Shown here: positions 1-64,000 of the stretch, piece by piece
Position numbering within the stretch: the first letter of the stretch is position 1
How the letters are laid out: each line of letters begins with the position of its first letter
DNA from: Candidatus Moraniibacteriota bacterium
Lineage (GTDB): Bacteria; Patescibacteriota; Minisyncoccia; Moranbacterales; GWC2-37-73
DNA length: 64,000 nucleotides
Reading direction: 5' to 3'
Assembly: GCA_013336225.1 (NCBI GenBank)
Contig: JAAXUC010000004.1
Coordinates: 32,421 to 96,420, forward strand
Position numbers and translations under genes: made by a program
The notes under the pieces: generated by a model
The model's input: the letters and a program-made list of their open reading frames with translations, nothing else
What the model was told of the DNA's origin: nothing
Databases searched by the model: none

Positions 1-225
1 TTCTATTGGGATAGTAGTGCGCTATTTTTGTCGCCGGATGCAAAGGCAATTTTCTTTGTGGATGAGTTGGATGAAATTGTGGATGAAACAGTTTTGGCCA
101 ATGCGGAAAATTCAACAGATGAGCCGACTGTTACATATGTCAACATGCTCAAAAAAATTGATCTTGAAAATGGCAAAGTGGTGAGTCAAATAACTTCCGG
201 CAATGGTTTGAGTCTGAAGAAATAG
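1..225 (+). CDS. hypothetical protein, C-terminal fragment (ORF open to window start)
   Basis: Frame of the 28..225 ORF has no stop back to nt 1, so the gene likely starts upstream of the window; acidic C-terminus; no recognisable motif. Confidence 0.3.
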   Translation, partial: FYWDSSALFLSPDAKAIFFVDELDEIVDETVLANAENSTDEPTVTYVNMLKKIDLENGKVVSQITSGNGLSLKK

Positions 226-244
226 CTAATAGTTAAAGTTAGCC

Positions 245-280
245 AATAAAAAAAGAAGTCCTTTGGGGACTTCTTTTTGA
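245..280. terminator. bidirectional rho-independent terminator (hairpin agaagtcc-tttgg-ggacttct, A-run before and T-run after)
   Basis: Stem 254-261 / 267-274 flanked by A-run 243-253 and T-run 275-278, lying between converging genes. Confidence 0.6.
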
Positions 281-295
281 ATATTTTGGCAAAAT

Positions 296-550
296 TTACT
301 TCACTTCTTTTTTCACACGTTCTTTCTTGGGAGCAACTTTCTTGGCTGCAGATTTCTCAGCCAATTTTTTGAAGCGATCAACTCGTCCAGTGGTGTCGAG
401 AACTTTCTTCTTACCAGTGTAAAAAGGATGACAGGCTGAGCAAATTTCAACGCTCATTTCTTTGATTGTTGCGCCAGTCTCAAGGACTGCTCCGCAAGAA
501 CATTTGATTTTTGCGTCGCTGTGATATTCTGGGTGAATTTTCTTTTTCAT
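296..550 (-). CDS. rpmE: 50S ribosomal protein L31 (Zn-ribbon type)
   Basis: [10 protein letters not shown]...CSCG...[19 protein letters not shown] matches the L31 signature with its two Cys pairs. Confidence 0.9.
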
Positions 551-826
551 ATAGTCTAGGAATTACAAATGTGTAAATTAAGTACCTAAATACTCTATCA
601 TAGTGTTTGGAAATTGACAAGGGGCAGGGCCTACGCTATAATAACTCTTGTATTACTAATTAACAAAAAAGCATACTTTTTCTGACCAGTCCTGTCCTGA
701 TAAATTGGGATTTCTGGCCATTTTAAAGGAAAAGTAGGTGATCAGGTCACTATTTGTGGTTTGATATAAAGGAAACGCCGGAAGCCAAATTGCCTCATTT
801 CGGGGAGGTTTGGTGGGCAAAAAAAC

Positions 827-1588
827 ATGCAAAACGACGAAACAAAGGTTGCCGGCGAGGCAATCGTGGAAAAAGAAGGGCGAGAAAGCTATTTCGCTTC
901 TGTTGATGTGTCCAAAATTGAACAAAGCTTGGAAGAAATGATGAAAGCTGGTGTGCATTTTGGTCATCAAAAAGCTCGCAGAAACCCAAAAATGGATGAA
1001 TACATCTTCACCACCCGCAAAGGAATCAACATTATTGATCTTCAAAAGACTCAAGAAAAAATCCAAGAAGCTCTTGATTTTCTTGTGAGTGTGAAAAAAA
1101 GCGGTAAAAGCATCTTGTTTGTGGGGACAAAAATTCAAGCCAAGGAACTTGTGCGAGATGTGGCTGAAACTTTGCAAATGCCGTTTGTTTGCGAAAGATG
1201 GCTTGGTGGAACATTTACAAACTTCAAAGTTATTCGCGGACGCACACGTTATTTAGTTGACAGTGAAGGAATGCTTGCACGCGGAGAATTCAAGAAATAT
1301 ACCAAATTTGAGCAAATGAAGAAAATGGAAGAATTGGAGAAAATGGAAAAACGCATGGGAGGAATCAAGAATATGGCAGATCTTCCAGGAGTTGTGTTTG
1401 CTGCCAGCATCAAGGAAGACAATTTGGCCATCACTGAAGCCAAGAAAATGGGGATTCCTGTGATCGCAATTGCTGATACCAACATTGATCCATCGCAAAT
1501 TGATTTTCCAATCCCAGCTAATGATGATGCAATCTCATCTCTTAAACTTATCCTAACTTATATCTTCAAGGCAATTAAAGAAGCATAA
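827..1588 (+). CDS. rpsB: 30S ribosomal protein S2
   Basis: GVHFGHQKARRNPKM, IFVGTK and LPGVVF..D motifs typical of S2; followed by tsf as in the canonical rpsB-tsf operon. Confidence 0.95.
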   Translation: MQNDETKVAGEAIVEKEGRESYFASVDVSKIEQSLEEMMKAGVHFGHQKARRNPKMDEYIFTTRKGINIIDLQKTQEKIQEALDFLVSVKKSGKSILFVGTKIQAKELVRDVAETLQMPFVCERWLGGTFTNFKVIRGRTRYLVDSEGMLARGEFKKYTKFEQMKKMEELEKMEKRMGGIKNMADLPGVVFAASIKEDNLAITEAKKMGIPVIAIADTNIDPSQIDFPIPANDDAISSLKLILTYIFKAIKEA

Positions 1589-1596
1589 TAAAAATA

Positions 1597-1705
1597 AATT
1601 TTTAATTTTTAATTTTTAATTTTTAATCAAATCTGAATGTCTCAATGTTTAATGATTTAAGCATTTGAAAATTCATTTCAAATTTCAAATTTCAAATTTC
1701 AAATT
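1597..1705. repeat. AT-rich intergenic element: 4x ATTTTTA heptamers, a conserved ~55-nt core (aatcaaatctgaatg..aatgttta..aaacatt hairpin), then 4x AAATTTC heptamers
   Basis: Direct reading; the core recurs at 34119-34172 and 60241-60288, and related modules at 3908-4020 and 41400-41550. Confidence 0.6.
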
Positions 1706-1717
1706 ATTGGTATTACT

Positions 1718-2296
1718 ATGTTTGAACTAGTAAAAAAAATCAGAGAGCGCACTGGTGCTGGTATGGTTGCAATCAAAAAAGCAGTTGATGAAGCTGGTGG
1801 CGATGAAGAAAAAGCCATTGAAATTCTGCGCAAGCAAGGACAAAGCAAAGCAGCCAAAAAGGCTGATCGCGCTGCAAATGAAGGAGTTGTGGTTTCATAT
1901 GTTCATTCCAACAACAAAGTTGGGGCATTAGTGAAAGTTCTTTGCGAAACTGATTTTGTTGCTCGCAATGAGGAATTCATTGCTTTTGCTAAAGATATCG
2001 CAATGCACATCACTGCTATGAGTCCAAAATTCATCAAACCTGAAGATATGCCAATAGAGGTTGTTGAAAAAGAAAAGGAAATTTGGCGCGCGCTTTTGGC
2101 TAGTGAAGGAAAACCTGCTGACATGGTTGAAAAAATCATGGCAGGAAAGGAAAAGAAATTCAGAGAGGAATCAGCTTTGCTCACTCAACCTTTTGTCAAA
2201 AATCCCGAAATTACGATCGGTGAAATGATTGTGGAGAAGATTGGAAAGATGGGAGAGAACATTCAGATTGGTGAAATTTCTCGCATCGAATTGTAA
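1718..2296 (+). CDS. tsf: elongation factor Ts (short form)
   Basis: N-terminal UBA-like MVAIKKAVDEAGGDEEKAIEILRKQG and the LCETDFVARNEEF dimerisation motif. Confidence 0.9.
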   Translation: MFELVKKIRERTGAGMVAIKKAVDEAGGDEEKAIEILRKQGQSKAAKKADRAANEGVVVSYVHSNNKVGALVKVLCETDFVARNEEFIAFAKDIAMHITAMSPKFIKPEDMPIEVVEKEKEIWRALLASEGKPADMVEKIMAGKEKKFREESALLTQPFVKNPEITIGEMIVEKIGKMGENIQIGEISRIEL

Positions 2297-2346
2297 TTTA
2301 GTGGTGGATTGTTGATCAAGAGAAATTAACTATAGGCAAAAGCAAT

Positions 2347-3123
2347 ATGTATAAATATTCAGTTCGTGTGTATAGTTGGGAACCGGCAAGGATTTGCAAG
2401 AGTGATCTTGAATTGCACCCTGGCGACGCTATTGTTGTGAAAGAAGATATGTGCAATGAAATTGCATATATTGAAGATGGTGGAGGAATTGTGATGAAGG
2501 AGAGAAATACAACAATTGCACGCCGAGCAACCGAAAGGGATCTGGAAATGCTTGCAAAAAATATTGAGAAAAAGAATGAAATCTTGAAATTGAGCAAGAT
2601 TGAAATCAAGCGTCTTTTGCTCAACATGAAGCTGGTTGATGTGCATATCAGTCTTGATGGGAGTAATGCTGTGATTCTTTTCACGGCAGATGAGCGCGTG
2701 GATTTTAGAGAGTTGGTGAAGAACCTTTCCAAGATTTTTCATCGAAGCGTGCGCATGCATCAAGTTGGTTCTCGCGATGAGGCCAGGAAGCTTGGTGGTT
2801 GTGGAGTTTGCGGACGGGATCTTTGCTGCTTGCGTTTCCCAGGCAGTTTGCCGAGCATCTCAATTGACATGGCACGCGTGCAGCAAGTCGCACACAGAGG
2901 CAGTGAGAGGATCTCTGGCGTCTGTGGACGTTTAATGTGCTGTCTTTCATATGAAGCTGCTCAATATCAGCAGATGTCAGTAGGCATGCCGGAAGTGCGA
3001 AGTCATGTAAAGATGCGTGAAGGAAAAGGCGAGGTCATTGAATTGAACATATTAACTGGAGATGTTAAGATAAGAATGGCTGATGGGACAATTGTGGTTG
3101 TGAAGAAAGAAGCCCTACTCTAA
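2347..3123 (+). CDS. ricT: PSP1-domain protein RicT/YaaT homolog
   Basis: C-terminal KLGGCGVCGRDLCCLRF...ISGVCGRLMCCLSYE closely parallels the B. subtilis YaaT GPCGRMLCC...GLCGRLMCCLKYE PSP1 motifs. Confidence 0.75.
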   Translation: MYKYSVRVYSWEPARICKSDLELHPGDAIVVKEDMCNEIAYIEDGGGIVMKERNTTIARRATERDLEMLAKNIEKKNEILKLSKIEIKRLLLNMKLVDVHISLDGSNAVILFTADERVDFRELVKNLSKIFHRSVRMHQVGSRDEARKLGGCGVCGRDLCCLRFPGSLPSISIDMARVQQVAHRGSERISGVCGRLMCCLSYEAAQYQQMSVGMPEVRSHVKMREGKGEVIELNILTGDVKIRMADGTIVVVKKEALL

Positions 3124-3151
3124 ATTTTTTTCAAAATTATCCTCAAACAGA

Positions 3152-3811
3152 ATGTTGAATTATATTTTGCCGCCAATCATAATTGTTATCAGCATTTCAA
3201 TTTTGATAATGTTTCTTTTTCGCAAGGCTGCGCAAATTCCAGCGGGGGAGTTTGCCGTTGATGAGGACAATGGAAGAAATCATGAAAAAAATGCCACCAA
3301 GATGATGTCAGGGCTTGGGCAATTCGGCTTGAAAATCTTGGAAAGATTAATGCATCATTCGAAACTGCTTTCACTCAAATTTCACAATGTGAGCAATGTG
3401 TGGTTTCAGACAATTCGCGAAAAAAGAAAGCAAAGCGCGCAATTGCAAAAGGACAGGCAAGCTCAGCAGGAGGAGCAAGTAGCATTTTCTCGAAAGAGCA
3501 ATCTCAATGTTGATGTGCAAGCCGACAGCCTTGTTTTGCAAGAAAGGCAAACATTGAGGCCAATGGTGCGATCAACCATGACAATGCCGCAAAAGAATAA
3601 TGCCAAAGAAAAGAATCAGTTGGAGGACACTTTGATAAAAAGAATCGCCATCAATCCTAAGGATATTGAAGCTTATGAGCGATTAGGGGATTATTATCTG
3701 GAAAGTGAGAATTTTGGCGATTCATTGGAATGCTTTAAGCAAGTGCTGAAATTGAGCCCAGCTCATCACAAAGCCAGGCTGCGAATTAGAAGACTTGAAA
3801 AATTGAAATAG
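3152..3811 (+). CDS. hypothetical membrane-anchored protein with C-terminal TPR-like helix pair
   Basis: N-terminal TM helix (ILPPIIIVISISILIMFLF), Q/K-rich middle, C-terminal AYERLGDYYLESENFGDSLECFKQVLKLSP TPR-like region. Confidence 0.4.
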   Translation: MLNYILPPIIIVISISILIMFLFRKAAQIPAGEFAVDEDNGRNHEKNATKMMSGLGQFGLKILERLMHHSKLLSLKFHNVSNVWFQTIREKRKQSAQLQKDRQAQQEEQVAFSRKSNLNVDVQADSLVLQERQTLRPMVRSTMTMPQKNNAKEKNQLEDTLIKRIAINPKDIEAYERLGDYYLESENFGDSLECFKQVLKLSPAHHKARLRIRRLEKLK

Positions 3812-3834
3812 ATAGTATAGAATAAAAAGATATT

Positions 3835-3907
3835 GCCACCCTAGCTCAACGGTAGAGCTACTGTTTTGTAAACAGTAGGTTATCGGTTCAAATCCGGTGG
3901 GTGGCTC
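3835..3907 (+). tRNA. tRNA-Thr (anticodon UGU)
   Basis: Manual cloverleaf: acceptor GCCACCC/GGGTGGC, D-stem GCTC/GAGC, anticodon stem ACTGT/ACAGT with loop TTTGTAA, T-loop TTCAAAT. Confidence 0.85.
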
Positions 3908-4020
3908 ATAAATGGAAAATTTCGAATTATGAATTTTGAATTTCGAATGAATTGTTGATGTTTTAAACATTTTGTCATTGGAAATTTTTTAAAAATTAAA
4001 AATTGGAAATTGAAAATTTG
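3908..4020. repeat. AT-rich intergenic repeat module (cgaattatgaattttgaatttcgaat ... ttttaaacatt)
   Basis: The cgaattatgaattttgaatttcgaat block is shared with 60212-60245; the spacer between the two tRNAs also contains aaaatt/gaaatt repeats. Confidence 0.5.
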
Positions 4021-4043
4021 AGCCCGTAAGGGCGATGCATTTC

Positions 4044-4126
4044 GGGTAGTTACCAAAGCGGTCAACTGGATCTGGCTGTAAACCAGACGGCGTAAGCCTT
4101 CGGGGGTTCGAGTCCCTCACTGCCCA
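4044..4126 (+). tRNA. tRNA-Tyr (anticodon GUA, long variable arm)
   Basis: Acceptor GGGTAGT/ACTGCCC, anticodon stem TCTGG/CCAGA with loop CTGTAAA, long variable arm CGGCGTAAGCCTTCG, T-arm GGGGG-TTCGAGT-CCCTC. Confidence 0.85.
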
Positions 4127-4139
4127 CATATGATATTTT

Positions 4140-4170
4140 AAAGACACCCTTTTGGGTGTCTTTAAAATTT
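4140..4170 (+). terminator. rho-independent terminator (aaagacaccc-tttt-gggtgtcttt + A/T tail)
   Basis: Perfect 10-bp stem immediately 3' of tRNA-Tyr. Confidence 0.6.
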
Positions 4171-4178
4171 TATTTGTA

Positions 4179-4400
4179 GTGGGCAGTGAGGGACTCGAAC
4201 GGGTCGAAGTGAGCTAGAAATTTTCAGTAGAAAATTCGCAGCGAACGCCGATGAATGAGAGCGTGCGAGCATTCAGCGCGACCCTGGGCAAGGAGCGAAG
4301 GCGACGCGTAAATCCCTCACTCTTTGTGCAGTGAGGAACTCGAACCGGCAGAAGCGAGCATTAAGCAAAGGCGAGATGGGTGCAGGAATATGACTTAAAT
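4179..4400. repeat. tRNA-Tyr-linked repeat: two inverted copies of the tRNA-Tyr 3' end (4179-4200 and 4332-4356) flanking a conserved core (cgatgaatgagagcgtgcgagcattcagcgc...ggcaaggagcg)
   Basis: 4179-4200 gtgggcagtgagggactcgaac is the exact reverse complement of the tRNA-Tyr T-arm/acceptor 3' end; the core is near-identical to cores at 57657-57700 and 57846-57890. Confidence 0.7.
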
Positions 4401-4494
4401 ACGTGATATTTCAGCTATGGACAAAAATCCAATAAAGCCTTATACTGCTTGATAGTTGCTGATTTCAGTATCTAATCCATATCGCTACCAAAAT

Positions 4495-4567
4495 GCCGTT
4501 GTAGCTCAGTTGGTAGAGCACATCCTTGGTAGGGATGAGGTCTGCGGTCCGATTCCGCACAACGGCT
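4495..4567 (+). tRNA. tRNA-Thr (anticodon GGU)
   Basis: Acceptor GCCGTTG/CAACGGC, anticodon stem CATCC/GGATG with loop TTGGTAG, T-stem TGCGG/CCGCA with atypical T-loop TCCGATT. Confidence 0.8.
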
Positions 4568-4686
4568 CAGGTTTGATAAATTAAAAGATTTTAAAATAAG
4601 TTTCTATTTTCATTGTTTTAAGCCAGAAACAAATGAACATATGAACTAATGACAATTGTATGGCAACAAAGACAAAGGAGAATTTA

Positions 4687-4824
4687 GTGAAACTTAAATG
4701 CAGTGAATGCAAAGAGATCAACTATTACACTTCAAGAAATAAGAAGAAGATCAAAGAAAAGCTTGAGCTCAACAAGTATTGCAAAAAATGTCGCAAGCAC
4801 ACTGAACATAAGGAAATGAAATAA
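4687..4824 (+). CDS. rpmG: 50S ribosomal protein L33
   Basis: Below the 60-aa ORF-track cutoff. [45 protein letters not shown] aligns with B. subtilis L33 (CTECGERNYISKKNK...KKYC). GTG start at 4687 sits 6 nt after AAGGAG; an in-frame ATG at 4660 would add 9 aa. Confidence 0.85.
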
Positions 4825-4832
4825 CCTTTAAA

Positions 4833-4858
4833 GGGGCGGGTTTTCCCCGCCCCTTTAT
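4833..4858 (+). terminator. rho-independent terminator (aaaggggcggg-tttt-cccgcccctttat)
   Basis: GC-rich 10-bp stem plus T-rich tail directly after the rpmG stop. Confidence 0.6.
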
Positions 4859-4862
4859 ATTT

Positions 4863-4933
4863 GCGGGATTCGTATAGTGGTAGTACGTCGGTCTCCAAAA
4901 CCGTTGGCGTAGGTTCGATTCCTACATCCCGTG
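4863..4933 (+). tRNA. tRNA-Trp (anticodon CCA)
   Basis: Acceptor GCGGGAT/ATCCCGT (G1-U72 wobble), anticodon loop CTCCAAA, T-arm GTAGG-TTCGATT-CCTAC. Confidence 0.8.
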
Positions 4934-5096
4934 CATGCAGCAATAAAAACAGATACTTAATTAAATTAGGTACCTGTTTTTATTTATTGTTAACATTCTT
5001 TTTTTGTATCAGTTTATTTTGATTATATTTTGTTTGGATAATATGCTAGGATGAATTTTGGGTGAATTATTCTAAGAAAATATCAAAATAAAAATA

Positions 5097-6455
5097 ATGA
5101 AAAAAATATTGGCAATCGGTTGTGGAGGAGCTGGCATGTTCAGCGGCATTGTTGCAACTCAGCTCAAAAAAGAAAAATTTGAGGCCATTGCACTTTCTGA
5201 GGAAGCTGACATCTATTGTCGTTGCAGCACCCCTTATGTTTTGACGGGGGAAGCCAAGCTGGCAGATGCGATTCAATCTGACAGCATGGCTGGAGATTAT
5301 GGTGTCAAGGTTGTGCATGAAAAAGCCTTGAAAATAAACACTAATAAGAAAGAGGTCTATACCGACAAGGGAAATACTTTCGAGTATGATTATTTGGTTA
5401 TCTCCACTGGTGCAACTCCCGTTAGCCCAAAAATAAAGGGTATAAATCTTGAAAAAATATATACAGTCAGAACCAGCAACGACGTTGAAAAAATCAAAGC
5501 GACACTTGGAAAAGCCAAAAGCGCTCTTGTTATTGGCGCTGGTGTTATTGGAATTGAAATGGCTGGATCTCTTGCCGCCAATGGTTTGGAAGTGGTTTTG
5601 GTTGAAGCAAATTCTTCGATTTCAAATAGTCTTGCTGATTTGGAATTTTCTGAAAAAATCACTAAGCATCTGCAGGCAAATAAAATTGAAGTTCTTTTTA
5701 ATACCAAGGTTTCTGAAATAAAGGAAAATAAAACGAAACAAAAAGAGATTGCTGTGGTGACCAATCGCAAAAAAAGAATCATTACAGCTGATTTGATTGT
5801 TGTGGCGGCAGGCGTGAGGCCTAATTTAGATGTAATTGCTGGCACGAAAATCAAAGCCAATGAAAAGGGAATCATTGTGGATGACAGAATGCGAACTAAT
5901 ATTGCCGATGTCTATGCCTGTGGAGATTGCTGTGTGTCTCCCTCGGCAATTACGGGAGAACTGAGACCTAGTCCATTGGCCAGTACTGCCATTCAGCAAG
6001 CCAAGATTGTTGGATTTCAAATTGCTGGTTTTCCGATAAAATATAACGGCTCAACAGGAGCTTTTGCTTTTCAAACGCTGGGCAAAGAATTTGCAGGTGT
6101 GGGACTCACTGAAACAGAAGCGCGCAAAAAATTCAAATGGGTGATAACTGGAACAGCCATGACCACTGATATTTATAAGGATTTGACGGTGGCAAAAGAT
6201 CTTGAAGTTAAACTCATCTTTGCAGGACCAATGATGAGATTGGTTGGATATCAAGCCTTTGGAAATGGGGTGATTGCTTCGGCTGAGGTTGCAAGTTTTG
6301 CAATTGGGCTGCGTTTGAACATTTTGAAAATGCTGAAATTTAATTATATCGCACATCCCAGTATGACAGCTTGGCCTTTTATGAATCCAATCATCATGGC
6401 CACGGAAGATGCGATGAGCAAGATTATGGAAAAAGTGAAAAGATTTTTCAAGTAA
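5097..6455 (+). CDS. FAD-dependent pyridine nucleotide-disulfide oxidoreductase, NADH oxidase/CoA-disulfide reductase-like (single active-site Cys type)
   Basis: N-terminal FAD Rossmann KILAIGCGGAGMFSG, Cys42-like YCRCSTPYV, second Rossmann ALVIGAGVIGIEMAG, C-terminal FAD motif DVYACGDC. Confidence 0.75.
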   Translation: MKKILAIGCGGAGMFSGIVATQLKKEKFEAIALSEEADIYCRCSTPYVLTGEAKLADAIQSDSMAGDYGVKVVHEKALKINTNKKEVYTDKGNTFEYDYLVISTGATPVSPKIKGINLEKIYTVRTSNDVEKIKATLGKAKSALVIGAGVIGIEMAGSLAANGLEVVLVEANSSISNSLADLEFSEKITKHLQANKIEVLFNTKVSEIKENKTKQKEIAVVTNRKKRIITADLIVVAAGVRPNLDVIAGTKIKANEKGIIVDDRMRTNIADVYACGDCCVSPSAITGELRPSPLASTAIQQAKIVGFQIAGFPIKYNGSTGAFAFQTLGKEFAGVGLTETEARKKFKWVITGTAMTTDIYKDLTVAKDLEVKLIFAGPMMRLVGYQAFGNGVIASAEVASFAIGLRLNILKMLKFNYIAHPSMTAWPFMNPIIMATEDAMSKIMEKVKRFFK

Positions 6456-6480
6456 ACATTTCATTTTAAATGCAAAATTA

Positions 6481-6510
6481 AAAGCGCTTGAATTTTTCAA
6501 GCGCTTTTTG
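6481..6510 (+). terminator. rho-independent terminator (aaaagcgcttgaa-tttt-tcaagcgcttttt)
   Basis: Perfect 11-bp stem between A-run and T-run, 25 nt after the oxidoreductase stop. Confidence 0.65.
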
Positions 6511-6531
6511 TTGTGAGAGTGTCTTTTGTGA

Positions 6532-6669
6532 TTATATTGCTTTTTGCAACAGTGTTTCAATGTAATCAGTGGTGAAGCAGCAACCATCGCACATGATTTT
6601 GCCAAGAAGGCACTTGTTTACATGTGAGATTATCTCCTTGGCTTCTCTGGCTGACTGCACTCCGACCAT
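6532..6669 (-). CDS. possible small Cys-containing protein (45 aa; MVGVQ...KCLLGKIMCDGCCFTTDYIETLLQKAI)
   Basis: Only non-shadow ORF in the 297-bp gap between two convergent genes. Start trimmed to an internal Met because the longer ORF overlaps the LT gene end. C-terminal CxGCC motif; weak call. Confidence 0.2.
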   Translation of the reverse strand: MVGVQSAREAKEIISHVNKCLLGKIMCDGCCFTTDYIETLLQKAI

Positions 6670-6751
6670 AGCATCGACATTTTCGATTTTGGTTTGATCG
6701 ATGTCGACCTTGCCTCGAAAACCCAATGGGTTCAGGGCTTGCCCTGGGGTA

Positions 6752-7960
6752 TTAAGACTCTTTGATTTCAGCAATGCGTTCAAAAATGGCATTGCAGCGG
6801 GCAGCATAATTCAGATTTTCTCCAATGCCGGCAATTTTTTGAGCAAAGATTTTGCGCTTGTTTTCTTCATTAATAGGAATAAGTAGTGATTTGCCTTTCA
6901 TGATTTTGCTTTTTTCATTCAGGTGATTGTGCGCAAGCAAAGCAGGCAAATTCATATGATATTTCTCAGCAATTTTTCCCAGCGTTTCTCCTGCCTTGAT
7001 GGTGTGCAAAAGATTTTTGCTGTTTTTGATTTCACTGCGCGTGTCATTGGCAAGATCGGAAAGATGAGACAAAAAACCTTCAAAAGTGATCACTTCTCCA
7101 TGCTTATATGCTCCATTGAGATATTTCCAAGCAAAGCCACCATTATAGGCTGAAAGCGCAATGTTCCAATCCTGGGAAACTTTGTAGAGATCTTTGAGTA
7201 GCTTGGCCGCAGCTTGGCCGCTGCGCAAAGCGTTGGTGCGCTCATCATTTTTTCCATTGACTTTCAAGCCATATTTTTTTCCAGTGTCGGCAGTGATTTG
7301 ATACGGTCCCACAGCGCCCACGGGGGAATGCGCATCAAGCTTGAAATGCGATTCAGGAATGGCAAGATAGGCCAGATGCGCTGGGATTCCTTCTTTGATG
7401 AAAATATCTTTAAGTTTATTTTCCCAAGGCGCCATTCTTTTGAGTCCAGAGCTGAGCGAATCTTTTAAGTTGGGATTTTCTTTATATCCATCTTTCCAAT
7501 ATTTTTTCAAACTCGCCGTGGTTTCCTGATCAAAAGCAAATTTTCCTGGATGATCATAATCCAGCACTTGAGCAATTGAAAGACTTTGTTGTTCTTGCTT
7601 GGGTGTCGTTTCAACCTCACTTTTTTCAACTGCTGCGGCACTTTCTTTCGTTTGCTCTGAAGTTACTTCTTTGGCGGCTGTAAATTTTTGAAACAATTTC
7701 AAAAGTTGCGATGCTGGCTTGGTTTGACTGGCAATGGCGGTGCCCAAAATGGCAGCGCCACCCAGCAGAAACATCCGCCTTTGCTTGTCAGCAACTTCAT
7801 CATCCAAATCAATGACATCATCCTCAATTGAATTATATGAATTGCTTTGTTGCTCCTTTTTGCCTAACCATTTCAAAAGATTGAATGATTTTTCTTGAGC
7901 GTTGTTTTGATTTTTGATTGAAGATATCTTGGGCGCAAAATCTTTTTCCATGATGTTCAT
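6752..7960 (-). CDS. lytic transglycosylase (SLT domain) with C-terminal LysM domain; N-terminal TM anchor
   Basis: SLT-like HSPVGAVGPYQI...LSAYNGG block; LysM-like IKAGETLGKIAEKYHMNLPALLAHNHL...LLIP; TM helix MFLLGGAAILGTAIA. Confidence 0.75.
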   Translation of the reverse strand: MNIMEKDFAPKISSIKNQNNAQEKSFNLLKWLGKKEQQSNSYNSIEDDVIDLDDEVADKQRRMFLLGGAAILGTAIASQTKPASQLLKLFQKFTAAKEVTSEQTKESAAAVEKSEVETTPKQEQQSLSIAQVLDYDHPGKFAFDQETTASLKKYWKDGYKENPNLKDSLSSGLKRMAPWENKLKDIFIKEGIPAHLAYLAIPESHFKLDAHSPVGAVGPYQITADTGKKYGLKVNGKNDERTNALRSGQAAAKLLKDLYKVSQDWNIALSAYNGGFAWKYLNGAYKHGEVITFEGFLSHLSDLANDTRSEIKNSKNLLHTIKAGETLGKIAEKYHMNLPALLAHNHLNEKSKIMKGKSLLIPINEENKRKIFAQKIAGIGENLNYAARCNAIFERIAEIKES

Positions 7961-8021
7961 TTAAGTAGGTTAATTTCTTTCTCTGATTATAGCAGGATAA
8001 TCAATTTCCTGCGATGCAATT

Positions 8022-8082
8022 TGTCATTCCCGTGAAAACGGGAATCCAGGGCTAGGCATCACTCTGGATCCCCAGTCAAGCT
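8022..8082. repeat. foldback (MITE-like) element with TGTCAT termini, internal ATTCCCG-N7-CGGGAAT palindrome and GGATCC motifs
   Basis: tgtcattcccgtgaaaacgggaatccaggg... arm pairs with rc arm tgtcatcctcagcttgactggggatccagag; related copies at 54041-54093 and 54967-55051. Confidence 0.55.
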
Positions 8083-8121
8083 GAGGATGACAAAAAATAT
8101 TTAGTGTCATATGAATTTTGC

Positions 8122-8157
8122 AAAAAAAAGAGATTGCAATCAAGCAATCTCTTTTTG
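8122..8157. terminator. bidirectional terminator (agagattgc-aatcaa-gcaatctct, A-run / T-run)
   Basis: 9-bp stem with flanking A8 and T5; serves the minus-strand helicase gene. Confidence 0.6.
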
Positions 8158-8176
8158 AAAATTTGGCAAAAGTTTT

Positions 8177-9439
8177 TTAGACAAAAGTCAGAGCTGTTCC
8201 GGTTTTGCCGGCGCGGCCTGTTCGTCCGATGCGATGCACATAATCATCATATGTTGCAGGCACATCAAAGTTGATCACATGTGAAACATCAGGGATGTCC
8301 AAACCGCGAGCGGCCACATCAGTTGCAACCAAAATTTCCACGTAGTTTTCTTTGAAAAGTTTCAAAGCTTTCTGACGTTTGGCGTGTGATTTGTCTCCAT
8401 GAATTGATTGAGCTTTGAATCCATTTTTACTCAAAATGATGGAAAGTTTTTCAGCGCCATGCTTGGTGCGTGAGAAAATTAAAACTTTTGAGAAATTTGC
8501 TTTGCGCAAAAGATCTTGCAAAACCTCGATTTTGTCTTCACCTTGTTTCACGCGCACAACATCTTGATCGATGTTTGAAGATGTTTCGCGAGTTTTGATG
8601 GAAATCTTAATCGGTTCAACTAAGAATTCCTGAATCAATCTTTCAATTTCGGGAGCCAAGGTGGCTGAGAAAAACAAAGTCTGTCTTTTTGGAGCAACCA
8701 ATGAAAGAAGATATCGCACGTCAGGCATGAATCCCATGTCGAGCATGCGGTCAGCTTCATCAAGCACCACGTTGGCAAAAGAATTGAGATGCAAATTTTT
8801 ACGTTGAATCAAATCCTTAAGTCGTCCTGGTGTTCCAATCACAACATTGTAGCGTGAACGCAGACATTCGATTTGAGTTCGGATGTTTGCTCCGCCAACC
8901 ACAACCACTGAGCCAATGCGAAGACCGGCTGCAAAAGCGCGGAATTCTTCTTGAATCTGAATGGCCAATTCGCGAGTCGGCACAACCACGAGCAATTTTT
9001 CACTTGGGTTTTTGATGATTTTATCAAGCATCGGAAGCAAGAATGCTCCAGTTTTCCCAGTTCCAGTGTTAGCCAAACCAATCAAATCTTTGCCCTCAAG
9101 AATGTGGGGGATGGTTTTGTCTTGAATTGGAGTTGGATGTTCAAAGCCACGAGCTGCAATGTTTTTCTTAATTGATTCCTCAATTTTGAAATCAGCAAAA
9201 ATGGTGTCAGGAACATATTTTTCCTCAACAGTTTGTGGAGTTGCTTTGTTGATAAAGCGATTTACATCAATAAAATTGCCAGTGAAGCGCTTTTTGCGAC
9301 CACCACCATTGTTATTGAATGAATTCTTTTGTCCACCTTGGAATGGCGCTCTTGAGCGCGTAGGGCGTGAACTGCCCGCCTTAAAGTTTCTGCTATGCAT
9401 GTATATTTTAAACAAAACAAACTGGGAAGAAGCTTCCAA
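8177..9439 (-). CDS. DEAD-box ATP-dependent RNA helicase with N-terminal R/G-rich tail
   Basis: Q-motif FEHPTPIQ, Walker A ANTGTGKTGAF, PTRELA, DEAD (VLDEADRMLD), SAT, HRIGRTGRAG. Start may instead be the Met at ~9400 (MHSRNF). Confidence 0.9.
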   Translation of the reverse strand: MEASSQFVLFKIYMHSRNFKAGSSRPTRSRAPFQGGQKNSFNNNGGGRKKRFTGNFIDVNRFINKATPQTVEEKYVPDTIFADFKIEESIKKNIAARGFEHPTPIQDKTIPHILEGKDLIGLANTGTGKTGAFLLPMLDKIIKNPSEKLLVVVPTRELAIQIQEEFRAFAAGLRIGSVVVVGGANIRTQIECLRSRYNVVIGTPGRLKDLIQRKNLHLNSFANVVLDEADRMLDMGFMPDVRYLLSLVAPKRQTLFFSATLAPEIERLIQEFLVEPIKISIKTRETSSNIDQDVVRVKQGEDKIEVLQDLLRKANFSKVLIFSRTKHGAEKLSIILSKNGFKAQSIHGDKSHAKRQKALKLFKENYVEILVATDVAARGLDIPDVSHVINFDVPATYDDYVHRIGRTGRAGKTGTALTFV

Positions 9440-9610
9440 GCAAGAATCGTATACATAAAAAATTAAATTTTCATTTTCAAATCACTAGCAGGTGAAAAGA
9501 AAACTAGTTTTATGTATAGATACGCTTGATGACTAAACAACTGAAGGTATTAACATAAAAGTCAATTGTAATACGTTTAGGCTGGCTTGTCAAGTGTTTG
9601 GAGGCATATA

Positions 9611-9639
9611 TTGACTTTTGACTTTAAAAGGAGTATAAT
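9611..9639 (+). promoter_or_regulatory. sigma70-like promoter (TTGACT -17- TATAAT) driving the glyQS T-box leader
   Basis: -35 at 9611-9616, -10 at 9634-9639, 17-nt spacer. Confidence 0.55.
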
Positions 9640-9818
9640 AGAGCTATGTGAGGTTGAGAAGAGGGTGGCTCCTTTTTGCCCTAATTGAGGGAAAATCGAA
9701 CTTGCATGCAAAAGAGATGTCCACCAGAAAAGGTGGAAAGTCGGGTGGAACCGCGAGTCAAGACTCGTCCCGTGCATATCAAACACTTGTTTGGTTTGTG
9801 CAGGATGGGTCTTTTTTA
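9640..9818 (+). promoter_or_regulatory. T-box riboswitch leader (Gly-specific expected) with terminator
   Basis: Canonical T-box sequence AGTCGGGTGGAACCGCGAG at 9738-9756, followed by terminator gtgcaggatgggtc + T7 (9799-9817). Confidence 0.6.
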
Positions 9819-9843
9819 TTTTATGAAAATTATTTATTATAAA

Positions 9844-9910
9844 TTAACGAATTGCGAATTAACGAATTAAAAAATGCATAACAAATCCGTTAATGCGTTA
9901 ATACGTTAAT
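9844..9910. repeat. tandem NCGTTAAT octamers (ttaacgaattgcgaattaacgaattaa ... ccgttaat gcgttaat acgttaat) between the T-box terminator and the glyQS start
   Basis: Direct reading; the same octamer triplet lies upstream of proS at 20831-20855. Confidence 0.65.
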
Positions 9911-9926
9911 AAGTAATTTAAATCAT

Positions 9927-11297
9927 ATGGAAGAAAAAAAGGTGACAAAAATGGAAGACATTGTTTCATTTTGCAAACGCAGGGGATTTGTTTTTCCAAC
10001 TTCAGAAATTTATGGAGGATTGGCAAATTCATATAGCTATGGTCCGTATGGGGCAGAGTTGAAAAATAACATCAAGAAAATGTGGTGGAAAAAATTCGTG
10101 CAAAAGCGCGAAGATGTGGTGGGCATGGATGGTCCAATTTTGCTCAACACGAAACTTTGGGAAGCTTCTGGTCACATTGGAGGTTTCAATGATGCTTCAG
10201 TTGATTGCAAAAAGTGCAACAAAAGATTTCGAGCTGATCATGTGGTGAAGGAACTGACTGGAGAAGACATGGAAGGTGAACTGGAAAAGATGACCGCAAC
10301 TTTGCAGGCTGGGCTTAAATGTCCTGAATGCGGAAAATCTGATTGGACCGAGGTGCGCAACATGAGTCAGATGTTTCAAACAGAAATGAATGGGGTGGAT
10401 GGACCGATCTATCTTCGTCCGGAAACAGCCGGAGCAATTTTTTCTGACTACAAGAACGTGGTTGATTCAATGCGCGTGAAAATTCCTTTTGGAATTGCGC
10501 AAATTGGAAAAGCTTTTCGCAATGAAATTGTGGCGAGAAATTTCATTTTCAGAATTCGAGAATTTGAACAAATGGAAATTGAATATTTCATCGAGCCAGA
10601 AGCGAAGTGGGAAGCAATGTTTGAAAAGTGGTTGGATGAGCAGGAAGAATTCGCACTTTCGCTTGGTGCTAAAAAAGAAGATTTGAGGCGCTATGAACAT
10701 CCTAAAGCAAAGCTCTCACATTATTCCAGAAAAACTGTGGATACTGAATATAATTTCCCCTTTGGATTTGGCGAATTGTTTGGCTTGGCGCATCGTGGTG
10801 ATTTTGATTTGACACAACATTCGAAATTTTCAGGACAAAAACTTGATTATTTTGATGCAGCTGCCAACAAGAGATATGTTCCACACGTGCTTGAGCCAAC
10901 CGTTGGTTTGGATCGTTTAATTTTGACAACCATCTGCGCAGGTTATACTGAGGAAAAATTGGAAGATGGTGAGCGCATTGTGATGAAGTTTCCCAATGCA
11001 GTGGCGCCAATCAAAGTGGCGGTTTTCCCACTGATGAAAAACAAGCCAGAACTTGTTTCCAAGGCCAAAGAAATTTTTGGAAATTTGAGTGAAGATTTCA
11101 TGTGCGAGTTTGATGATAATGGAAATGTTGGAAAACGTTATCGTCGCCAAGATGAAATTGGAACTCCATATTGCGTGACTGTTGATTTTGAAACACTTGA
11201 AGATGGCGCCGTCACCGTGCGCGACCGCGACACCATGAAACAGGAGCGAATCAAAATTTCCGAGCTGCAAACATTCTTCGCAGAGAAATTGCGATAA
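9927..11297 (+). CDS. glyQS: glycyl-tRNA synthetase, alpha2 dimeric type
   Basis: MEDIVSFCKRRGFVFPTSEIYGG...YGPYG N-terminus, class II motifs (FRNEI, GLDR), anticodon-binding C-terminus. The second ATG at 9951 has the better SD. Confidence 0.9.
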   Translation: MEEKKVTKMEDIVSFCKRRGFVFPTSEIYGGLANSYSYGPYGAELKNNIKKMWWKKFVQKREDVVGMDGPILLNTKLWEASGHIGGFNDASVDCKKCNKRFRADHVVKELTGEDMEGELEKMTATLQAGLKCPECGKSDWTEVRNMSQMFQTEMNGVDGPIYLRPETAGAIFSDYKNVVDSMRVKIPFGIAQIGKAFRNEIVARNFIFRIREFEQMEIEYFIEPEAKWEAMFEKWLDEQEEFALSLGAKKEDLRRYEHPKAKLSHYSRKTVDTEYNFPFGFGELFGLAHRGDFDLTQHSKFSGQKLDYFDAAANKRYVPHVLEPTVGLDRLILTTICAGYTEEKLEDGERIVMKFPNAVAPIKVAVFPLMKNKPELVSKAKEIFGNLSEDFMCEFDDNGNVGKRYRRQDEIGTPYCVTVDFETLEDGAVTVRDRDTMKQERIKISELQTFFAEKLR

Positions 11298-11396
11298 AGT
11301 TGTCTCACTTTTTTAAAGCGTTCCACGTTGTTGGAACGCTTTTTGCATAAAAATCCATCCCTTTTATTAAAAATGATTGTGCTTGGAAAAATTAAA

Positions 11397-11430
11397 ACCC
11401 GGTATAGACTCTGTCTATACCGGGTTTAGA
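11397..11430. terminator. bidirectional terminator (aaaacccggtatagac-tctg-tctataccgggttt)
   Basis: 13-bp near-perfect stem between convergent glyQS and the PEP-CTERM gene. Confidence 0.65.
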
Positions 11431-11452
11431 ATCACACTTTGCAATTCTTTTT

Positions 11453-12082
11453 TTATGCAGTCATTTTGTTTGTGCGGCGTTTCCCGTACACTGCAATCCC
11501 AAGCAGGCCAACTGAAAACAGTGCCATGGTTCCTGGTTCAGGAACGGGTGCAACCGAAGTCATGTTTATGCCAATTTCGTTTAAACTGAAATCATTCCAG
11601 CAGAGATCTCCAGCCAGGACACTTACTTGAATCAGGCCATCCTTGAGATATTCTTCAAGTCCAGCTTGCTTGAGGTCAATGGTGAATATTTTGCTGGCAG
11701 GACTCATTTGAAACCAGGAAAAATTTCCCAAAAATAGAGTCTTGTCCAGGAGTTTCGTGTCTCCATCCATTGCTCCGGAAGAAATCACAATTCTTTCTGG
11801 CAAAAGATCTGCAGAAGAAATTGTGACTCCCAGGAGCGCAGACGTGATGCTTGAGCCTGGCAAAAATCCAAGAGCATCAGTTGTGGCTCCATTGGTTTGG
11901 TTTACGAAGTCAAAGTTAAAGACCGCGGACTGACCCTGCGATAGTGTTACACTTTGATTGCCATTTAAAAAAGCTTCCTGTTGAGTCATTGGCAGTGCGA
12001 ATGCCATCCCAGCTGTCATCAACATCATCAACATTACAATTAAAAAGTTTTTCATTAAAAATCTCCTTTTCGGTTGAACCAC
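11453..12082 (-). CDS. secreted protein with C-terminal PEP-CTERM sorting signal
   Basis: Signal peptide with basic n-region (KRRFLMKNFLIVMLMMLMTAGMAFA); C-terminus VPEPGTMALFSVGLLGIAVYGKRRTNKMTA = PEP motif + TM helix + basic cluster. Confidence 0.65.
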   Translation of the reverse strand: MVQPKRRFLMKNFLIVMLMMLMTAGMAFALPMTQQEAFLNGNQSVTLSQGQSAVFNFDFVNQTNGATTDALGFLPGSSITSALLGVTISSADLLPERIVISSGAMDGDTKLLDKTLFLGNFSWFQMSPASKIFTIDLKQAGLEEYLKDGLIQVSVLAGDLCWNDFSLNEIGINMTSVAPVPEPGTMALFSVGLLGIAVYGKRRTNKMTA

Positions 12083-12261
12083 GTAATTGTCAATAGAAAC
12101 GGCTGCAATAATCTCCTTTCTGCCCCCAATGGGCGTATTTAACTCATTAAAGAACGAAAGACAAGTGTAACACGAAACATCAATCTTGGAAAGTGTTTAG
12201 ATTTATTGACTTATATCCTGAATTCACTGCTGAAATATTTTTTTCAAAAAAAGACAAGAAA

Positions 12262-12294
12262 AAAGGAATTATACGTTTGTGTAATTCCTTTTTG
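12262..12294. terminator. terminator hairpin (aaaaaaggaatta-tacgtttgtg-taattccttttt)
   Basis: Stem ggaatta/taattcc with A-run and T-run; lies downstream of the minus-strand 12317..12829 gene. Confidence 0.45.
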
Positions 12295-12316
12295 GAATTT
12301 TGCGATACACCCTTTG

Positions 12317-12829
12317 TCACCGTGCTCGAAATGAAGTCCTATTGGTTCTCTTCATTAGGTTATATTGCTTGCCATTGAAAATGTAATATTCTGTTATTCC
12401 TGGCTGGAAGTTTCCATCAGGATATTCCATTATCATGTCATTTATTCCATTGTGCTTGCCTGGCATGAAAATAAGTTGGTCAGGATATTCTGGGCCAAAT
12501 ATTTTTGAAAAACTTTTTTTGTCATCGCTTCTTTTGTAAACCCATACATCACATCTTTTTGCTCCAGTGCAACAGCCCTCGGTTGATTCGGCTTCCACTT
12601 GAAACAGATTGTTGTTTTCATTGTCATCACCAAGATGCAAGGCTTCGACTTTGATCATCTTATTTATGTTGCCACCGGCATTTTTGATGCATGTTTTGCT
12701 AAGTTCCTTGCTGTGAATCATCTGCTGGGCGATTTTCTTGATGATTGCCTCATTTTCTGCTGCAAGGCAGTTGCTGGACAGAATATTGAGGCCAAACAAC
12801 GCAATAAGGATGGTGATAATTTTTCTCAT
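12317..12829 (-). CDS. hypothetical secreted protein
   Basis: Cleavable signal peptide MRKIITILIALFGLNILSSNCLAAE; four Cys; no recognisable domain. Confidence 0.45.
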   Translation of the reverse strand: MRKIITILIALFGLNILSSNCLAAENEAIIKKIAQQMIHSKELSKTCIKNAGGNINKMIKVEALHLGDDNENNNLFQVEAESTEGCCTGAKRCDVWVYKRSDDKKSFSKIFGPEYPDQLIFMPGKHNGINDMIMEYPDGNFQPGITEYYIFNGKQYNLMKRTNRTSFRAR

Positions 12830-12967
12830 GGCAAACTCCTTTTCTGAGGGGGGGGATTTGACGCAAGGCGTCTATTGAATTGACAAACAGCTATCTCGAG
12901 ATCACCTGACAATATAATACGATATAAGAACAATGTAAAGGGTTTGAATTCAGGCGGTTTTTTCTTT

Positions 12968-12997
12968 GTTTGACAGGATTGATGGTGCGTGGTAATG
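12968..12997 (+). promoter_or_regulatory. candidate promoter (TTGACA -17- TAATGT) for the small Gly-rich ORF
   Basis: gtttgacaggattgatggtgcgtggtaatgttac. Confidence 0.35.
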
Positions 12998-13059
12998 TTA
13001 CACGTCAAGCACAGTGTGTTTGATTGATGGAAAATCCAGAAAGAAAGGGGGTGAGTTCA

Positions 13060-13173
13060 ATGGGTAAGGGCAGCGGTTCAGGAGGTCATGGAGGCGGCAA
13101 TGCTGGTTCTGGCGGTCAAAGTGGCGGCGGTGGCGGAAGTGCAGGCGGCGGAAGTGGCAGTCGTGGAAAATAG
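13060..13173 (+). CDS. small glycine-rich peptide (37 aa: MGKGSGSGGHGGGNAGSGGQSGGGGGSAGGGSGSRGK)
   Basis: Below the ORF-track cutoff. Strong SD aaagaaagggggtga 7 nt upstream of ATG, and a rho-independent terminator 30 nt downstream. The leader is identical over 15 nt to the leader of the 32839 small ORF. Confidence 0.5.
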   Translation: MGKGSGSGGHGGGNAGSGGQSGGGGGSAGGGSGSRGK

Positions 13174-13202
13174 TAAAAAAGTTGAATGTTCCATGATATG
13201 CA

Positions 13203-13236
13203 AAAAAGAAGCTCTTTTCGAAACCGAAAAGAGCTT
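13203..13236 (+). terminator. rho-independent terminator (aagaagctcttttcg-aaac-cgaaaagagcttc + T)
   Basis: 14-bp stem after the Gly-rich ORF. Confidence 0.6.
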
Positions 13237-13310
13237 CACTTTATTTACGAATGAGTAATAGTAGAAAAGACTTGATATTCTTTTGTATTAAACAGTGGTA
13301 TGATTAAGAT

Positions 13311-14579
13311 ATGAAACATAAGATTGAAAAATTGAAACTTGCCAATGGGGCAATGCTTGTGAATGTGATTGTGAAGAATTTGCCAATTACGATTGTTTCA
13401 GCTTGGTTTAGAGCTGGATCAAGATTTGATCAAAATGGCAAAGAGGGAACAGCACACTTGCTTGAACATCTTTTAATAAAAAGAACAAAAAAATATACAG
13501 ATACCATTGAAAGACTCAAGGACATTGAGTCTAATGGTATTAAATTCAATGCTTTTACAAGTTATGAGACCGCGCATTACTATTACACTCAGCCAAAAGC
13601 AGAGACATGTGGAGCCTTGGATTTTCTGATAGATGGCTTGGAAAATTATGCATTTAATGATGTTGATATTGAAGAAGAAAAAAAAGCCGTGATCAATGAA
13701 TTGATGGAAAACAGAGCAAATCCACGCGAATATATTTGGGAATTGTCCAATGGTTCTTTGTGGAATGGGTTGTCTATGGGAAAACAATTTTTTGGAAACA
13801 AAAAAAGCATAAAATCGATAAACAGAAAAGATTTGCAGGGCTTTATCGATAAATATTATACATCTGAAAATTGTTCATTTTTGGTTGTCGGTGATGGCAA
13901 TACTGAAAAAATCGGGAAATATTTGAATGCGAAACTTATACTTAATGATTCCAAAAAACCAAAACTAATAAAAGAAAAATCCGGCAAACCGAAAAAAATA
14001 TCAATCATTAATAATGATGAATCTCAGGCGATGATTTCAGTTGCTTTTAAAACACTTTCAATGGATGCTGATCCTTTGGAAATTGCTGTGATTGATTTTA
14101 TCCGAGATTATTTGGCAAACAATTGGACGTCAAAACTGATTGAAGAACTTCGCCTCAAGAAGAATGTGACATATTGGGTGGATGGGGCGTCAATTAATTT
14201 TTCAGATACTGGCATGCTCCGATTCACTTTTGCTTGCAATAAGAAAAATGTCACTGAATCCATAAAAATAGTGCTAGATGAGATTGAAAAGTTAAAAATA
14301 AATTCTTTTGATGATGGGGAACTTGCAATGCATAAAAAATCATTTTTGTCTTCAATGATCATGCGATTTGTTGATCCGTATGAATATTTGTGGTGGTATG
14401 GTTGGCAAGTCGTTGTTTCTGATGGAAAAAATGTGGTTAACGTTGAGGAATATTTAAAAATAATTCAGAAAATTAAAGGTGAGGACATTGCTCGCATTGC
14501 TTTGAAATATTTGAATAGAGAAAATATGTCCATTTCCATTATTGGCGATGTTGAAAAAGCTGATGTTATTCTTGCATAA
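13311..14579 (+). CDS. M16-family zinc metallopeptidase (pitrilysin/insulinase-like)
   Basis: Inverted zinc motif HxxEH in GTAHLLEHLLIKRT plus a downstream Glu region; ~420 aa two-domain layout. Confidence 0.8.
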   Translation: MKHKIEKLKLANGAMLVNVIVKNLPITIVSAWFRAGSRFDQNGKEGTAHLLEHLLIKRTKKYTDTIERLKDIESNGIKFNAFTSYETAHYYYTQPKAETCGALDFLIDGLENYAFNDVDIEEEKKAVINELMENRANPREYIWELSNGSLWNGLSMGKQFFGNKKSIKSINRKDLQGFIDKYYTSENCSFLVVGDGNTEKIGKYLNAKLILNDSKKPKLIKEKSGKPKKISIINNDESQAMISVAFKTLSMDADPLEIAVIDFIRDYLANNWTSKLIEELRLKKNVTYWVDGASINFSDTGMLRFTFACNKKNVTESIKIVLDEIEKLKINSFDDGELAMHKKSFLSSMIMRFVDPYEYLWWYGWQVVVSDGKNVVNVEEYLKIIQKIKGEDIARIALKYLNRENMSISIIGDVEKADVILA

Positions 14580-14689
14580 AAATTCATAAAATGCGCTATT
14601 TAAATTTAAGAAGGGATTGAATGATGATGTGAATGTGGAAAATGAGATTTTGTGATATAATAAAAACATCAATTAAAAAAATTTTTATT

Positions 14690-15307
14690 ATGGATAAAAA
14701 ATCAAAAATATTGCTTTGGGTGATTGCTCTTTTGATTGTTGGCAGTGTTGGTGCAACTTATTGGCGCATCATGATTAAAAAAGATTACATCATTGAGTCT
14801 CAGATTGATTGTGATCCATATGAAAACAAATGTTTCGTGTGGGAGTGTGATCCTGAGTCGTCAGTGGAAGGAGAAGCTTGCACGGGCGACCCTGAAAGTG
14901 ACATTTGGTATTTTCAAGTGGCGAAAAGAAATGCAGCAAACATTTCGCTTTGTGATCCTGAAACTGATGAAAATTGTGATCCGTGGACTTGCGCTGAAGA
15001 TGAAAAGGATTGTAGTGAAATTTTTTGCGATGAGGCAAATATGGAAGAGCAATTTGCCGCATCTTGCAATGATCCTGCTCAATATGTGATTGACAATCCA
15101 ATTGAAGAAGAAGGCGATTGCGCTGAAGATGATGAAGAATGCTTGGCTATTGAAGAGGAGTCTGCCTGTGAGGAGGGTGATGAGGAATGCTTGGCAGCAG
15201 AGGAGGAGGCTGTCTGTGAAGAAGGTGACGAGGAATGTGTCAATGCTGAATCTGCCACAGATGAAGATGTCGCGGCTGATGTTGTTGATGAAGATATAGC
15301 TCAATAG
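14690..15307 (+). CDS. membrane-anchored, highly acidic Cys-rich repeat protein
   Basis: N-terminal TM helix ILLWVIALLIVGSVGATYW, then an ectodomain with 18 Cys and repeated E-rich units (EEECLAIEEESACEEGDEECLAAEEEAVCEEGDEEC). Start taken at Met20 of the track ORF. Confidence 0.5.
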   Translation: MDKKSKILLWVIALLIVGSVGATYWRIMIKKDYIIESQIDCDPYENKCFVWECDPESSVEGEACTGDPESDIWYFQVAKRNAANISLCDPETDENCDPWTCAEDEKDCSEIFCDEANMEEQFAASCNDPAQYVIDNPIEEEGDCAEDDEECLAIEEESACEEGDEECLAAEEEAVCEEGDEECVNAESATDEDVAADVVDEDIAQ

Positions 15308-15405
15308 CAATAAAATACCCACGTGAAAAGATGGATTAAAACCCGTCTTTTTTGTGTAATAATTTCATAAAATGCTTTATTTAAGCTAAAAAGCAGTGCT
15401 TGCAT

Positions 15406-15434
15406 TTGACAAGAACTGTTTTTAGGTGTATAAT
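15406..15434 (+). promoter_or_regulatory. sigma70-like promoter (TTGACA -17- TATAAT)
   Basis: Consensus hexamers with 17-nt spacer, 42 nt upstream of a strong SD (GGGAGGTG) and the TTG start of the 15476 gene. Confidence 0.6.
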
Positions 15435-15475
15435 AGAAAATCAGTTAATTTAAAAATCGAATAGGGAGGTGCACT

Positions 15476-16240
15476 TTGAAAAATGCACTAGTGGATGGAT
15501 TCAGAGCCTTCCTTGATATCAAGGAAGAAGAGGAGATCGTGTCAGCAGCAGTTGCAAAAAAAGCTTCTTTTTTGGCAGCTGGCAGAGCAGTGTTTGCTTT
15601 TACTGATTGGATCATTGCAGCTGGACTTGGCGCATTTGTTTTTTGGATGCAGTCAAAAAACTTTTCCTCTGTAAATGTTTGGCTGGCAACATTTTTGTAT
15701 GATCTTGTTGCCTCGGCTGCATTTTTCTTTTTGAGTGACATGACAAAGTGTGATTTCACATTTGGTCAATCATTCAGAAGAGTCGCTGACAGTCTTTCCG
15801 GAAATGGATTTTTTGGGAAAATTTTTGCTGGCATGCTCCTTTTGGGAGTATCAGCAAAGGCCATCATCTGGGAAGGTCCGGAAGTTATCTGCTTTCTTTT
15901 TCAAAAAGAATTGAAAAGTAGGCGTAACATCTGGCTGGCATTGATTGTCTTGTCGGCACTGCAGGGATTGTTTGGTGCTTGGCTCTATTCTACAGGCTAT
16001 GAATTATGGAGAGCATTTGCACCAAAGTTGGTTGATTCCCATCTTGTTTTAATGGGAATAGCAACGTTTGCCATTGTTGCAATCATTGTTGCGCTGGCAA
16101 AGAAGATTGTGAAATTAGTAACAAAAGCGATTCGTTTTTTCTTTGAATGTTCAAAAAAACAGCAGTTAATGATGGTCTTTCAATTGGCAGTATTTATATT
16201 TTGCACAATGCTGCTTTTACGGAAAATTATATTTACTTGA
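15476..16240 (+). CDS. hypothetical polytopic membrane protein
   Basis: TTG start after GGGAGGTG; 6-7 predicted TM helices; no motif recognised. Confidence 0.4.
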   Translation: MKNALVDGFRAFLDIKEEEEIVSAAVAKKASFLAAGRAVFAFTDWIIAAGLGAFVFWMQSKNFSSVNVWLATFLYDLVASAAFFFLSDMTKCDFTFGQSFRRVADSLSGNGFFGKIFAGMLLLGVSAKAIIWEGPEVICFLFQKELKSRRNIWLALIVLSALQGLFGAWLYSTGYELWRAFAPKLVDSHLVLMGIATFAIVAIIVALAKKIVKLVTKAIRFFFECSKKQQLMMVFQLAVFIFCTMLLLRKIIFT

Positions 16241-16332
16241 ATCGTATCAGGCGTGAATCTTATAAAGTAAGATTCACGCCTTTTTTCTTTTGCATTTTCA
16301 TCATCTTGCAAAAATAATAAAATTAGCCTAAT

Positions 16333-17706
16333 ATGAACATAATGAATATATTATTAGTTTCACTGGATCTTTCAGGCGCTGATTTGGCGCACCGCTTCAA
16401 AAAAGAAGGACATGACGTCCGTCTTTTTATTGAGGATAAAGATCAAAAAAATAATTACGACGGAATCGTTGCCAAAGTTTCTGATTGGAAAAATGAGCTT
16501 GCTTGGGTTGGAAAAAATGGACTCATCGTTTTTGACAGTTGTGGATATGGAAAAGAGCAAGATGATCTTCGAAGAGAAGGTTTTTCCGTGGTTGGTGGCT
16601 GCGAATTGGGTGATAAGCTTGAACATGACAGGCAATATGGTCAAAAAATATTTTCTGTTTGTGGAATACCTATCGTTGACTCTCAAAGCTTCACAAATAT
16701 GCAGGAAGCCATTGAATTTGTTCGTGGCAATAAAGGACCTTGGGTCATAAAACAAAATGGACATGCTGATAAGATGTTCAATTATGTGGGAAGCCTTGAG
16801 GACGGAAGAGATGTCATTGACGTGCTTAATAATTATTGTGAATATGAAAAAGATGAATGTGCAGTCATCGACCTTCAAAAGAAAATAGAAGGCATCGAAA
16901 TCGGCGTGGCTAGATATTTCAATGGAAATGATTGGGTTGGACCAATTGAGATAAATATTGAACATAAAGATTTGTTTGCTGGGGGCGTGGGTCCAAAAAC
17001 TTTCGAAATGGGGACTTTGATGTGGTTTGATGATGATGAAAACAATAAACTTTTTCTAATGACCCTGGCAAAGCTTAAGGATTATTTAAAAAAAATAAAT
17101 TTCATAGGAGATGTTGACATTAATTGTATTGTAAATGATCAAGAGGTATATCCGCTTGAAGTTACAACTCGTTTTGGATGGCCTTCAACTCACCTGCACT
17201 GCGAATTGATTGAATCTCCAATGAGTGATTTCCTGAAAGCGGTGGCTGATGGAAAACAATATGACTTGAAATATAAAAAAGAGTTTGGCATTGTGGTGCT
17301 TGTGGCAACCCCGCCATTTCCATATCAGCTGCAGTTGAAAAAATATTCAGCTCAAGACGAGAAGATTTATTTTGGTGCTGGGATTTTACAAGATGATTTT
17401 GATCACATTCATTTGGAGGAAATTTCAAAAAACAATGATGGAGAATATTATATTTCAGGCGATTCTGGTTTCATTTTGCATGTGACAAGCACTGGGGGCA
17501 CTGTTGAGAAAGCAAGAGCAAATGGAATTGAAATTATAGATAAAATAATAATACCAAAAAAATTCTATCGTAATGATATCGGTCTTAAATTTGAGCAGAC
17601 AGATGGTGATAAATTGAGGCAATGGGGGTGGATATCAAAAATGAATGCAAAAAAGCAAAATCGCATCATAACTTTTTTTAAATCTTTTCATGAGAAGCGA
17701 AAATAA
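16333..17706 (+). CDS. ATP-grasp enzyme of the phosphoribosylamine-glycine ligase (PurD) family, divergent
   Basis: Collinear with E. coli PurD: GPWVIKQNGHADKMF ~ APIVIKADGLAAGKG; DLFAGGVGPKTFEMG ~ GDKDTGPNTGGMG; YPLEVTTRFGWP ~ VIEFNCRFGDPE; C-terminal domain GFILHVTSTGGTVEKAR ~ RVLCVTALGHTVAEAQ. The conserved N->T and D->W substitutions suggest altered chemistry. Confidence 0.7.
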   Translation: MNIMNILLVSLDLSGADLAHRFKKEGHDVRLFIEDKDQKNNYDGIVAKVSDWKNELAWVGKNGLIVFDSCGYGKEQDDLRREGFSVVGGCELGDKLEHDRQYGQKIFSVCGIPIVDSQSFTNMQEAIEFVRGNKGPWVIKQNGHADKMFNYVGSLEDGRDVIDVLNNYCEYEKDECAVIDLQKKIEGIEIGVARYFNGNDWVGPIEINIEHKDLFAGGVGPKTFEMGTLMWFDDDENNKLFLMTLAKLKDYLKKINFIGDVDINCIVNDQEVYPLEVTTRFGWPSTHLHCELIESPMSDFLKAVADGKQYDLKYKKEFGIVVLVATPPFPYQLQLKKYSAQDEKIYFGAGILQDDFDHIHLEEISKNNDGEYYISGDSGFILHVTSTGGTVEKARANGIEIIDKIIIPKKFYRNDIGLKFEQTDGDKLRQWGWISKMNAKKQNRIITFFKSFHEKRK

Positions 17707-18244
17707 ACCTGAAGAAATTTTCGAATTGACCACGGTTGTTGAAAATTGTTTCAAGCAGGAATTTTTGGACGACATATTATTGCTTGAAAAAAAATGTTTT
17801 CCGTTGGAAATGCAATATGAGCGCAATGTTGCAATTGAATACTATAAAGGGGCACTGAAAAATAGTGACAATATTAATGTTTTCTTAAAAGAAGGCGCTG
17901 AAACAATCGGATATGTTTTGGCGGTTTTTCATGATAATGGATTCGATGAAATTCATGAATATGACAAGGAGTTTAAAAAACAAAAAGATTTTTTCTACAT
18001 TGAAACAATTCAAGTTTTGCCTGAAAAAGGTGGCAGAGGTGGTGCAAAAAAGTTGCTTATGGCTGCTTGCAAAGAAGCTCAAAAAAGAGGAATCAACAAA
18101 TTTTCAATACATGCTCGAAAAACCAATGGTCTCAGTGAAACAGTCAAAAAGCTTTTTGAAGGAAAAACAATCACAGTGCGAGAAATTGAAAGTTGGAATC
18201 CAGCAAATGGAGAGCCTTATGAATATATTGAGTGGAGATGCTAG
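17690..18244 (+). CDS. GNAT-family N-acetyltransferase
   Basis: GNAT motif A IQVLPEKGGRGGAKKLLMAACKEAQKRG (Q/RxxGxG/A); overlaps the upstream gene by 17 nt. Confidence 0.6.
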   Translation: MRSENKPEEIFELTTVVENCFKQEFLDDILLLEKKCFPLEMQYERNVAIEYYKGALKNSDNINVFLKEGAETIGYVLAVFHDNGFDEIHEYDKEFKKQKDFFYIETIQVLPEKGGRGGAKKLLMAACKEAQKRGINKFSIHARKTNGLSETVKKLFEGKTITVREIESWNPANGEPYEYIEWRC

Positions 18245-18449
18245 GGATTATCATTTGAAAATGCGTTTTTTACTGTGTGACAATGTTTCATCTTCTTGTT
18301 GATCTGCAAAAATTGTTATTTCTTGTGCATGAAAATGGAATTGTTTTCCTTTCTCAAAAGTTTGTTTTAGTGTATAATTTGATTAGTAAATGTTTTTTTA
18401 TTTGAACTTAATTGATGATGATAAATTTGAATTAATAGCAGCTAATATT

Positions 18450-19001
18450 ATGAAAAAGACAAAAGAAGGGAGAAGTGTTTTTTCATGGATGAATCCTTGT
18501 TTGGAGGTTAGATCAATATCTAAGTATGGCAATAATGGAAAAGGAATTTTTACATTAAAAGAAATAAAAAAAGGTGAGGAGTTGGCTGTCTTTGGTGGTT
18601 ATATTGTAGCAGTTAAAGATCTGATTGATTTACCAGAGAAATACAGAGATCTCGGATTTCAGATATCTGATAAATTTTCAATAACTAGTAAGAATATAAA
18701 TGAAGACTCTGATAATTTTAATCATAGTTGTGATCCTAATGCTGGGATATGTGGACAAATATTTTTAGTTTCAATGAGGGATATTAAAAAAGGAGAGGAA
18801 GTTGTTTTTGATTATGCTATGGTTTTAAGTAAAAGTACTGGTGCTGAAAAATATGAAATTAAATGTTTATGTGGATCAGTAAAATGTAGAGGTAAGATAA
18901 CTGAGAATGATTGGAAGATGCCAGAATTACAAAAAAAATACAATGGATACTTCCAACATTTCTTGCAGGAAAAAATTAATAAAATAAATACAAAAAAATG
19001 A
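18450..19001 (+). CDS. SET-domain protein (putative protein lysine methyltransferase) with post-SET Cys cluster
   Basis: SET signature FNHSCDPNA, EEVVFDY, and post-SET CLCGSVKCRG. Start taken at internal ATG 18450; stop overlaps the HK start (ATGA). Confidence 0.8.
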   Translation: MKKTKEGRSVFSWMNPCLEVRSISKYGNNGKGIFTLKEIKKGEELAVFGGYIVAVKDLIDLPEKYRDLGFQISDKFSITSKNINEDSDNFNHSCDPNAGICGQIFLVSMRDIKKGEEVVFDYAMVLSKSTGAEKYEIKCLCGSVKCRGKITENDWKMPELQKKYNGYFQHFLQEKINKINTKK

Positions 19002-20719
19002 TTTGTCCAAGCTTCGCAGATCCAAAGTTTTTGATCATTGCCACTGATGTTCCAGCTTTGCTTTATTATTCACACATTCCAGCAATCATAATATCATTGT
19101 TGATTGGTTTCTTTGTTTTTTTGAAGGACAGATCGTCTTTGGCTGGTAGACTTTTATTGTTTATTTCATTGAGTTTCTCCCTGTGGACTTTCTTTAGCTT
19201 GATAACATGGACAAATAATAATAGTGAGTTAATTATGCTTGTCTGGTCTTTTTTTGGCGCCCTATATGTATTGCTTTGTATATTATCCTTATACTTCGTG
19301 TATGTATTTATAGATAAGAGAGACGTTTCATTTAAGATAAAAATTATTCTGGGTCTCATATTTTTACCTGCAATTATTTTAGTTTCAACTGCTTTTAATA
19401 TTTTTAATTTCAACTTAACACTCTGTGGCGTTACAAATGAAGGTGTTTATTATACCAATTATTATTACGGAGTTGGCTTTCTGATGTTTCTATGGATTCT
19501 CTTCTTGTTGATTGCTCGTTATAGAAAGGCTGAGAAAGAAATGAAAAAACAAATCATTCTGCTTGGGTTTGGTATTGAATTTTTTCTACTTTCTTTTTTT
19601 GCCAGCGGATATATTGCAAGTCTCTTGACTGAGAATTCATATGATCTTGAATTCTATGGTCTTTTTGGGATGACTTTTTTTATGGCAGTGTTGGCTTTCT
19701 TGATTGTCAAATATAAAGCTTTTGAAATCAAGCTCATTGGCGCTCAAGCATTGGTGGTGTCTCTGATAATTTTGGTTGGCTCTCAATTTTTCTTTGCAAA
19801 AAATCAAACCAGCATCATTTTGACAGGCGTGACAATGGCACTTTCACTCGGATTTGGATACTATTTGATTCGCTCTGTTAAGCATGAAGTTGAGCGCAAA
19901 GAAGAATTGCAGCTTATGGCGGACAAGTTGGCGCAGGCCAATGATGCGCTGCGGAAATTGGACAATGCCAAGACGGAATTCATTTCGATTGCTTCTCATC
20001 AACTCAGAACTCCGATCACAGCCATCAAGGGTTTTGCTTCACTTTTGCTTGAGGGTGCATATGGAGAACTTTCTGAAGGTGTGCATGGAGCCTTGGAAAA
20101 AGTGTATTCTTCCAGTGAACGTTTGGTTTCCCTTATTGAAGATCTGCTCAATGTTTCGCGCATTGAATCTGGACGTATGGTTTTTGCTTTTGAAAAAGCA
20201 ACAGTTGAAAAATTGATCAAAGAGTTGTATGACAACTTCATTTTGATTGCCAAGACCAAGAAATTCTATCTTGATTTGAAGCTGCCGGAAACTCCACTGC
20301 CTGAAGTTATGATGGACTATTCCAAAATTCGCGAATTGGTTTCCAATTTCATTGACAATGCGCTCAAGTATACAGAAAAAGGTGGCGTGACTGTCAAAGC
20401 TGAGCTCAGGGATGAAGGTGTGGTGATTGATGAAAGTGGTTTTGTGATTGAGGGCAAGAAATCTGAATTTGGCAAAGTGGTGCGGGTCACAGTTTCCGAC
20501 ACCGGAATCGGAATTCCGCGCGAAGAAATTCCATATCTTTTCAAAAAGTTTTCACGCGGCAAAGATGTGTCGCGCCTTCATGTTGGTGGAACCGGCCTTG
20601 GGCTCTATGTGGGCAAGGCCATCGCTGAAAACCATCATGGCGCAGTCTGGATCGAATCCGAAGGTGCCGACAAGGGAAGTCGCTTCATCATTGAAATCCC
20701 AGTGGAACACGTCGGGTAG
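18998..20719 (+). CDS. sensor histidine kinase with N-terminal 7TM sensing domain
   Basis: ~280-aa polytopic N-terminus; H-box SIASHQLRTPITAIKGF; N/G1/G2 boxes (NALKYT, DTGIGIP, GGTGLGLYV). Confidence 0.85.
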   Translation: MICPSFADPKFLIIATDVPALLYYSHIPAIIISLLIGFFVFLKDRSSLAGRLLLFISLSFSLWTFFSLITWTNNNSELIMLVWSFFGALYVLLCILSLYFVYVFIDKRDVSFKIKIILGLIFLPAIILVSTAFNIFNFNLTLCGVTNEGVYYTNYYYGVGFLMFLWILFLLIARYRKAEKEMKKQIILLGFGIEFFLLSFFASGYIASLLTENSYDLEFYGLFGMTFFMAVLAFLIVKYKAFEIKLIGAQALVVSLIILVGSQFFFAKNQTSIILTGVTMALSLGFGYYLIRSVKHEVERKEELQLMADKLAQANDALRKLDNAKTEFISIASHQLRTPITAIKGFASLLLEGAYGELSEGVHGALEKVYSSSERLVSLIEDLLNVSRIESGRMVFAFEKATVEKLIKELYDNFILIAKTKKFYLDLKLPETPLPEVMMDYSKIRELVSNFIDNALKYTEKGGVTVKAELRDEGVVIDESGFVIEGKKSEFGKVVRVTVSDTGIGIPREEIPYLFKKFSRGKDVSRLHVGGTGLGLYVGKAIAENHHGAVWIESEGADKGSRFIIEIPVEHVG

Positions 20720-20743
20720 ACTTGCGAAATTAAGAATTAAAAC

Positions 20744-20768
20744 AAAAACAGCTTCTTTAGCTGTTTTT
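20744..20768 (+). terminator. rho-independent terminator (aaaacagcttc-ttta-gctgttttt)
   Basis: Follows the HK stop. Confidence 0.55.
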
Positions 20769-20770
20769 GT

Positions 20771-20799
20771 TTGCAAAAGGCTGAAAATTTGCTATTATA
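20771..20799 (+). promoter_or_regulatory. candidate promoter (TTGCAA -17- TATTAT) for proS
   Basis: Hexamers at 20771-20776 and 20794-20799. Confidence 0.45.
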
Positions 20800-20830
20800 T
20801 CTATATTAAATTGAATTTAGATTTTATAAT

Positions 20831-20855
20831 GCGTTAATTCGTTAATGCGTTAATG
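20831..20855. repeat. tandem NCGTTAAT octamers (gcgttaat tcgttaat gcgttaat) immediately upstream of proS
   Basis: Same motif family as 9844-9910 upstream of glyQS. Confidence 0.65.
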
Positions 20856-20868
20856 AATAATAAGAACA

Positions 20869-22110
20869 ATGAAACAATCACAACTATTCACCAAAACTAA
20901 AAAAGAAGCTCCATCAGATGAGGTGGCCAAGAACGCGCAACTTTTGATTCGCGCCGGTTTTATTCACAAAGAAATGGCTGGAGTGTATGCATATATGCCG
21001 CTTGGTCTGCGAGTGCTGGAAAACATTAAGCGTATTGTTCGCGAAGAAATGAATGCTGTCGGCGGTCAGGAATTGATGATGACAACCTTGCAACCCAAAG
21101 AAATTTGGGAGAAGACTGGTCGTTGGGATGATGCCAAGGTGGATAATTGGTTCAAGACTAAATTGGTTAATGGCACAGAACTTGGAGTGGGACTGACTCA
21201 TGAAGAACCAATTGTTGATGCTGTTAGCAACTATCTCAATTCATACAAGGGCATGCCATTTTCAGTGTATCAAATTCAGAATAAATTTAGAAATGAAAAA
21301 CGGGCCAAGAGCGGAATTTTGCGTGGACGCGAATTTTTGATGAAAGATATGTACACATTTTGCAAAGATCAAGAGCAGCATGAGCAGGAATATGAAAAGA
21401 TTGTGGCTGCATATCATCGTGTTTATGCGCGCCTAGGGTTGGGGGAAATCACATATCGCACCTATGCTGATGGAGGAATTTTCACGCCTCGTTTTAGCGA
21501 TGAATTCCAAACACTCACTGAGGTGGGAGAAGATACGATTTATGTTGATGAGAAAAAACGAATTGCAATCAATGAGGAAATTTTGACGGATGAGAACTTG
21601 AAAAAACTCGGCCTTGATCGCAATGATCTTGTGGCGAAAAAAGGCGTTGAAGTCGGAAACACTTTTCATTTGGAAAGCAAATATACTGACGCATTGGATT
21701 TGTTCTATATTGATGAAAAAGGTGAAAAGCAATCAATTTTGATGGGATGCTATGGAATTGGAGTTAGTCGCTTGATGGGAGTTGTTGCGGAACTTTTTTC
21801 TGATGACAAGGGCTTGGTGTGGCCGGAAAATGTTGCGCCGTTTGCTGTGCATCTTTTGAGTCTTGGACAAGATGAAGAAACTGAAAAAATTTGCATCGAA
21901 CTTGAAAAAAACGGAATTGAAGTTTTGTTTGATGATCGCGACGCACAGGCTGGTGCAAAATTTGCCGACTCAGATTTGATTGGAATTCCATGTCGAGTGG
22001 TTGTTAGTAAAAAATCTTTGGCTGCTGGGGGACTTGAAGTGAAAATGCGAAATGAAAGTGAAAGCAAGATTATGACAGTGGAGGAATTGTTGCAAATGCT
22101 AAAAAAGTAA
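20869..22110 (+). CDS. proS: prolyl-tRNA synthetase, short form lacking the INS editing domain
   Basis: N-terminus MKQSQLFTKTKKEAPSDEVAKNAQLLIRAGFIHK...GVYAYMPLG parallels bacterial ProRS; class II motifs and anticodon-binding C-terminus present. At 413 aa there is no room for the ~180-aa insertion domain. Confidence 0.85.
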   Translation: MKQSQLFTKTKKEAPSDEVAKNAQLLIRAGFIHKEMAGVYAYMPLGLRVLENIKRIVREEMNAVGGQELMMTTLQPKEIWEKTGRWDDAKVDNWFKTKLVNGTELGVGLTHEEPIVDAVSNYLNSYKGMPFSVYQIQNKFRNEKRAKSGILRGREFLMKDMYTFCKDQEQHEQEYEKIVAAYHRVYARLGLGEITYRTYADGGIFTPRFSDEFQTLTEVGEDTIYVDEKKRIAINEEILTDENLKKLGLDRNDLVAKKGVEVGNTFHLESKYTDALDLFYIDEKGEKQSILMGCYGIGVSRLMGVVAELFSDDKGLVWPENVAPFAVHLLSLGQDEETEKICIELEKNGIEVLFDDRDAQAGAKFADSDLIGIPCRVVVSKKSLAAGGLEVKMRNESESKIMTVEELLQMLKK

Positions 22111-22149
22111 TACGTATTGATTTGCGAAAATGTGCTAATATTTAATCAG

Positions 22150-22270
22150 TTATGGGTTAAATTCCCCTCGGCTTGCCGGGTGGAAAGTATCAAGAGAAAT
22201 TCCTCTTGATACCTCGTGCGCTTGCCACGAGGTAATTCATTGTTGTATTGATTGTACACATTTGCTTAAT
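22150..22270 (+). other. three consecutive stem-loops of unknown role (cggcttgccg; atcaagag-aaattc-ctcttgat; cctcgtg-cgcttgc-cacgagg)
   Basis: Direct reading; may be the 5' part (Stem I with AUC specifier) of the ileS T-box leader or a separate structured RNA. Confidence 0.3.
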
Positions 22271-22279
22271 TAAATAAAT

Positions 22280-22510
22280 AATGCTAGTATTATTTTAATA
22301 AAAAGATGAATTAAAAGCGTTTGAGGGAATATCAATCCCGAGCTGCAGGAAGAAATGTTTCAGTATATATGATACTTGTGACAAAATAGAACCTGTCGGA
22401 TAAGTCCGTTATAGCCGTTTGAGTCTGGTTGATATGAGAAATAACCAGAAAATTAAGGTGGCACCACGTTTCCAAGACGTCCTTATATCAAGGGATGTTT
22501 TTATTTTATT
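22280..22510 (+). promoter_or_regulatory. T-box riboswitch leader upstream of ileS
   Basis: T-box consensus AAATTAAGGTGGCACCACG at 22450-22468, followed by a terminator-like hairpin and T-run (22470-22508). An AUC Ile codon sits in a candidate specifier loop (gtATCaagaga). Confidence 0.6.
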
Positions 22511-22543
22511 TAAAATATTTTTAATTGTTTAATTTTAAATTTT

Positions 22544-25483
22544 ATGCAATTCAAGAAAGTAGATGCAAGAAAAAAATATTCAGAAATGGAGAAAGAAATA
22601 ATTCAATTTTGGAAAGATGATGGAACTTTCCAAAAATCCATTGAGCAAAAAAAAAATAATAAATATTTTAGTTTTTATGATGGTCCACCATTTATTACTG
22701 GTGTTCCACATTATGGAACATTGTTATCCTCTATCGTGAAGGATGCTGTTCCTAGATATTGGACAATGAAGGGATATCGTGTTGAGCGTCGATGGGGATG
22801 GGACTGTCATGGTCTTCCAGCTGAAAATATGGTGGAGAAGAAATTGGGAATCAAAAATAAACGTGAAATTGAGGAAAAAGTTGGTATTGCTACCTTTGTC
22901 GAGGAATGCATTAAGGAAACATCTCAAATTGCCTCTGAATGGGAAACTGTTATTGATAGAGTTGGTCGCTGGGTGGAGTTTAAAAATGCATACAAGACGA
23001 TGGATAAGAATTATATGGAATCCGTATGGTGGGCATTTTCGCAGCTTCACAAAAAAGGATTGATTTATGAAGATGTGAGAGTATCGCTATATTGTCCTAG
23101 ATGTTCAACGCCTTTATCAAATTTTGAAATTGCGATGGATAATAGCTATGAGATGGATAGTGATCCTTCAGTATATGTAAAAATGAAGATAAATGGTCAA
23201 GAAAATTCATATTTCTTGGTTTGGACAACAACTCCATGGACACTACTTGCTAATGTGGCCTTGGCTGTTGGCGGCGATATTGACTATGTTAAAGTTAGAT
23301 ATAATGATAAAAATGGCAATCCTGAATTTTTTATACTAGCTAAGAATGTATATGAGAAAAGAAGAGACGATTTTTTCCCTGGTGTTAAGAATCTTGGGCC
23401 AGATGAAGTTCCTCCAGTTGCATCAGAAATAGTTGAAGAATTTAAGGGCAATGATTTATTGATTAAGGAGTATGAATCAATATTCCCACATGAAATCGAA
23501 AACGGATATAAAGTAATTGCGGCAGATTTTGTTACAACTGATGATGGTTCGGGGATTGTGCATATCGCTCCAGCATTTGGAGAGGATGATTTTCAAGTTA
23601 GAAAGTCCAATGATTTACCAATAATCATGAATGTTAATGAAGAAGGTCAATTTACTGATGGACTATGGAGTGGACAGAAAGTTTGGGATGCTAATAATGA
23701 GATAGTTAAATGGCTCAAGGAAAACAATATACTTTTTAAGCGCGAACAGATTACACATAGTTACCCCCATTGTCATAGGTGTCATACAAAGCTTATTTAC
23801 AAAGCACAACCAGCTTGGTATGTGAATGTTTCAAAAATTCGTAAAGATTTGATTGCGGAAAACGAAAAAATAAATTGGTTTCCTGAATTTTTAAAACATG
23901 GTCGTTTTCAAAATGGTATTGAAGGTGCTCCAGATTGGAACATTTCTCGTGATCGTTATTTTGGAACAGCAATTCCAGTTTGGAAATGTGATGAATGTGA
24001 TGAAATGAAAGTTTTTGGGTCCTATGAAGAATTGAAAAATGCCTCTGGTATTGAGCTTGACGACTATCATCGTCCAAAGGTTGACGATGTTACTTTTGCT
24101 TGTGAAAAATGTCACGGTAAAATGAAGAGAATACCGCAAGTTTTTGATTCTTGGATTGAATCAGGCTCAATGCCGTTTGCTCAATTTCATTATCCATTTG
24201 AAAATAAAGAGGTTTTTGAAAAGAGTTTTCCTACGGACTTTATTTCAGAATATATTGCCCAAACAAGAGCTTGGTTTTATGTGCTGCACGTTCTTTCTGT
24301 GGGAATTTTTGGAAAAATAAGTTTCAAAAATGTTGTAACAACAGGAACAATTGCTGGAAATGATGGAAAAAAGATGTCAAAATCACTGGGGAATTATACG
24401 CTGCCCGATGTCGTTTTAGAGCAATACAGCGCTGATGCACTTCGACTTTATCTTTTGTCTTCACCGCTACTCAATGCTCAAAATATTAGTTTTTCAGAGA
24501 AATCCATACAAGATATTCAAAGAAAGGTATTGTCAACGCTTTGGAACAGCTATGCTTTCTTTACTCTCTATGCTGATGTTGATAAGTGGACGCCAAAAAA
24601 TAATGCTGGTTCTCCAGCCGATTCTGATAATCTTTTGGATCTTTGGATCGTGTCTGAGCTAAACAAGCTTATTAGAGAGGTTGATACTAATATGGAAGCA
24701 TACGAATTAGTAAAAGCAATCAGACCCTTTGAGAATTTTGTTGATAACTTATCAAACTGGTATATTCGTCGAAGTCGTAAACGTTTTTGGCGAAGTGAGA
24801 ATGATGATGATAAAGGCAATGCGTATCAAACCTTGCACTATGTGTTAGTTACTCTTTCAAAAATAATGGCGCCATTTGCACCATTTATATCTGAAGAGAT
24901 TTATAAGAATTTAACCGGATTGGAATCTGTTCACTTGGAAGATTTTCCTATTGCTGATGCAAAAAGAATAGATGAGGAACTGAACAACAATATGAGTGAT
25001 TTGCGTGAAATTATAACAATAGGTTTGCAAGATCGCGCAAAAAACAAAATTAAGGTTAGACAACCGTTGAGTGGAGTTTTTCTTGGTCAGAAATATAGTA
25101 AAGTCTTCAATGAAACTATAAACAAGCCAGAGTGGAGTATTATTTTAACAGAAGAGTTAAATGTGAAAGGTGCAACACTTGGAACCGAAACGGAAACTGT
25201 AGCAATTGATTCAAATATTACTGCAGAGCTTAAGCTTGAGGGTCAGGCAAGGGAAATCGTTCGTTATATCCAAGAAATGCGTAAGGAGGCTGGTTATGAA
25301 GTTGATAACCATATTATTGTGGGTTATTCCGGGGTAGAGGAAGTCTTTAATGAATTTGGAGATCTTATATCTAGGGAAATATTAGCGGATAAAATACAAT
25401 CTAATAATTTGCCCGAATATGACTTACAAAAAGAGTTCACATTTGATGAGAAAGTGTTTTCAATTACAATAAAAAAACTGTAA
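22544..25483 (+). CDS. ileS: isoleucyl-tRNA synthetase
   Basis: Class I HIGH-region variant PHYGT, KMSKS (KKMSKSLGN), CP1 editing domain and Zn-binding C-terminus; 979 aa. Confidence 0.95.
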   Translation: MQFKKVDARKKYSEMEKEIIQFWKDDGTFQKSIEQKKNNKYFSFYDGPPFITGVPHYGTLLSSIVKDAVPRYWTMKGYRVERRWGWDCHGLPAENMVEKKLGIKNKREIEEKVGIATFVEECIKETSQIASEWETVIDRVGRWVEFKNAYKTMDKNYMESVWWAFSQLHKKGLIYEDVRVSLYCPRCSTPLSNFEIAMDNSYEMDSDPSVYVKMKINGQENSYFLVWTTTPWTLLANVALAVGGDIDYVKVRYNDKNGNPEFFILAKNVYEKRRDDFFPGVKNLGPDEVPPVASEIVEEFKGNDLLIKEYESIFPHEIENGYKVIAADFVTTDDGSGIVHIAPAFGEDDFQVRKSNDLPIIMNVNEEGQFTDGLWSGQKVWDANNEIVKWLKENNILFKREQITHSYPHCHRCHTKLIYKAQPAWYVNVSKIRKDLIAENEKINWFPEFLKHGRFQNGIEGAPDWNISRDRYFGTAIPVWKCDECDEMKVFGSYEELKNASGIELDDYHRPKVDDVTFACEKCHGKMKRIPQVFDSWIESGSMPFAQFHYPFENKEVFEKSFPTDFISEYIAQTRAWFYVLHVLSVGIFGKISFKNVVTTGTIAGNDGKKMSKSLGNYTLPDVVLEQYSADALRLYLLSSPLLNAQNISFSEKSIQDIQRKVLSTLWNSYAFFTLYADVDKWTPKNNAGSPADSDNLLDLWIVSELNKLIREVDTNMEAYELVKAIRPFENFVDNLSNWYIRRSRKRFWRSENDDDKGNAYQTLHYVLVTLSKIMAPFAPFISEEIYKNLTGLESVHLEDFPIADAKRIDEELNNNMSDLREIITIGLQDRAKNKIKVRQPLSGVFLGQKYSKVFNETINKPEWSIILTEELNVKGATLGTETETVAIDSNITAELKLEGQAREIVRYIQEMRKEAGYEVDNHIIVGYSGVEEVFNEFGDLISREILADKIQSNNLPEYDLQKEFTFDEKVFSITIKKL

Positions 25484-25526
25484 ATGTGCATATAGGAGCA
25501 ATCTTTAATGATTATAACCTCGTCTT

Positions 25527-25558
25527 AAAAAGTAGCCACTAAGTGGCTACTTTTTTTT
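25527..25558 (+). terminator. rho-independent terminator (aaaaagtagccac-taa-gtggctacttttttttt)
   Basis: Perfect 11-bp stem plus T9 after ileS. Confidence 0.7.
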
Positions 25559-25608
25559 GCGCCTTTTGGGGCGTTGATGTATGTCATTATGGGATATATT
25601 ATCATTAC

Positions 25609-25672
25609 TTGACATTAATTAGCGATAGCAATAGAATAAGATCATATTAAAGGTTAACTTATAGGTTAACTA
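25609..25672 (+). promoter_or_regulatory. promoter (TTGACA -17- TAGAAT) followed by a tandem GGTTAACT palindromic pair (candidate operator) upstream of the HTH-XRE gene
   Basis: -35 at 25609-25614, -10 at 25632-25637; ggttaact at 25652-25659 and 25664-25671 (GTTAAC is self-complementary). Confidence 0.5.
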
Positions 25673-25678
25673 CTATGT

Positions 25679-26707
25679 ATGCTTATTGAATCAAAAATTA
25701 TTGGTATAAATATTAAAAAGCAAAGGCTTTTGAATAAGATGTCACAAGTTGATGTTGGAAATCTTTTAAGTACTACAAAATCTTATATATGTAGCTTGGA
25801 GCGTGGTAATAGGAACCCTTCTTTGAAAACTTTAAAAAAAATAGCACTTATCTTCAATGTACCCGTAGAAATTCTTTTGAGGGGTAATGATATAGCTGAT
25901 TCAAAATATCAAAAGATAAGGGATGATAAATTTCAGCAATTTGAGAAGAAGATAAAAAATTGGAATATTACTTCACAGAAAAAATGGTGCAATTTTTTCA
26001 TCGATGAAGAAAGTATGTTTTTCAATAAAAATAGAATTAATCAGATAAAGACTATAGTGAAAAGATATGCTGATAATAAAAACTTATCAGTTATAGATTC
26101 GTCATGTGGAACTGGAAGACTTACGGAATTACTTGCAAAAGATGGCTTTAAAAAAATATATGGAATTGATGCCAATCCATATGTTGTAGAGATAGCAAGA
26201 GAGCAAGCAATACAAAAAGCATTAATGATAAACTATGATATATCTATTCCGCCAAGTTTTGAAAAAAAAGTATTTGATGTGGTTTTTAACATAGGAACAT
26301 CGATAGGGTATTTGCAAAGTGAGGAGGATAATTTTGAGAATATCAGAAGAATAAGTTGTTTAGTCAGTAGGGGTGGAAAAATAATAATTGAGGCAGTTAA
26401 TCCTATTGGGATATTGCGTAATTTTAGTTCAAGCGAAACACTTAAATTGGATGGAAAGAAGCGATCATATCAACGTTTTTTTGATGTAAGGAGTTCAACA
26501 AGTATTGAAAATGTTATTGATACTTATGATAATAAAAAACAAATTGAATATTTTAGCAGTATTCGATTATTTTTTCCCCACGAATTAATATCTATTTTTT
26601 TGAATAGTGGGTTTATTTTAGTTGATCTGCTTGATAATAATTTAACCAGGAAAAATACCGTTAATTCACCTAGGCTATGGTATATTTTTCAGAAAAAAAA
26701 TGTTTAA
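25679..26707 (+). CDS. HTH-XRE (Cro/C1-type) DNA-binding domain fused to a class I SAM-dependent methyltransferase domain
   Basis: N-terminus QVDVGNLLSTTKSYICSLERGNRNPSLKTLKKIALIFNVPVEILL = XRE HTH; C-terminal motif I VIDSSCGTGRLT, post-I GIDANP, motif II FDVVFN. Confidence 0.7.
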   Translation: MLIESKIIGINIKKQRLLNKMSQVDVGNLLSTTKSYICSLERGNRNPSLKTLKKIALIFNVPVEILLRGNDIADSKYQKIRDDKFQQFEKKIKNWNITSQKKWCNFFIDEESMFFNKNRINQIKTIVKRYADNKNLSVIDSSCGTGRLTELLAKDGFKKIYGIDANPYVVEIAREQAIQKALMINYDISIPPSFEKKVFDVVFNIGTSIGYLQSEEDNFENIRRISCLVSRGGKIIIEAVNPIGILRNFSSSETLKLDGKKRSYQRFFDVRSSTSIENVIDTYDNKKQIEYFSSIRLFFPHELISIFLNSGFILVDLLDNNLTRKNTVNSPRLWYIFQKKNV

Positions 26708-27797
26708 TTTTATTGGTAAAATGCAATTTCATCAGAATAAAATAAATTCTCTCCTTGAGGATAGAATTGAAAATTCACTAACTACTGTCTTTATTGATCT
26801 GGTTAGCGGTGTTTGTAATCATAAGTGTGTGTTTTGTGATGGAAATTTTAATCCAATAAAAAAGCTAATTTTTTCCAAGAGTAAGTTGCTTGAAATAGCT
26901 AATGATCTTGGTGATATGAATGTTGATTCCGTGATTATGGTTGGCGAGGGTGGAGAATCATTATTGAATCCCAATTTTTGTTTTTTTTCAAAGAAATTGT
27001 TGGATAAAAAAATTCATCTTGGAATGTATACGAACGGTGGCATGTTGAATAAGAAAAATCTCGGTGTTATTTCAAGGTTTGATTTTATTAGAATTTCTTT
27101 GGACTCTGGATCATCGATAACTCATCAGCAAGTGCATGGGTATGAGGATAGAGATGATTTTAATAAGATATTTGAATCAATTGAATATTTAAGAAAAAGA
27201 AGCAAAATACAAATAGGATCATCATTCTTGCTATTACCACAGAACGTAGATGATTTATATGAGGCTGCAAAGAGATTAAAGGAGGCTGGTGCGAATTATA
27301 TAGAGGTTAGGCCAGCATATTTAAGGGATTACGGCTTTGATTTAAAGGCTTTTAAATCGATAAAGGATCGTTTCTTATACCAATTGGATAAAATGGACGT
27401 CCTAAATGATGATAGCTTTAAGGTGATTATTAATAATCAGTTAAAGGAGATAATTAAAAATAAAAAAACAATTCGTGGTGATGTTACAAGGTTGAAAAGA
27501 TCAAGAAATTGTTTAACTTGTAGGTTGAGATTAGTTGTGAGTCCAACGGGATGTTATATTTGTCCACCAAATAGAAGTAAAGAAGATTTTCGCATAGGTG
27601 ATATTTGGAATAATCCTTTACGTAGCATTTGGAATAATAGGGAACATTTGGATAAGATTAATAAAAAATGTGATTTAAAATGTCCTTACCATAAGCAAAA
27701 TAATTTTTTAATTAAATTAAAGAAAAATAATTTAATTTTTGATGATAAGTGCTTGCTGCCAGCTGGCAAATTAATTACTCAGAAAAATTTTCTATAA
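26700..27797 (+). CDS. radical SAM enzyme with C-terminal SPASM/twitch-like Cys-rich domain
   Basis: CX3CX2C (VSGVCNHKCVFCDG); C-terminal CLTCRLRL...GCYICPP...GDIWNNPLRSIWNN...CDLKCPYH resembles SPASM auxiliary-cluster motifs; overlaps the upstream gene by 8 nt. Confidence 0.8.
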   Translation: MFNFIGKMQFHQNKINSLLEDRIENSLTTVFIDLVSGVCNHKCVFCDGNFNPIKKLIFSKSKLLEIANDLGDMNVDSVIMVGEGGESLLNPNFCFFSKKLLDKKIHLGMYTNGGMLNKKNLGVISRFDFIRISLDSGSSITHQQVHGYEDRDDFNKIFESIEYLRKRSKIQIGSSFLLLPQNVDDLYEAAKRLKEAGANYIEVRPAYLRDYGFDLKAFKSIKDRFLYQLDKMDVLNDDSFKVIINNQLKEIIKNKKTIRGDVTRLKRSRNCLTCRLRLVVSPTGCYICPPNRSKEDFRIGDIWNNPLRSIWNNREHLDKINKKCDLKCPYHKQNNFLIKLKKNNLIFDDKCLLPAGKLITQKNFL

Positions 27798-27801
27798 AAA
27801 T

Positions 27802-28899
27802 ATGATAAAACCTATAAACTTTACAAAATATTATAAAGAAATTTTATCAGAATTGATGCTAGCATTTAGCGAGTTTATTTTAAGTGGGCAATATATCGGA
27901 GGTAAATTGGTGGAAAAATTTGAAGATAAAGTTAAAAAATATTTGGGTGCTAAACATGCAATAGGATGTAAGAGCGGAACACATGCTCTTCAGCTTGCGC
28001 TTTTAGCTGCTGGTGTTGAGAAAGGTGATGAAGTTATTACGGTTGCTAATACATATTACGCAACGGTATATGCAATTACTGCTGTAGGAGCAACGCCAAT
28101 TTTTTGTGATATTTTACCAGAAAATGGGCAAATTGATCATAATAAAATTGAAGCTAAAATTACTAAAAAAACAAAGGTTATTTTGCCAGTTCATTTGTAT
28201 GGGATACCTGTTAATTTGGGGGAAATTAGAAAAATTTGCAAAAAATATAAGTTAATATTAATTGAGGATTGTTCTCATGCATTTGGAACAAGGTTAAATG
28301 GTGAATATATAGGAAGTGATTCAGATTTTGGATGCTTTAGTATGTATCCAACAAAAAATCTCGGTGCTTTTGGTGATGCTGGATTTATAACAACAAAAAA
28401 TAAGAAATATGAAAGCAAGATTCGCGAATTGATTTATTTGACAGATGCTAAGCGGGTAAAATTTAATCCAAAAGCTATTCATGCTATGCTGGATCCTCTT
28501 CAGGCAGCCTTGCTTTTGGTAATGCTAGATAAGATGGATCAAGCACGCAAAGATAGAATTGAGAGAGCGGATGAATATAGGAAAAATCTAGAGGAATATA
28601 TCAGGATAAGTAAGGTTGGAAGTGATAGTGTTGTGAATCCTCACATGTTCCCAATTTTTATTAAAAATAGGAACAAGTTGATAAAATTTTTGGCAGATTC
28701 CTCTGTGCATGTGCAAGTTCATTATCCAACCAATCTGCATTGTCTGTCACAGTTTGGATCATACGCCAAAGGGTATCTCCCAGAAACGGAGAGGCACAAT
28801 AGAGAAGAGGTCAGTCTTTCTGTTCATCCATCTGTTTCAATATCTGAAGTTAAGAAAATATGTAAATTAATTAAGCAGTATGTCGAAATTAACAAATAG
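27802..28899 (+). CDS. DegT/DnrJ/EryC1/StrS-family PLP-dependent (sugar) aminotransferase
   Basis: Family N-terminus GGKLVEKFEDKVKKYLGAKHAIGCKSGTHALQLAL; PLP-Lys motif FSMYPTKNLGAFGDAGFI. Confidence 0.8.
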   Translation: MIKPINFTKYYKEILSELMLAFSEFILSGQYIGGKLVEKFEDKVKKYLGAKHAIGCKSGTHALQLALLAAGVEKGDEVITVANTYYATVYAITAVGATPIFCDILPENGQIDHNKIEAKITKKTKVILPVHLYGIPVNLGEIRKICKKYKLILIEDCSHAFGTRLNGEYIGSDSDFGCFSMYPTKNLGAFGDAGFITTKNKKYESKIRELIYLTDAKRVKFNPKAIHAMLDPLQAALLLVMLDKMDQARKDRIERADEYRKNLEEYIRISKVGSDSVVNPHMFPIFIKNRNKLIKFLADSSVHVQVHYPTNLHCLSQFGSYAKGYLPETERHNREEVSLSVHPSVSISEVKKICKLIKQYVEINK

Positions 28900-29884
28900 A
28901 AAGAAAATTGTTGTTTTGGTTCTTGGATTTAGGGCGCTTTCTTTTATTAAGAAGGGTTATTTAGCGTCAATTATTAAGGCTGCCGATAAAATAAAAAATG
29001 CAAAAGTTGATATTGTTTATCTTGATAATTATTCAAGAGATGGATCAGTACCATACATCATGAAAAATTATAAAAATATCGATCTATTATCTGCGACTGA
29101 AAATTATTTTTACTGTAAGGGTGTAAATGTCGGTTTGCAATTTTCATATCAAAAATATAGACCAGATTACTTTATGCTTGTAGATGCTGATAATCCATGT
29201 GAAGAGAGCGCTTATGGTAAGTTGATTGATTTTGCAAATAAAAATGCAAAAGTGGGAATTGTTCAGCCGCTAGTTAAGGGTCTAAGTGATTCAAATAGAG
29301 TATATTCATGTGGGCACGTATATGAAAATGGTATTTCATGTAGGCCATTAAGAGAAATCCCAAAAAACAAAAAAATATTATTAAATCTTCAAAGTTGTTC
29401 AATATCATCAACACTTGTCAAAACAAAGGTTTTTGAAAAATGTGGTTTGCTTGATCCTATTTTCAAGATTTATTATGAAAGTAGCGACTTATCATTCAGA
29501 GCAAGAAAAGCGGGCTTCTTGTGTGCTTGCCATGTTGAGGCTGTGTGTTTTAATGAGGGTGCAAAAGTTTCAAAAACTGATAATTTTCATGAGGGTTATT
29601 TTAGAAATAGAAACAATTTAATTTTCTGGAAAAAACATGATAATGAAAAATATGAAATTTTAAAAAAGATATATCAAGAAAGGCATAAGCAATTAAATGT
29701 AAAATTGGCTAATTTGAAATATGTCACAGACATGGAAGAGGAGAGTGAGCGAAGGGGGATTGAGGACGGCATAAAAATTACTAAAAAAATGGTTGCAGGT
29801 ATCAAGAATGAAGAGAGGATAGATAAATTTGATAAAACTGATGCTATTGTGATTCAGGAAGCATGCAAAAATAATGAAAAATAA
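28880..29884 (+). CDS. family 2 glycosyltransferase
   Basis: GT2 motifs DIVYLDNYSRDGS, DxD (LVDADN), and YESSDLSFRARKAGF (ED-DLS-R-R-AG). Confidence 0.65.
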   Translation: MSKLTNRKKIVVLVLGFRALSFIKKGYLASIIKAADKIKNAKVDIVYLDNYSRDGSVPYIMKNYKNIDLLSATENYFYCKGVNVGLQFSYQKYRPDYFMLVDADNPCEESAYGKLIDFANKNAKVGIVQPLVKGLSDSNRVYSCGHVYENGISCRPLREIPKNKKILLNLQSCSISSTLVKTKVFEKCGLLDPIFKIYYESSDLSFRARKAGFLCACHVEAVCFNEGAKVSKTDNFHEGYFRNRNNLIFWKKHDNEKYEILKKIYQERHKQLNVKLANLKYVTDMEEESERRGIEDGIKITKKMVAGIKNEERIDKFDKTDAIVIQEACKNNEK

Positions 29885-32150
29885 CATGTCAAAATCATTT
29901 CATCTTTTCTTATTGAAATTTTTCTATTCCATGTTATGCATTAAGGATTATTTCATGATGGGTTTTGAAATCAAAAAGCTTAAGAAGATAGCCAGCAAAT
30001 CAGTAGACACATTGCAATTTAATGATAAATTGAATGAAAATATCGTTGTTGGTGTGGACGAAAAAGAAGGATATTATATTGATTCAAAAAAGCCATCTTA
30101 TTACAAGAAGCACTTTAATGATTTTTTTCATAATGATTTGTATGGTAAATATAGATCAGATGAAAATATTATTTTAAGTACTGGTGCTCTTAATCAGGAT
30201 GAATTTTGTCTTCCGCGTTCGTTGAAATTTGCCATAAGCTATGCTCTTACGAGAAATTGGTATGGTTATTCTTGCAGCTTAGGTAGGGAATCAGCTCGCT
30301 TGGCTATAGCTGATCTGGAAAACCATAAAATTAATAGCAATATCTACAATGAAAATAATGTAGCATTGATACAGGGTGTTACGGCCGGATTATTTCACTT
30401 ATTATCATTTTTGAAAGAGAGAGAGGAAGATGGTAACTTCGGCATTTTGACGCATTATCCAACTTACGTGCCTTTTGCAGCAACTTGCGAAAAAATCGCA
30501 CCCACAAAAATAATAAATTTTTTTGGTGATAAAAAATTTAGCATCGAAGCGTTTAAGCGAAATATAGATAAAACAACAAAGGTGATTTTATTGCTTGGAG
30601 ATTTTAATCCATTAGGAAAACTTATGGATGTTTCTTTTGTTAATGAATTGATTGATATTTGTGATGAGAAGTCGATATATCTTATTATTGATGAGGCTGG
30701 TTCAAAATATCCGGAAAATAATTGGAATAATTTGAAAAATAGTGATTTCTTAATCAGGATGGATAGCTTATCTAAAAAAGTTTCAGTTCCTGGTATGAAA
30801 TTGGGATATTTTATTGCAAATGAGGAGATAATCTCTGAATTTTATGAGCGAGCATCAACAACCTATGGTGGCCCATCATCTTTTTTTTACATCCTACAAG
30901 AACTTGATGCAAGGTTCGATCTTTTTTTCCGCAAGGGTTTGCTTAAGATTGGATCAGGAGAGTTGGCATTATTTGATAAAAATTACAATCTAGGATTATT
31001 TTTTTTGAATATTCTCTATGGTCAATATATTAAAAATAAACATTTTTTTGAGTTAAAAATAAAACAGCATCGCAGTATCGTTATTGATAAGCTTATCAGT
31101 CATCATCCTCAATTGGTGAAAAAAATAATCATGCCAGAAACTGGTATTAATATTTTTTTGCAATTAGATGTCGATTACGGCAGTTATGAATTTTTCAGAA
31201 AATTGATAGTTGAAAAAAGGACAGCAGTTTTTCCGGGACTTTGTTCTGCTACAGATAAAGAATGCTGGATAAGAATAACATGTGGTGTTGATAAAAAAAC
31301 TTTGCAAACTGGTTTGGATAATTTGGTTGATTTTCTTAAGACTGAGTGGATCAAGAAACAAATACAAAAAGAGCCATTTTTTGAAAAATTACTTCTTGAT
31401 TTTGGTCAGTATGGGAGTTATGGTTACTTGTCATTTTTTGAACACATTTATGATGTTCAAAAAAATGGAATGAAAATATTGGATATTTTTGAGCTGAAAA
31501 CTAGAAGAAAGTTGGATCGTGATTTACTTAGGGAGGTGATATTTTGTCATGATGCTGGGAAAGTTGTGAGTGTGATAGTGTTTCGAATTATGAGAATTTT
31601 GCAACTTCAAAAAAAATATGGAAAAATCCCATTTTCAGTTTTTTCTAAATTGAGAGACGAGGATTTACTGTTTTTGCGAAAGGAAATAGTGGATTGTTTT
31701 GTTTTTACAAAAGAATATTTTTACGAAATGTTTCCATTTTTGCATGATTATTCTGAATTAATGAATTTAGATAGTGATAAATATCTTAAAGATACCGTCT
31801 TTACTGAGAAGATGCTTCAGCTTGCTCTGGATAAATATCCAAATTATGAGAAAAAAATAGAAGAAATGAAATTTATAATATTGAACAATTCCGCAAAAAT
31901 TAATATCAATAATTTAATGATTGGATATAATCCGTATATTTTCATTTTGGATTTTGCAGATAAAATTGCTGATTATAATCTTCCAGAAGAACCAACTCTG
32001 GCAAAAATAGATGAACTTTTGAGAAAAAAGAAAAAATATGTAATTAAACGATATTGTCATAATAATCGATCCATGGAAGCTATTGTCCATTGCGAGTTTA
32101 GTCATCTGTATGAGCTAATTAGGGAATCAAGAGTTTTTCATAAATGTTAA
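29874..32150 (+). CDS. fusion protein: class I/II PLP aminotransferase domain + C-terminal putative HD-type phosphohydrolase domain
   Basis: Aminotransferase PLP-Lys motif SLSKKVSVPGMKLGYFIAN (cf. SFSKxxxxxGxRxGY); C-terminal H...HDAGK (FEHIYD...VIFCHDAGKV) resembles HD-domain motifs I and II. Confidence 0.55.
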   Translation: MKNNMSKSFHLFLLKFFYSMLCIKDYFMMGFEIKKLKKIASKSVDTLQFNDKLNENIVVGVDEKEGYYIDSKKPSYYKKHFNDFFHNDLYGKYRSDENIILSTGALNQDEFCLPRSLKFAISYALTRNWYGYSCSLGRESARLAIADLENHKINSNIYNENNVALIQGVTAGLFHLLSFLKEREEDGNFGILTHYPTYVPFAATCEKIAPTKIINFFGDKKFSIEAFKRNIDKTTKVILLLGDFNPLGKLMDVSFVNELIDICDEKSIYLIIDEAGSKYPENNWNNLKNSDFLIRMDSLSKKVSVPGMKLGYFIANEEIISEFYERASTTYGGPSSFFYILQELDARFDLFFRKGLLKIGSGELALFDKNYNLGLFFLNILYGQYIKNKHFFELKIKQHRSIVIDKLISHHPQLVKKIIMPETGINIFLQLDVDYGSYEFFRKLIVEKRTAVFPGLCSATDKECWIRITCGVDKKTLQTGLDNLVDFLKTEWIKKQIQKEPFFEKLLLDFGQYGSYGYLSFFEHIYDVQKNGMKILDIFELKTRRKLDRDLLREVIFCHDAGKVVSVIVFRIMRILQLQKKYGKIPFSVFSKLRDEDLLFLRKEIVDCFVFTKEYFYEMFPFLHDYSELMNLDSDKYLKDTVFTEKMLQLALDKYPNYEKKIEEMKFIILNNSAKININNLMIGYNPYIFILDFADKIADYNLPEEPTLAKIDELLRKKKKYVIKRYCHNNRSMEAIVHCEFSHLYELIRESRVFHKC

Positions 32151-32166
32151 TATAATTTTAAAAAGT

Positions 32167-32748
32167 ATGATCAAGATGGAATATTTTATTAAAAAAATTG
32201 TTGATATATTAAGCAAAAAAGGCTTGGAAGATAAGGAAATTTCCAATATCATGCTTACTTCCAATGAAACACTTATTAATGAGATAGCTGATGTCATTTT
32301 TGATTTTATGAATCGTGGAAAAAAAATAATATACAATGTGCAAGTTGATTATTCTAAAAATGTGGAGGAGATGGTTGAGATTACAATGCATGAATGGGCT
32401 AATGAAGACATCACCTCGGAACATTTCCTTAATATCAGGGGTAAATCCGCAGAAGTGAGTGTTGAGCTTATACATTTCAATCGAAGCATCCTAAGCGATG
32501 ATGCACTTCTTGAGATGAGTGCTATGGGTTATCGTGCGGCTAATATGCAGGAATTCTTGGCATTTGGTGCGAAATATCCTGATCTGCAACGCAAATTTCC
32601 AATTGTGGGATTGGGGTCAGTTTGGCACAGTGAAGACAGTCATCTTGTTGCATATATGAGCTGGGGAGCTTCTGGCCGTTACCTCCATTTGTGGCATCTT
32701 GATCTTGTTTGGGGTGACGGTTGTCGTTTTGCTGCCGTTAAAGAATAA
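32167..32748 (+). CDS. hypothetical protein (193 aa), last gene of the AT-rich operon
   Basis: No motif recognised; distinctive HLWHLDLVWGDGC C-terminus. Confidence 0.35.
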   Translation: MIKMEYFIKKIVDILSKKGLEDKEISNIMLTSNETLINEIADVIFDFMNRGKKIIYNVQVDYSKNVEEMVEITMHEWANEDITSEHFLNIRGKSAEVSVELIHFNRSILSDDALLEMSAMGYRAANMQEFLAFGAKYPDLQRKFPIVGLGSVWHSEDSHLVAYMSWGASGRYLHLWHLDLVWGDGCRFAAVKE

Positions 32749-32838
32749 TTATTTTTAATGGCATATGAGGTTGTGGATATTCTGAAAAGGTAATATATAT
32801 TGAAAGCAGAATAAATCAAAAAGAAAGGGGGTGATGAT

Positions 32839-32985
32839 ATGCTAGATGGAAATCCTTGGGTTGGGGCAGCTATGAGTGGACACTACAATTACAAAGAAGC
32901 AGCGCCTATGTTTATATTTGCTGTAGTTATTGTTTGTGTGTTGCTTGTTATTGGTGTGGTAGTTTTTTTAAAAGAAAGAAAATAA
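32839..32985 (+). CDS. small membrane peptide (48 aa: MLDGNPWVGAAMSGHYNYKEAAPMFIFAVVIVCVLLVIGVVVFLKERK)
   Basis: Below the ORF-track cutoff. SD aaagaaagggggtga identical to the 13060 ORF leader. Single TM helix followed by KERK; hairpins follow (32990-33015 and 33079-33122). Confidence 0.5.
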   Translation: MLDGNPWVGAAMSGHYNYKEAAPMFIFAVVIVCVLLVIGVVVFLKERK

Positions 32986-33078
32986 CTATTATTATCATCT
33001 TTGATGATAATAATAAGGCAGTAGGCCCTTGTTGACAGTGATGGGTGAAAATTATTATTGCGCTGCATTTTGAAAAAT

Positions 33079-33122
33079 TGAAAACCGATATTTGGCTATT
33101 ATGCAAAATATCGGTTTTATTT
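33079..33122 (+). terminator. rho-independent terminator (gaaaaccgatattt-ggctattatgca-aaatatcggttttatttttt)
   Basis: 14-bp stem plus T-run; closes the AT-rich operon. Confidence 0.6.
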
Positions 33123-33138
33123 TTTCATATTGCATGGG

Positions 33139-33167
33139 TTGCTTTTTTTGCTGATGCTGGATATAAT
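33139..33167 (+). promoter_or_regulatory. candidate promoter (TTGCTT -17- TATAAT) for ispH
   Basis: Hexamers at 33139-33144 and 33162-33167. Confidence 0.45.
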
Positions 33168-33196
33168 TGGGCGAATAAGCAGTGTCGAAAAAAATA

Positions 33197-34069
33197 ATGA
33201 AAATTACATTAAGTGCGTATGCTGGTTTTTGCGAAGGTGTGGAGCGGGCATATGATATTGTGGAAAAAATCGCCAAAGACCCGCTGGTAAAGCGGCCTAT
33301 TTTTGTGTTGGGCTCCTTGGTGCATAACGACGATGTGGTGCAGCGAATTGAGGACATGGGTGTCAGGAAAGTGCACGTGGAAGGTCCACTGGAAGAGTTC
33401 TTTGAGAAAATAAAAGGGGAGGTGGGAACTTTGGTCATCACGGCTCATGGCATTGGACCAAAAATATATGAGTTGGCCAAAAAATATGAAGTTGATTTGG
33501 TAGACACAACTTGTCCGCGCGTTATCAAGGTGCAAAGATTGGCCAAAGCTTTTTTTGATCGCAATACACAAATTGTGATTATTGGCGAAAGAAATCATAA
33601 GGAAGTTAAGGGAATTTATGAATGGGCCAATAAGCAAGCAATTTTCATTGAAACTGATGAAGATCTTTGTGGTTTCGATGTTGATCCAAAAAAGAAATTG
33701 GCAGTGATTTCTCAGACCACACAAGATCAGGAATTTGTCGATCGCGCAGCTGCGCAAATTTCCAAAAAATATCCGCACGCCCAAGTGGTGGATTCAATTT
33801 GCCTCACCACTCATCATCGTCAAACCGAAATCAAGCAGCTTGCCAAAGAAAATGATGTGGTAATTGCGATTGGTTCGCCTGAAAGTGCCAATTCCACGCG
33901 TCTTTGGGAAATTGCTCAAAGGGTTAATCCTTCCTCATATTTCATTCAGCGGGCGGCTGATCTTGAAAATGCTTGGTTTCTTGATTGCAAAAGTGTGGCA
34001 GTTACTGCGGGTGCAAGTACGCCAAAATGGATTATAGATGAGGTTATAAACAGATTGGAGACCTTATAG
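33197..34069 (+). CDS. ispH: 4-hydroxy-3-methylbut-2-enyl diphosphate reductase (IspH/LytB)
   Basis: MKITLSAYAGFCEGVERA (cf. MKIxLAxPRGFCAGVDRA) and conserved Cys/His positions. ATG 33197 is preferred over the GTG at 33182. Confidence 0.8.
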   Translation: MKITLSAYAGFCEGVERAYDIVEKIAKDPLVKRPIFVLGSLVHNDDVVQRIEDMGVRKVHVEGPLEEFFEKIKGEVGTLVITAHGIGPKIYELAKKYEVDLVDTTCPRVIKVQRLAKAFFDRNTQIVIIGERNHKEVKGIYEWANKQAIFIETDEDLCGFDVDPKKKLAVISQTTQDQEFVDRAAAQISKKYPHAQVVDSICLTTHHRQTEIKQLAKENDVVIAIGSPESANSTRLWEIAQRVNPSSYFIQRAADLENAWFLDCKSVAVTAGASTPKWIIDEVINRLETL

Positions 34070-34118
34070 TGTTTACTGTCGTATTTGGGTTTTCGTGTTT
34101 TATATTACTTCTAATTTT

Positions 34119-34200
34119 GAATCAAATCTGAATGACATAATGTTTAAAAATTAAAACATTAAAAATTCATTCAAAATTCAAAATTGGAAATTCAAAATTT
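34119..34200. repeat. conserved AT-rich intergenic element (aatcaaatctgaatgacataatgtttaaaaattaaaacattaaaaattcattc + aaaattc repeats)
   Basis: Near-identical core to 1625-1680 and 60241-60288. Confidence 0.6.
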
Positions 34201-34277
34201 CCCTGTAGTGGCTTGATATTTATTACTATCTTAGATATACTGGATATATTGAAAAATCATAATAAAATGTAAAGATT

Positions 34278-35078
34278 ATGGCTAAAATAATGCTAGTTGA
34301 AGACGATCCGATGATCGCCGAAATATATCAAAAAAAATTCGAATTGGCAGGATTTGAGGTTGTTAATGCTGTGACTGGAAAAGAGGTTTTGAAATATGCG
34401 CTTGAGCAGAAATTCGACCTCATTTTGTTGGATTTGGTTTTGCCTGAGATGAGCGGGATGGATGTGCTTAAAGAGCTGCGCAGCAATGTTGCATATGACA
34501 GTGAATTAAAGGTGATAGTGCTTAGCAATTTGGATAAAACTGAAAATGAAAAAAAGGCCAAGGATTTGGGGGCAAATGATTTTATTGGAAAAACTCAATA
34601 CAGTCCGTCCGAACTTGCAATTGAGGTGCAACGACGCTTGAATGAATATGACGAACAAAAGAAAAATAAGGAACGCTTGAGTAATGGAGGAGGTGCTGGC
34701 ATCGTGTGCGCTGGCAAGAAAATTCTTTTCATTGAAGATGAGGAAATTTTCCTGGAAATGTTTGGTGGGAAATTGGAAAACGAGGGATATTGCGTGGAAT
34801 ATGCCAAAAATGGTGTTTGGGGTAGCAAGCTTGCAACTGAAAAAGATTTTGATTTGATAATCACTGATATGGTCATGCCGGCTATGGGCGGCGAAGAAAT
34901 TGTCAGACGGCTCAAGCTGGATGATAGAACAAAAAACTTGCCGATTATTGTGCTTTCCGCCTCGCTGATCGAAGAAGATATTCAGCCGGTGCGAGAATTG
35001 GGAGTGACTGATTTTTTTGAAAAAACACATTTAGTCCCAAGTGATCTTGCCCGGCGAGTCGGAGAAATATTGAATTAA
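34278..35078 (+). CDS. response regulator with two tandem receiver (REC) domains and no output domain
   Basis: REC1: MLVEDDPMIAEIY...DLILLDLVLPEMSGMDVLKELR; REC2: KILFIEDEEIFLEMF...DLIITDMVMPAMGGEEIVRRLK; conserved Asp/Lys positions present. Confidence 0.75.
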   Translation: MAKIMLVEDDPMIAEIYQKKFELAGFEVVNAVTGKEVLKYALEQKFDLILLDLVLPEMSGMDVLKELRSNVAYDSELKVIVLSNLDKTENEKKAKDLGANDFIGKTQYSPSELAIEVQRRLNEYDEQKKNKERLSNGGGAGIVCAGKKILFIEDEEIFLEMFGGKLENEGYCVEYAKNGVWGSKLATEKDFDLIITDMVMPAMGGEEIVRRLKLDDRTKNLPIIVLSASLIEEDIQPVRELGVTDFFEKTHLVPSDLARRVGEILN

Positions 35079-35095
35079 CATTAATTTTAAAATAT

Positions 35096-36511
35096 ATGCA
35101 GCGAACAAATATTGTCGACACACCTAAGTTTATTGGACAAACTGTCAAATTAGCAGGCTGGGTTCACATTCGTCGTGATCACGGAAAGTTGATCTTTGTG
35201 GATTTGCGCGATCGCAGTGGAATCATCCAAACCGTGATCATTCCTGATCACGTGGAAGCGCATGACAATGCTAAAAGACTGCGCAGTGAGTTTGTGATTG
35301 AAATGGAAGGATTGGTCAAAGAACGTCCCATGAGTGCTAAGAATGAAAAATCAGTCACTGGGGGAGTTGAGCTGGAAGTGACTTCAATCAACATTTTGAA
35401 TGAAGCAAAAAACACCCCATTTGAAATTTCCAAAGACACTAAGGAGGTTGATGAGAAATTGCGTTTGAAATATCGCTATCTCGATTTGCGCAGCGAACGA
35501 ATGCGAGATAATATTTTGACTCGCTATAATGTGATTAAATTCTTCCGAGATTTCTTGGGGGAGCAAGGTTTTATTGAAGTTGAAACTCCAATTTTGGGCA
35601 AAACCACTGCTGAAGGTTCAAGGGATTATGTGGTGCCATCACGAATTTATAAGGGAAAGTTTTATGCGCTTCCACAATCACCGCAACAATACAAACAATT
35701 GTTGATGGTGGCTGGAATTGAAAAATATTTTCAAATTGCCAGATGTTTTCGCGACGAAGACACTCGCGGTGATCGTCAACCAGAATTCACTCAATTGGAC
35801 ATGGAAATGAGTTTTGTGGAGCAAGAAGATGTGATGAATGTGGTGGAAGAAATGCTCATTAAGCTTGTGCAAACTCAATTTCCTGAAAAGAGAATTCAGT
35901 CCATTCCATTTCCACGCCTCACCTACAAGGAATCCATGGAAAAATATGGCAATGATAAACCAGATATTCGCGAAGACAAGAATGATCCAAATCTGCTCGC
36001 TTTTTGTTGGGTGGTGGACTTTCCGTTCTTTGAAAAAGATGAAGAATCTTCAACTGGTTGGACATTCACTCACAATCCTTTTTCTCGTCCAAAACCAGAA
36101 TTCATGGAGCAATTGATGAACAAAGAAAACATCGCTGAGATTTTGACCACACAATATGACATCGTGCTGAATGGTTATGAAGCTGGCGGGGGAAGCATTC
36201 GAAATCATGAGCCGAAAGCGCTGCGCAAGGTTTTGGAAATCATGGGAATTTCAGAAGAAAATGTGCAACGAGATTATGGACATATGTTGGAAGCTTTCAA
36301 ATATGGCGCTCCACCGCACGGAGGAATTGCGCCAGGAGTTGATCGCTTGGTGATGATTCTGCGCAATGAGCCAAACATTCGCGAAGTGATTGCTTTTGCA
36401 AAAACAGGGGAAGCTGAAGATCCGATGATGGAAGCTCCAAGTGTGCTGGATGAAAAACAACTCATTGAGGCTGGCATTAAAATTGTCACCAAAAAGAAAA
36501 AAGTTGTCTAA
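35096..36511 (+). CDS. aspS: aspartyl-tRNA synthetase, short form without the GAD insertion
   Basis: N-terminal OB fold; class II motif 2 FRDEDTRGDRQPEFTQLDMEMSF; motif 3 GGGSIRNH; C-terminus GAPPHGGIAPGVDRLVMIL. Confidence 0.85.
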   Translation: MQRTNIVDTPKFIGQTVKLAGWVHIRRDHGKLIFVDLRDRSGIIQTVIIPDHVEAHDNAKRLRSEFVIEMEGLVKERPMSAKNEKSVTGGVELEVTSINILNEAKNTPFEISKDTKEVDEKLRLKYRYLDLRSERMRDNILTRYNVIKFFRDFLGEQGFIEVETPILGKTTAEGSRDYVVPSRIYKGKFYALPQSPQQYKQLLMVAGIEKYFQIARCFRDEDTRGDRQPEFTQLDMEMSFVEQEDVMNVVEEMLIKLVQTQFPEKRIQSIPFPRLTYKESMEKYGNDKPDIREDKNDPNLLAFCWVVDFPFFEKDEESSTGWTFTHNPFSRPKPEFMEQLMNKENIAEILTTQYDIVLNGYEAGGGSIRNHEPKALRKVLEIMGISEENVQRDYGHMLEAFKYGAPPHGGIAPGVDRLVMILRNEPNIREVIAFAKTGEAEDPMMEAPSVLDEKQLIEAGIKIVTKKKKVV

Positions 36512-36592
36512 CTCTTTGTTTCTCTAACAAAAAACAAATATAAACCCCCGTTAAATGTTCGCAAAAAAGCGAATTTAACGGGGCAAGAATCA

Positions 36593-37810
36593 ATGGCAAA
36601 TAAAAAACATAAAGAAAAGCTCAATGATGGAAAATTGAGATTGATAACCTTCATCTCTTTCCTACTTGGTTTTTCACAATCCTTATTGGTCTATGTTGAG
36701 TCGTCATATTTCAAATTGTCATTGGGTAGTGAAAATGTGAGTGTTTTTTATTTCCTAGCTTATAGTGTGGCACTGATAGGTCTTTTAAATATGCATAAGA
36801 TCATCAAATGGTTGGGGAAATCGACGACCTTCTTCCTGTTTTTTTTCCTGCAAATCTGCGCCATGGCGGTGCTGATTATGGTGCCACCATCAATTTTGGG
36901 AATATTTTTACTGATGATAAATATTGTCACAGCCTATTTGATGTATGTGATTTTGGATATCATCATGGAGTCATATTCTGAAGATAAGAAATCTGGCAGA
37001 ATCAGGGGATTGCACTTGATGATCATCAGTGCTGGTTTCATGTTGGGTCCGATTCTTTCCACGCGTATTTTGGAAAAATATGATTATTCTGGATTGTTCT
37101 TTTTATCAATGATCATCAGCATGTTGATTTTCATCATTGGTTTGGTTGGCTTGCGCGGTGGCAACAATAAATTCAATGGAAACATCACTATCAGGGATTT
37201 GGTGAAGAAGATTTTTGTGAATAAAAATCTGATGCGCATCTATTGGGTGTCTTTTGTGTTGGAATTTTTCTATGCCTTAATGACTGTCTATACACCACTT
37301 TACTTGCTTGATCTAGGAATGGATTGGGGAAAAATCGGAGTTATTTTCACTATCATGCTCATTCCGTTCATCGTGGTTAACTATCCAGTGGGATTAATTG
37401 CTGACAAAAAACTGGGTGAAAAGGAGATGATAATCTTCGCGTTATTTGTGATGGCTCTTTCAACTCTCAGTATTTTCTTTGTCACCACAACCTCGATTAT
37501 GGTTTGGGGATTCGTACTGTTCATGACCAGGGTTGGTGCGGCCATGATTGAAACTTTGCGCGATTCATATTTTTACAAAAGAATTGATGGCGACGATATG
37601 GATATCATCAGTTTTTTCAGAACCTCTCGAAGCGTGGCATATATCGCAGCCACAGCTGTTTCAGCCATGATTCTGGCAGTTTTTTCAATTAAAATTCTGT
37701 TTCTATTCCTCACTGTCGTGATTTTGCTGGCATTATATCCTGCTTTCATGTTGGTTGACAATAAAAGCGAGGCCGAGCTTAATTTAAAGAAGAAATATTT
37801 GCGGGCATAA
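36593..37810 (+). CDS. MFS-type polytopic membrane transporter
   Basis: ~12 predicted TM helices in two 6-helix halves with a central basic loop. Confidence 0.5.
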   Translation: MANKKHKEKLNDGKLRLITFISFLLGFSQSLLVYVESSYFKLSLGSENVSVFYFLAYSVALIGLLNMHKIIKWLGKSTTFFLFFFLQICAMAVLIMVPPSILGIFLLMINIVTAYLMYVILDIIMESYSEDKKSGRIRGLHLMIISAGFMLGPILSTRILEKYDYSGLFFLSMIISMLIFIIGLVGLRGGNNKFNGNITIRDLVKKIFVNKNLMRIYWVSFVLEFFYALMTVYTPLYLLDLGMDWGKIGVIFTIMLIPFIVVNYPVGLIADKKLGEKEMIIFALFVMALSTLSIFFVTTTSIMVWGFVLFMTRVGAAMIETLRDSYFYKRIDGDDMDIISFFRTSRSVAYIAATAVSAMILAVFSIKILFLFLTVVILLALYPAFMLVDNKSEAELNLKKKYLRA

Positions 37811-37847
37811 GCTTGGATTTTTTCGGTTATTGATTATTGAAATTATT

Positions 37848-38564
37848 ATGGCCTATCACATTAAAATTGAACAATTTGAAGGGCCACTTGATTTGCTTTT
37901 GCAACTCACTGAGCAGGAAAAGTTGGACATCACTCGCGTGAGTTTGGCTAAAATCGCTGATCAGTATTTGGCATATATTTCCGAAACCAAGAATATTACC
38001 TTGGCGCATCTGGCTGATTTTTTAACTGTAGCTTCGCGTCTTATTTTGATCAAGTCCAAGGCATTGCTTCCAATGCTGGAATTCACCGAGGAAGAGGAAG
38101 AAGAAATCAAGGATTTGGAATATCAATTGGCTGAATACAAGAAATTCAAAGATGCTTCAGCAAAGTTGGCGCTTGTTTTTGATGCGCCGCAAATGAATTT
38201 TTCGCGCGAAGGATTTCTGGGTTTTGGCACAGTTTTCTATCCACCTGAAAAAATTGTAGCTGAGGATTTGCAAAAAGCTTTTGCGAAAGTTTTGGGTGAA
38301 ATTCCGGTGGTGGAAAAATTGGAAGAAGAAATGGTCAAGGAAATCCTGACTTTGGAGGACAAAATTTTGCATTTACAGGAGACATTGAGAGAAAAAGTGC
38401 AGACATCGTTTGCGGAATTGGTGGCCAATGCGAAAGATAAGGTTGAAGTGGTGGTTTCATTTTTGGCTATGCTGGAACTGGTCAAACAACGAATCATTCA
38501 TGTGGAGCAAGGTGAATTATTTTCGGAAATACGTTTGAAACATAAAGAAGTTAAAAATTTGTAA
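37848..38564 (+). CDS. scpA: segregation and condensation protein A
   Basis: MAYHIKIEQFEGPLDLLLQLTEQEKLDITRVSLAKIADQYL matches the ScpA N-terminus; followed by scpB. Confidence 0.8.
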   Translation: MAYHIKIEQFEGPLDLLLQLTEQEKLDITRVSLAKIADQYLAYISETKNITLAHLADFLTVASRLILIKSKALLPMLEFTEEEEEEIKDLEYQLAEYKKFKDASAKLALVFDAPQMNFSREGFLGFGTVFYPPEKIVAEDLQKAFAKVLGEIPVVEKLEEEMVKEILTLEDKILHLQETLREKVQTSFAELVANAKDKVEVVVSFLAMLELVKQRIIHVEQGELFSEIRLKHKEVKNL

Positions 38565-38585
38565 AGTTTTAAAGTTTATAAAGTT

Positions 38586-39134
38586 ATGGAAAAAGATAAA
38601 TTGATTTCAGCCATTGAGAGCGTGTTGTTTGTGAGTGGTGAGCCGATCAAAAAAGTCAAAATTGCAAATGTCACAGATGAGACATTGGAAGATGTTGAAT
38701 TGGCATTGGCGGAACTTTCAAAAAAATATGCTGATTGTCAAAGTGGATTGGCACTGCTTTCAAAGGGTGAGGAAGTGCAATTGGTGAGCAGAGCTGAAAA
38801 TGCTGAGTTTGTTGAAGGCTTGGTCAAAGGCGAGCTGCAAGATTCGCTTTCAAACGCGGCGATGGAAGTGGTTTCTATCATTGCTTATCGCGGTCCAATT
38901 TCAAAGACAGAAATTGAGGCAATCAGAGGCGTCAATTGTGCATATACGCTGAGGAATCTTTCATTGCGCGGACTCATTGAGCGCAATGATAATCCGAAAG
39001 ATTCACGAGGATATGTTTATGCGATTTCATTTGATTTCCTCAAAAAACTCGGAATAGATAATGTGAAAAATCTGCCAGAATATGGTATACTTTCAGTGGA
39101 TGAGAGAATTAATTCCATAATCGAAAAAGAGTAA
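38586..39134 (+). CDS. scpB: segregation and condensation protein B
   Basis: Winged-helix N-terminus LISAIESVLFVSGEPIKKVKIA and second wHTH (ISKTEIEAIRGV). Confidence 0.8.
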   Translation: MEKDKLISAIESVLFVSGEPIKKVKIANVTDETLEDVELALAELSKKYADCQSGLALLSKGEEVQLVSRAENAEFVEGLVKGELQDSLSNAAMEVVSIIAYRGPISKTEIEAIRGVNCAYTLRNLSLRGLIERNDNPKDSRGYVYAISFDFLKKLGIDNVKNLPEYGILSVDERINSIIEKE

Positions 39135-40174
39135 TGAGTATAGGGGCAACCATTTTAATGATTGTGTTTTTTCCACTCAATTCTTTCTTGTTTTTGCATG
39201 AAAGCTGGATTGGTGGAAATCAAGTTCAGGCTGATTCTTCTGTTGGCAGTGAGAGCATTGTTGGATTGGTTAAAGGTGTGGAAATTCAAAAACAAATTGA
39301 GCTTCCCAAGCCAAAAGCTCAGGCTTCAGATGATCCTCAGTTTTTGCCGGCCAGAAAAAATGGAATCGATGATCTTGTCGTTTCAAATGCGCATGCCTCA
39401 GTGGTGATTGATGCTGACAGTGGAACAATCTTGCATTATGCTGACGGCCGCACTCATCGGCAGATAGCTTCTCTCACGAAGCTCATGACTGCAGTTTTGA
39501 CAATGGAAAAGGTGAAAGATCTCGATGAGGTTGTGACTATTGATGAAGAAGCTGTCTATGCGGAAGGCACGAAAATAGGTTGTCCACGCTCCGGTTATTG
39601 CATAAGTCCACGACTTAAGGTTGGAGAAAAAATTACTGTGAGAAGTTTGCTTCAAGCCATGCTTATGAATAGTGCCAATGATGCAGCAATTGCATTGGCA
39701 AATCATATGGCAGGTTCGCAAGATGCCTTTGCGAAAATGATGAACAAAAAAGCTGATGACCTGGGATTGGTTGATACGAATTTTTGCACATCATCAGGCC
39801 TTGATCTGGATGATGAGAATGCTGCGGCAGGATGTTATTCTTCAGCCTATGATATTGCTCGCATTGCAGCCTATTCACTGCGCTATGACACTATCTGGAA
39901 AATTGCGCGCTTGCCGAGCAACACGATCGTAACTTCCGTCGATGGAAAAATTGAACATACGATTTTGAACACTGATCAATTGCTTGATCAAATGCCAAAC
40001 ATTATTGGCGCAAAAACCGGCTTCACCCCATTGGCTGGATATTCATTGTTGATGGTGGTGGCTGATCCCAGCACGAAACACAGAATTGTCGGTGTGGTTC
40101 TGGATGATCCTCAGCGATGGCAGGACATCAAAACCATGGTCAGTTGGACTTTCAATTCATATACTTGGAACTAG
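39134..40174 (+). CDS. D-alanyl-D-alanine carboxypeptidase (S11 peptidase / low-MW PBP)
   Basis: SxxK (ASLTKLMT), SxN (MNSANDAA), KTG (GAKTGFT); N-terminal signal/TM. Confidence 0.8.
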   Translation: MSIGATILMIVFFPLNSFLFLHESWIGGNQVQADSSVGSESIVGLVKGVEIQKQIELPKPKAQASDDPQFLPARKNGIDDLVVSNAHASVVIDADSGTILHYADGRTHRQIASLTKLMTAVLTMEKVKDLDEVVTIDEEAVYAEGTKIGCPRSGYCISPRLKVGEKITVRSLLQAMLMNSANDAAIALANHMAGSQDAFAKMMNKKADDLGLVDTNFCTSSGLDLDDENAAAGCYSSAYDIARIAAYSLRYDTIWKIARLPSNTIVTSVDGKIEHTILNTDQLLDQMPNIIGAKTGFTPLAGYSLLMVVADPSTKHRIVGVVLDDPQRWQDIKTMVSWTFNSYTWN

Positions 40175-40275
40175 CGCGCAAGTGTGAGTTGGGAAGTTTC
40201 TAAAGCAGCTGGAAAAGAATGTTTTGTGTGATACTGGAAGGCTGATAGTTTTATAAATTTATTAAACTTATTTTT

Positions 40276-41382
40276 ATGCAATTTGCTCAAATTCAAACAA
40301 TTCCGGAAGTTGTCAATGTGCTTAAAATTCTTGTCACAGGACTGGCTGCTTTTATTTTGGCTTTCGCAATCACGCCTCTTTGGACGCATCTGCTATATAA
40401 ATATAAGATTGGAATTAAAATTAAAAGCACTGATGTAAATGGTGAGCAATTAAATTTTGTCAACAAATTGCATGCTGTTAAAGCTGGAACACCAACTATG
40501 GGAGGTGTCATTATTTGGCTCCCAATTATTATTTTAGCCTTTGCTTCACATTTCTTGTTTCCACTGCTGGCAAATCTTTTTGGGATAGATTTTATTGCGC
40601 GACTTGATTTTCTGAGTCGCAAACAAGTGTGGTTGCCACTCTTTGCGCTTGCTGCGGCTGGAATTCTGGGTCTTTTTGATGATGTGATGAGTGTGCGCGG
40701 TTGGGGAAAAAATAAGGGTGGAGGAATGCGCTTTGCGATGCGTTTTGGCTGGCTCATTGCTATTGCCTCAGCAGGGGGATGGTGGTTTTTTTATAAGCTT
40801 GGATGGGATGTTTTACATATTCCTGCCATTGGTGACTTCTCAATTGGTTTTTGGTATATTCCGCTTTTCATTTTTGTAATTTTATTTGCAGCTGTTTCTT
40901 CAAACGAAACTGATGGTCTGGATGGCTTAAATGGAGGGGTGCTTCTATTTGCTTTCTTTTCTTTTGCAATCATTGCTTTTTTTGAAAATAAAATTGACTT
41001 GGCATCCTTTTGTAGTGCGGCTGCTGGTGCAATGCTGGCATTTCTTTGGTTCAATGTCTATCCGGCCAGATTTTTCATGGGGGACACGGGTGCCGTTTCA
41101 CTTGGCGCAACTCTAGGTGTTGTGGCAATGCTCACCAATTCAGCTGCCGTACTTTTTATCATTGTATTTTTCTATGTATTGGAATCTGGGAGTGTAGCGA
41201 TTCAATTGACCAGTAAGAAATTTTTTCACCGCAAGATTTTTTTGGCAGCGCCATTGCATCATCATTTTGAAGCTAAAGGTTGGCCGGAAACTAAGGTTAC
41301 AATGCGAGCTTGGATTTTTACGATGATTACTGCGCTTATAGGCGTGGTGGTTGCAATTTTTGGAATGGGGAGACATCAGTAA
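40276..41382 (+). CDS. mraY: phospho-N-acetylmuramoyl-pentapeptide transferase
   Basis: KAGTPTMGG, NETDGLDGL, FMGDTGAVSLG, APLHHHFE motifs; 10 TM helices. Confidence 0.9.
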   Translation: MQFAQIQTIPEVVNVLKILVTGLAAFILAFAITPLWTHLLYKYKIGIKIKSTDVNGEQLNFVNKLHAVKAGTPTMGGVIIWLPIIILAFASHFLFPLLANLFGIDFIARLDFLSRKQVWLPLFALAAAGILGLFDDVMSVRGWGKNKGGGMRFAMRFGWLIAIASAGGWWFFYKLGWDVLHIPAIGDFSIGFWYIPLFIFVILFAAVSSNETDGLDGLNGGVLLFAFFSFAIIAFFENKIDLASFCSAAAGAMLAFLWFNVYPARFFMGDTGAVSLGATLGVVAMLTNSAAVLFIIVFFYVLESGSVAIQLTSKKFFHRKIFLAAPLHHHFEAKGWPETKVTMRAWIFTMITALIGVVVAIFGMGRHQ

Positions 41383-41399
41383 TGCCGCACTGTGTGCGA

Positions 41400-41550
41400 A
41401 TTTACAATTTTTAATTTATAATTTTTAATCAATTTACAATTTTTAAATGCTCGAATTTTGAATATAATTTTTTTTATTGATGTCCAGTTTAAAACTGATG
41501 ATATTATGGGGAATATTTCAAATTTCAAATTTAAAATTTAAAATTATTTA
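41400..41550. repeat. AT-rich intergenic repeat block (aatttacaatttttaat x2, cgaattttgaat, aatttcaaatttcaaatttaaaatttaaaatt)
   Basis: Shares modules with the other AT-rich intergenic elements (1597-1705, 60205-60330). Confidence 0.45.
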
Positions 41551-41554
41551 GACT

Positions 41555-42613
41555 ATGGATGATATTCAAAAAGTTCAAGAAGGTGTTTTCTTGAATAAAA
41601 AAGTTCTGGTGCGAGCTGATTTCAATGTGGCGATTGTGAATGGAAAAGTGAAGGAGAAATTCAAGTTGGAGGCTTGCAAGAAGACAGTTGATTTTTTGTC
41701 AGCTCAAGATGGAGCAAAGATTGCGCTCATTTCACATCTTGGACGTCCTGAAGGGAAGGTGCTGAAAGAATTTTCTCTTGAACAACTCAAAGGTGAACTG
41801 GAAACTATTCTGGGCAGAAAAATTGTTTTTGTTGCTGATTGTATTGGAGGGGAAGTGAAAAAAGCTCTGGCAGCATTGAATTCAGGAGAGATTCTGCTGT
41901 TGGAAAACGTGCGTTTTCATGAAGGGGATGAAAAAAATGACAGTGAATTTTCTGCCAAACTAGCTGAAAACTTTGATGTATTTGTGAATGACGCTTTCAG
42001 TGTTTGTCATCGAAATCAAGCTTCTGTTACTGGCGTTGCAAAGTGCATCAATGGTTTTGCTGGTCTCTGGCTGCAGGAAGAACTGAAAAATCTCAACTGC
42101 GTTATCCATGAGCCGGAATATCCTGCCACTGCGATCATTGGAGGCGCAAAAATTGAAACAAAATTGCCATTGATACAAAGATTTGAAAAAATGTATACAA
42201 ATATTTTGGTTGGGGGTAGAGTTGCAAATGAGGCGATTGATCAAAAAACGGTGCTCTCTCCGAAAGTTATATTGCCATTTGATTTTGCTGATGATCGTTT
42301 GGATATTGGAGAAAAGACCATTCTGAGATTTAAGGAAATTATTGCTAATTCAAAAGTCATCATTTGGAATGGGCCGATGGGAAAATTTGAGCAACCCCCA
42401 TATGATCGTGGAACGCGTGAAATCTTGGATGCCATAATTGAAAGCGATGCCTTCACTCTTATTGGTGGTGGAGAGTCGGTGCAGGTGCTGGAAGAGCGAG
42501 GATTGATGGATAAAATATCCTTTGTTTCAACAGGTGGCGGTGCGATGTTGGAATATTTGAGTGGGAATGTGATGCCAGGAATTGAAGCTTTACGTGTTAA
42601 AGAAAAAAAGTGA
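41555..42613 (+). CDS. pgk: phosphoglycerate kinase (short form)
   Basis: VRADFNV and ISHLGRPEG N-domain motifs; C-terminal GGGA (IGGGESV) nucleotide-binding region. Confidence 0.85.
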   Translation: MDDIQKVQEGVFLNKKVLVRADFNVAIVNGKVKEKFKLEACKKTVDFLSAQDGAKIALISHLGRPEGKVLKEFSLEQLKGELETILGRKIVFVADCIGGEVKKALAALNSGEILLLENVRFHEGDEKNDSEFSAKLAENFDVFVNDAFSVCHRNQASVTGVAKCINGFAGLWLQEELKNLNCVIHEPEYPATAIIGGAKIETKLPLIQRFEKMYTNILVGGRVANEAIDQKTVLSPKVILPFDFADDRLDIGEKTILRFKEIIANSKVIIWNGPMGKFEQPPYDRGTREILDAIIESDAFTLIGGGESVQVLEERGLMDKISFVSTGGGAMLEYLSGNVMPGIEALRVKEKK

Positions 42614-42702
42614 TAAATTGATGCAATCCAGATAATTTCAATTTAGCTTCTGCTTCCAAATGTGGTATACTAAAATTGAACTTAACATTAAAATTGTGAA
42701 AT

Positions 42703-43323
42703 TTGAATTTAAATATGAATAGTCCTCAATTTAAAGGTGGAGGTGTTGCTATTTTCAACAAAAAAATAAACTTCAATGAATTTAGGGCTGTCGATGCACG
42801 TTCATTGCTTGGGCTGTATGTTTCGCAGACCTTGCTGTTCTTGGGAATTTTGTTGATATTGTTCAACAATGCGGACATTGTTGAACCAGGAAATTATCTG
42901 GGTTCATATGGTTGGCTCACTGTCACTGTTTTTTCAATCGGACTTCTGATTAATTTTGTTTCTATTCCGTTTTTATATTTTTCAAGCCTCAGTCATTTTA
43001 AAAGAGAAAATGAATTTTGGGATAAGGAGACTTTCTGGATTTTGCCGTTGTTCTTTTTTGGAACATTCTTTTTGTATAGCAGTCAGATTTACATGGCATT
43101 GATTTTGCTGGCGCTTTCAGTTTTAGTAATCATGATAATTCATGTGATATTCGTCATTGAGGCTCGTCAAATTGTCAGGAGAAATTCCGATCGCACACTT
43201 TCCAATTGTGGACAATATCTCATGACTTTGAAATATTTGAGCGCCTATTACTTTCTGTTGTTGGGACTGTTGATTTCGGTTAATCCGTTGGGATATTTTT
43301 TCAATTGGATTCATCTATATTAA
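42703..43323 (+). CDS. hypothetical polytopic membrane protein
   Basis: Five hydrophobic helices; no motif recognised. Confidence 0.3.
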   Translation: MNLNMNSPQFKGGGVAIFNKKINFNEFRAVDARSLLGLYVSQTLLFLGILLILFNNADIVEPGNYLGSYGWLTVTVFSIGLLINFVSIPFLYFSSLSHFKRENEFWDKETFWILPLFFFGTFFLYSSQIYMALILLALSVLVIMIIHVIFVIEARQIVRRNSDRTLSNCGQYLMTLKYLSAYYFLLLGLLISVNPLGYFFNWIHLY

Positions 43324-43355
43324 TAAAAAAAATTAAAAATTAAAAAGAAAAAAAT

Positions 43356-44651
43356 ATGTTGAAAATTGCAAATATTGTTGCCAGGGAAATTTTGGATTCA
43401 CGTGGAAATCCCACCGTGGAAGTCGAAGTTTTCTTGAGTGGTGGAGAAAGTGCTGTGGCTGCTGTTCCATCTGGCGCCTCAACAGGTAAGTTCGAAGCAC
43501 TTGAACTCAGGGATGGCGACGCCACGCGCTATGGCGGACTTGGCGTGCTTCAGGCTGTGAAAAATGTGAACACAAAAATCAAGGATGCGCTTATTGGAAA
43601 AGATGCAAGCTCGCAAGCGGAAATTGATGAGATCATGTTGGAGCTTGATGGGACTGAGAATAAGTCAAATTTAGGAGCAAATGCAATCTTGGGTGTTTCA
43701 TTGGCAGTTTGTCGGGTTGTTGCTAAAGCAAAAAAAATTCCACTCTATCAATATATCAATGAAATCTCTGGATTGAAGGTGAAGCCTGCCATGCCAGTGC
43801 CAATGTTTAATGTGCTCAATGGGGGAATGCATAGCGACAGTGGACTTAGTATTCAAGAATTCAAGATGATTCCAACCGGAGTCAAAACATTTACTGAGCA
43901 GCTCAGAGCTGGCAGTGAGGTTTTCCATAAACTTAAAAAAATTCTGGAAGCTGGTCATCATAGCAGTGGTGTTGGAGATGAAGGAGGGTTTTCTCCGAAG
44001 CTTGAAAGTAATACGCGAGCTTTGGAATTAATCAATCAAGCTGTCACTGAAAGTGGCTATGAGCTTGGCACCCAAATCAATCTTGGAATTGATGCCGCAG
44101 CAAGCAATTTTTTCGTGGAAGAAGAAAATCATTATTTGGTCAAGCCTGAAGGAGTGCATTTGGAAAAAGAGCGCTTGATCAGCATGTATAAAGAATGGAT
44201 TGATAAATATCACGTGGTTTCAATTGAGGATGGATTGGCAGAAGATGATTGGGAGGGTTGGAGGATGCTGACTGAAAAAGTTGCTGGTAAAAAAATCCTC
44301 CCTGGAATTCCGAAAGATGTGTTGACTGAAAATTTATTGGTGGGAGATGATCTGTTGGTGACAAATGTGAAAAGAGTGGAGCGCGCCATCAAGGAAAAAG
44401 CTTGCAACACGGTGCTGATCAAAGTTAATCAAATCGGTAGTCTTTCTGAAACTCTTGATTGCATACGCTTGGCCAAGAAAAACAAGTTGAAGATCATGAT
44501 CTCTCATCGCTCCGGGGAAACCACTGATGATTTTATTGCTGATCTTGCTGCTGGAACTGCAGCTGAATTCATCAAATCAGGATCATTGTCACGCGGAGAA
44601 AGACTTTGCAAATATAATCGTTTGATGAAGATTGAGCAGGAAATAAAATAA
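43356..44651 (+). CDS. eno: enolase
   Basis: ILDSRGNPTVEVEV N-terminus; active-site SHRSGETTD. Confidence 0.95.
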   Translation: MLKIANIVAREILDSRGNPTVEVEVFLSGGESAVAAVPSGASTGKFEALELRDGDATRYGGLGVLQAVKNVNTKIKDALIGKDASSQAEIDEIMLELDGTENKSNLGANAILGVSLAVCRVVAKAKKIPLYQYINEISGLKVKPAMPVPMFNVLNGGMHSDSGLSIQEFKMIPTGVKTFTEQLRAGSEVFHKLKKILEAGHHSSGVGDEGGFSPKLESNTRALELINQAVTESGYELGTQINLGIDAAASNFFVEEENHYLVKPEGVHLEKERLISMYKEWIDKYHVVSIEDGLAEDDWEGWRMLTEKVAGKKILPGIPKDVLTENLLVGDDLLVTNVKRVERAIKEKACNTVLIKVNQIGSLSETLDCIRLAKKNKLKIMISHRSGETTDDFIADLAAGTAAEFIKSGSLSRGERLCKYNRLMKIEQEIK

Positions 44652-44738
44652 AAAAAATCTACATTTGACAATTAACAATTGACCAGGGAAAAAATAGTCA
44701 AATATCAAAGGTTAAAGGTCACATGTTATCTCGAATAA

Positions 44739-45734
44739 ATGGCGAAAATACTCACAATTGGATCGGTTTGTAAGGATATGTTTTTTCCAACAAGTGAAGG
44801 CGTTGTCTTGGAGACGCCAAGGGATCTTGTTGCGCAAAAAAAAATCATGTTTGAATTGGGCGCAAAATATCATGTCGAACAGCGATATGAAGCTCTGGGT
44901 GGAATCTCTGTTAATGTGGCTGCTGGCTTAGTGAAGCTTGGAGAAAATGTTTCATGCTATACTAGAATAGGTGATGATGAAATTGGAAAATGGATTGTGC
45001 GGGAATTGAAAAAGATCGGCGTCAATCATAGTATGGATATTATTGAAAAAGATTGCCAAAGCGATCTCTCAACTATTTTGATTGACATGAAAAGTGCTGA
45101 TCGGGTTATTTTTTCCAATCAGATTGCGAATCAGAAACTCGTCATTGAAACTGAGAAGATTGGACATCATGACTGGATTTTCATTGGTGATTTGAGCGGT
45201 GCTTGGCAACAAAATATTGACACAGTGCTGGCTTTTGCGAAAAAACATAATATGCCGATAGTTTTCAATCCTCGCCAAAAAACAATTCATGATGATGTGA
45301 AGAAGATAATAGAAACAGTTTCCAAATGCGAGCTATTTTTTGCAAATAAAGATGAAGCAATTGAAATTATCAGCGGTTGTGATAAGCACGTGTTGCATGA
45401 ATTGCTGAATGAGGAAGAATATTTAGTTAAGACTTTGCATCAAATTGGGGCAAAGGTGGTGGCAATCACTGATGGAGCCAGGGGAGCATGGGCATATGAT
45501 GGCGTGGCTGTTTTGCATGTGAATGCTTTGATGCAGCAAGCAGTTGACACAACTGGAGCGGGAGACGCCTTTACTAGTGGATTTTTTGCAGCTCATCTCA
45601 AAGGGAAGAATCTGATGACAGCTTTGAAATGGGGAGTTGCAAATAGCAGCAGTTCGGTTACTGAGTATGGTGGGCAAAAAGGACTGCTGACTCAAGTGGA
45701 AATAGAATCAATGATATTGAAAAAGAAAATTTAG
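44739..45734 (+). CDS. PfkB-family carbohydrate/nucleoside kinase
   Basis: C-terminal DTTGAGDAFTSGF anion-hole motif; N-terminal GG dipeptide region. Confidence 0.8.
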   Translation: MAKILTIGSVCKDMFFPTSEGVVLETPRDLVAQKKIMFELGAKYHVEQRYEALGGISVNVAAGLVKLGENVSCYTRIGDDEIGKWIVRELKKIGVNHSMDIIEKDCQSDLSTILIDMKSADRVIFSNQIANQKLVIETEKIGHHDWIFIGDLSGAWQQNIDTVLAFAKKHNMPIVFNPRQKTIHDDVKKIIETVSKCELFFANKDEAIEIISGCDKHVLHELLNEEEYLVKTLHQIGAKVVAITDGARGAWAYDGVAVLHVNALMQQAVDTTGAGDAFTSGFFAAHLKGKNLMTALKWGVANSSSSVTEYGGQKGLLTQVEIESMILKKKI

Positions 45735-45753
45735 CATTATAATCTTTGTCGCT

Positions 45754-47013
45754 ATGGGAATTTTTTCAAAAATTTTTGCAAAAAGCAGTGGTGAATACTA
45801 CTTAGCTCTTGATATTGGGACGGAAGTTGCCAAGGCTTTAGTTTTCCAAATAGATCCGGACGGAAAAACTGGACACATTATTGGGGTTGGAAAAGAAAGA
45901 CAGAAGCGGGGCAACATGCAAAGTGGTGCAGTCTCGGATATTTCCGGGGTTATTGAGACTTGCAAGATATCTATTGGCAAGGCACTGGAAAAGGCTCAGA
46001 TAAAAAAAGTCAAAAAGGCTATTGTGGGTATTGCTGGCGAATTGGTTAAGGGCACAACGACCACTGTTCATTATGAACGTGGAAATCCTGATGCGCGCAT
46101 CGATTTCCCTGAACTTAAGAATATCATTCAAAAAGTTCAAACCAAGGCTTATGAAAGAATTCAGGAACAGATTGCTTGGGAAACCGGACAAGATATTGAT
46201 GTGAAGCTTATCAATGCGGCAATTGTGGATGTGCGAATCGATGGATATCAGGTCACCAATCCAGTTGGATTTCAAGGTAAGGATGTTTCAGTCAGCATCT
46301 TCAACGCTTATGCTCCCATGATTCATCTGGGTGCGCTGCAGGCCATTGCTGATGAGCTTAACATCGATTTGCTTAGTATTGCTGCAGAACCATATGCTGT
46401 TGCACGCTCTGTGGACTATGACGACGCCTTGGATTTTAGTGCAATCTTCATTGATATAGGTGGTGGTACAACTGATATTGCAGTGGTGCGAAATGGCGGT
46501 CTTGAAGGAACAAAGATGTTTGCTTTTGGTGGGCGAGCCTTCACTAAAAAATTGGCGCAAGAATTGCGAATTGAATTTGAAGAAGCGGAAGAGTTGAAAA
46601 TAAAATATGCCGAAGGAAAATTGAGCGCGGATGTGAGTGGCAAGATTGAGCAAATCCTGCAGAACGATGCTTCGGTTTGGCTTAGTGGCGTGGAACTTTC
46701 GCTTTCGGAATTTGCAGGATCAGACGTTTTGCCGTCAAAAATATTGCTATGCGGCGGAGGTTCCGGTTTGCCAGATATTAAGAATATATTGTTGACAACG
46801 GACTGGGTGCGCAGTTTGCCTTTTTCAAAAACTCCTACGGTGAATTATTTGCAACCGCGCGACGTGGTGCGCATCATTGATGAAACGAATGAGCTCAAAA
46901 ATCCACAAGATGTGACTCCGATGGGCTTGGCAAATTTGGTCATGGATGTGACTGGTGAAGAGAAAGTTATGGCTGGAATTCTGCGCAGAGTTCTGCAGAC
47001 AATGCAAGACTAA
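45754..47013 (+). CDS. actin-like ATPase of the FtsA/PilM family
   Basis: LALDIGTE phosphate-1, IDIGGGTTDIAV phosphate-2, ILLCGGGSGLPDI adenosine motif. No ftsZ follows, so an FtsA vs PilM assignment is open. Confidence 0.6.
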   Translation: MGIFSKIFAKSSGEYYLALDIGTEVAKALVFQIDPDGKTGHIIGVGKERQKRGNMQSGAVSDISGVIETCKISIGKALEKAQIKKVKKAIVGIAGELVKGTTTTVHYERGNPDARIDFPELKNIIQKVQTKAYERIQEQIAWETGQDIDVKLINAAIVDVRIDGYQVTNPVGFQGKDVSVSIFNAYAPMIHLGALQAIADELNIDLLSIAAEPYAVARSVDYDDALDFSAIFIDIGGGTTDIAVVRNGGLEGTKMFAFGGRAFTKKLAQELRIEFEEAEELKIKYAEGKLSADVSGKIEQILQNDASVWLSGVELSLSEFAGSDVLPSKILLCGGGSGLPDIKNILLTTDWVRSLPFSKTPTVNYLQPRDVVRIIDETNELKNPQDVTPMGLANLVMDVTGEEKVMAGILRRVLQTMQD

Positions 47014-47018
47014 AAAAG

Positions 47019-47125
47019 TTTATAAAGTTATAAAGTTATAAAGTTTGTAAAGTGGTTATGTTTATTGAGAAATATTTATTTTGATATTTCTTTATGAACT
47101 TTAAAAACTTTAAAAACTTGAAACT
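47019..47125. repeat. opposed tandem repeats: ATAAAGTT x3-4 (47019-47055) and AACTTTAAA x3 (47097-47125)
   Basis: Direct reading; ATAAAGTT tandem copies also at 38562-38584 and 57361-57390. Confidence 0.6.
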
Positions 47126-47131
47126 AATCGT

Positions 47132-49036
47132 ATGCACCAAACATTCTACATCGATATTGAGGAAGAGATTTCATCAGTGGTTGACCGCCTGAATAAATCC
47201 ATGTCTATTGAGAACTATTTCGTGGTGCCTAAGCGAGCTCTTTTCTTGCAAAGCATTGTAAATCTGAAATTATTGAAGCGTGAGGCTGATAAGGTTCGAA
47301 AGCAAGTCATTATTGTTACGCAAGACGAAATAGGTGCTTCGATGGCGCAGCGTTCAGGATTGGAAGTGCGAGCAACCCTCGATGGCTTGGAGCCTGCTTC
47401 TGATGCAGGTGATCAGCAAGATGAGGATGATATGGGAGAGGAAGAAGTTGTTGCTCATCAAATTCCACACAGTGAGGTTAGGGAAGAACAAATCAAGCAA
47501 GTCAGATTGAGTGGTGTTGGATCAAGTGATTTCTATACCCCTTCTGTTGGTTTCAATGAGGATGATTTCAGAACAGTTGCTCCAACTGAGCCAATCAGAA
47601 GAAGTATTCCTGTTAATTCCATGCCTCCTGTGAAAAAAGAAACTGAACCTTTGCGCAGAGCAGTTGCAAGTAATTCATTTGGCAATCCTGTCGGACAAAA
47701 TATTACCTCCTTAAATCAGCCAAGACCTATGAATATTGGGCAAGTGAAAAATGAAAGAAGTCTTGATTCGCAAAAAGAAAAAGCTTTGGAAAAAATGTAT
47801 TCACAAAGAGAATTCATGTCAGGTGCAGCAATTGAAAACAAATCAGTTCTTGATACTGGAGAAATAAGAACGGGAGGAAGAGTAAAAAAAATATTCTTTG
47901 CGTTTATTGGATTGTGTGCGTTTGCTTTTGTTGGTGTGGCTGTGTATCTGTTTTTGCCAAGTGCAAAAATAAGTGTTGAGCCTAACATCTTGAAAAGCAA
48001 AGTTGATTTGGAGCTACGTGGTAGTGCTGATCTTGTAGAAGTTGATGATCTCAATATCCCAATTCGAATAATTGACAAAAATGAAACCATCTCACTTTCA
48101 TATGATGTCAAAGGACTATCTGCGGTGGCAGGCAAAAAAGCTCATGGCAGCGTTGTCATCTATAATGAATATGATTCTTCGGTTCAAACATTGATTGCCA
48201 CCACTAGGCTTGAGTCAGCAGATGGGAAAATATTTAGACTTGTGAAAAATGTAGCTGTGCCAGGCATGACAAAAGTTGGTGGTGAAATTAAGCCTGGAGT
48301 GATTACGGCAGAAGTGATTGCTGATCAAGCAGGAACTGAATGCAACATTGAGGCAGCCGACTTTACCATTCCAGGATTTAAGGATGGGCCAAAATATGCA
48401 AAATTTTATGCAAAATCAAGTCAGGCTATGGTTGGCGGTTCGCTCGAGGGCAGTGAGCAAACAGGAGGCAAGGTTACACAAAGAGATCTTGATAGCGCTA
48501 AGCAAAAAACAGAATTGGCAATCAGGGAAAAGATAGCTCAAGCAGTTAAAGATGGCTTGAATGATGGAGAAGTGGCTCTCGAACAAGCTGAAAAAATTAC
48601 AATTTCAAGATCCAGCTCCAATGCGAAATTGAATGACATGATGAGTACTTTTGAATATAATGTGTCAGCCTCAGTTCGTGTGTTGGTTTTTGCTGAAAGT
48701 GATGTGAGAAAAATCATGGAGCAATCATTAAAAGCTAGTGATCAACTGCAGGAAGTCAAAAAAAGCATTTCGAAAGTGGAATATGGTACGGTGGATGCTG
48801 ATTTTGAGAAAAATACCTTGAAATTGAAAGTGTATGGGGAAATAACTGCAACTCCAGTGATAGATAGTGAGAAGATAAAAAAAGAACTTTTGGGAAAAGC
48901 AGATGATCAATTGGCTGCAATTTTGAGAAAATACCCAGCTATAAAGAGTGCCAATGTTGAATTTCAACCGACATTTGTTTCCCGAATTCCGCAATATGCT
49001 CAGCGCGTAACGGTGCAAATAGATGATAATGAATAA
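47132..49036 (+). CDS. hypothetical bitopic membrane protein (acidic cytoplasmic N-domain, single TM, ~360-aa extracytoplasmic domain)
   Basis: TM helix IFFAFIGLCAFAFVGVAVYLFL near residue 250; no recognisable motif; directly downstream of the FtsA/PilM-like gene. Confidence 0.4.
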   Translation: MHQTFYIDIEEEISSVVDRLNKSMSIENYFVVPKRALFLQSIVNLKLLKREADKVRKQVIIVTQDEIGASMAQRSGLEVRATLDGLEPASDAGDQQDEDDMGEEEVVAHQIPHSEVREEQIKQVRLSGVGSSDFYTPSVGFNEDDFRTVAPTEPIRRSIPVNSMPPVKKETEPLRRAVASNSFGNPVGQNITSLNQPRPMNIGQVKNERSLDSQKEKALEKMYSQREFMSGAAIENKSVLDTGEIRTGGRVKKIFFAFIGLCAFAFVGVAVYLFLPSAKISVEPNILKSKVDLELRGSADLVEVDDLNIPIRIIDKNETISLSYDVKGLSAVAGKKAHGSVVIYNEYDSSVQTLIATTRLESADGKIFRLVKNVAVPGMTKVGGEIKPGVITAEVIADQAGTECNIEAADFTIPGFKDGPKYAKFYAKSSQAMVGGSLEGSEQTGGKVTQRDLDSAKQKTELAIREKIAQAVKDGLNDGEVALEQAEKITISRSSSNAKLNDMMSTFEYNVSASVRVLVFAESDVRKIMEQSLKASDQLQEVKKSISKVEYGTVDADFEKNTLKLKVYGEITATPVIDSEKIKKELLGKADDQLAAILRKYPAIKSANVEFQPTFVSRIPQYAQRVTVQIDDNE

Positions 49037-49158
49037 AAAGGTTGATAATAAGCCAAAAAATCATGAATAATTGCTTGATTTCAGACTTTTAATTGCAAGG
49101 CTTGAAATCGCCAAATCCTCGTGAAAAAGGGGAGTGGTTTTGCTTCCACTTAAAGGGG

Positions 49159-49187
49159 TTGACAAGAAAAGAATACTTTGTTAAGAT
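49159..49187 (+). promoter_or_regulatory. sigma70-like promoter (TTGACA -17- TAAGAT) for the infA-rpmJ-rpsM-rpsK-rpsD-rpoA-rplQ operon
   Basis: Hexamers at 49159-49164 and 49182-49187; ~130-nt leader before infA. Confidence 0.55.
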
Positions 49188-49317
49188 TTATATACGTTTT
49201 TGGAAAAACTTAATAAAGTATACCAATTAGAGGAACTTACTATTTGAATTTCATGAATGAGGATAGTGTGTTGGAAGTAAATCCCCTCTATTTTTATGTT
49301 GTAATTGAAAGCAAAAT

Positions 49318-49542
49318 ATGGCCCCAAAACAGGAAAAAGAGTTGATAAAACTCGAAGGAACTATCATTGAAACGCTTCCTAGCACGACGTTTCGAGTGCG
49401 TTTGGATAATGGTCATGAAGTGCTGGCACATATATCAGGAAGAATGAGAGTGAATTATATACGATTGCTTCCCGGCGATCGAGTGCTCATGGAAATGAGT
49501 CCCTACGACCTTACTAAAGGACGGGTAACGCAAAGAATGTAA
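49318..49542 (+). CDS. infA: translation initiation factor IF-1
   Basis: [43 protein letters not shown] matches the IF-1 S1-like fold. Confidence 0.9.
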
Positions 49543-49632
49543 ATAACTAATAACTAAAGACTCACAACTAATGACAGTTGCCAATATGGCAACTGGAGAA
49601 AAAGTTATAAGTAATTGGTGGTAAATAAAAGT

Positions 49633-49746
49633 ATGAAAGTAAGAGCATCAGTAAAAAAAATGTGCGCCAAATGTAAAGTTGTTAGACGCAGAGGTAGAGT
49701 GTACATAGTTTGTTCCACCCCTAAGCATAAACAACGACAAGGCTAA
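49633..49746 (+). CDS. rpmJ: 50S ribosomal protein L36
   Basis: Below the ORF-track cutoff. [37 protein letters not shown] is near-identical to canonical L36. Confidence 0.9.
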
Positions 49747-49812
49747 ATAATAAATAATAATTTTCGATTTTCTTCGCCAATCGGCGGATAGAGATTAGAA
49801 ATTGAGCAAGAT

Positions 49813-50199
49813 ATGATACGTATTGCCGGAATAAATCTTCCTGATGAAAAAAGAATAGAAATCGCTTTGACTTATGTCTTTGGAATCGGACCTTCAACTA
49901 GCCGTAAGCTTTTGAAGCTTCTTGAAATTGACATGACAACTCGCACCAAAGACCTTTCAGCTGAAGATGCAAACAGACTTCGAGATGAAATCGAAAAGAA
50001 ATATAAGGTTGAAGGAGAGCTCAAGCATGAAGTTAAAATGAACATCAAACGTTTGAAAGAAATTGGAAGCTATCGTGGTTCCAGGCATCAAAAAGGACTT
50101 CCAGTGAATGGTCAACGAACAAAGACTAACAGTCGAACAGTTCGAGGAAACGTCCGAAGAACCATGGGAAGTGGACGACGAAGTGAATCAAAGACATAG
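49813..50199 (+). CDS. rpsM: 30S ribosomal protein S13
   Basis: MIRIAGINLPDEKRIEIALTYVFGIG, with K/R-rich C-terminus. Confidence 0.95.
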   Translation: MIRIAGINLPDEKRIEIALTYVFGIGPSTSRKLLKLLEIDMTTRTKDLSAEDANRLRDEIEKKYKVEGELKHEVKMNIKRLKEIGSYRGSRHQKGLPVNGQRTKTNSRTVRGNVRRTMGSGRRSESKT

Positions 50200-50201
50200 C
50201 A

Positions 50202-50320
50202 GTAGCTTATTAGGCGTTAGCTTCTTAGCTTGTTAGTCTAATAATGGGGATGATACAGATTATAAACATTTTATAAAAAGCTTAGAAGCTAAAAAGCTAA
50301 AAAGCTAAAACCTGATTAAT
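50202..50320. repeat. duplicated intergenic spacer (agcttattaggcgttagcttcttagctt ... aaaaagctaa x3) between rpsM and rpsK
   Basis: Near-identical spacer at 50797-50881 between rpsK and rpsD; an AAAAGCTAA tandem also occurs at 55065-55095. Confidence 0.6.
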
Positions 50321-50788
50321 ATGGTAGACGAAATTAAAAAAATTGAAGAACTTTTAGCTGCAGAATCTGGTGAAATTTCTGCAGAAACTGCTAGCGCAAC
50401 TGAAGCTGAAACAAAGAAGAAGAAAAAGAAGATCAAGCGACAAATCAGCAAAGGACAGGCACACATCAAATGCACCTACAACAATACAATGGTGATGATT
50501 TCTGATGCTAATGGCGCCATGCTTGGATGGTCAAGCTCTGGACTGCTTGGTTTCAAGGGAGCAAAGAAGGCAACTCCATATGCTGCAACTCAAGTTGTGC
50601 ATGATGTGACTGAGAAAGTGAAGAAATTTGGAATGCATGAGTTGGATGTTTTCGTGAGAGGAGTTGGCTCCGGACGAGAATCATCAATTCGCTCATTGGC
50701 CAACAAAGGTTTTGAACTTACTGCAATCAAAGATGTAACACCAATTCCTCATAATGGATGCAGAGCAAAGAAACCGAGACGAGTATAA
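50321..50788 (+). CDS. rpsK: 30S ribosomal protein S11 with ~25-aa acidic then K-rich N-terminal extension
   Basis: Core GQAHIKCTYNNTMVMISDANG...GFKGAKKATPYAA matches S11. Confidence 0.9.
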   Translation: MVDEIKKIEELLAAESGEISAETASATEAETKKKKKKIKRQISKGQAHIKCTYNNTMVMISDANGAMLGWSSSGLLGFKGAKKATPYAATQVVHDVTEKVKKFGMHELDVFVRGVGSGRESSIRSLANKGFELTAIKDVTPIPHNGCRAKKPRRV

Positions 50789-50796
50789 TATATAAC

Positions 50797-50881
50797 AGCT
50801 TATTAGGCGTTAGCTTCTCAGCTTCTCAGGAAAACAATTTCCTAAAAAGCTAAAAAGCTAAATAGCTAAAACCTGATTTTT
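50797..50881. repeat. second copy of the ribosomal-operon intergenic spacer (agcttattaggcgttagcttctcagctt ... aaaaagctaaaaagctaaatagctaaaacctgat)
   Basis: Paralogous to 50202-50320. Confidence 0.6.
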
Positions 50882-51517
50882 ATGGCACGAGATTTATTAG
50901 GATCAAAATGTAAAAGATGTCGCAGAGCTCAAGAAAAGCTTTTCTTGAAAGGTGATCGATGCAATAGCGCAAAATGTGCCATTTCACGTCGTCCATATGC
51001 TCCAGGTGTGCATGGCAAAAGTATTTCCAGGGGACTTAGTGAATTTGGAAAGCAATTAGCCATGAAACAACGCATTAAGCGTATGTATGGTGTGTTGGAA
51101 AGACAATTTCGCAAGCATTATGATGAAATCAGTGGAAAACCAGGTGTGACTGGTGACTTATTGATGAGTCGTCTTGAAATGCGTTTGGACAATGTGGTTC
51201 GCAAAATGGGACTTGCATCTTCTCCAATTCAGGCCAGACAACTTGTGACTCATGGAGCTTTCTTGGTTAATGGCAAAAAACTTACAATTCCTTCATGTTG
51301 GATGAAAGTTGGGGATGTGGTTTCAGTCAAAGAATCAAAGAAGGACAATGCATATTTCAAAAATCAAATTCAGACTCTCGCTAATAAGAAAGATTTTCCT
51401 CGTTGGATTAAATTTGACCAATCGAAACTAGAAGGAACAGTGATTTCACTTCCAACTCGCGAAGATGTTGGAGTGCAAGTTGATCCGCAAATGGTGGTTG
51501 AATCATATTCACGTTAA
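50882..51517 (+). CDS. rpsD: 30S ribosomal protein S4
   Basis: N-terminal Zn-ribbon-like KCKRCRR...CNSAKC; S4 domain (LESRLDNVVRKMG). Confidence 0.95.
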   Translation: MARDLLGSKCKRCRRAQEKLFLKGDRCNSAKCAISRRPYAPGVHGKSISRGLSEFGKQLAMKQRIKRMYGVLERQFRKHYDEISGKPGVTGDLLMSRLEMRLDNVVRKMGLASSPIQARQLVTHGAFLVNGKKLTIPSCWMKVGDVVSVKESKKDNAYFKNQIQTLANKKDFPRWIKFDQSKLEGTVISLPTREDVGVQVDPQMVVESYSR

Positions 51518-51610
51518 TATTATTTTTGTTTAGAGCTTTATTTAACTTTTTTAATCGAAAAACGCCTTTCTTGTGGATAATCTCCATGATTAATGTGTTA
51601 GAAAGAGGAT

Positions 51611-52576
51611 ATGCAAATAGTGTCGCTTCCTCAAAAGCCAAAATACACCCCAATTGATCAGAATAGTGGGAAATTCGAAATCATGGGATGTTATCCGGGT
51701 TATGGTATGACCCTTGGTAATGCGCTTAGGCGTGTTCTTTTAGCATCTTTGGAAGGTGCTGCAGTTACCACCGTTAAAATAAAAGGAGTTTCTCATGAAT
51801 TTTCAACTCTTGATGGAGTTATGGAAGATGCAGTGCAAATTATTTTGAATCTTAAAAAAATTCGTTTCAAAATGCATAGCGAAGAACCTGTGAAAGTGAC
51901 TCTTAAATTCAAAGGTGAAGGAAAAGTTACTGCTAAGGAAATTAAATGTCCTTCAAGCGTGGAAGTGGTGAACACCGATCAAATCATTGCAACTGTGACT
52001 GATAAAAAGGTTGAATTTGAAATGGAATTGGAAATCTCAAGAGGTTTGGGATATGTGCCAATCGATCAGCAAAACAGAACAGAAAAGGAAATCGGTGTCA
52101 TTGCAATTGATGCAGTCTACACTCCAATCCGTCGTGTGAACTATGAAGTTGAAAACATGCGAGTTGGAAAGCGAACTGACTATAACAAAATCACCCTTGA
52201 GGTTGTGACTGATGGAAGCATTACTCCAGAAGAAGCATTCAAAAAAGCTGTTACAATTTTGGTCGAACAATTTTCAGTGCTTGGTGGTATCGAACTTATT
52301 GAAGAAGTTGCTCCTGAAGAAGTTAAGGAAGCTGAAATCGTCGAGGAAAAAGTAGTTGAGGAAGCTGCTGACCCTTTGAAGATCAAAGTTACTGAACTGA
52401 AAAATCTTTCAACTCGAACACTTAATGTCCTTGAAGCAAGTAAAATTGTGAAAATCAAAGATATTGTGAAGTTCAATGAAGAAGGATTGCTTGCCTTGGA
52501 AGGAATGGGCGACAAAGGAGTCAAGGAAATTAAAAAATCAATCGGAGAATTTGGAATTACCCTTAAACAGGACTAG
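51611..52576 (+). CDS. rpoA: DNA-directed RNA polymerase subunit alpha
   Basis: GYGMTLGNALRRVLLAS N-terminal domain; C-terminal alpha-CTD (LSTRTLNVLEASKIVKIKDIV). Confidence 0.95.
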   Translation: MQIVSLPQKPKYTPIDQNSGKFEIMGCYPGYGMTLGNALRRVLLASLEGAAVTTVKIKGVSHEFSTLDGVMEDAVQIILNLKKIRFKMHSEEPVKVTLKFKGEGKVTAKEIKCPSSVEVVNTDQIIATVTDKKVEFEMELEISRGLGYVPIDQQNRTEKEIGVIAIDAVYTPIRRVNYEVENMRVGKRTDYNKITLEVVTDGSITPEEAFKKAVTILVEQFSVLGGIELIEEVAPEEVKEAEIVEEKVVEEAADPLKIKVTELKNLSTRTLNVLEASKIVKIKDIVKFNEEGLLALEGMGDKGVKEIKKSIGEFGITLKQD

Positions 52577-52589
52577 CAATTGAAAATAT

Positions 52590-52955
52590 ATGAATCATCT
52601 TGGAAGAACACGAAAATTTAGCAGAGTGAAAAAACAACGAGTAGCGCTTCTTAAAACGCTCTTGGGTAGTTTTATTATGAAGGAAAAAATCACTACAACC
52701 GAGGCGAAAGCCAAGGAAATTAAGCCAATGATGGATAAAATCATCACGAAAGTGAAGAAGATATCTAATGATGAGGCTAAAAAGGTTGCAGTTTTGCGTG
52801 ATTTAAGAAAGGGTCTTCCACTAATCGCTGTAAAAAAACTTTCTGGTGAGTTTGCCCAGAAGTTTGCAGGCCGAACAAGTGGATACACTCGTATCATGAA
52901 GATCGCTCAACGAAAAAGTGATGGAGCAGAAATGGCAATAATTGAATTTGTATAA
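52590..52955 (+). CDS. rplQ: 50S ribosomal protein L17
   Basis: MNHLGRTRKFSRVKKQRVALLKTLL...TTTEAKAKE. Confidence 0.9.
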   Translation: MNHLGRTRKFSRVKKQRVALLKTLLGSFIMKEKITTTEAKAKEIKPMMDKIITKVKKISNDEAKKVAVLRDLRKGLPLIAVKKLSGEFAQKFAGRTSGYTRIMKIAQRKSDGAEMAIIEFV

Positions 52956-52975
52956 ATTAGAGAATTATAACGCAT

Positions 52976-53365
52976 ATGAACAGACAATATCATCTCTTTG
53001 ATGCTCAGGGAAAAGTGCTTGGACGCTTGGCAACTGAAATTGCAAAGACATTAAGTGGCCGAAATAAGGTTGACTACATCCCGCACATTGACGGAGGCGA
53101 TTTCGTTACTGTTATTAACGCGGATAAAATCAAGGTTACTGGCAACAAACTTGAAGGAAAGATTTATCATAAATATAGTGGATATCCAGGTGGAATTTCA
53201 TCTATTTCTTTGAAAGATTTGCTTGCAAAAGATGCTGGTAAAGTCATCCAAAACGCAGTGTATGGAATGCTTCCGAAGAATAAGCTTAGAGATAAGATGA
53301 TGCTTCGTTTGACAGCTGTCGCTGGAATTGAGCACACAACTAAGAAGATAGATGTAACACACTAA
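52976..53365 (+). CDS. rplM: 50S ribosomal protein L13
   Basis: VLGRLATEIAKTLSGRNKVDYIPHIDGGDFVTVINADKIKVTGNK. Confidence 0.9.
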   Translation: MNRQYHLFDAQGKVLGRLATEIAKTLSGRNKVDYIPHIDGGDFVTVINADKIKVTGNKLEGKIYHKYSGYPGGISSISLKDLLAKDAGKVIQNAVYGMLPKNKLRDKMMLRLTAVAGIEHTTKKIDVTH

Positions 53366-53386
53366 TTTTCATATAACACATAAGAT

Positions 53387-53977
53387 ATGGCAGTAAAAAA
53401 AGTAGAGAAAACTGAAAAAGTTGCAAAACCTAAAGCAGCAAAAGTTGTGAAACCAAAAGCTGAAAAGGTTGTTAAGGCTGCAAAAGTTGCTAAGGTTGTG
53501 AAAACTGCTGCTCCTGCTGAAGCTAAAGAAGCAACTGTGAAAGTTGAAAAAGTGGCAAAGGTTACAAAAAAAGAAAGCGGCGTATATTTCTATGCTGTTG
53601 GACGAAGAAAAACCTCTGTTGCTCAAGTCAGATTGTATGCAGATGAGAAAGCTACTGAAAATGAACTTGTGATCAATGATAAGAAGCTTAAGGATTATTT
53701 CCCAACAGTTTCACTTCAGAATAACATGCTGACACCGTTTAAGGCTGTTGGTTTGCACAACAAATTCCGCATGACAGTGCTTGTCCGTGGTGGAGGAGTG
53801 ACCGGTCAAGTTGAAGCTGTGCGATTGGGAATTGCTCGTGCGTTGGTTGTTTTCAATCCTGAACTCAAAAAGACTTTGAAAGATCTTGGACTCATGACTC
53901 GCGATGCTCGCGAAGTTGAACGAAAGAAAGCCGGTCTCAAGAAAGCTCGAAAAGCTCCACAATGGGCAAAACGATAG
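53387..53977 (+). CDS. rpsI: 30S ribosomal protein S9 with ~65-aa Lys/Ala-rich (histone H1-like) N-terminal extension
   Basis: Core YFYAVGRRKTSVAQVRL...GGGVTGQVEAVRLGIARAL...KKARKAPQWAKR. Confidence 0.9.
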   Translation: MAVKKVEKTEKVAKPKAAKVVKPKAEKVVKAAKVAKVVKTAAPAEAKEATVKVEKVAKVTKKESGVYFYAVGRRKTSVAQVRLYADEKATENELVINDKKLKDYFPTVSLQNNMLTPFKAVGLHNKFRMTVLVRGGGVTGQVEAVRLGIARALVVFNPELKKTLKDLGLMTRDAREVERKKAGLKKARKAPQWAKR

Positions 53978-53991
53978 TTATTGCAATTTAT

Positions 53992-54024
53992 ACAAAAGAC
54001 ATCTCGAAAGAGATGTCTTTTTTT
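53992..54024 (+). terminator. rho-independent terminator (aaaagacatctc-gaaa-gagatgtcttttttt)
   Basis: Perfect 12-bp stem plus T7 after rpsI. Confidence 0.7.
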
Positions 54025-54040
54025 GTCTACATAAAACTTT

Positions 54041-54093
54041 ATCATTCCCGCACCCGCTTAAAGGCAAGCATAAACTCTGGCGGGAATCCAGGA
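54041..54093. repeat. palindromic ATTCCCGC...GCGGGAATCCAGG element (relative of the 8022 foldback element)
   Basis: atcattcccgcacccgcttaaaggcaagcataaactctggcgggaatccagga. Confidence 0.45.
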
Positions 54094-54365
54094 TTTAGCA
54101 AGATCTCCTATTTCGCATCTATATTTTTTATGCCTGATGAAGATACTGTGGCAAAGACTTCACTCTTCGCTAGAATTTACACTGCGCGTCTTCGTCTGCT
54201 GACGGACGCTACGTTTCAAAATTCCTTAACGCTCATCACTCGTCTTTCGCCTACGTACTTCATATGGCAAAAAAATATAGATACGAAATGGCTATAAAAA
54301 TGCGATAAAGCTTTAGGCGCTATTAATGCCTAAAACAAGGCATTAATAAACTTGTCCTCATTTTG

Positions 54366-54395
54366 CTTGACTTTTTGTTGAAAAAGAAGTATAAT
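54366..54395 (+). promoter_or_regulatory. candidate promoter (TTGACT -18- TATAAT)
   Basis: Upstream of the 54478 gene. Confidence 0.45.
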
Positions 54396-54477
54396 AATAG
54401 GTCAGTATAAAAACTGTCAAAAAGCAGCTGATTTAACAATCTAGAGTCGGCAGACTAAAAACGTAAAAGGAGAATAA

Positions 54478-54867
54478 ATGAGTAAAATATTAGATAAAAT
54501 TGGTTTCTTCATTTTTATGTTGACACTTTTTTCTGGAGTTCCATTGTCTGCATTTTTAATTGCTAATGCTTTTAATGAGCATGACAAAATTGCTTTGTTC
54601 TTTGGTATTATTCTTTTGATAATCACTGTATCTATTTTTGGATTTGTTCGTGGTATTAATCAATATTTTACTGGTGAGGTCGTGCAATTTGAAAGAATCA
54701 AGGAAGGGGTTTATAAACTTTTTGGTAGAATTGAAAATATAACAATTCTGAAAAAAGTTGCAGATGATGGGACAGAGAAATATTTCTCTATTATTGATTT
54801 TCCTGATAATAGTATGGAACAAGGAGTGGTATTTAGGCGAACCAAAAAAGATCTGGTTGTTATTTGA
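54478..54867 (+). CDS. hypothetical small membrane protein
   Basis: Two N-terminal TM helices; followed by terminator 54891-54929. Confidence 0.35.
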   Translation: MSKILDKIGFFIFMLTLFSGVPLSAFLIANAFNEHDKIALFFGIILLIITVSIFGFVRGINQYFTGEVVQFERIKEGVYKLFGRIENITILKKVADDGTEKYFSIIDFPDNSMEQGVVFRRTKKDLVVI

Positions 54868-54890
54868 TTGAGGATTGATGAATGTTTACG

Positions 54891-54929
54891 GCTTGTGTGT
54901 CTGGAAATTCAGACGCACAAGCCTTTTTT
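54891..54929 (+). terminator. rho-independent terminator (gcttgtgtgtc-tggaaattcaga-cgcacaagc + T6)
   Basis: Direct reading. Confidence 0.6.
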
Positions 54930-54966
54930 AATATCAAAAAACGCATTTTGCAATGCGTTCTTATCT

Positions 54967-55051
54967 TGTCATCCTGAATGCAATGAAGGATCCCGTGCTC
55001 AGTATTAGTAGCTAAGATATTTAGGGATTCTTCGCTTCACTCAGAATGACA
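54967..55051. repeat. 85-bp imperfect foldback (MITE-like) element with TGTCATYCTGA termini and internal GGATCC
   Basis: Left arm tgtcatcctgaatgcaatgaaggatccc vs rc of right arm tgtcattctgagtgaagcgaagaatccc; same family as 8022-8082. Confidence 0.55.
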
Positions 55052-55097
55052 CACTTTTGTATTTTTCTAAGAAGCTAAAAAGCTAAAGCCTGGTAAG

Positions 55098-56633
55098 CTA
55101 GTTTGTTGCAGTGGTTGTTCCGGCTGGGAAGAGGCTTTGCAGGAAGGTGGTGCGCTCAGGAAAGTAAATTGCATGGAGGGCGTTTTGCCCTTGGTCATTT
55201 TTTTCAGTGTAATAGAGTTTGCTGTCGGTGAAGTTGTTCACGAGCAGAGAAGTGTTGTCATTGAGCGACAGGATGTCTGCCATGTTGCGTTTGTCGCGGT
55301 TGTCCAATTCAATCAATTTGATCTTATTGTTATTGGTAAACAAGGCATGCTCGTAGTCTCTGGTCCATTGCACATTTCCAATTTGGTCTGAAAATTTAGT
55401 GATTGACATTAAATCATTTTCATTGCGGGTCGGTTGAACTTCCCATTTACGCACAAAATAGGCTGAGATTTCATGATCATTCCAAAAGAGCAGCTTCTTG
55501 CCATCATCGGAAAATTGGCTTCCCGTGGCATTGCTTGAGAGCTCACGGAAATATGTATCTCCATCTTCGCCCAGATTATAGATGAATAGGTCATTGCTTT
55601 TGTTTAGGAAAACAACGCGATCATCATCATAGACGATGATTTGATATGAGGCATCGCTCATGTTTGCTGGACCAGAAGTGGTGATTTGAGTTGGAAAATC
55701 AGTTGCATCAAAATTGGTCTTATAGACGATTCCTTCTGGCAATTGAAAATAGAAGAGTGCTTTTGGAGAAAGGTCATAGCTGGCGATATTTTCAGCTACC
55801 AATTTTTTGCTGGTCAAATCATTGAGGTCAAAGCGGTAGAGATTGTTGTTGGACATGTAAAAAAGAACGTCTTTGTTTTTTGGATCCCAACGTGAATGAG
55901 AAAGATTATTGTCTCCAGTGAGGTCTCTGATGTTGACGATGTCTTGAGTGTTGTCTGCTGATACAATGAAATAATTTTTTTCGCCGCCTTCATTTTTGAT
56001 TGCGGGAATGATGAGTCGATGAGCTTGGGGCGACCACTCAATGTTTTCCTTGCTGTCATTGGTGAATTTATAATCATCTGCAATAAAAACTTGCCCCATC
56101 TCGAGAGTGCCAGGATTAAAAATTTTCACCAAGAAGTTGTTTTCAATTTGCTGTGAGAAAGCTGCCAAGTTTTTGCGAGGAGAAATGAAGAATTTTCCAA
56201 TGCCAGGGGAGTCGTAATCTTCGCGAGCGTATGAATTTTGAGCTAGGGTAATGTTCCAGAATTCAGTTGAGATTCCGCTGTGCACTGATATTTTTTTTGA
56301 CCAAGCTTGATAGCCTGGAGCTTTGACTTCAACCAAATAGTTTCCTGGCACAATACCTCCGATATGATATGAATTATTGAGACGATTGAATGATTTTGAG
56401 GGCATGATCACGCCATCAATATAGACATCAACTTGTTGAGGTGTTGTTTTCAGGGAAATTGAACCGGCATAGACAAAAATTCCATTTTGAAAATTGAAAC
56501 GGTAACCGAAGGCATAGCCAATAATGGTGGCTGAGGTAAGCCAAAAAAGGACAACTAGTGTCCAAAAAAAGATCGCTTTGGGTATTTCAGGATTGTTCAT
56601 TTGGCAGTAGAAATTCGAAAGGCTCTTGGCCAA
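55098..56633 (-). CDS. membrane-anchored PEGA-domain protein with large beta-rich C-terminal region
   Basis: N-terminal TM helix; PEGA-like VDVYIDGVIMPSKSF...GNYLVEVKAPGYQAWSKKISVHSG. Confidence 0.5.
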   Translation of the reverse strand: MAKSLSNFYCQMNNPEIPKAIFFWTLVVLFWLTSATIIGYAFGYRFNFQNGIFVYAGSISLKTTPQQVDVYIDGVIMPSKSFNRLNNSYHIGGIVPGNYLVEVKAPGYQAWSKKISVHSGISTEFWNITLAQNSYAREDYDSPGIGKFFISPRKNLAAFSQQIENNFLVKIFNPGTLEMGQVFIADDYKFTNDSKENIEWSPQAHRLIIPAIKNEGGEKNYFIVSADNTQDIVNIRDLTGDNNLSHSRWDPKNKDVLFYMSNNNLYRFDLNDLTSKKLVAENIASYDLSPKALFYFQLPEGIVYKTNFDATDFPTQITTSGPANMSDASYQIIVYDDDRVVFLNKSNDLFIYNLGEDGDTYFRELSSNATGSQFSDDGKKLLFWNDHEISAYFVRKWEVQPTRNENDLMSITKFSDQIGNVQWTRDYEHALFTNNNKIKLIELDNRDKRNMADILSLNDNTSLLVNNFTDSKLYYTEKNDQGQNALHAIYFPERTTFLQSLFPAGTTTATN

Positions 56634-56851
56634 ATTGCGATTTTCTTTATTAAAAAAAGCCTTATTTAAAGCAAAAATTCATGTTAAAATTGGCGATGAA
56701 TCATTCTTGAGATTTTCACTGCAGGATTCATCCTGGTTTGTATTGTAGCCTTTATTTCAAATTTTGTCCATCTGTAATTGCGCTTGCTCACAATGTCAAA
56801 TAAGGCTAAAATATAGTAAAGGCAGTGTAATAATTCATCATATAATTCCAT

Positions 56852-57349
56852 ATGCAATTGGATAAAATCTTCATGAATTTCGGATTGGCGAGTGGCGCCG
56901 CAGAGATGGCAACATTGGCTTTGGTTTTGTTGGTGCTGAGCACTCTTTTTTGGGTTTTGATAGGCAGGTTTCGTTTGCACAATTTTTTGATAAACATCTA
57001 TATTTCACTGGCAATTTTGCAGTTTATTCCTAGTGATATCATGAGTTTTACTAGGAATTCTTCAATTTTATTTTTTCTGATCATTGTCACTTTGTTGACA
57101 CTTTTGAATCCATATTTGTTCGACATTCATCAGTCTGGCTCCGGACTGGCTCTCTGGCAAGTTTTCATGATGAGTTTTCTGGAGGTGTTACTTTTACTTA
57201 GTATCATCATATCTGCTCTTCCAGCTAAAGATGCTGCACTATACATCTCTAAAAACTCCTTGGTTTATTTCACTTATCCTTGGTGGAAATTGGCTTGGAT
57301 AATCGCACCTTTGGCATTCTTGGTGTTTGTTAAGAGACGCGATAAATAG
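56852..57349 (+). CDS. hypothetical polytopic membrane protein
   Basis: Four or five TM helices; no motif recognised. Confidence 0.35.
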   Translation: MQLDKIFMNFGLASGAAEMATLALVLLVLSTLFWVLIGRFRLHNFLINIYISLAILQFIPSDIMSFTRNSSILFFLIIVTLLTLLNPYLFDIHQSGSGLALWQVFMMSFLEVLLLLSIIISALPAKDAALYISKNSLVYFTYPWWKLAWIIAPLAFLVFVKRRDK

Positions 57350-57463
57350 GGGGAAATAGCTATAAAGTTTATAAAGTTTGAAAGTCCATAAAGCGGTCTG
57401 AATATTGTCTTGTTGACTTAATTTTCATTTCAGATATAATTAATATCGTTGACTTAATAATTC

Positions 57464-57536
57464 GGGCACATAGCTCAGTTGGTAGAGCAGCGGCCTTTTA
57501 AGCCGATGGTCGGGGGTTCGAATCCCTCTGTGCCCA
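57464..57536 (+). tRNA. tRNA-Lys (anticodon UUU)
   Basis: Acceptor GGGCACA/TGTGCCC, anticodon loop CTTTTAA, T-arm GGGGG-TTCGAAT-CCCTC. Confidence 0.85.
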
Positions 57537-57549
57537 CATATGATAATTT

Positions 57550-57580
57550 AAAAACACCCTTTGGGGTGTTTTTAAATTTT
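57550..57580 (+). terminator. rho-independent terminator (aaacaccc-tttg-gggtgttttt)
   Basis: Immediately 3' of tRNA-Lys; same architecture as the tRNA-Tyr terminator. Confidence 0.6.
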
Positions 57581-57586
57581 TATTAG

Positions 57587-57970
57587 AGGCACAGAGGGAT
57601 TCGAACGGGCAGAAGCTAAGCAAATTGTTTTTCAGCAGAAAAGCAATGCGGCGTGCGTCGATGAATGCGAGGAATACGAGCATTCAGCGCTGCCCAGGAC
57701 AAGGAGCAAGTGAGCGACGGCGAACGAGCGACGCGTGACAGACTGTGCCCACAAAGAGAAAAATCCCTATTGGGGATTTTTTTGTCTTTGTGCACAGAGG
57801 GATTCGAACCGGCAGGAGTGAGATATGAGCGAAGGCGAATAATCGAACGCCGATGAATGAGAGCGTGCGAGCATTCAGCGCTGCCGCGGGCAACGAGCTG
57901 TCAGCAGACAGTGAGGCGGAAATCCTTTGTCTAAATTGTACACACAGAGGGATTCGAACGGGCAGGAGTT
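57587..57970. repeat. tRNA-Lys-linked repeat array: three inverted copies of the tRNA-Lys 3' end (57589-57612, 57790-57815, 57939-57966) interleaved with the conserved core (cgatgaatg[a/c]gag..cgagcattcagcgctgcc)
   Basis: cacagagggattcgaac is the reverse complement of GGTTCGAATCCCTCTGTG; cores at 57657-57700 and 57846-57890 are near-identical to the core at 4247-4290 in the tRNA-Tyr locus. Confidence 0.7.
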
Positions 57971-57971
57971 T

Positions 57972-58012
57972 AGATAAAAAAAGAAGTCCATTGGATTTAC
58001 CAATAGGACTTC
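57972..58012 (-). terminator. rho-independent terminator for the minus-strand 58039..58284 gene (agaagtcc-attggatttaccaat-aggacttct, T-run on minus strand)
   Basis: A7 at 57972-57978 on the plus strand equals a T-run after the hairpin in the minus-strand sense. Confidence 0.5.
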
Positions 58013-58038
58013 TGTTTGAAATAATCTGCAGGAGAGAA

Positions 58039-58284
58039 TCAGATGAAACCAAATGTTAATTTATCTGAAACGCCAGCCTCTTTTAGCGATCCTTCCATAA
58101 AAATTAAAAGTAGTTCTCTGGGATTTTCAGTTCTGATAATCAATTCAATGTCGCGAAATTGACCGCCAGTTGAATTCATGTTGAAGTCTGATTCTCCTAC
58201 GCCGTTTTTCTTGAGTTCAGCGAGTAGTTCATCAATCTCAATTGGCTCAAGGCTGCCTGTTGCTGTCAATGTGCTTTTTAACAT
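58039..58284 (-). CDS. hypothetical small protein (81 aa)
   Basis: ORF with its own terminator; no motif recognised. Confidence 0.3.
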   Translation of the reverse strand: MLKSTLTATGSLEPIEIDELLAELKKNGVGESDFNMNSTGGQFRDIELIIRTENPRELLLIFMEGSLKEAGVSDKLTFGFI

Positions 58285-58478
58285 AGTAATTTCCTCCTGT
58301 TGTTTTAGTGGTACTGCTAATCATTTCGAGACTAAAGGATAATATGTTGAACTTGTTTTGTCAATATGATCCGGAGTTGTTGCTTGTTCATATTTTTGAA
58401 TGCACTGCTGGATTCTTTCTGATTTCTTTGATATAATACCGATATCGATTATCAATCAAAAGTAAAAAGCTGAAAAAT

Positions 58479-59540
58479 ATGACAAAAAAAATATTATCAA
58501 TTTTGCCTGTGGTTGCTGTAACTTTTTTCCTGTCAGGCTGCAGCCTCACTTCGCTGGTGCCTTCCAAGAACACCATGGCCAATGCTACTTTGATAAAAAC
58601 TGAGGATAGTGGAAGCACCTGGAATCCCAAGATGAAGATTGATGACAAAAAAACCATTGCAGGGGTGGACGTTCTGTCGATCGCAATTCATCCCACTGAT
58701 CCAAGCATCATCTATCTTGGCACAATGAGCAGCGGCTTGTTTGTTTCAAAGGATGCGGGAGATAATTGGACGGCAGTCGCATATCCAGACAAAGCATACG
58801 GACTGGTTTTCAATCCTGCCAATCCTGACATCATGTATGGCAGCGGAGTGTTTAATGGGAGAGCAAAAATTTTCAAGCGATTAGCTGAAGGTCAGGAATG
58901 GAAAGAGATTTATACTGAACCAGCTGACGGCACTACCATCTCAGCTCTTGCCATCAGCAAATTCAATCCAAATGTCATCTATGCTGGCACAAATGAAGGC
59001 GTGATTGTGAAGACTGTTGATGGAGGGCAAACTTGGGTCAACTTGAAAAAGGATCCTGGCTTGGTCGGACCAATTGTCAGCATCGGATTTGATGCAGCCA
59101 GTGATGCACATGTGTTTTTTGCAGTTTTTCAAATCGGAGTGCTTGAGACAAAAAATGCAGGAACGACTATTGAAAATATCACTGAAAAAATCGATACCGC
59201 TACGCACACTACAAGCATCTATAATTTGGTGACTGATCCATATTTAGGGGGAGTGGCCTATGTCGGAACGGATGCTGGAATTTTCAGACGTTCAGGCTCC
59301 GATGAATGGAGTCCATTGAATTTGATTCAGAGTTCCAAGGCATTTGGAATCAGAGTTATTGCAATCAATCCTAAAAATTCAAAAGAGCTTATGTATTCTT
59401 CTGCCAAGGCGATTTATAAATCAACGGATGGCGGAGCAAAATGGGCAACCTTTCAATTGGACACAGCAAAAGAAATCAGTGTTCTTAAATATGATATGAT
59501 TAATCCAGTTAAGATTTATGCGGGATTGAGAAGTTTTTAA
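58479..59540 (+). CDS. lipoprotein with BNR/Asp-box repeats (beta-propeller, sialidase/Ycf48-like fold)
   Basis: Lipobox LSGCSL; Asp-box S/TxDxGxxW repeated five times (TEDSGSTWN, SKDAGDNWT, EGQEWKE, TVDGGQTWV, STDGGAKWA). Confidence 0.6.
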   Translation: MTKKILSILPVVAVTFFLSGCSLTSLVPSKNTMANATLIKTEDSGSTWNPKMKIDDKKTIAGVDVLSIAIHPTDPSIIYLGTMSSGLFVSKDAGDNWTAVAYPDKAYGLVFNPANPDIMYGSGVFNGRAKIFKRLAEGQEWKEIYTEPADGTTISALAISKFNPNVIYAGTNEGVIVKTVDGGQTWVNLKKDPGLVGPIVSIGFDAASDAHVFFAVFQIGVLETKNAGTTIENITEKIDTATHTTSIYNLVTDPYLGGVAYVGTDAGIFRRSGSDEWSPLNLIQSSKAFGIRVIAINPKNSKELMYSSAKAIYKSTDGGAKWATFQLDTAKEISVLKYDMINPVKIYAGLRSF

Positions 59541-59641
59541 AAAGTTGAATAGTTAAGTGGCTGCTTAGTTAAATAGGCAATACACTTAAATTTATCTAAC
59601 TAATTAACTAAGAAACTAATTAACTAATTTACTACGTATCT

Positions 59642-60199
59642 ATGTATAACGAAATCATAAATTTGCACAAAGAAGATTTGGAAAAAACGATTGAACATTT
59701 TAAAAGTGAAGGCTCAAAAATAAGGACTGGCAGAGCTAATGCCTCTTTGGTGGAGGATTTGTTGGTCGACTATTATGGAGCCAAAACTCCACTCAAACAA
59801 GTCGCCAGCATCAACACGCCTGAGCCAAGAACTATTGCCATCCAACCCTGGGACAGAGGAGCATTGGCTGCAATTGAAAGTGCAATTAGAAATTCTGATT
59901 TGAACATGAATCCAACCAATGATGGAGTTTTGGTGCGAATCAACATTCCGATGCTTACTGAGGAAAGACGCAGGGAGATGGTGAAAGTTTTGAATCAAAA
60001 AGGTGAGGAAGCGCGTATTGGAATTCGCAGCGTGCGGGAAGATGTTTTGAAGGAAATTAAAGATGCGGAAAAAGCTGGTGAAATGTCTGAGGATGATGCA
60101 TTTACTGGAAAAGAAAAATTGCAGGTGATTGTGGATGAATATAATAAAAAAATTGAAGAACTCAGAGCGAAAAAAGAAGTGGAAATCATGACAGTATAA
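59642..60199 (+). CDS. frr: ribosome recycling factor
   Basis: EDLLVDYYGAKTPLKQVASINTPEPRTIAIQPWD ... LTEERRREMVK. Confidence 0.9.
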   Translation: MYNEIINLHKEDLEKTIEHFKSEGSKIRTGRANASLVEDLLVDYYGAKTPLKQVASINTPEPRTIAIQPWDRGALAAIESAIRNSDLNMNPTNDGVLVRINIPMLTEERRREMVKVLNQKGEEARIGIRSVREDVLKEIKDAEKAGEMSEDDAFTGKEKLQVIVDEYNKKIEELRAKKEVEIMTV

Positions 60200-60204
60200 A
60201 AGCC

Positions 60205-60330
60205 GCTTCGCGAATTTTGAATTATGAATTTTGAATTTCGAATAAAATCAGAATGACAAAATGTTTAAAAATTCAAACATTAAAAATTAAAAAATTGATT
60301 CAAAATTAAAAATTAAAAATTAAAAATTAT
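60205..60330. repeat. conserved AT-rich intergenic element (cgaattttgaattatgaattttgaatttcgaat + aataaaatcagaatgacaaaatgtttaaaaattcaaacatt + AAAAATT x4)
   Basis: Core matches 1625-1680 and 34119-34172; the 5' module matches 3924-3950. Confidence 0.6.
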
Positions 60331-60371
60331 ACGTCATAATTAATGACTACAGTTTTTATTTTATTTCAATC

Positions 60372-61505
60372 ATGCTTACATTAGTTGTTTTTCTAATAAT
60401 TCTCGGTATTCTCGTTTTTGTCCATGAACTAGGGCATTTCGTGGTGGCTCGTCGCAATGGTATTAAATGTGAGGAATTCGGTTTTGGATTTCCTCCACGC
60501 GCAGTCGGCTATTATTTCAATGAAAAAACAGGCAAGTGGAAATTCATCAAAGGCAACAAACATGTTGAATCGAAAAATACTATATATTCTTTGAATTGGT
60601 TTCCTTTGGGCGGCTTTGTGCGCATCAAAGGTGAAGATGGTGAGGGCAAGGCAGATAAGGACAGTTTTGCTGCCAAGTCAGCTTGGATCAGAATCAAGGT
60701 TTTGGCTGCTGGAGTGTTTATGAATTTTGTGTTGGCTTGGGTGCTATTCTCATTCTTGTTGTTTTTGGGCATCAATCAAGAAGTTGATCAAAATGACACC
60801 ACAGTTAAGGGCGCCAAGATTCAGATTGCCGCAGTCGTGCCTAAGAGTCCTGCCTATGAGATGGGAATTCGAGAAGGTGACACGGTTGTCAGATGCGTGG
60901 GAGTTGACCAGCTTTGCAATGAATCTTTTTCCAACAGTGCTCAGTTGCAAGCATTTGTGAATGCAAACAAGGGTAAACAAATCACTTTGGAAATCTTGCG
61001 CGGCGACAAAACCATGAATCTGACTGGAATGCCAAGAATGGAGGCGCCAGCAGGAGAAGGTCTTTTGGGCGTCGGGCTGGCTCAAACAATTTTTGTGAAA
61101 TATTCACTATGGGAATCAATTAAGCAAGGGCCAATGGTGATGTGGAATGTTTTGCTGATGATGGGCACAGTGATTGTTGGTCTTTTTGCAGGCGACACTT
61201 CAAACATTGGTGGACCTTTAGCAATTGCACATTTCACCAAGCAAGCCACCGCGCTTGGGTTTGCCTCACTTGTGCAGCTGGCAGCGCTTCTCAGTGTCAA
61301 TCTTGGAATCGTCAATATTTTGCCAATCCCAGCTCTTGACGGTGGTCGCATCTTATTCATTTTGATTGAAAAAATTAAAGGTTCAAAAATCAGTCAAAAA
61401 ACTGAAAATGCCATGCATACAACTGGTTTTTTCTTGTTGATGATGTTGATGGCATATTTGGTCATTCATGATTTGATGCGTTATGGACTTGGTGGGATAT
61501 TTTAA
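60372..61505 (+). CDS. rseP: RIP zinc metalloprotease RseP (M50 site-2 protease) with PDZ domain
   Basis: HEXXH (VHELGHFVVAR) in TM1; PDZ region (GIREGDTVV); LDGG motif (PIPALDGGRILF). Confidence 0.85.
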   Translation: MLTLVVFLIILGILVFVHELGHFVVARRNGIKCEEFGFGFPPRAVGYYFNEKTGKWKFIKGNKHVESKNTIYSLNWFPLGGFVRIKGEDGEGKADKDSFAAKSAWIRIKVLAAGVFMNFVLAWVLFSFLLFLGINQEVDQNDTTVKGAKIQIAAVVPKSPAYEMGIREGDTVVRCVGVDQLCNESFSNSAQLQAFVNANKGKQITLEILRGDKTMNLTGMPRMEAPAGEGLLGVGLAQTIFVKYSLWESIKQGPMVMWNVLLMMGTVIVGLFAGDTSNIGGPLAIAHFTKQATALGFASLVQLAALLSVNLGIVNILPIPALDGGRILFILIEKIKGSKISQKTENAMHTTGFFLLMMLMAYLVIHDLMRYGLGGIF

Positions 61506-61599
61506 ATTTTTGCAAATATTTCAATGAAGTATAGACCCTTGACAGGGTCTTATTTTATAGCTATTATAGACGTGCTAACAAATCATGAAAAGCATGATT

Positions 61600-61735
61600 T
61601 CTGCCGTTGTTAAACGGTATTTTTTAATCACTAAGCCCCCACACCCATGAACTCATACTTCTGGCGGTGGGTAAAATCTATCCCGTATTTCCATGCAATA
61701 TTATTTCGTGGGTGTGGGGGTAAACTAAAAACACA
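61600..61735 (+). promoter_or_regulatory. long imperfect inverted repeat in the greA leader (gcccccacacccatgaa ... ttcgtgggtgtggggg)
   Basis: 16-nt arms separated by ~50 nt directly upstream of the greA ATG. Confidence 0.35.
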
Positions 61736-62191
61736 ATGGTACGATTTATCACAAAGGAAGGATTGAAGAAGCTTCATGATGAAGTTGAAGATCGCAAAAC
61801 TCGTCTTCGACAAGAAATCGCACAAGCAATCAAGGAAGCCAAGGAGCAGGGTGATTTGAGTGAAAATGCTGAATATGCTGAAGCCAAGTCTCAACAAAAT
61901 GAAAATGAATCTCGCATTGGCGAACTTGAAATGATCATCAAAAATTCTCAAGTTGTTGAGAGAGATGATTCTCAAAAGGGCGCACAAATGAGCTCAGTGG
62001 TGGCCGTTGAATCAAATGGCAGCAAAATGGAATTTACAATTGTCGGTTCCAATGAAGCTGATCCTGCAAATTTCAAAATTTCAAATGAATCTCCACTTGG
62101 AAAATCTTTCATGGGGAAAAATGGCGGAGAGACTGTTGATGTGACAACTCCAAGAGGCGTGATCACCTACAAAATTCTTTCTGTAAAATAG
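61736..62191 (+). CDS. greA: transcription elongation factor GreA
   Basis: N-terminal coiled coil with acidic tip (KEQGDLSENAEYAEAKSQQ), C-terminal FKBP-like domain. Confidence 0.9.
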   Translation: MVRFITKEGLKKLHDEVEDRKTRLRQEIAQAIKEAKEQGDLSENAEYAEAKSQQNENESRIGELEMIIKNSQVVERDDSQKGAQMSSVVAVESNGSKMEFTIVGSNEADPANFKISNESPLGKSFMGKNGGETVDVTTPRGVITYKILSVK

Positions 62192-62371
62192 TTCAGCACT
62201 ATAAAAACGCGTAAACATCTAAGCATTAAAACAGGGGCAACCTTGTTTTTTTGTTGTGCATAAATACTTATATTTAAGTTGCTTGTTTTATGGTATAATA
62301 AAAGCAATTTGAATTATTATTAATCAGTCCTAGTTAAATATTTTTTTATAAAATTTAACAGGATAAACAAA

Positions 62372-63589
62372 ATGAAAAATAAAAAAAATATCATCATTGC
62401 AGCATTTTTTTTGTTTACGCTTTTTTTGTTTCAATTGAGAATTGCTTCTGCTAACACCGTTCTTACTGTGGGTGCTACAAGTTTTGATGCAACCTTCAAC
62501 AAAGCGTCATATGCTGCAGGAGAAAATATTGTCTTGTCTTTGAAATATCAATCAACAGTTAATGCTTCTAGTCGATATAATATTGTAGCTGTAACGATAA
62601 ATGGTAATACGTATGAATATGTAGCAGGTGGTCTTTCCTCGACTGGTGGCGCATGGGTTTCTCTCGGTAGTCACACTTTTACAGCGCCTTCCTCCGCTGG
62701 TACGTATAATGCAAGAATCTCTCTTGATGCATATACCAATTCAAGTCGAAGCGTATCCTTTAGGGGGTATCCCTTCATTGGTAATTTTTCATATTCCGTG
62801 ACAGCTGCCTGCACTCCTTCTATTTGGACTCCTCTGGCTTCAACAGTTTGCGCTGGATCACCATTTTCCCAGACCAGTAATTGTGGCACAACTCAATCTG
62901 CCATTGGCACTAAAACTGACGGAGTTTGCTGCATCGACTCAACTTGGACTCCTGACACTTCCAATGTGTGCTCAACTCAAACAGTCACACAAGCTAGCAA
63001 TTGTGGCACAATCAGGGTTGTCATGGGTACGAAACTCGCTGGAACATTTCTTCCGATTCCAAGTGATAAATGTTTGGGAGAAGTATACAGTCAAACAGAT
63101 GGCTGCACCTCTCTAGGTGCCACAGGCACCAATCCAGCACTTTGTCCCAACATTTCCATCATTGCAGCTCCAGCTGCAATTGCAAATGGCAGCAGCTCAA
63201 TCTTATCCTGGACTTCTTCAAATACGACAACTTGCACGGCTAGTGGCGATTGGAGTGGAGCTCAAGCAGTGAATGGTTCAGCTTCAGTCAATCCAACTCC
63301 AAATGCAACTTCTTCATACAACCTGACTTGTTTGGACACTTTCAATAACAGCTCCACAAAAACTGCCAACGTGACAGCAACATGTGCTCCAAGCTCGTAC
63401 ACCTGCTTCAATCCAACTCCAAGCTGCACTGGCAAAGCTGGTCAAACTTTGACTGAAGCTGCCTCTTGTGTGGACAATTGTAGTAATTCAGCACCGTTGT
63501 CCAATTGTGGTCCATCTTGCACTGCTCAAACAATAACCTGTCCAGCACCACGCGGAATTACCAGTTGGCAGGAAGTGGCACCGAATTAA
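62372..63589 (+). CDS. secreted Cys/Ser/Thr-rich repeat protein
   Basis: Signal peptide; internal ~40-aa repeats (S/T)xWTPxxSxVC...Q(T/A)SNCGT...GTK (twice); ~30 Cys in total. Confidence 0.45.
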   Translation: MKNKKNIIIAAFFLFTLFLFQLRIASANTVLTVGATSFDATFNKASYAAGENIVLSLKYQSTVNASSRYNIVAVTINGNTYEYVAGGLSSTGGAWVSLGSHTFTAPSSAGTYNARISLDAYTNSSRSVSFRGYPFIGNFSYSVTAACTPSIWTPLASTVCAGSPFSQTSNCGTTQSAIGTKTDGVCCIDSTWTPDTSNVCSTQTVTQASNCGTIRVVMGTKLAGTFLPIPSDKCLGEVYSQTDGCTSLGATGTNPALCPNISIIAAPAAIANGSSSILSWTSSNTTTCTASGDWSGAQAVNGSASVNPTPNATSSYNLTCLDTFNNSSTKTANVTATCAPSSYTCFNPTPSCTGKAGQTLTEAASCVDNCSNSAPLSNCGPSCTAQTITCPAPRGITSWQEVAPN

Positions 63590-63637
63590 AAAGAAAATTT
63601 AAAGTATAATTTTAATAAATTTTTAAAATAAAAAAAC

Positions 63638-64000
63638 ATGACTCAAAAAACAAAAACAATCATTGTGGTGGCAATCATCTTGATGGCAACAGTTATAGTT
63701 GGCACATATTTGCTGCAAAAAAACATTCCAGTGGCTAATGCTCCACAAGAAGCTTTGAATTCCGTGCAAATCACTCAGCAGCCAGCAGAAAACATGGGAG
63801 CGCAAGAAGCAAAAAAAGTCACCTTTCCAAAAGAAATTTCAGGGCGAGTGGTTGGCATGACTTCAGCAACCTGGATTGTTGAGCAACCAACCGGAGCCAG
63901 AGAAATTGGCATCAACATCAAAACTCCAGTTTTCAAAATGGAAGGCTCTGTGAAAAAAGCCATGACCGTGTTTGATGTCAAAGCTGGAAATGAAATCATC
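63638..64000 (+). CDS. hypothetical membrane-anchored protein, N-terminal fragment (runs off window)
   Basis: ATG 63638, TM helix IIVVAIILMATVIVGTYLL; open to the window end. Confidence 0.35.
   Translation, partial: MTQKTKTIIVVAIILMATVIVGTYLLQKNIPVANAPQEALNSVQITQQPAENMGAQEAKKVTFPKEISGRVVGMTSATWIVEQPTGAREIGINIKTPVFKMEGSVKKAMTVFDVKAGNEII

Follow-up and report, generated by a model that had tools for sequence, protein, structure and literature searches.

The locus and its predicted transcript

The locus described here lies in a 64-kb window (the whole stretch of DNA that was analysed, 64,000 nucleotides long) from a metagenome-assembled genome of Candidatus Moranbacteria (CPR/Patescibacteria). 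A 48-codon open reading frame (ORF) sits within the 433-nt gap between the stop codon of a 193-aa gene, p193 (at 32748), and lytB/ispH (Table 1). Its predicted product, hereafter the peptide, carries the NCBI label hypothetical protein (HGA36_02355 / NTW27141.1), and a contig identical to the source is present in run SRR11449212. The ORF had been pointed out in an earlier, sequence-only reading of the window, whose translation matches exactly, and whose estimate of about 90 nt between the last operon gene and the ORF turned out to be precisely 90 nt. An in-frame TAA at 32812-32814 lies eight codons 5' of the ATG; the ORF is therefore not extendable upstream and is not the tail of a larger protein.

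Upstream of p193 lies an AT-rich cassette of five genes, encoding an HTH-methyltransferase, a radical-SAM enzyme, a DegT-family aminotransferase, a GT2 glycosyltransferase and a 758-aa class I/II PLP-aminotransferase fusion. The GC content of the cassette is 30.5%, compared with 36.1% for the peptide gene, 37.8% for p193 and 37.8% for the whole window. A promoter-like site at 25609-25637 ahead of the cassette matches at 11 of 12 positions, and no terminator-like site was found between p193 and the peptide ORF. The peptide gene is predicted to be the last cistron of a transcript that would run from 25609-25637 to near 33125, possibly with a contribution from a weak promoter of its own. Own-promoter candidates at 32774-32801 and 32721-32749 reach only 9 of 12 positions, and promoter-like matches in the region occur at chance level (50 found, 44.2 expected). 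The earlier reading placed the peptide at the 3' end of the AT-rich operon; in composition the gene is window-like and does not resemble the AT-rich cassette.

The two hairpins that had been noted behind the ORF are both real. The first, a perfect A/U-rich stem (−12.1 kcal/mol, z −5.1; none of 200 shuffles as stable), is followed by no U-run on the plus strand, and a T-rich run lies behind it on the minus strand. The second is an intrinsic terminator (fold of 33064-33135: −27.6 kcal/mol, z −6.8), which probably forms the 3' end of the predicted operon-plus-peptide transcript. A search of Rfam at E ≤ 1 placed no RNA family at the peptide and returned two chance-level matches elsewhere in the region.

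Table 1. Positions of the features discussed, in window coordinates unless a contig is named.
Feature	Sequence	Position	Strand	Remarks
Second leader copy	window	13032-13054	+	followed by the 37-aa Gly-rich ORF, 13061-13174
ileS plus cassette	window	22544-32150		
Five-gene cassette	window	25679-32150	+	AT-rich
p193 (193-aa gene)	window	32167-32748	+	C-type-lectin fold; DGR variable protein family
Leader and ribosome-binding site of the peptide	window	32813-32834	+	core AAAGAAAGGGGGTGA at 32820-32834
48-codon ORF	window	32839-32985	+	ATG start; product MLDGNPWVGAAMSGHYNYKEAAPMFIFAVVIVCVLLVIGVVVFLKERK
A/U-rich hairpin	window	32987-33015		13-bp perfect stem, 3-nt loop; 2 nt after the stop codon
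Intrinsic terminator	window	33081-33125	+	stem 33081-33118; AAAACCGAUAUUU pairs with AAAUAUCGGUUUU, then AUUUUUU
p193 homologue	L012	1443-2025		reverse transcriptase 2419-3483
p193 homologue	L013	1192-1792		reverse transcriptase 2122-3189
TTG 'ORF' 3' of p193 homologues	L009; L010; L011; L012	2848-2988; 1676-1816; 1502-1642; 1596-1730		
ileS plus cassette	L014; L016; L138; L139	958-10560; 4590-14299; 3915-12307; 1-8456		

Leader and coding signals

A striking feature of the ORF is its leader. Some 14 nt of the core are complementary to the standard 16S 3' tail, and its GGGGG run ends 7 nt before the peptide ATG, an ideal spacing. If this organism has the standard tail, the leader, with GGGGGUGA as its pairing sequence, forms a duplex of −22.8 kcal/mol with the anti-Shine-Dalgarno (anti-SD), the strongest on either strand of the window. 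The second-best site (−21.3 kcal/mol) is an identical 15-mer in front of a 37-aa Gly-rich ORF at 13061; the two strongest anti-SD sites on both strands of the window thus each precede a tiny intergenic ORF. Among the 54 large genes, the best SD duplex is −14.8 kcal/mol and most lie above −5 kcal/mol, values that may understate SD strength because starts were taken from the longest ORF. Since most large genes stay above −5 kcal/mol, the genome appears largely to dispense with SD sequences. Under these conditions the peptide would be translated efficiently by SD-dependent initiation, and the other genes mostly without an SD. Folding of 32800-32870 is no more stable than that of shuffled versions (z +1.19), and the minimum-free-energy structure leaves the SD unpaired.

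The sequence-only reading had proposed that the leader is shared with the Gly-rich ORF. This sharing is real, and rarer than had been supposed, the genome being SD-poor. The core occurs at exactly two sites in the window (13040 and 32820), even when two mismatches are allowed, and its shuffled versions gave a mean of 0.30 matches, with two or more in 2 of 100 shuffles. The similarity extends over 23 nt with one gap.

The region of the second copy (12969-13250) looks self-contained, comprising a TTGACA −35 element, the leader, the ORF and a terminator of its own. The product of this ORF is MGKGSGSGGHGGGNAGSGGQSGGGGGSAGGGSGSRGK; its codon score is +0.38, and its terminator hairpin reaches −21.6 kcal/mol (z −4.8). 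A gene for an M16 peptidase (13311-14579) lies just downstream. The exact 37-aa protein is absent from a collection of 15 billion proteins, which indicates that no gene caller has recorded the ORF.

Beyond the window, no comparable leader site stands ahead of a small ORF at the Moranbacteria and cassette loci. An exact metagenome scan for AAAGAAAGGGGGTGA N4-5 ATG yielded at least 120 matches in unrelated contigs (L017-L136) of varied GC content, and about 60% of the matches listed open ORFs shorter than 100 aa, the counts being unnormalised. None of the ORFs behind the matches listed resembles the 48-aa peptide, and the scan is uninformative on the peptide itself. Many of them look like real micro-proteins, being lysine-rich, Cys-rich or single-helix; one, in contig L046, is a Gly-rich-plus-helix peptide (MSSGGYGGGGYGSGFALLVVLFILLIIVGAAFLY). 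These unnormalised matches do no more than hint at an enrichment of very strong SDs ahead of small ORFs. A more ambitious proposal is that the leader of about 23 nt (AAATC..AAAGAAAGGGGGTGA) is a portable expression or regulatory module for lineage-specific micro-proteins, with the 48-aa and 37-aa products as a co-regulated pair. Such co-regulation could involve, for example, a common leader-binding RNA or protein, or privileged recruitment of ribosomes; we consider the proposal quite doubtful. The membrane peptide might have been born de novo from G+T-rich intergenic DNA after leader capture.

Two further intrinsic signals come from the ORF itself. In frame, its codon log-odds score comes to +0.33 bit per codon, as opposed to −0.40 and −0.10 in the two alternative frames; among real genes cut into 48-codon windows, this lies at the 59th percentile. 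This score is matched by 2 of 231 spurious ORFs of 40–80 aa and by none of the 98 on the plus strand. The predicted helix has a mean Kyte–Doolittle value of 3.58 over 19 residues, which none of the 231 spurious ORFs reaches despite the G+T-rich strand. The length of the ORF is uninformative and not above chance, because four rival ORFs of 50–59 aa overlap in the same intergenic region; their codon scores run from −0.33 to +0.09, and they have no SD. As SD, codon usage and hydrophobic helix are three independent intrinsic signals that set the ORF apart, it is probably translated, and we favour reading it as a real gene, restricted to its lineage, for a bitopic membrane protein of 48 residues.

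The main competing explanation is that the ORF is not expressed. The operon would then end here in a 3' untranslated tail, or the stretch would be intergenic DNA of recent origin whose G+T-rich run gives a hydrophobic frame by chance; the SD-like 15-mer would have another role or none. On the plus strand here, G does outnumber C strongly and T is abundant, a composition that favours codons for Val, Phe, Leu and Gly. The overlapping rival ORFs and the chance-level promoter matches fit this explanation as well, as do the complete orphan status of the peptide across protein, metagenome and viral searches and its absence from the nearest relative of the operon, both described below. On the other hand, the explanation has to accommodate an ATG placed 7 nt behind the strongest SD of the window, codon usage found in fewer than 1% of spurious ORFs, a helix more hydrophobic than that of any of the 231, and the same leader preceding a second compact ORF with its own terminator. 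SD, codon usage and helix together are hard to obtain by chance, and a silent ORF therefore seems unlikely to us. If the peptide is expressed, it would offer a clean case of SD-dependent initiation kept for tiny ORFs in an SD-poor genome.

Conservation and genomic neighbours

No homologue of the peptide was recovered at any scale of search, so that it is seen in this one Candidatus Moranbacteria genome alone. Word-indexed searching across 5.8 billion proteins recovered nothing but the peptide, and exhaustive phmmer against 1.84 billion representatives returned the peptide and one repeat-driven match, P0068 (E 3.6e-5), a 1,964-aa protein with IG_AIR9 Ig-like repeats. The latter match covers 19 residues at 42% identity (G.P.VG...GHY.Y), recurring in the IG_AIR9 repeats. 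It was treated as chance because its score adds up copies of one short motif that are not independent of each other. Nor did a homologue turn up when metagenome and viral contigs were scanned with peptide patterns, or in tblastn of the peptide against all retrieved loci.

Five Moranbacteria contigs share the lytB neighbourhood, with lytB 66–82% identical, and ileS, the operon and the peptide are absent from all five. Among Moranbacteria, the interval from a prolyl-tRNA-synthetase-like gene to lytB (20869-33197) is a variable hotspot. L003 and L004 have ABC-transporter genes there and L006 has a 599-aa gene of another kind; L005 has nothing, and the window has ileS, the cassette, p193 and the peptide gene. 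The left edges of the island (22100-22560, 25470-25690) have no direct repeats in common with its right edge (32740-33200), and no tRNA gene was found near the island. The sequence-only reading had made the case for the gene depend on conservation in related genomes, and the closest operon-bearing relative lacks the ORF. This absence from relatives counts against a conserved function, not against expression here.

The cassette itself recurs. It is complete in the CPR contigs L014 and L016, and a third contig, L015, ends inside the radical-SAM gene. The closest of them is L014, in which the cassette proteins are 67–76% identical and ileS, at 80%, lies directly upstream. A variant with two DegT-family genes and no called radical-SAM gene has the same layout (L138/L139). 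The recurring cassettes end with an aminotransferase of about 770 aa, and after this last gene neither p193, nor the peptide, nor any small hydrophobic ORF was found in L014, L015, L016, L138 or L139. Absent from the other cassettes and window-like in GC, p193 and the peptide gene are best seen as having been joined locally to the 3' end of the operon.

This distribution bears on the earlier suggestion that an adjacent radical-SAM/SPASM enzyme has the peptide as its substrate or partner, and on the reading of the peptide as a RiPP precursor. Far from being adjacent, the radical-SAM gene (26700-27797) has its end 5,042 nt before the peptide ORF. The SPASM assignment is plausible. The enzyme has CX3CX2C at residues 39/43/46 and seven C-terminal cysteines, and it shows weak full-length similarity to SPASM peptide maturases; its best NCBIfam matches, at 50 and 43 bits, fall well below the cut-offs of 380 and 340, and Pfam recognises the Radical_SAM core only. 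Together with a shared predicted transcript, the C-terminal cysteines and the weak similarity would allow for a precursor. However, the enzyme stands among a methyltransferase, a DegT aminotransferase and a GT2 glycosyltransferase, which is a sugar or small-molecule context, and the peptide has a single Cys and no recognisable leader/core organisation. Since the cassette elsewhere, including L014, L015 and L016, is always without the peptide, a role as RiPP substrate is not supported, and we hold it to be extremely improbable; a tempting but wrong reading is thereby removed.

Two observations concern the cassette rather than the peptide. Leaving aside L015, whose contig is cut, ileS lies right beside the aminosugar/aminotransferase cassette at four separate CPR loci that carry it, three times on the upstream side and once on the downstream side; in Moranbacteria relatives that lack the cassette, ileS is missing from the locus as well. 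The linkage might reflect, for instance, self-resistance to a product that targets IleRS, or simply joint transfer. Furthermore, the 758-aa aminotransferase fusion has a homologue, 45% identical, at positions 10001-12316 of L137 (Paenibacillus sp. T2-29, CP178917.1), inside an NRPS/PKS cluster and next to a phosphodiesterase-family protein and an HAD hydrolase. This setting hints that the fusion acts on a small-molecule intermediate.

The immediate upstream neighbour of the peptide gene is p193. Its AlphaFold model has a pLDDT of 92.5, nearly all of the top PDB matches are C-type lectin domains, and the protein has no signal peptide or membrane segment. The 66 homologues are all CPR or metagenomic and stand in unrelated contexts; their alignment has a conserved scaffold followed by a hypervariable GSVW...CRFAAVRK tail, and the C-terminal 45 or so residues of p193 (GSVW...CRFAAVKE) correspond to the variable region (VR). 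In contigs L012 and L013, the last 117–135 nt of the homologue recur, 85% identical, 466 nt further downstream, and every VR/TR mismatch falls at an adenine of the template repeat, TR (18/18 in L012, 20/20 in L013). An Avd-like ORF on the opposite strand and then an RVT_1 reverse transcriptase lie beside the homologue in both contigs, and in L141 (4001-6536) a homologue stands beside bAvd and RVT_1 genes. Mismatches confined to adenine, Avd and reverse transcriptase are the signature of a diversity-generating retroelement (DGR) in these contigs. No template repeat or reverse transcriptase for p193 was found within the 64-kb window, so that the p193 described here may be either an orphan DGR-type protein or a target acted on in trans. 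The possibility that the peptide ORF is itself a relic template repeat was rejected, the best alignment of 32500-32748 with 32749-33181 scoring 22.0, equal to the shuffle mean of 22.0.

A conserved 'ORF' of about 45 codons with a TTG start (MKSLVPFFISQKFLIFAKCDKIK...) lies just 3' of p193 homologues, with or without a DGR. Following the variable region, it is probably a conserved non-coding element and not a gene.

One might propose that the peptide is a membrane partner which tethers or relays p193, the pair having arrived as a two-gene module of about 830 nt at the 3' end of the cassette. Both genes are missing from every other copy of the cassette, both are window-like in GC and unlike the cassette, and they lie 90 nt apart with no terminator between them. 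At other p193 homologues, however, no small hydrophobic ORF occurs downstream in the DNA of L009-L013, nor is one called in L140, L141 and the ENA contigs. A conserved p193–peptide pairing is thus not supported, and we regard the partnership as very unlikely. Under the preferred reading, a lineage-restricted membrane protein gene, the peptide would be co-expressed with the sugar-modification cassette and the lectin-fold p193, yet evolutionarily independent of them.

Membrane topology and comparison with known systems

The peptide begins with a polar stretch of about 22 residues, continues with a hydrophobic helix, likewise of about 22 (PMFIFAVVIVCVLLVIGVVVFL), and closes with a KERK tail; one of its tryptic fragments is MLDGNPWVGAAMSGHYNYK. 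The architecture described in the sequence-only reading (polar N-terminus, one transmembrane helix, KERK) is hence borne out by the sequence and by the hydrophobicity score. The C-terminal flank of the helix carries a charge of about +2 (ignoring the terminal carboxylate), and the N-terminal flank near the helix about 0. By the positive-inside rule, the acidic/neutral N-terminal 22 or so residues would be outside and the KERK tail cytoplasmic. This predicted N-out/C-in topology follows from a weak charge bias; the layout is typical of short proteins that need no signal peptide. Our best guess is that the peptide serves as a small accessory or modulatory membrane protein.

Other functions had been suggested as well, namely a type I toxin, a holin-like or a bacteriocin-like peptide. 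A membrane-damaging product of this kind, held in check by an antisense RNA or by immunity, would suit a hydrophobic peptide of fewer than 60 aa. The hairpin behind the ORF, with its T-rich run on the minus strand, and weak minus-strand promoter-like matches at 33038-33010 and 33035-33007 (9 of 12 positions) near the 3' end of the ORF could belong to such an antisense RNA. However, these minus-strand hexamers overlap the hairpin, and promoter-like matches in the region are, as noted above, at chance. The SD is exposed and not sequestered, the peptide is single-copy and without relatives, and its helix is C-terminal, behind a long polar N-terminus; helix placement in Hok, Fst, TisB and BsrG is unlike this. 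Phage, transporter and immunity context is missing as well: no endolysin, phage gene, C39-peptidase ABC exporter or Gly-Gly leader lies nearby. A holin was rejected on the grounds that the neighbours are p193 and lytB/ispH, with no phage genes and no endolysin, and a class II bacteriocin on the grounds that the peptide has no GG motif and the examined neighbourhood no ABC exporter. We consider a membrane-damaging role highly improbable. The likeness to Hok, Fst, TisB, TxpA and BsrG lies in small size, hydrophobicity, intergenic position and nearby hairpins; the differences lie in the antisense RNA signal, which does not rise above chance, in the open ribosome-binding site and in the lack of paralogues.

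The succession of KEAAP, a hydrophobic helix and KERK resembles the tripartite C-terminal sorting signals of PEP-CTERM and LPXTG proteins. The peptide was rejected as such a signal, as no sorting-signal model in Pfam or NCBIfam matches at E ≤ 10 and the 48-aa ORF is free-standing; the same searches at E ≤ 10 returned noise only (MAPEG 0.019, FliL 0.06). Elsewhere in the window, a 209-aa secreted protein (11453-12082, minus strand) carries a bona fide PEP-CTERM signal (Pfam E 8.5e-7), which implies an exosortase-type system in this CPR genome.

Taken as a gene, the peptide is an ordinary orphan small membrane protein gene and brings no new mechanism or new kind of system. If expressed, it would add another lineage-specific micro-protein to the Candidate Phyla Radiation (CPR), whose small proteome is essentially uncharted. 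The surroundings matter more than the peptide, with an orphan DGR-type variable protein on a sugar-modification operon and an aminosugar cassette by ileS.

In topology, the peptide resembles the major coat protein of phage Pf3, which has 44 aa, adopts an N-out/C-in orientation and is inserted without a signal peptide. Both run from a short acidic/neutral N-terminal tail through one helix to a basic C-terminal tail, and neither has a cleavable signal. Unlike Pf3, the peptide has no phage context in the window and no sequence similarity to the coat protein, and its basic tail is much shorter, with 4 residues and a net charge of about +2. In size and setting, the peptide may be compared with AcrZ, MgrB, KdpF and CydX, bacterial small membrane proteins of fewer than 50 aa that modulate larger membrane complexes. 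In these proteins the helix is mostly near the N-terminus and the partner complexes have been identified, whereas the helix of the peptide is C-terminal, after a polar segment of 22 residues, and the peptide has no identifiable partner and no sequence similarity to them. What it has in common with these proteins is its similar size, a single helix, a gene that lies inside an operon or closes it, and conservation of sequence that does not reach past a narrow lineage.

Follow-up and report, generated by a model that had tools for sequence, protein, structure and literature searches.

The stretch of 64,000 nucleotides from a Candidatus Moraniibacteriota genome that was analyzed here (the window) carries a tRNA-Lys gene followed downstream by two complete copies and one truncated copy of a small cassette, in units of 150 to 205 bp, and a tRNA-Tyr gene followed by one complete and one degenerate copy (Table 1). 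ARAGORN detected five tRNAs and no tmRNA in the window. The protein neighbors of the cassettes in the window are PEGA, BNR, RRF, and PSP1, and the Lys array is faced by a convergent ORF of 81 amino acids, whose minus-strand terminator (58006-57988) starts about 20 nt beyond unit 3.

Table 1. Features of the cassette arrays behind tRNA-Lys and tRNA-Tyr in the window
Feature	Position	Strand	Remarks
tRNA-Tyr(GUA)	4044-4127	+	ARAGORN and Rfam, 51.4 bits; second host tRNA
Terminator hairpin behind tRNA-Tyr	4135-4168	+	Resembles Z1 of the Lys locus
Tyr unit 1	4179-4321	+	CM hit, 79.7 bits
Tyr unit 1, 5' arm	4179-4200	+	22-nt perfect inverted copy
Tyr unit 1, core	4201-4284	+	P2 GGGTCG/CGACCC; P4 next
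Tyr unit 1, 3' arm	4310-4321	+	AAATCCCTCACT
Tyr unit 2, degenerate	4328-4425	+	5' arm with 1 mismatch; P2 5' strand CGGCAG; core decayed
tRNA-Lys(UUU), intact	57464-57537	+	ARAGORN and Rfam, 75.6 bits
Z1, terminator hairpin and T-tract	57545-57588	+	Center of the quasi-palindrome from tRNA G53 to the end of the unit 1 5' arm
Lys unit 1, 5' arm	57588-57606	+	19-nt perfect reverse complement of tRNA-Lys G53-C71; ends in ...TCGAAC
Lys unit 1, core three-way junction	57607-57695	+	CM hit, 83.5 bits; covariation
Lys unit 1, P2	57607-57612 with 57690-57695	+	
Lys unit 1, P2a	57613-57658	+	
Lys unit 1, P3	57659-57689	+	
Lys unit 1, P4	57696-57742	+	GA-rich rod-like hairpin; 2-bp steps parted by tandem G·A loops
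Lys unit 1, 3' arm	57743-57753	+	CTGTGCCCACA; direct copy of the tRNA-Lys 3' end
Z2, bidirectional terminator hairpin	57757-57783	.	Follows the unit 1 3' arm
Lys unit 2, 5' arm	57790-57809	+	GTGCACAGAGGGATTCGAAC
Lys unit 2, core	57810-57886	+	P2 CGGCAG/CTGCCG; P3 57851-57880; CM hit, 81.6 bits
Lys unit 2, P4 hairpin and decayed 3' arm	57887-57931	+	CTGTC agca GACAG; arm GAAATCC.. at 57919-57931
Lys unit 3, truncated	57942-57968	+	5' arm and P2 5' strand only (GGGCAG, 57960-57965)

All arms at the Lys locus derive from the T-loop, the 3' strand of the T-stem, and the 3' strand of the acceptor stem of tRNA-Lys, i.e., from G53 onward. A preliminary description of the locus had reported three inverted copies of the tRNA-Lys 3' end at spacings of about 200 and 150 nt, and its positions proved to be off by only 1 to 4 nt. 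The sequence CACAGAGGGATTCGAAC, the reverse complement of tRNA-Lys positions 53 to 69, matches the plus strand exactly at 57590-57606, 57793-57809, and 57943-57959 (measured spacings of 203 and 150 nt), occurs once on the minus strand, within tRNA-Lys itself, and had no match in 100 shuffles. The same architecture had been claimed for tRNA-Tyr, where the corresponding sequence CAGTGAGGGACTCGAAC was indeed located at 4184-4200 without and at 4329-4345 with one mismatch; the degenerate second Tyr unit reaches a covariance model (CM) score of just 15.2 bits (E = 0.11). Conserved segments of the core, described as lying between the inverted copies, are present at 57659-57695 and 57851-57886 and again at 4249-4284, with a chance expectation of 0.12 occurrences, and the direct copy of the tRNA end beside a small hairpin corresponds to the 3' arm of Lys unit 1 and the terminator hairpin Z2. 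Beyond these earlier observations, the core was recognized as a folded single strand whose flanking hexamers form a covarying helix (GGGCAG/CTGCCC, CGGCAG/CTGCCG, and GGGTCG/CGACCC), the third Lys copy was found to break off directly after the first of these hexamers, and the tRNA 3' end, the terminator, and the inverted arm turned out to form one long quasi-palindrome.

Z1 closely resembles the terminator behind tRNA-Tyr, a likeness judged by eye only and without an identity figure, and Z2 is orthologous to the terminator behind tRNA-Lys in the related loci L003 and L055. In Lys unit 1, the 3' arm pairs over 7 bp (P1) with GGCACAG in the 5' arm, and P4 shows four compensatory pairs relative to L055. 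The core of Lys unit 2 belongs to a different subfamily, the two Lys units being 68% identical.

A 23-mer repeated at regular spacing, a tRNA-like sequence, and short ORFs over the core might be taken for a CRISPR-like array, a cluster of tmRNA or tRNA pseudogenes, or a small protein-coding repeat, but such explanations have practically no probability. CRISPR had been excluded before, and rightly so: units of 150 to 205 bp with a repeat period of 150 to 203 nt and a conserved, structured interior take the place of short repeats and unique spacers, and the sole CRISPR-DR match in Rfam (E = 8.8) falls on a terminator. No tmRNA or extra tRNA was found by ARAGORN or Rfam, and the 5' strand of the T-stem is missing from the copies. 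The ORFs starting with MNESVRAFSAA had been regarded as noncoding, in agreement with a P3 loop that is one nucleotide longer in Lys unit 1 (10 nt) than in Lys unit 2 and the Tyr unit (9 nt); because of this difference, the frame is broken between copies. The segment GGATTCGAAC, which is similar to the 5' region of tmRNA, and a reading of the core that ends in ..AFSAA had raised the idea of a tmRNA or two-piece tmRNA, which was rejected since ARAGORN and Rfam were negative, the segment differs from tRNA to tRNA in the manner of a reverse complement, and the frame is not conserved. Resemblances to box C/D or k-turn motifs, a hammerhead, CsrA-binding GGA, and a Shine-Dalgarno sequence with a small ORF were noticed by eye, and none of them agrees with the consensus or is conserved from copy to copy. 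Group I introns are known from tRNA genes of Patescibacteria (PMC13011429). Such an intron was discarded here, as there is no Intron_gpI hit and the cassette, with a length of about 100 to 170 nt, lies outside the intact tRNA, joined at T-loop positions.

The general order of the cassette is a terminator hairpin, an inverted tRNA copy starting from G53, a core of about 100 nt, an optional GA-rich P4, and the 3' part of the tRNA repeated in direct orientation. Of the 29 listed tRNA-adjacent copies, 24 have an inverted arm that begins at G53, 22 nt from the tRNA 3' end, and in three others it begins no more than 2 nt from this position; the match to the tRNA covers 9 to 22 nt. The quasi-palindrome spans G53 to the P2 boundary; past the conserved 10 to 13 nt, the inverted copies of the acceptor strand are decayed. 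Direct arms begin at about A58 in most copies, measure 11 to 55 nt, and at times run through the terminator, whose end, where the pre-tRNA transcript naturally stops, is reached in L003, L010, and L024. The core is closed by arm-arm pairing (P1) of 5 to 14 bp and of only 5 to 7 bp in many copies, whereas the arms of L038 and L057 form a helix of 13 to 14 bp that matches the acceptor stem plus the T stem and is followed by the discriminator base. In L045, the next tRNA starts 2 nt after the 3' arm, so that this cassette would probably sit within a tRNA operon transcript.

The core folds into a three-way junction in which P2 encloses P2a and P3, each with tandem sheared G·A pairs, and this fold is strongly supported by covariation and by invariant non-Watson-Crick positions. 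Over 58 copies, 95.5% of the cells pair and 13 of the 19 core pairs are changed on both sides, which answers the earlier suggestion of a covariation analysis; P2 on its own covaries in five of six pairs, and G·A or A·G is invariant at four sites (54 to 57 of 58 copies). A fold statistic as good as this was not reached by any of 500 shuffles, and slid controls showed 20 to 55% pairing. The functional strand is the tRNA strand. The tandem G·A motifs are present exclusively on the plus (tRNA) strand, which also folds better in 37 of 42 copies; G·U versus A·C counts in the helices comprise too few cases for a strand assignment by themselves. A tRNA-like RNA on the minus strand, consisting of acceptor stem and T-loop, was rejected on the basis of these two observations and the lacking T-stem 5' strand.

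Inserts bounded by direct repeats of tRNA 3' ends classically point to tRNA-targeting integrases. Gene-less, decayed derivatives in which attL and attR persist are called CIMEs (PMC5704250), and the cargo islands of L006 and L039 terminate at the cassette. The cassettes might accordingly be inert fossils, i.e., att-site leftovers of later deleted integrase islands or prophages at tRNA genes, with a meaningless core. Compensatory covariation and invariant G·A positions across Patescibacteria classes largely refute this reading, and a remnant would not keep the fold. With a core of about 56% GC in a genome of 38% GC (approximately 18 percentage points richer), a strict strand relation to the tRNA, and no integrase in about 49 loci, it is very improbable. 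The preliminary description had reserved the term fossil duplication for copies restricted to the two loci of the window, invariant between strains, and without an RNA signal, and the wider search for the core motif found them elsewhere.

One genome scan yielded about 47 further core loci, essentially all of them in Patescibacteria, with tRNAs for Glu, Lys, Tyr, Pro, Gln, Gly, and Ser as hosts. The earlier proposal of an active tRNA-associated mechanism or element was right but unspecific, as it named neither the kind of element nor the folded strand of its core. Every one of the 29 long-form copies adjacent to a tRNA is found on its downstream side and on the same strand, and co-orientation applies to every tRNA-linked copy (29/29 downstream and 4/4 upstream). 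Rfam 15 (4227 models) reported only tRNAs at the gathering score in the window, with no extra tRNA or tmRNA hit even at E <= 10, and only tRNA, tmRNA, and LOOT in 18 related loci. Searches of phage, plasmid, and viral databases with the cassette gave no matches, and a literature search found no paper describing it. The cassette has no counterpart among the catalogued RNA families, and its behavior resembles that of a new type of mobile or RNA element directed at tRNAs. It is very probable that the locus represents a tandem array whose members belong to an uncatalogued family of cassettes that have no genes, are attached to tRNA genes, and occur throughout Patescibacteria.

Several observations suggest that the cassettes move, for which we see an even chance. 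One core subfamily occurs at different tRNAs (identities of 93% for Lys versus Tyr, 96% for Tyr versus Gln, and 88% for Glu versus Tyr), and the arrays of L043, L055, and the window mix subfamilies. A comparison with related genomes, also proposed earlier, showed that the copy number at tRNA-Lys varies between syntenic relatives, with one copy in L003, at least two in L055, and 2.5 in the window. Arrays reach three or four diverged copies at a single tRNA, distal copies decay, and truncated and degenerate copies are retained in very compact genomes. Cassettes with cargo were found in L006 (3 kb) and L039 (0.85 kb), the L006 cargo ORFs having no Pfam or PHROG match, and the L006b core stands beside tRNA-Pro in L015 without the island. 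Neither an excised form nor an exact empty site at a tRNA was recovered, and in about 49 loci, the ORFs lying up to 3 kb from a module included no recombinase.

A short form of the element, which ends in CCTCCCCC/GGAGGGGG and has a duplicated G-run, is located in-frame in glycosyltransferase genes of two other genomes (L054 and L017), in two different frames; none was seen inside a gene in the window. In L054 it adds 42 amino acids at a place where a homologue without it has 16 (identity of 80% by BLASTP and 88% in the alignment). The short form also occurs in decayed pseudo-tRNAs, and a metagenome scan with a short-form-specific pattern gave five loci, just one of them additional to the known set. 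Its insertion into an rRNA or other RNA gene was considered and dropped, since there is no Rfam hit at those loci.

The interpretation that we put forward, with about even confidence, is a gene-less mobile cassette for which a folded single strand, probably RNA, is needed for spread or function. A cassette would enter directly behind the tRNA gene and leave the tRNA undamaged, its arms being derived from the target by an inverted duplication centered on the terminator hairpin and a direct duplication from the T-loop. Newcomers would insert next to the tRNA and push older cassettes outward, where these would decay, and the state of the Lys array, with an intact unit 1, a decayed arm in unit 2, and a truncated unit 3, would result from this displacement. 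The conserved fold would be maintained by selection; its most probable active form would be an RNA derived from the tRNA transcription unit, with folded single-stranded DNA as the less likely option, and the enzyme would presumably be supplied in trans. No co-variation is seen between the core subfamily and the terminator that separates tRNA from cassette, and a simple circle with its own terminator hence misfits some loci.

The family may instead be a host noncoding RNA in tRNA transcription units, whose apparent mobility would reflect duplication or recombination among tRNA loci, the main alternative, which we consider rather unlikely. In one variant, P1 would imitate an acceptor/T-stem minihelix, and the RNA would be excised and matured by RNase P, RNase Z, and the CCA-adding enzyme; in another, the RNA would pair with the 3' half of its own tRNA as a tRNA-specific regulator or decoy. 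In line with a host RNA, the unit 1 core is identical among three genomes outside the hairpins and has six compensatory pairs inside them, while third codon positions of the neighboring gene are just 48% identical, a degree of conservation that a host-selected RNA would explain at least as well as a selfish element. In two pairs of loci, L016/L019 and L006/L015, nucleotide similarity likewise persists solely in the block of tRNA plus cassette. The long acceptor- and T-stem-like helix with its adjacent discriminator base in L038 and L057, the operon position of the L045 cassette, and the combination of tandem G·A pairs with a three-way junction, which is typical of protein-binding or tertiary-contact RNAs, point in the same direction. 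However, a host RNA does not account well for the persistence of truncated and degenerate copies in very compact genomes, for three or four diverged copies at one tRNA, and for short forms within protein genes and decayed pseudo-tRNAs, and with a P1 of 5 to 7 bp in many copies the minihelix mimic is not general. Most cassettes are moreover preceded by a strong terminator without an evident promoter of their own; at the Lys locus, the only consensus promoter is that of tRNA-Lys, which is separated from unit 1 by a terminator, a point that weighs against the mobile reading as well. The idea that the inverted copy might be an illusion, and in truth a tRNA minihelix (Acc5 plus T5, with the D/anticodon domain deleted), was rejected, as the arm reads GAGGG-A-TTCGAA-C against GGGGG-TTCGAAT in the tRNA, the Tyr arm ACTCGAA is the complement of TTCGAGT, and the palindrome runs on through the trailer.

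Mobility could also be driven by the RNA without any protein, which appears improbable. The core would then be a new small ribozyme or guide scaffold, whose invariant ..TCGAAC segment beside P2 pairs with the universal T-loop sequence GTTCGA, and the RNA would join the tRNA or the tRNA gene DNA (at about positions 53 to 58, in particular 57/58) by a process like reverse splicing or by RNA-guided recombination and return to DNA, thereby generating the target-derived arms. This would agree with junctions fixed at G53 and about A58 over seven tRNA species, with the complementarity of the segment adjoining P2 to the most conserved tRNA sequence, and with the short form, in which a covarying hairpin P1' (GTYG..CRAC) takes the place of that segment. 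The frequent extension of the direct repeat to the terminator end, and thus to the natural pre-tRNA 3' end, and a core that has the kind of conservation seen in catalytic or scaffold RNAs and encodes no protein are further points in its favor. On the other hand, the core has no similarity to known ribozyme or intron models, and no transposase or reverse transcriptase was found in or beside any cassette. Group II introns were not detected in Patescibacteria in a survey of 95 complete genomes (PMC13011429). Simple cDNA models can hardly accommodate the sense orientation of the core, and a DNA-level fold-back at the terminator explains the inverted arm better. When cDNA and template-switch models were worked through on paper, none produced the order of tRNA, terminator, inverted arm, sense core, and direct arm without ad hoc steps. 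With respect to known RNA-guided systems, no partner gene of an IS110 bridge/seek RNA, IscB/TnpB omega-RNA, or retron noncoding RNA is adjacent at any locus, and Rfam gave no HEARO or retron match.

Among known elements, CIMEs, the gene-less derivatives of tRNA- or tmRNA-targeting integrative elements that undergo tandem accretion at the 3' end of their target (PMC5704250), and the tmRNA-gene-targeting ssrA islands of Dehalococcoides (PMC3146451) are among the closest counterparts of the proposed mobile cassette. As in these elements, the insert lies on the 3' side of an intact tRNA and is bounded by a direct repeat identical to the tRNA 3' part from the T-loop, elements stack in tandem at one tRNA, and variable cargo can be found between the tRNA and the distal repeat (L006 and L039). 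Unlike them, the cassette has no integrase anywhere, is only 150 to 205 bp long, carries an extra inverted tRNA copy and a covarying three-way junction as its interior, and has a direct repeat of variable length. Rickettsia palindromic elements (RPEs), which are structured, gene-less repeats of 100 to 150 bp found in intergenic regions and in-frame in protein genes (PMC1779305), and MITEs, REPs, and BIMEs resemble it as small, structured, gene-less repeats with lineage-specific proliferation, and the short form shares the in-frame location of RPEs. The cassette core differs from the simple palindrome of an RPE by being a multihelix junction with invariant G·A pairs on one strand, and a strong, oriented preference for tRNA genes and target-copied arms distinguish the cassette from RPEs and MITEs. 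No transposase partner or partner IS was found for the cassette or the short form, and canonical TIRs with a short TSD were not evident; the arms are mutually inverted over 5 to 14 bp but are target-derived and variable in length.

The pairing of the unit ends like the acceptor and T helix of a given tRNA, with a large domain between them and a tRNA transcription context, recalls tmRNA, viral TLS, and mascRNA. In contrast to tmRNA, where the insertion separates the acceptor and T arms, it emerges here at the T-loop; a T-arm hairpin, a tag ORF, and a requirement for an encoded CCA are all missing, and the 5' strand is an exact inverted copy instead of a tRNA 5' half; ARAGORN and Rfam are blind to it. 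Integron attC sites and CALINs as well as the attP hairpin of CTX phage, which is used by XerCD, are single-stranded hairpin substrates of recombination. They may share with the cassette a folded strand, conservation on one strand, arms that would rebuild the target duplex, and arrays that sometimes include ORFan cassettes. The cassette differs in that its core sequence is conserved, no integron integrase or Xer site was found, and the G·A junctions are more typical of RNA.

Patescibacteria represent a large share of bacterial diversity, and their tiny genomes have little spare DNA, yet they maintain several folded, GC-rich cassettes of 100 to 200 nt per genome at single-copy essential tRNA genes. 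If mobile, the cassettes would exemplify a new route by which gene-less DNA that brings no integrase can target tRNA genes, and they would mark hotspots of ORFan gene entry. If they are host RNAs, they would constitute an abundant, phylum-specific, and unannotated RNA class with an unusual tRNA-specific pairing logic. The covariance model and the defined G53/A58 junctions provide a concrete, testable object in either case. In a check for an associated protein, all-against-all clustering of the ORFs within 3 kb revealed only housekeeping neighbors and a small GIY-YIG gene in six loci.

The array behind the window's tRNA-Lys can be assigned with high confidence to a new and widespread family of tRNA-linked, structured cassettes that are active as a folded single strand with the polarity of the tRNA. 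The preliminary description had claimed that three inverted copies of the tRNA-Lys 3' end are interleaved with a conserved core recurring at tRNA-Tyr and that a direct copy of the tRNA terminus lies beside a hairpin; all of this was borne out, with coordinates correct to within a few bases. The 17-mer CACAGAGGGATTCGAAC, the reverse complement of tRNA-Lys positions 53-69, has three exact downstream copies on the + strand (57590, 57793, and 57943) and no match in 100 shuffles, and its Tyr counterpart is exact at 4184 and has one mismatch at 4329. Behind tRNA-Lys stand two complete units and the remnant of a third, which retains only the 5' arm and the first P2 strand; behind tRNA-Tyr, a complete unit is accompanied by a decayed one. 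A covariance model found no further copies in the 64 kb. The GC content of the units is about 56%, versus 38% for the genome.

Features of the cassettes in the window and at related loci (L numbers, other genomes)
Feature	Position or locus	Strand	Remark
tRNA-Lys(UUU), intact	57464-57537	+	ARAGORN, Rfam
tRNA-Tyr(GUA)	4044-4127	+	ARAGORN, Rfam
Conserved core, three copies	57659-57695, 57851-57886, 4249-4284
Direct copy CTGTGCCCACA	57743-57753		terminator hairpin directly 3'
5' arm			inverted tRNA copy, ending ..TCGAAC
P2 hexamers	Lys unit 1		GGGCAG/CTGCCC
P2 hexamers	Lys unit 2		CGGCAG/CTGCCG
P2 hexamers	Tyr		GGGTCG/CGACCC
P2a			variable hairpin, CGAG/CGAG base
P3			CGATGAATGCGA..GAGCATTCAGCG
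P4			GA-rich hairpin
3' arm			direct tRNA copy
Short form, decayed partial tRNA copies	L005 Asp, L052 Gly		just upstream of intact gene
Short form, decayed partial tRNA copies	L034 Asn, L044		just upstream of intact gene, in D-loop
Short form, intergenic clusters	L037, L040, L047, L056		with CCTCCCC..GGGGAGG hairpins
Short form, glycosyltransferase genes	L017, L054		in-frame, two different reading frames
Nested small hairpins	L027 about 3230-3260, L030 about 6090-6115, L049 about 180-215, L023 375-497, L028 7231-7342
GIY-YIG gene	L001 1924-2169, L006 3979-4257, L021 1885-2139, L026 547-807, L033 1673-1912, L056 2988-3263

The hexamers flanking the core form a helix (P2) whose pairs covary within the window; the unit order on the tRNA strand is therefore 5' arm, P2, P2a, P3, P2 3' strand, P4, and 3' arm, the two arms pairing as P1. 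In 24 of the 29 listed copies, the start of the inverted arm lies precisely 22 nt from the tRNA 3' end, at G53, and in 3 further ones it falls within 2 nt of that position; the arm is a perfect complement over 9-22 nt. The direct arm starts at about A58 in most copies and reaches the end of the tRNA; at four loci it continues through the trailer and terminator for up to 55 nt. P1 consequently measures 5-14 bp and corresponds in L038 and L057 to the full acceptor plus T helix. When the left half of the G53-to-P2 interval was aligned with the reverse complement of the right half, the interval proved to be one long quasi-palindrome centered on the terminator loop, and decayed inverted copies of the acceptor strand were recognizable past the conserved 10-13 nt of the inverted arm. 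The inverted arm therefore originated as a complete fold-back copy of the tRNA 3' end, of which the core-proximal part alone is maintained. The ..TCGAAC segment is complementary to the universal T-loop and might serve as the guide of an RNA-driven insertion, a reading that we regard as improbable. Some cassettes carry small extra hairpins (e.g., TCACGTCGTTCGCGAACGACATGA or CCTGCC-CACC-GGCAGG) inside P2 or the P3 loop; there, a still smaller palindromic element has inserted into the cassette.

For the test of the fold, 58 copies were aligned with the model, and the structure was corrected by hand. Standard pairs occupied 95.5% of the cells, and 13 of 19 pairs showed changes on both sides; none of 500 shuffles attained any of the five measures, and sliding of the partner strand lowered pairing to 20-55%. 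P2 alone exhibits GC, CG, AU, UA, and GU variants at five of its six positions. This covariation contradicts the view of the cassettes as inert integrase scars, which appears very improbable. Five non-Watson-Crick positions are almost invariant, namely, one A.G in P3 and a tandem G.A/A.G in both P3 and P2a, and the G.A motif recurs in P4. Sheared G.A pairs are possible on the purine strand only, the opposite strand yielding C.U mismatches, and in 37 of 42 cores the + strand gives the more stable fold. The functional form is accordingly a single strand of tRNA polarity. RNA is its natural reading; folded single-stranded DNA is a less likely alternative.

A single scan of the genomes of 185,579 species with the P3 pattern recovered 60 loci, 11 of which are chance matches within unrelated genes; the remainder share the whole architecture and stem from Moranbacteria, Buchananbacteria, Kerfeldbacteria, Falkowbacteria, Paceibacterota, and unclassified Patescibacteria. 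With the covariance model of the core, 46 sources yielded 58 copies, some of them in arrays of two to four. The core indeed recurs beside other tRNAs, a search that the preliminary description had proposed: a same-strand tRNA lies 40-80 nt upstream of the 5' arm in 29 pattern-bearing loci (Glu in 12; Pro, Tyr, and Lys in 4 each; Gln in 3; also Gly and Ser), and an opposite-strand tRNA in none of the pattern-bearing loci. Rfam 15 (even at E <= 10), IMG/VR, and phage and plasmid collections gave no match, and no description was found in the literature searched; the closest publication deals with group I introns in the anticodon loops of Patescibacteria tRNAs (PMC13011429), which differ from the cassette. 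CRISPR, tmRNA, and coding repeats were excluded, in line with the earlier dismissal of CRISPR for the Lys array and of the core ORFs as protein coding. A LOOT RNA (59 bits, L009 164-298) and a tmRNA (114 bits, L005 4186-4577) are unrelated to the cassette. Several cassette-bearing metagenome bins, e.g., L040, L047, L054 (CAYIRS01), L007, L018, L028, L031, and L048, are labeled "uncultured Gammaproteobacteria" or "Bdellovibrionales"; since the best protein matches of L054 are to Falkowbacteria and other Patescibacteria, these labels are probably wrong.

Core subfamilies are independent of tRNA identity. The cores of L003 (Lys) and L010 (Tyr) are 93% identical, those of the window's Tyr unit and L008 (beside tRNA-Gln) 96%, and those of L031 (Glu) and L045 (Tyr) 88%, versus 68% between the window's two Lys units. 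Subfamilies are mixed within the arrays of L043, L055, and the window, which therefore grew by separate insertions and not by tandem duplication. Copy number, proposed earlier as a check of mobility, does vary among syntenic relatives, with one unit in L003, at least two in L055, located in an inverted block, and two and a half in the window, which adds an extra 81-aa ORF. Comparison of L055 (7049-8000) with the window (56852-57800) shows that, with respect to a conserved 165-aa membrane-protein gene, L055 carries the block of tRNA-Lys and cassette in inverted orientation. At both tRNAs of the window, the proximal copy is intact and the distal copies are decayed or truncated, which fits entry beside the tRNA and subsequent outward aging. 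In L006 (3 kb of ORFan genes) and L039 (one gene), cargo separates the tRNA from the terminator, arm, and core, and in L015 the L006b core directly follows tRNA-Pro. This layout is that of tRNA-targeting islands and of the their gene-less CIME derivatives (PMC5704250); unlike those islands, all cassette loci searched lack an integrase. With evenly balanced confidence, we propose a gene-less mobile cassette that would enter behind a tRNA gene, acquire its target-derived arms by fold-back at the terminator and as a direct repeat from the T-loop, and accumulate in arrays whose distal members decay; its fold would be required for spread or maintenance, and an enzyme would be supplied in trans. At six loci, a small GIY-YIG nuclease gene (about 90 aa; Pfam PF01541, E = 6e-18) precedes the cassette-bearing tRNA by 6-270 nt and shares its strand. 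It is absent from the window and could encode a free-standing nuclease of the homing type with a link to tRNA loci.

Unit 1 is common to the window, L003, and L055, without a substitution over about 86 nt outside P2a and P4; compensatory pairs number two in P2a and four in P4 (L055). The adjacent 165-aa gene shows a DNA identity of 71% and 48% at third codon positions. In the pairs L016/L019 and L006/L015, the tRNA-plus-cassette block is the sole detectable nucleotide similarity. This pattern of conservation reflects either purifying selection on resident copies, i.e., a host function, or recent transfer of elements selected for their own activity. The former would suit a host noncoding RNA that is excised from tRNA transcripts by tRNA-processing enzymes or pairs with the cognate tRNA, an explanation that we consider possible and rather unlikely. 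No strong consensus promoter other than the tRNA-Lys one lies nearby, and terminators follow tRNA-Lys and unit 1.

The genes neighboring the Lys array are ordinary (PEGA-domain protein, membrane protein, BNR protein, frr, and rseP) and include no recombinase. The 81-aa ORF (58039-58284, - strand, own terminator), located between the truncated unit 3 and the BNR-repeat gene, has no Pfam match and is missing at L003; the DNA downstream of tRNA-Lys forms a small hotspot of variation. By eye, the trailers and terminator hairpins at 57545-57588 and 4135-4178 are alike (tatgata[a/t]tttaaa[a/g]acaccctttt.gggtgt..), yet the adjoining cores represent different subfamilies (72% identical); the terminators of the window's other three tRNAs are unrelated to this pair. 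The gene rpmG (ribosomal protein L33; 4650-4825) lies between tRNA-Thr(GGU) and tRNA-Trp in the order Thr-Tyr-[cassettes]-Thr-rpmG-Trp, in which the cassettes occupy what we take to be the slot of tRNA-Gly in many bacteria.

A short form of 75 nt lacks P4 and the tRNA arms. It starts with a small covarying hairpin of its own (GTCGC..GCGAC, GTTCAG..CTGAAC, etc.) immediately 3' of a G-run, ends with ..CTGCCC AGGAAC, and occurs in three contexts: decayed partial tRNA copies, intergenic clusters, and glycosyltransferase genes. The L054 insert lies in an inter-domain linker of 50 residues versus 16 in the reference (PDB alignments). In a homologue of 80-88% identity (80% by BLASTP, 88% in the alignment), 16 residues stand in place of the 42 of L054, a direct presence/absence polymorphism. 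The occurrence in both intergenic and coding DNA parallels the Rickettsia palindromic elements (RPEs), repeats of 100-150 bp (PMC1779305). In L005, the 5' region of tRNA-Asp is present three times in tandem (5930-6315), the third copy being the intact tRNA-Asp; the two decayed copies contain a 31-nt D-loop insert ending in ..GAGACGGGCAG, a truncated cassette start, and one of them additionally carries the full short-form core. A second repeat, the hairpin CCTCCCC-N7-GGGGAGG, forms intergenic clusters in L056 (about 5200-5560) and L047 (about 210-300). Its translation (..PPLIKGR..) is found as an in-frame insert in the L054 glycosyltransferase homologues P0003 and P0005, and these genomes therefore harbor palindromic repeats that, like RPEs, insert in frame and are unrelated to the cassette core.
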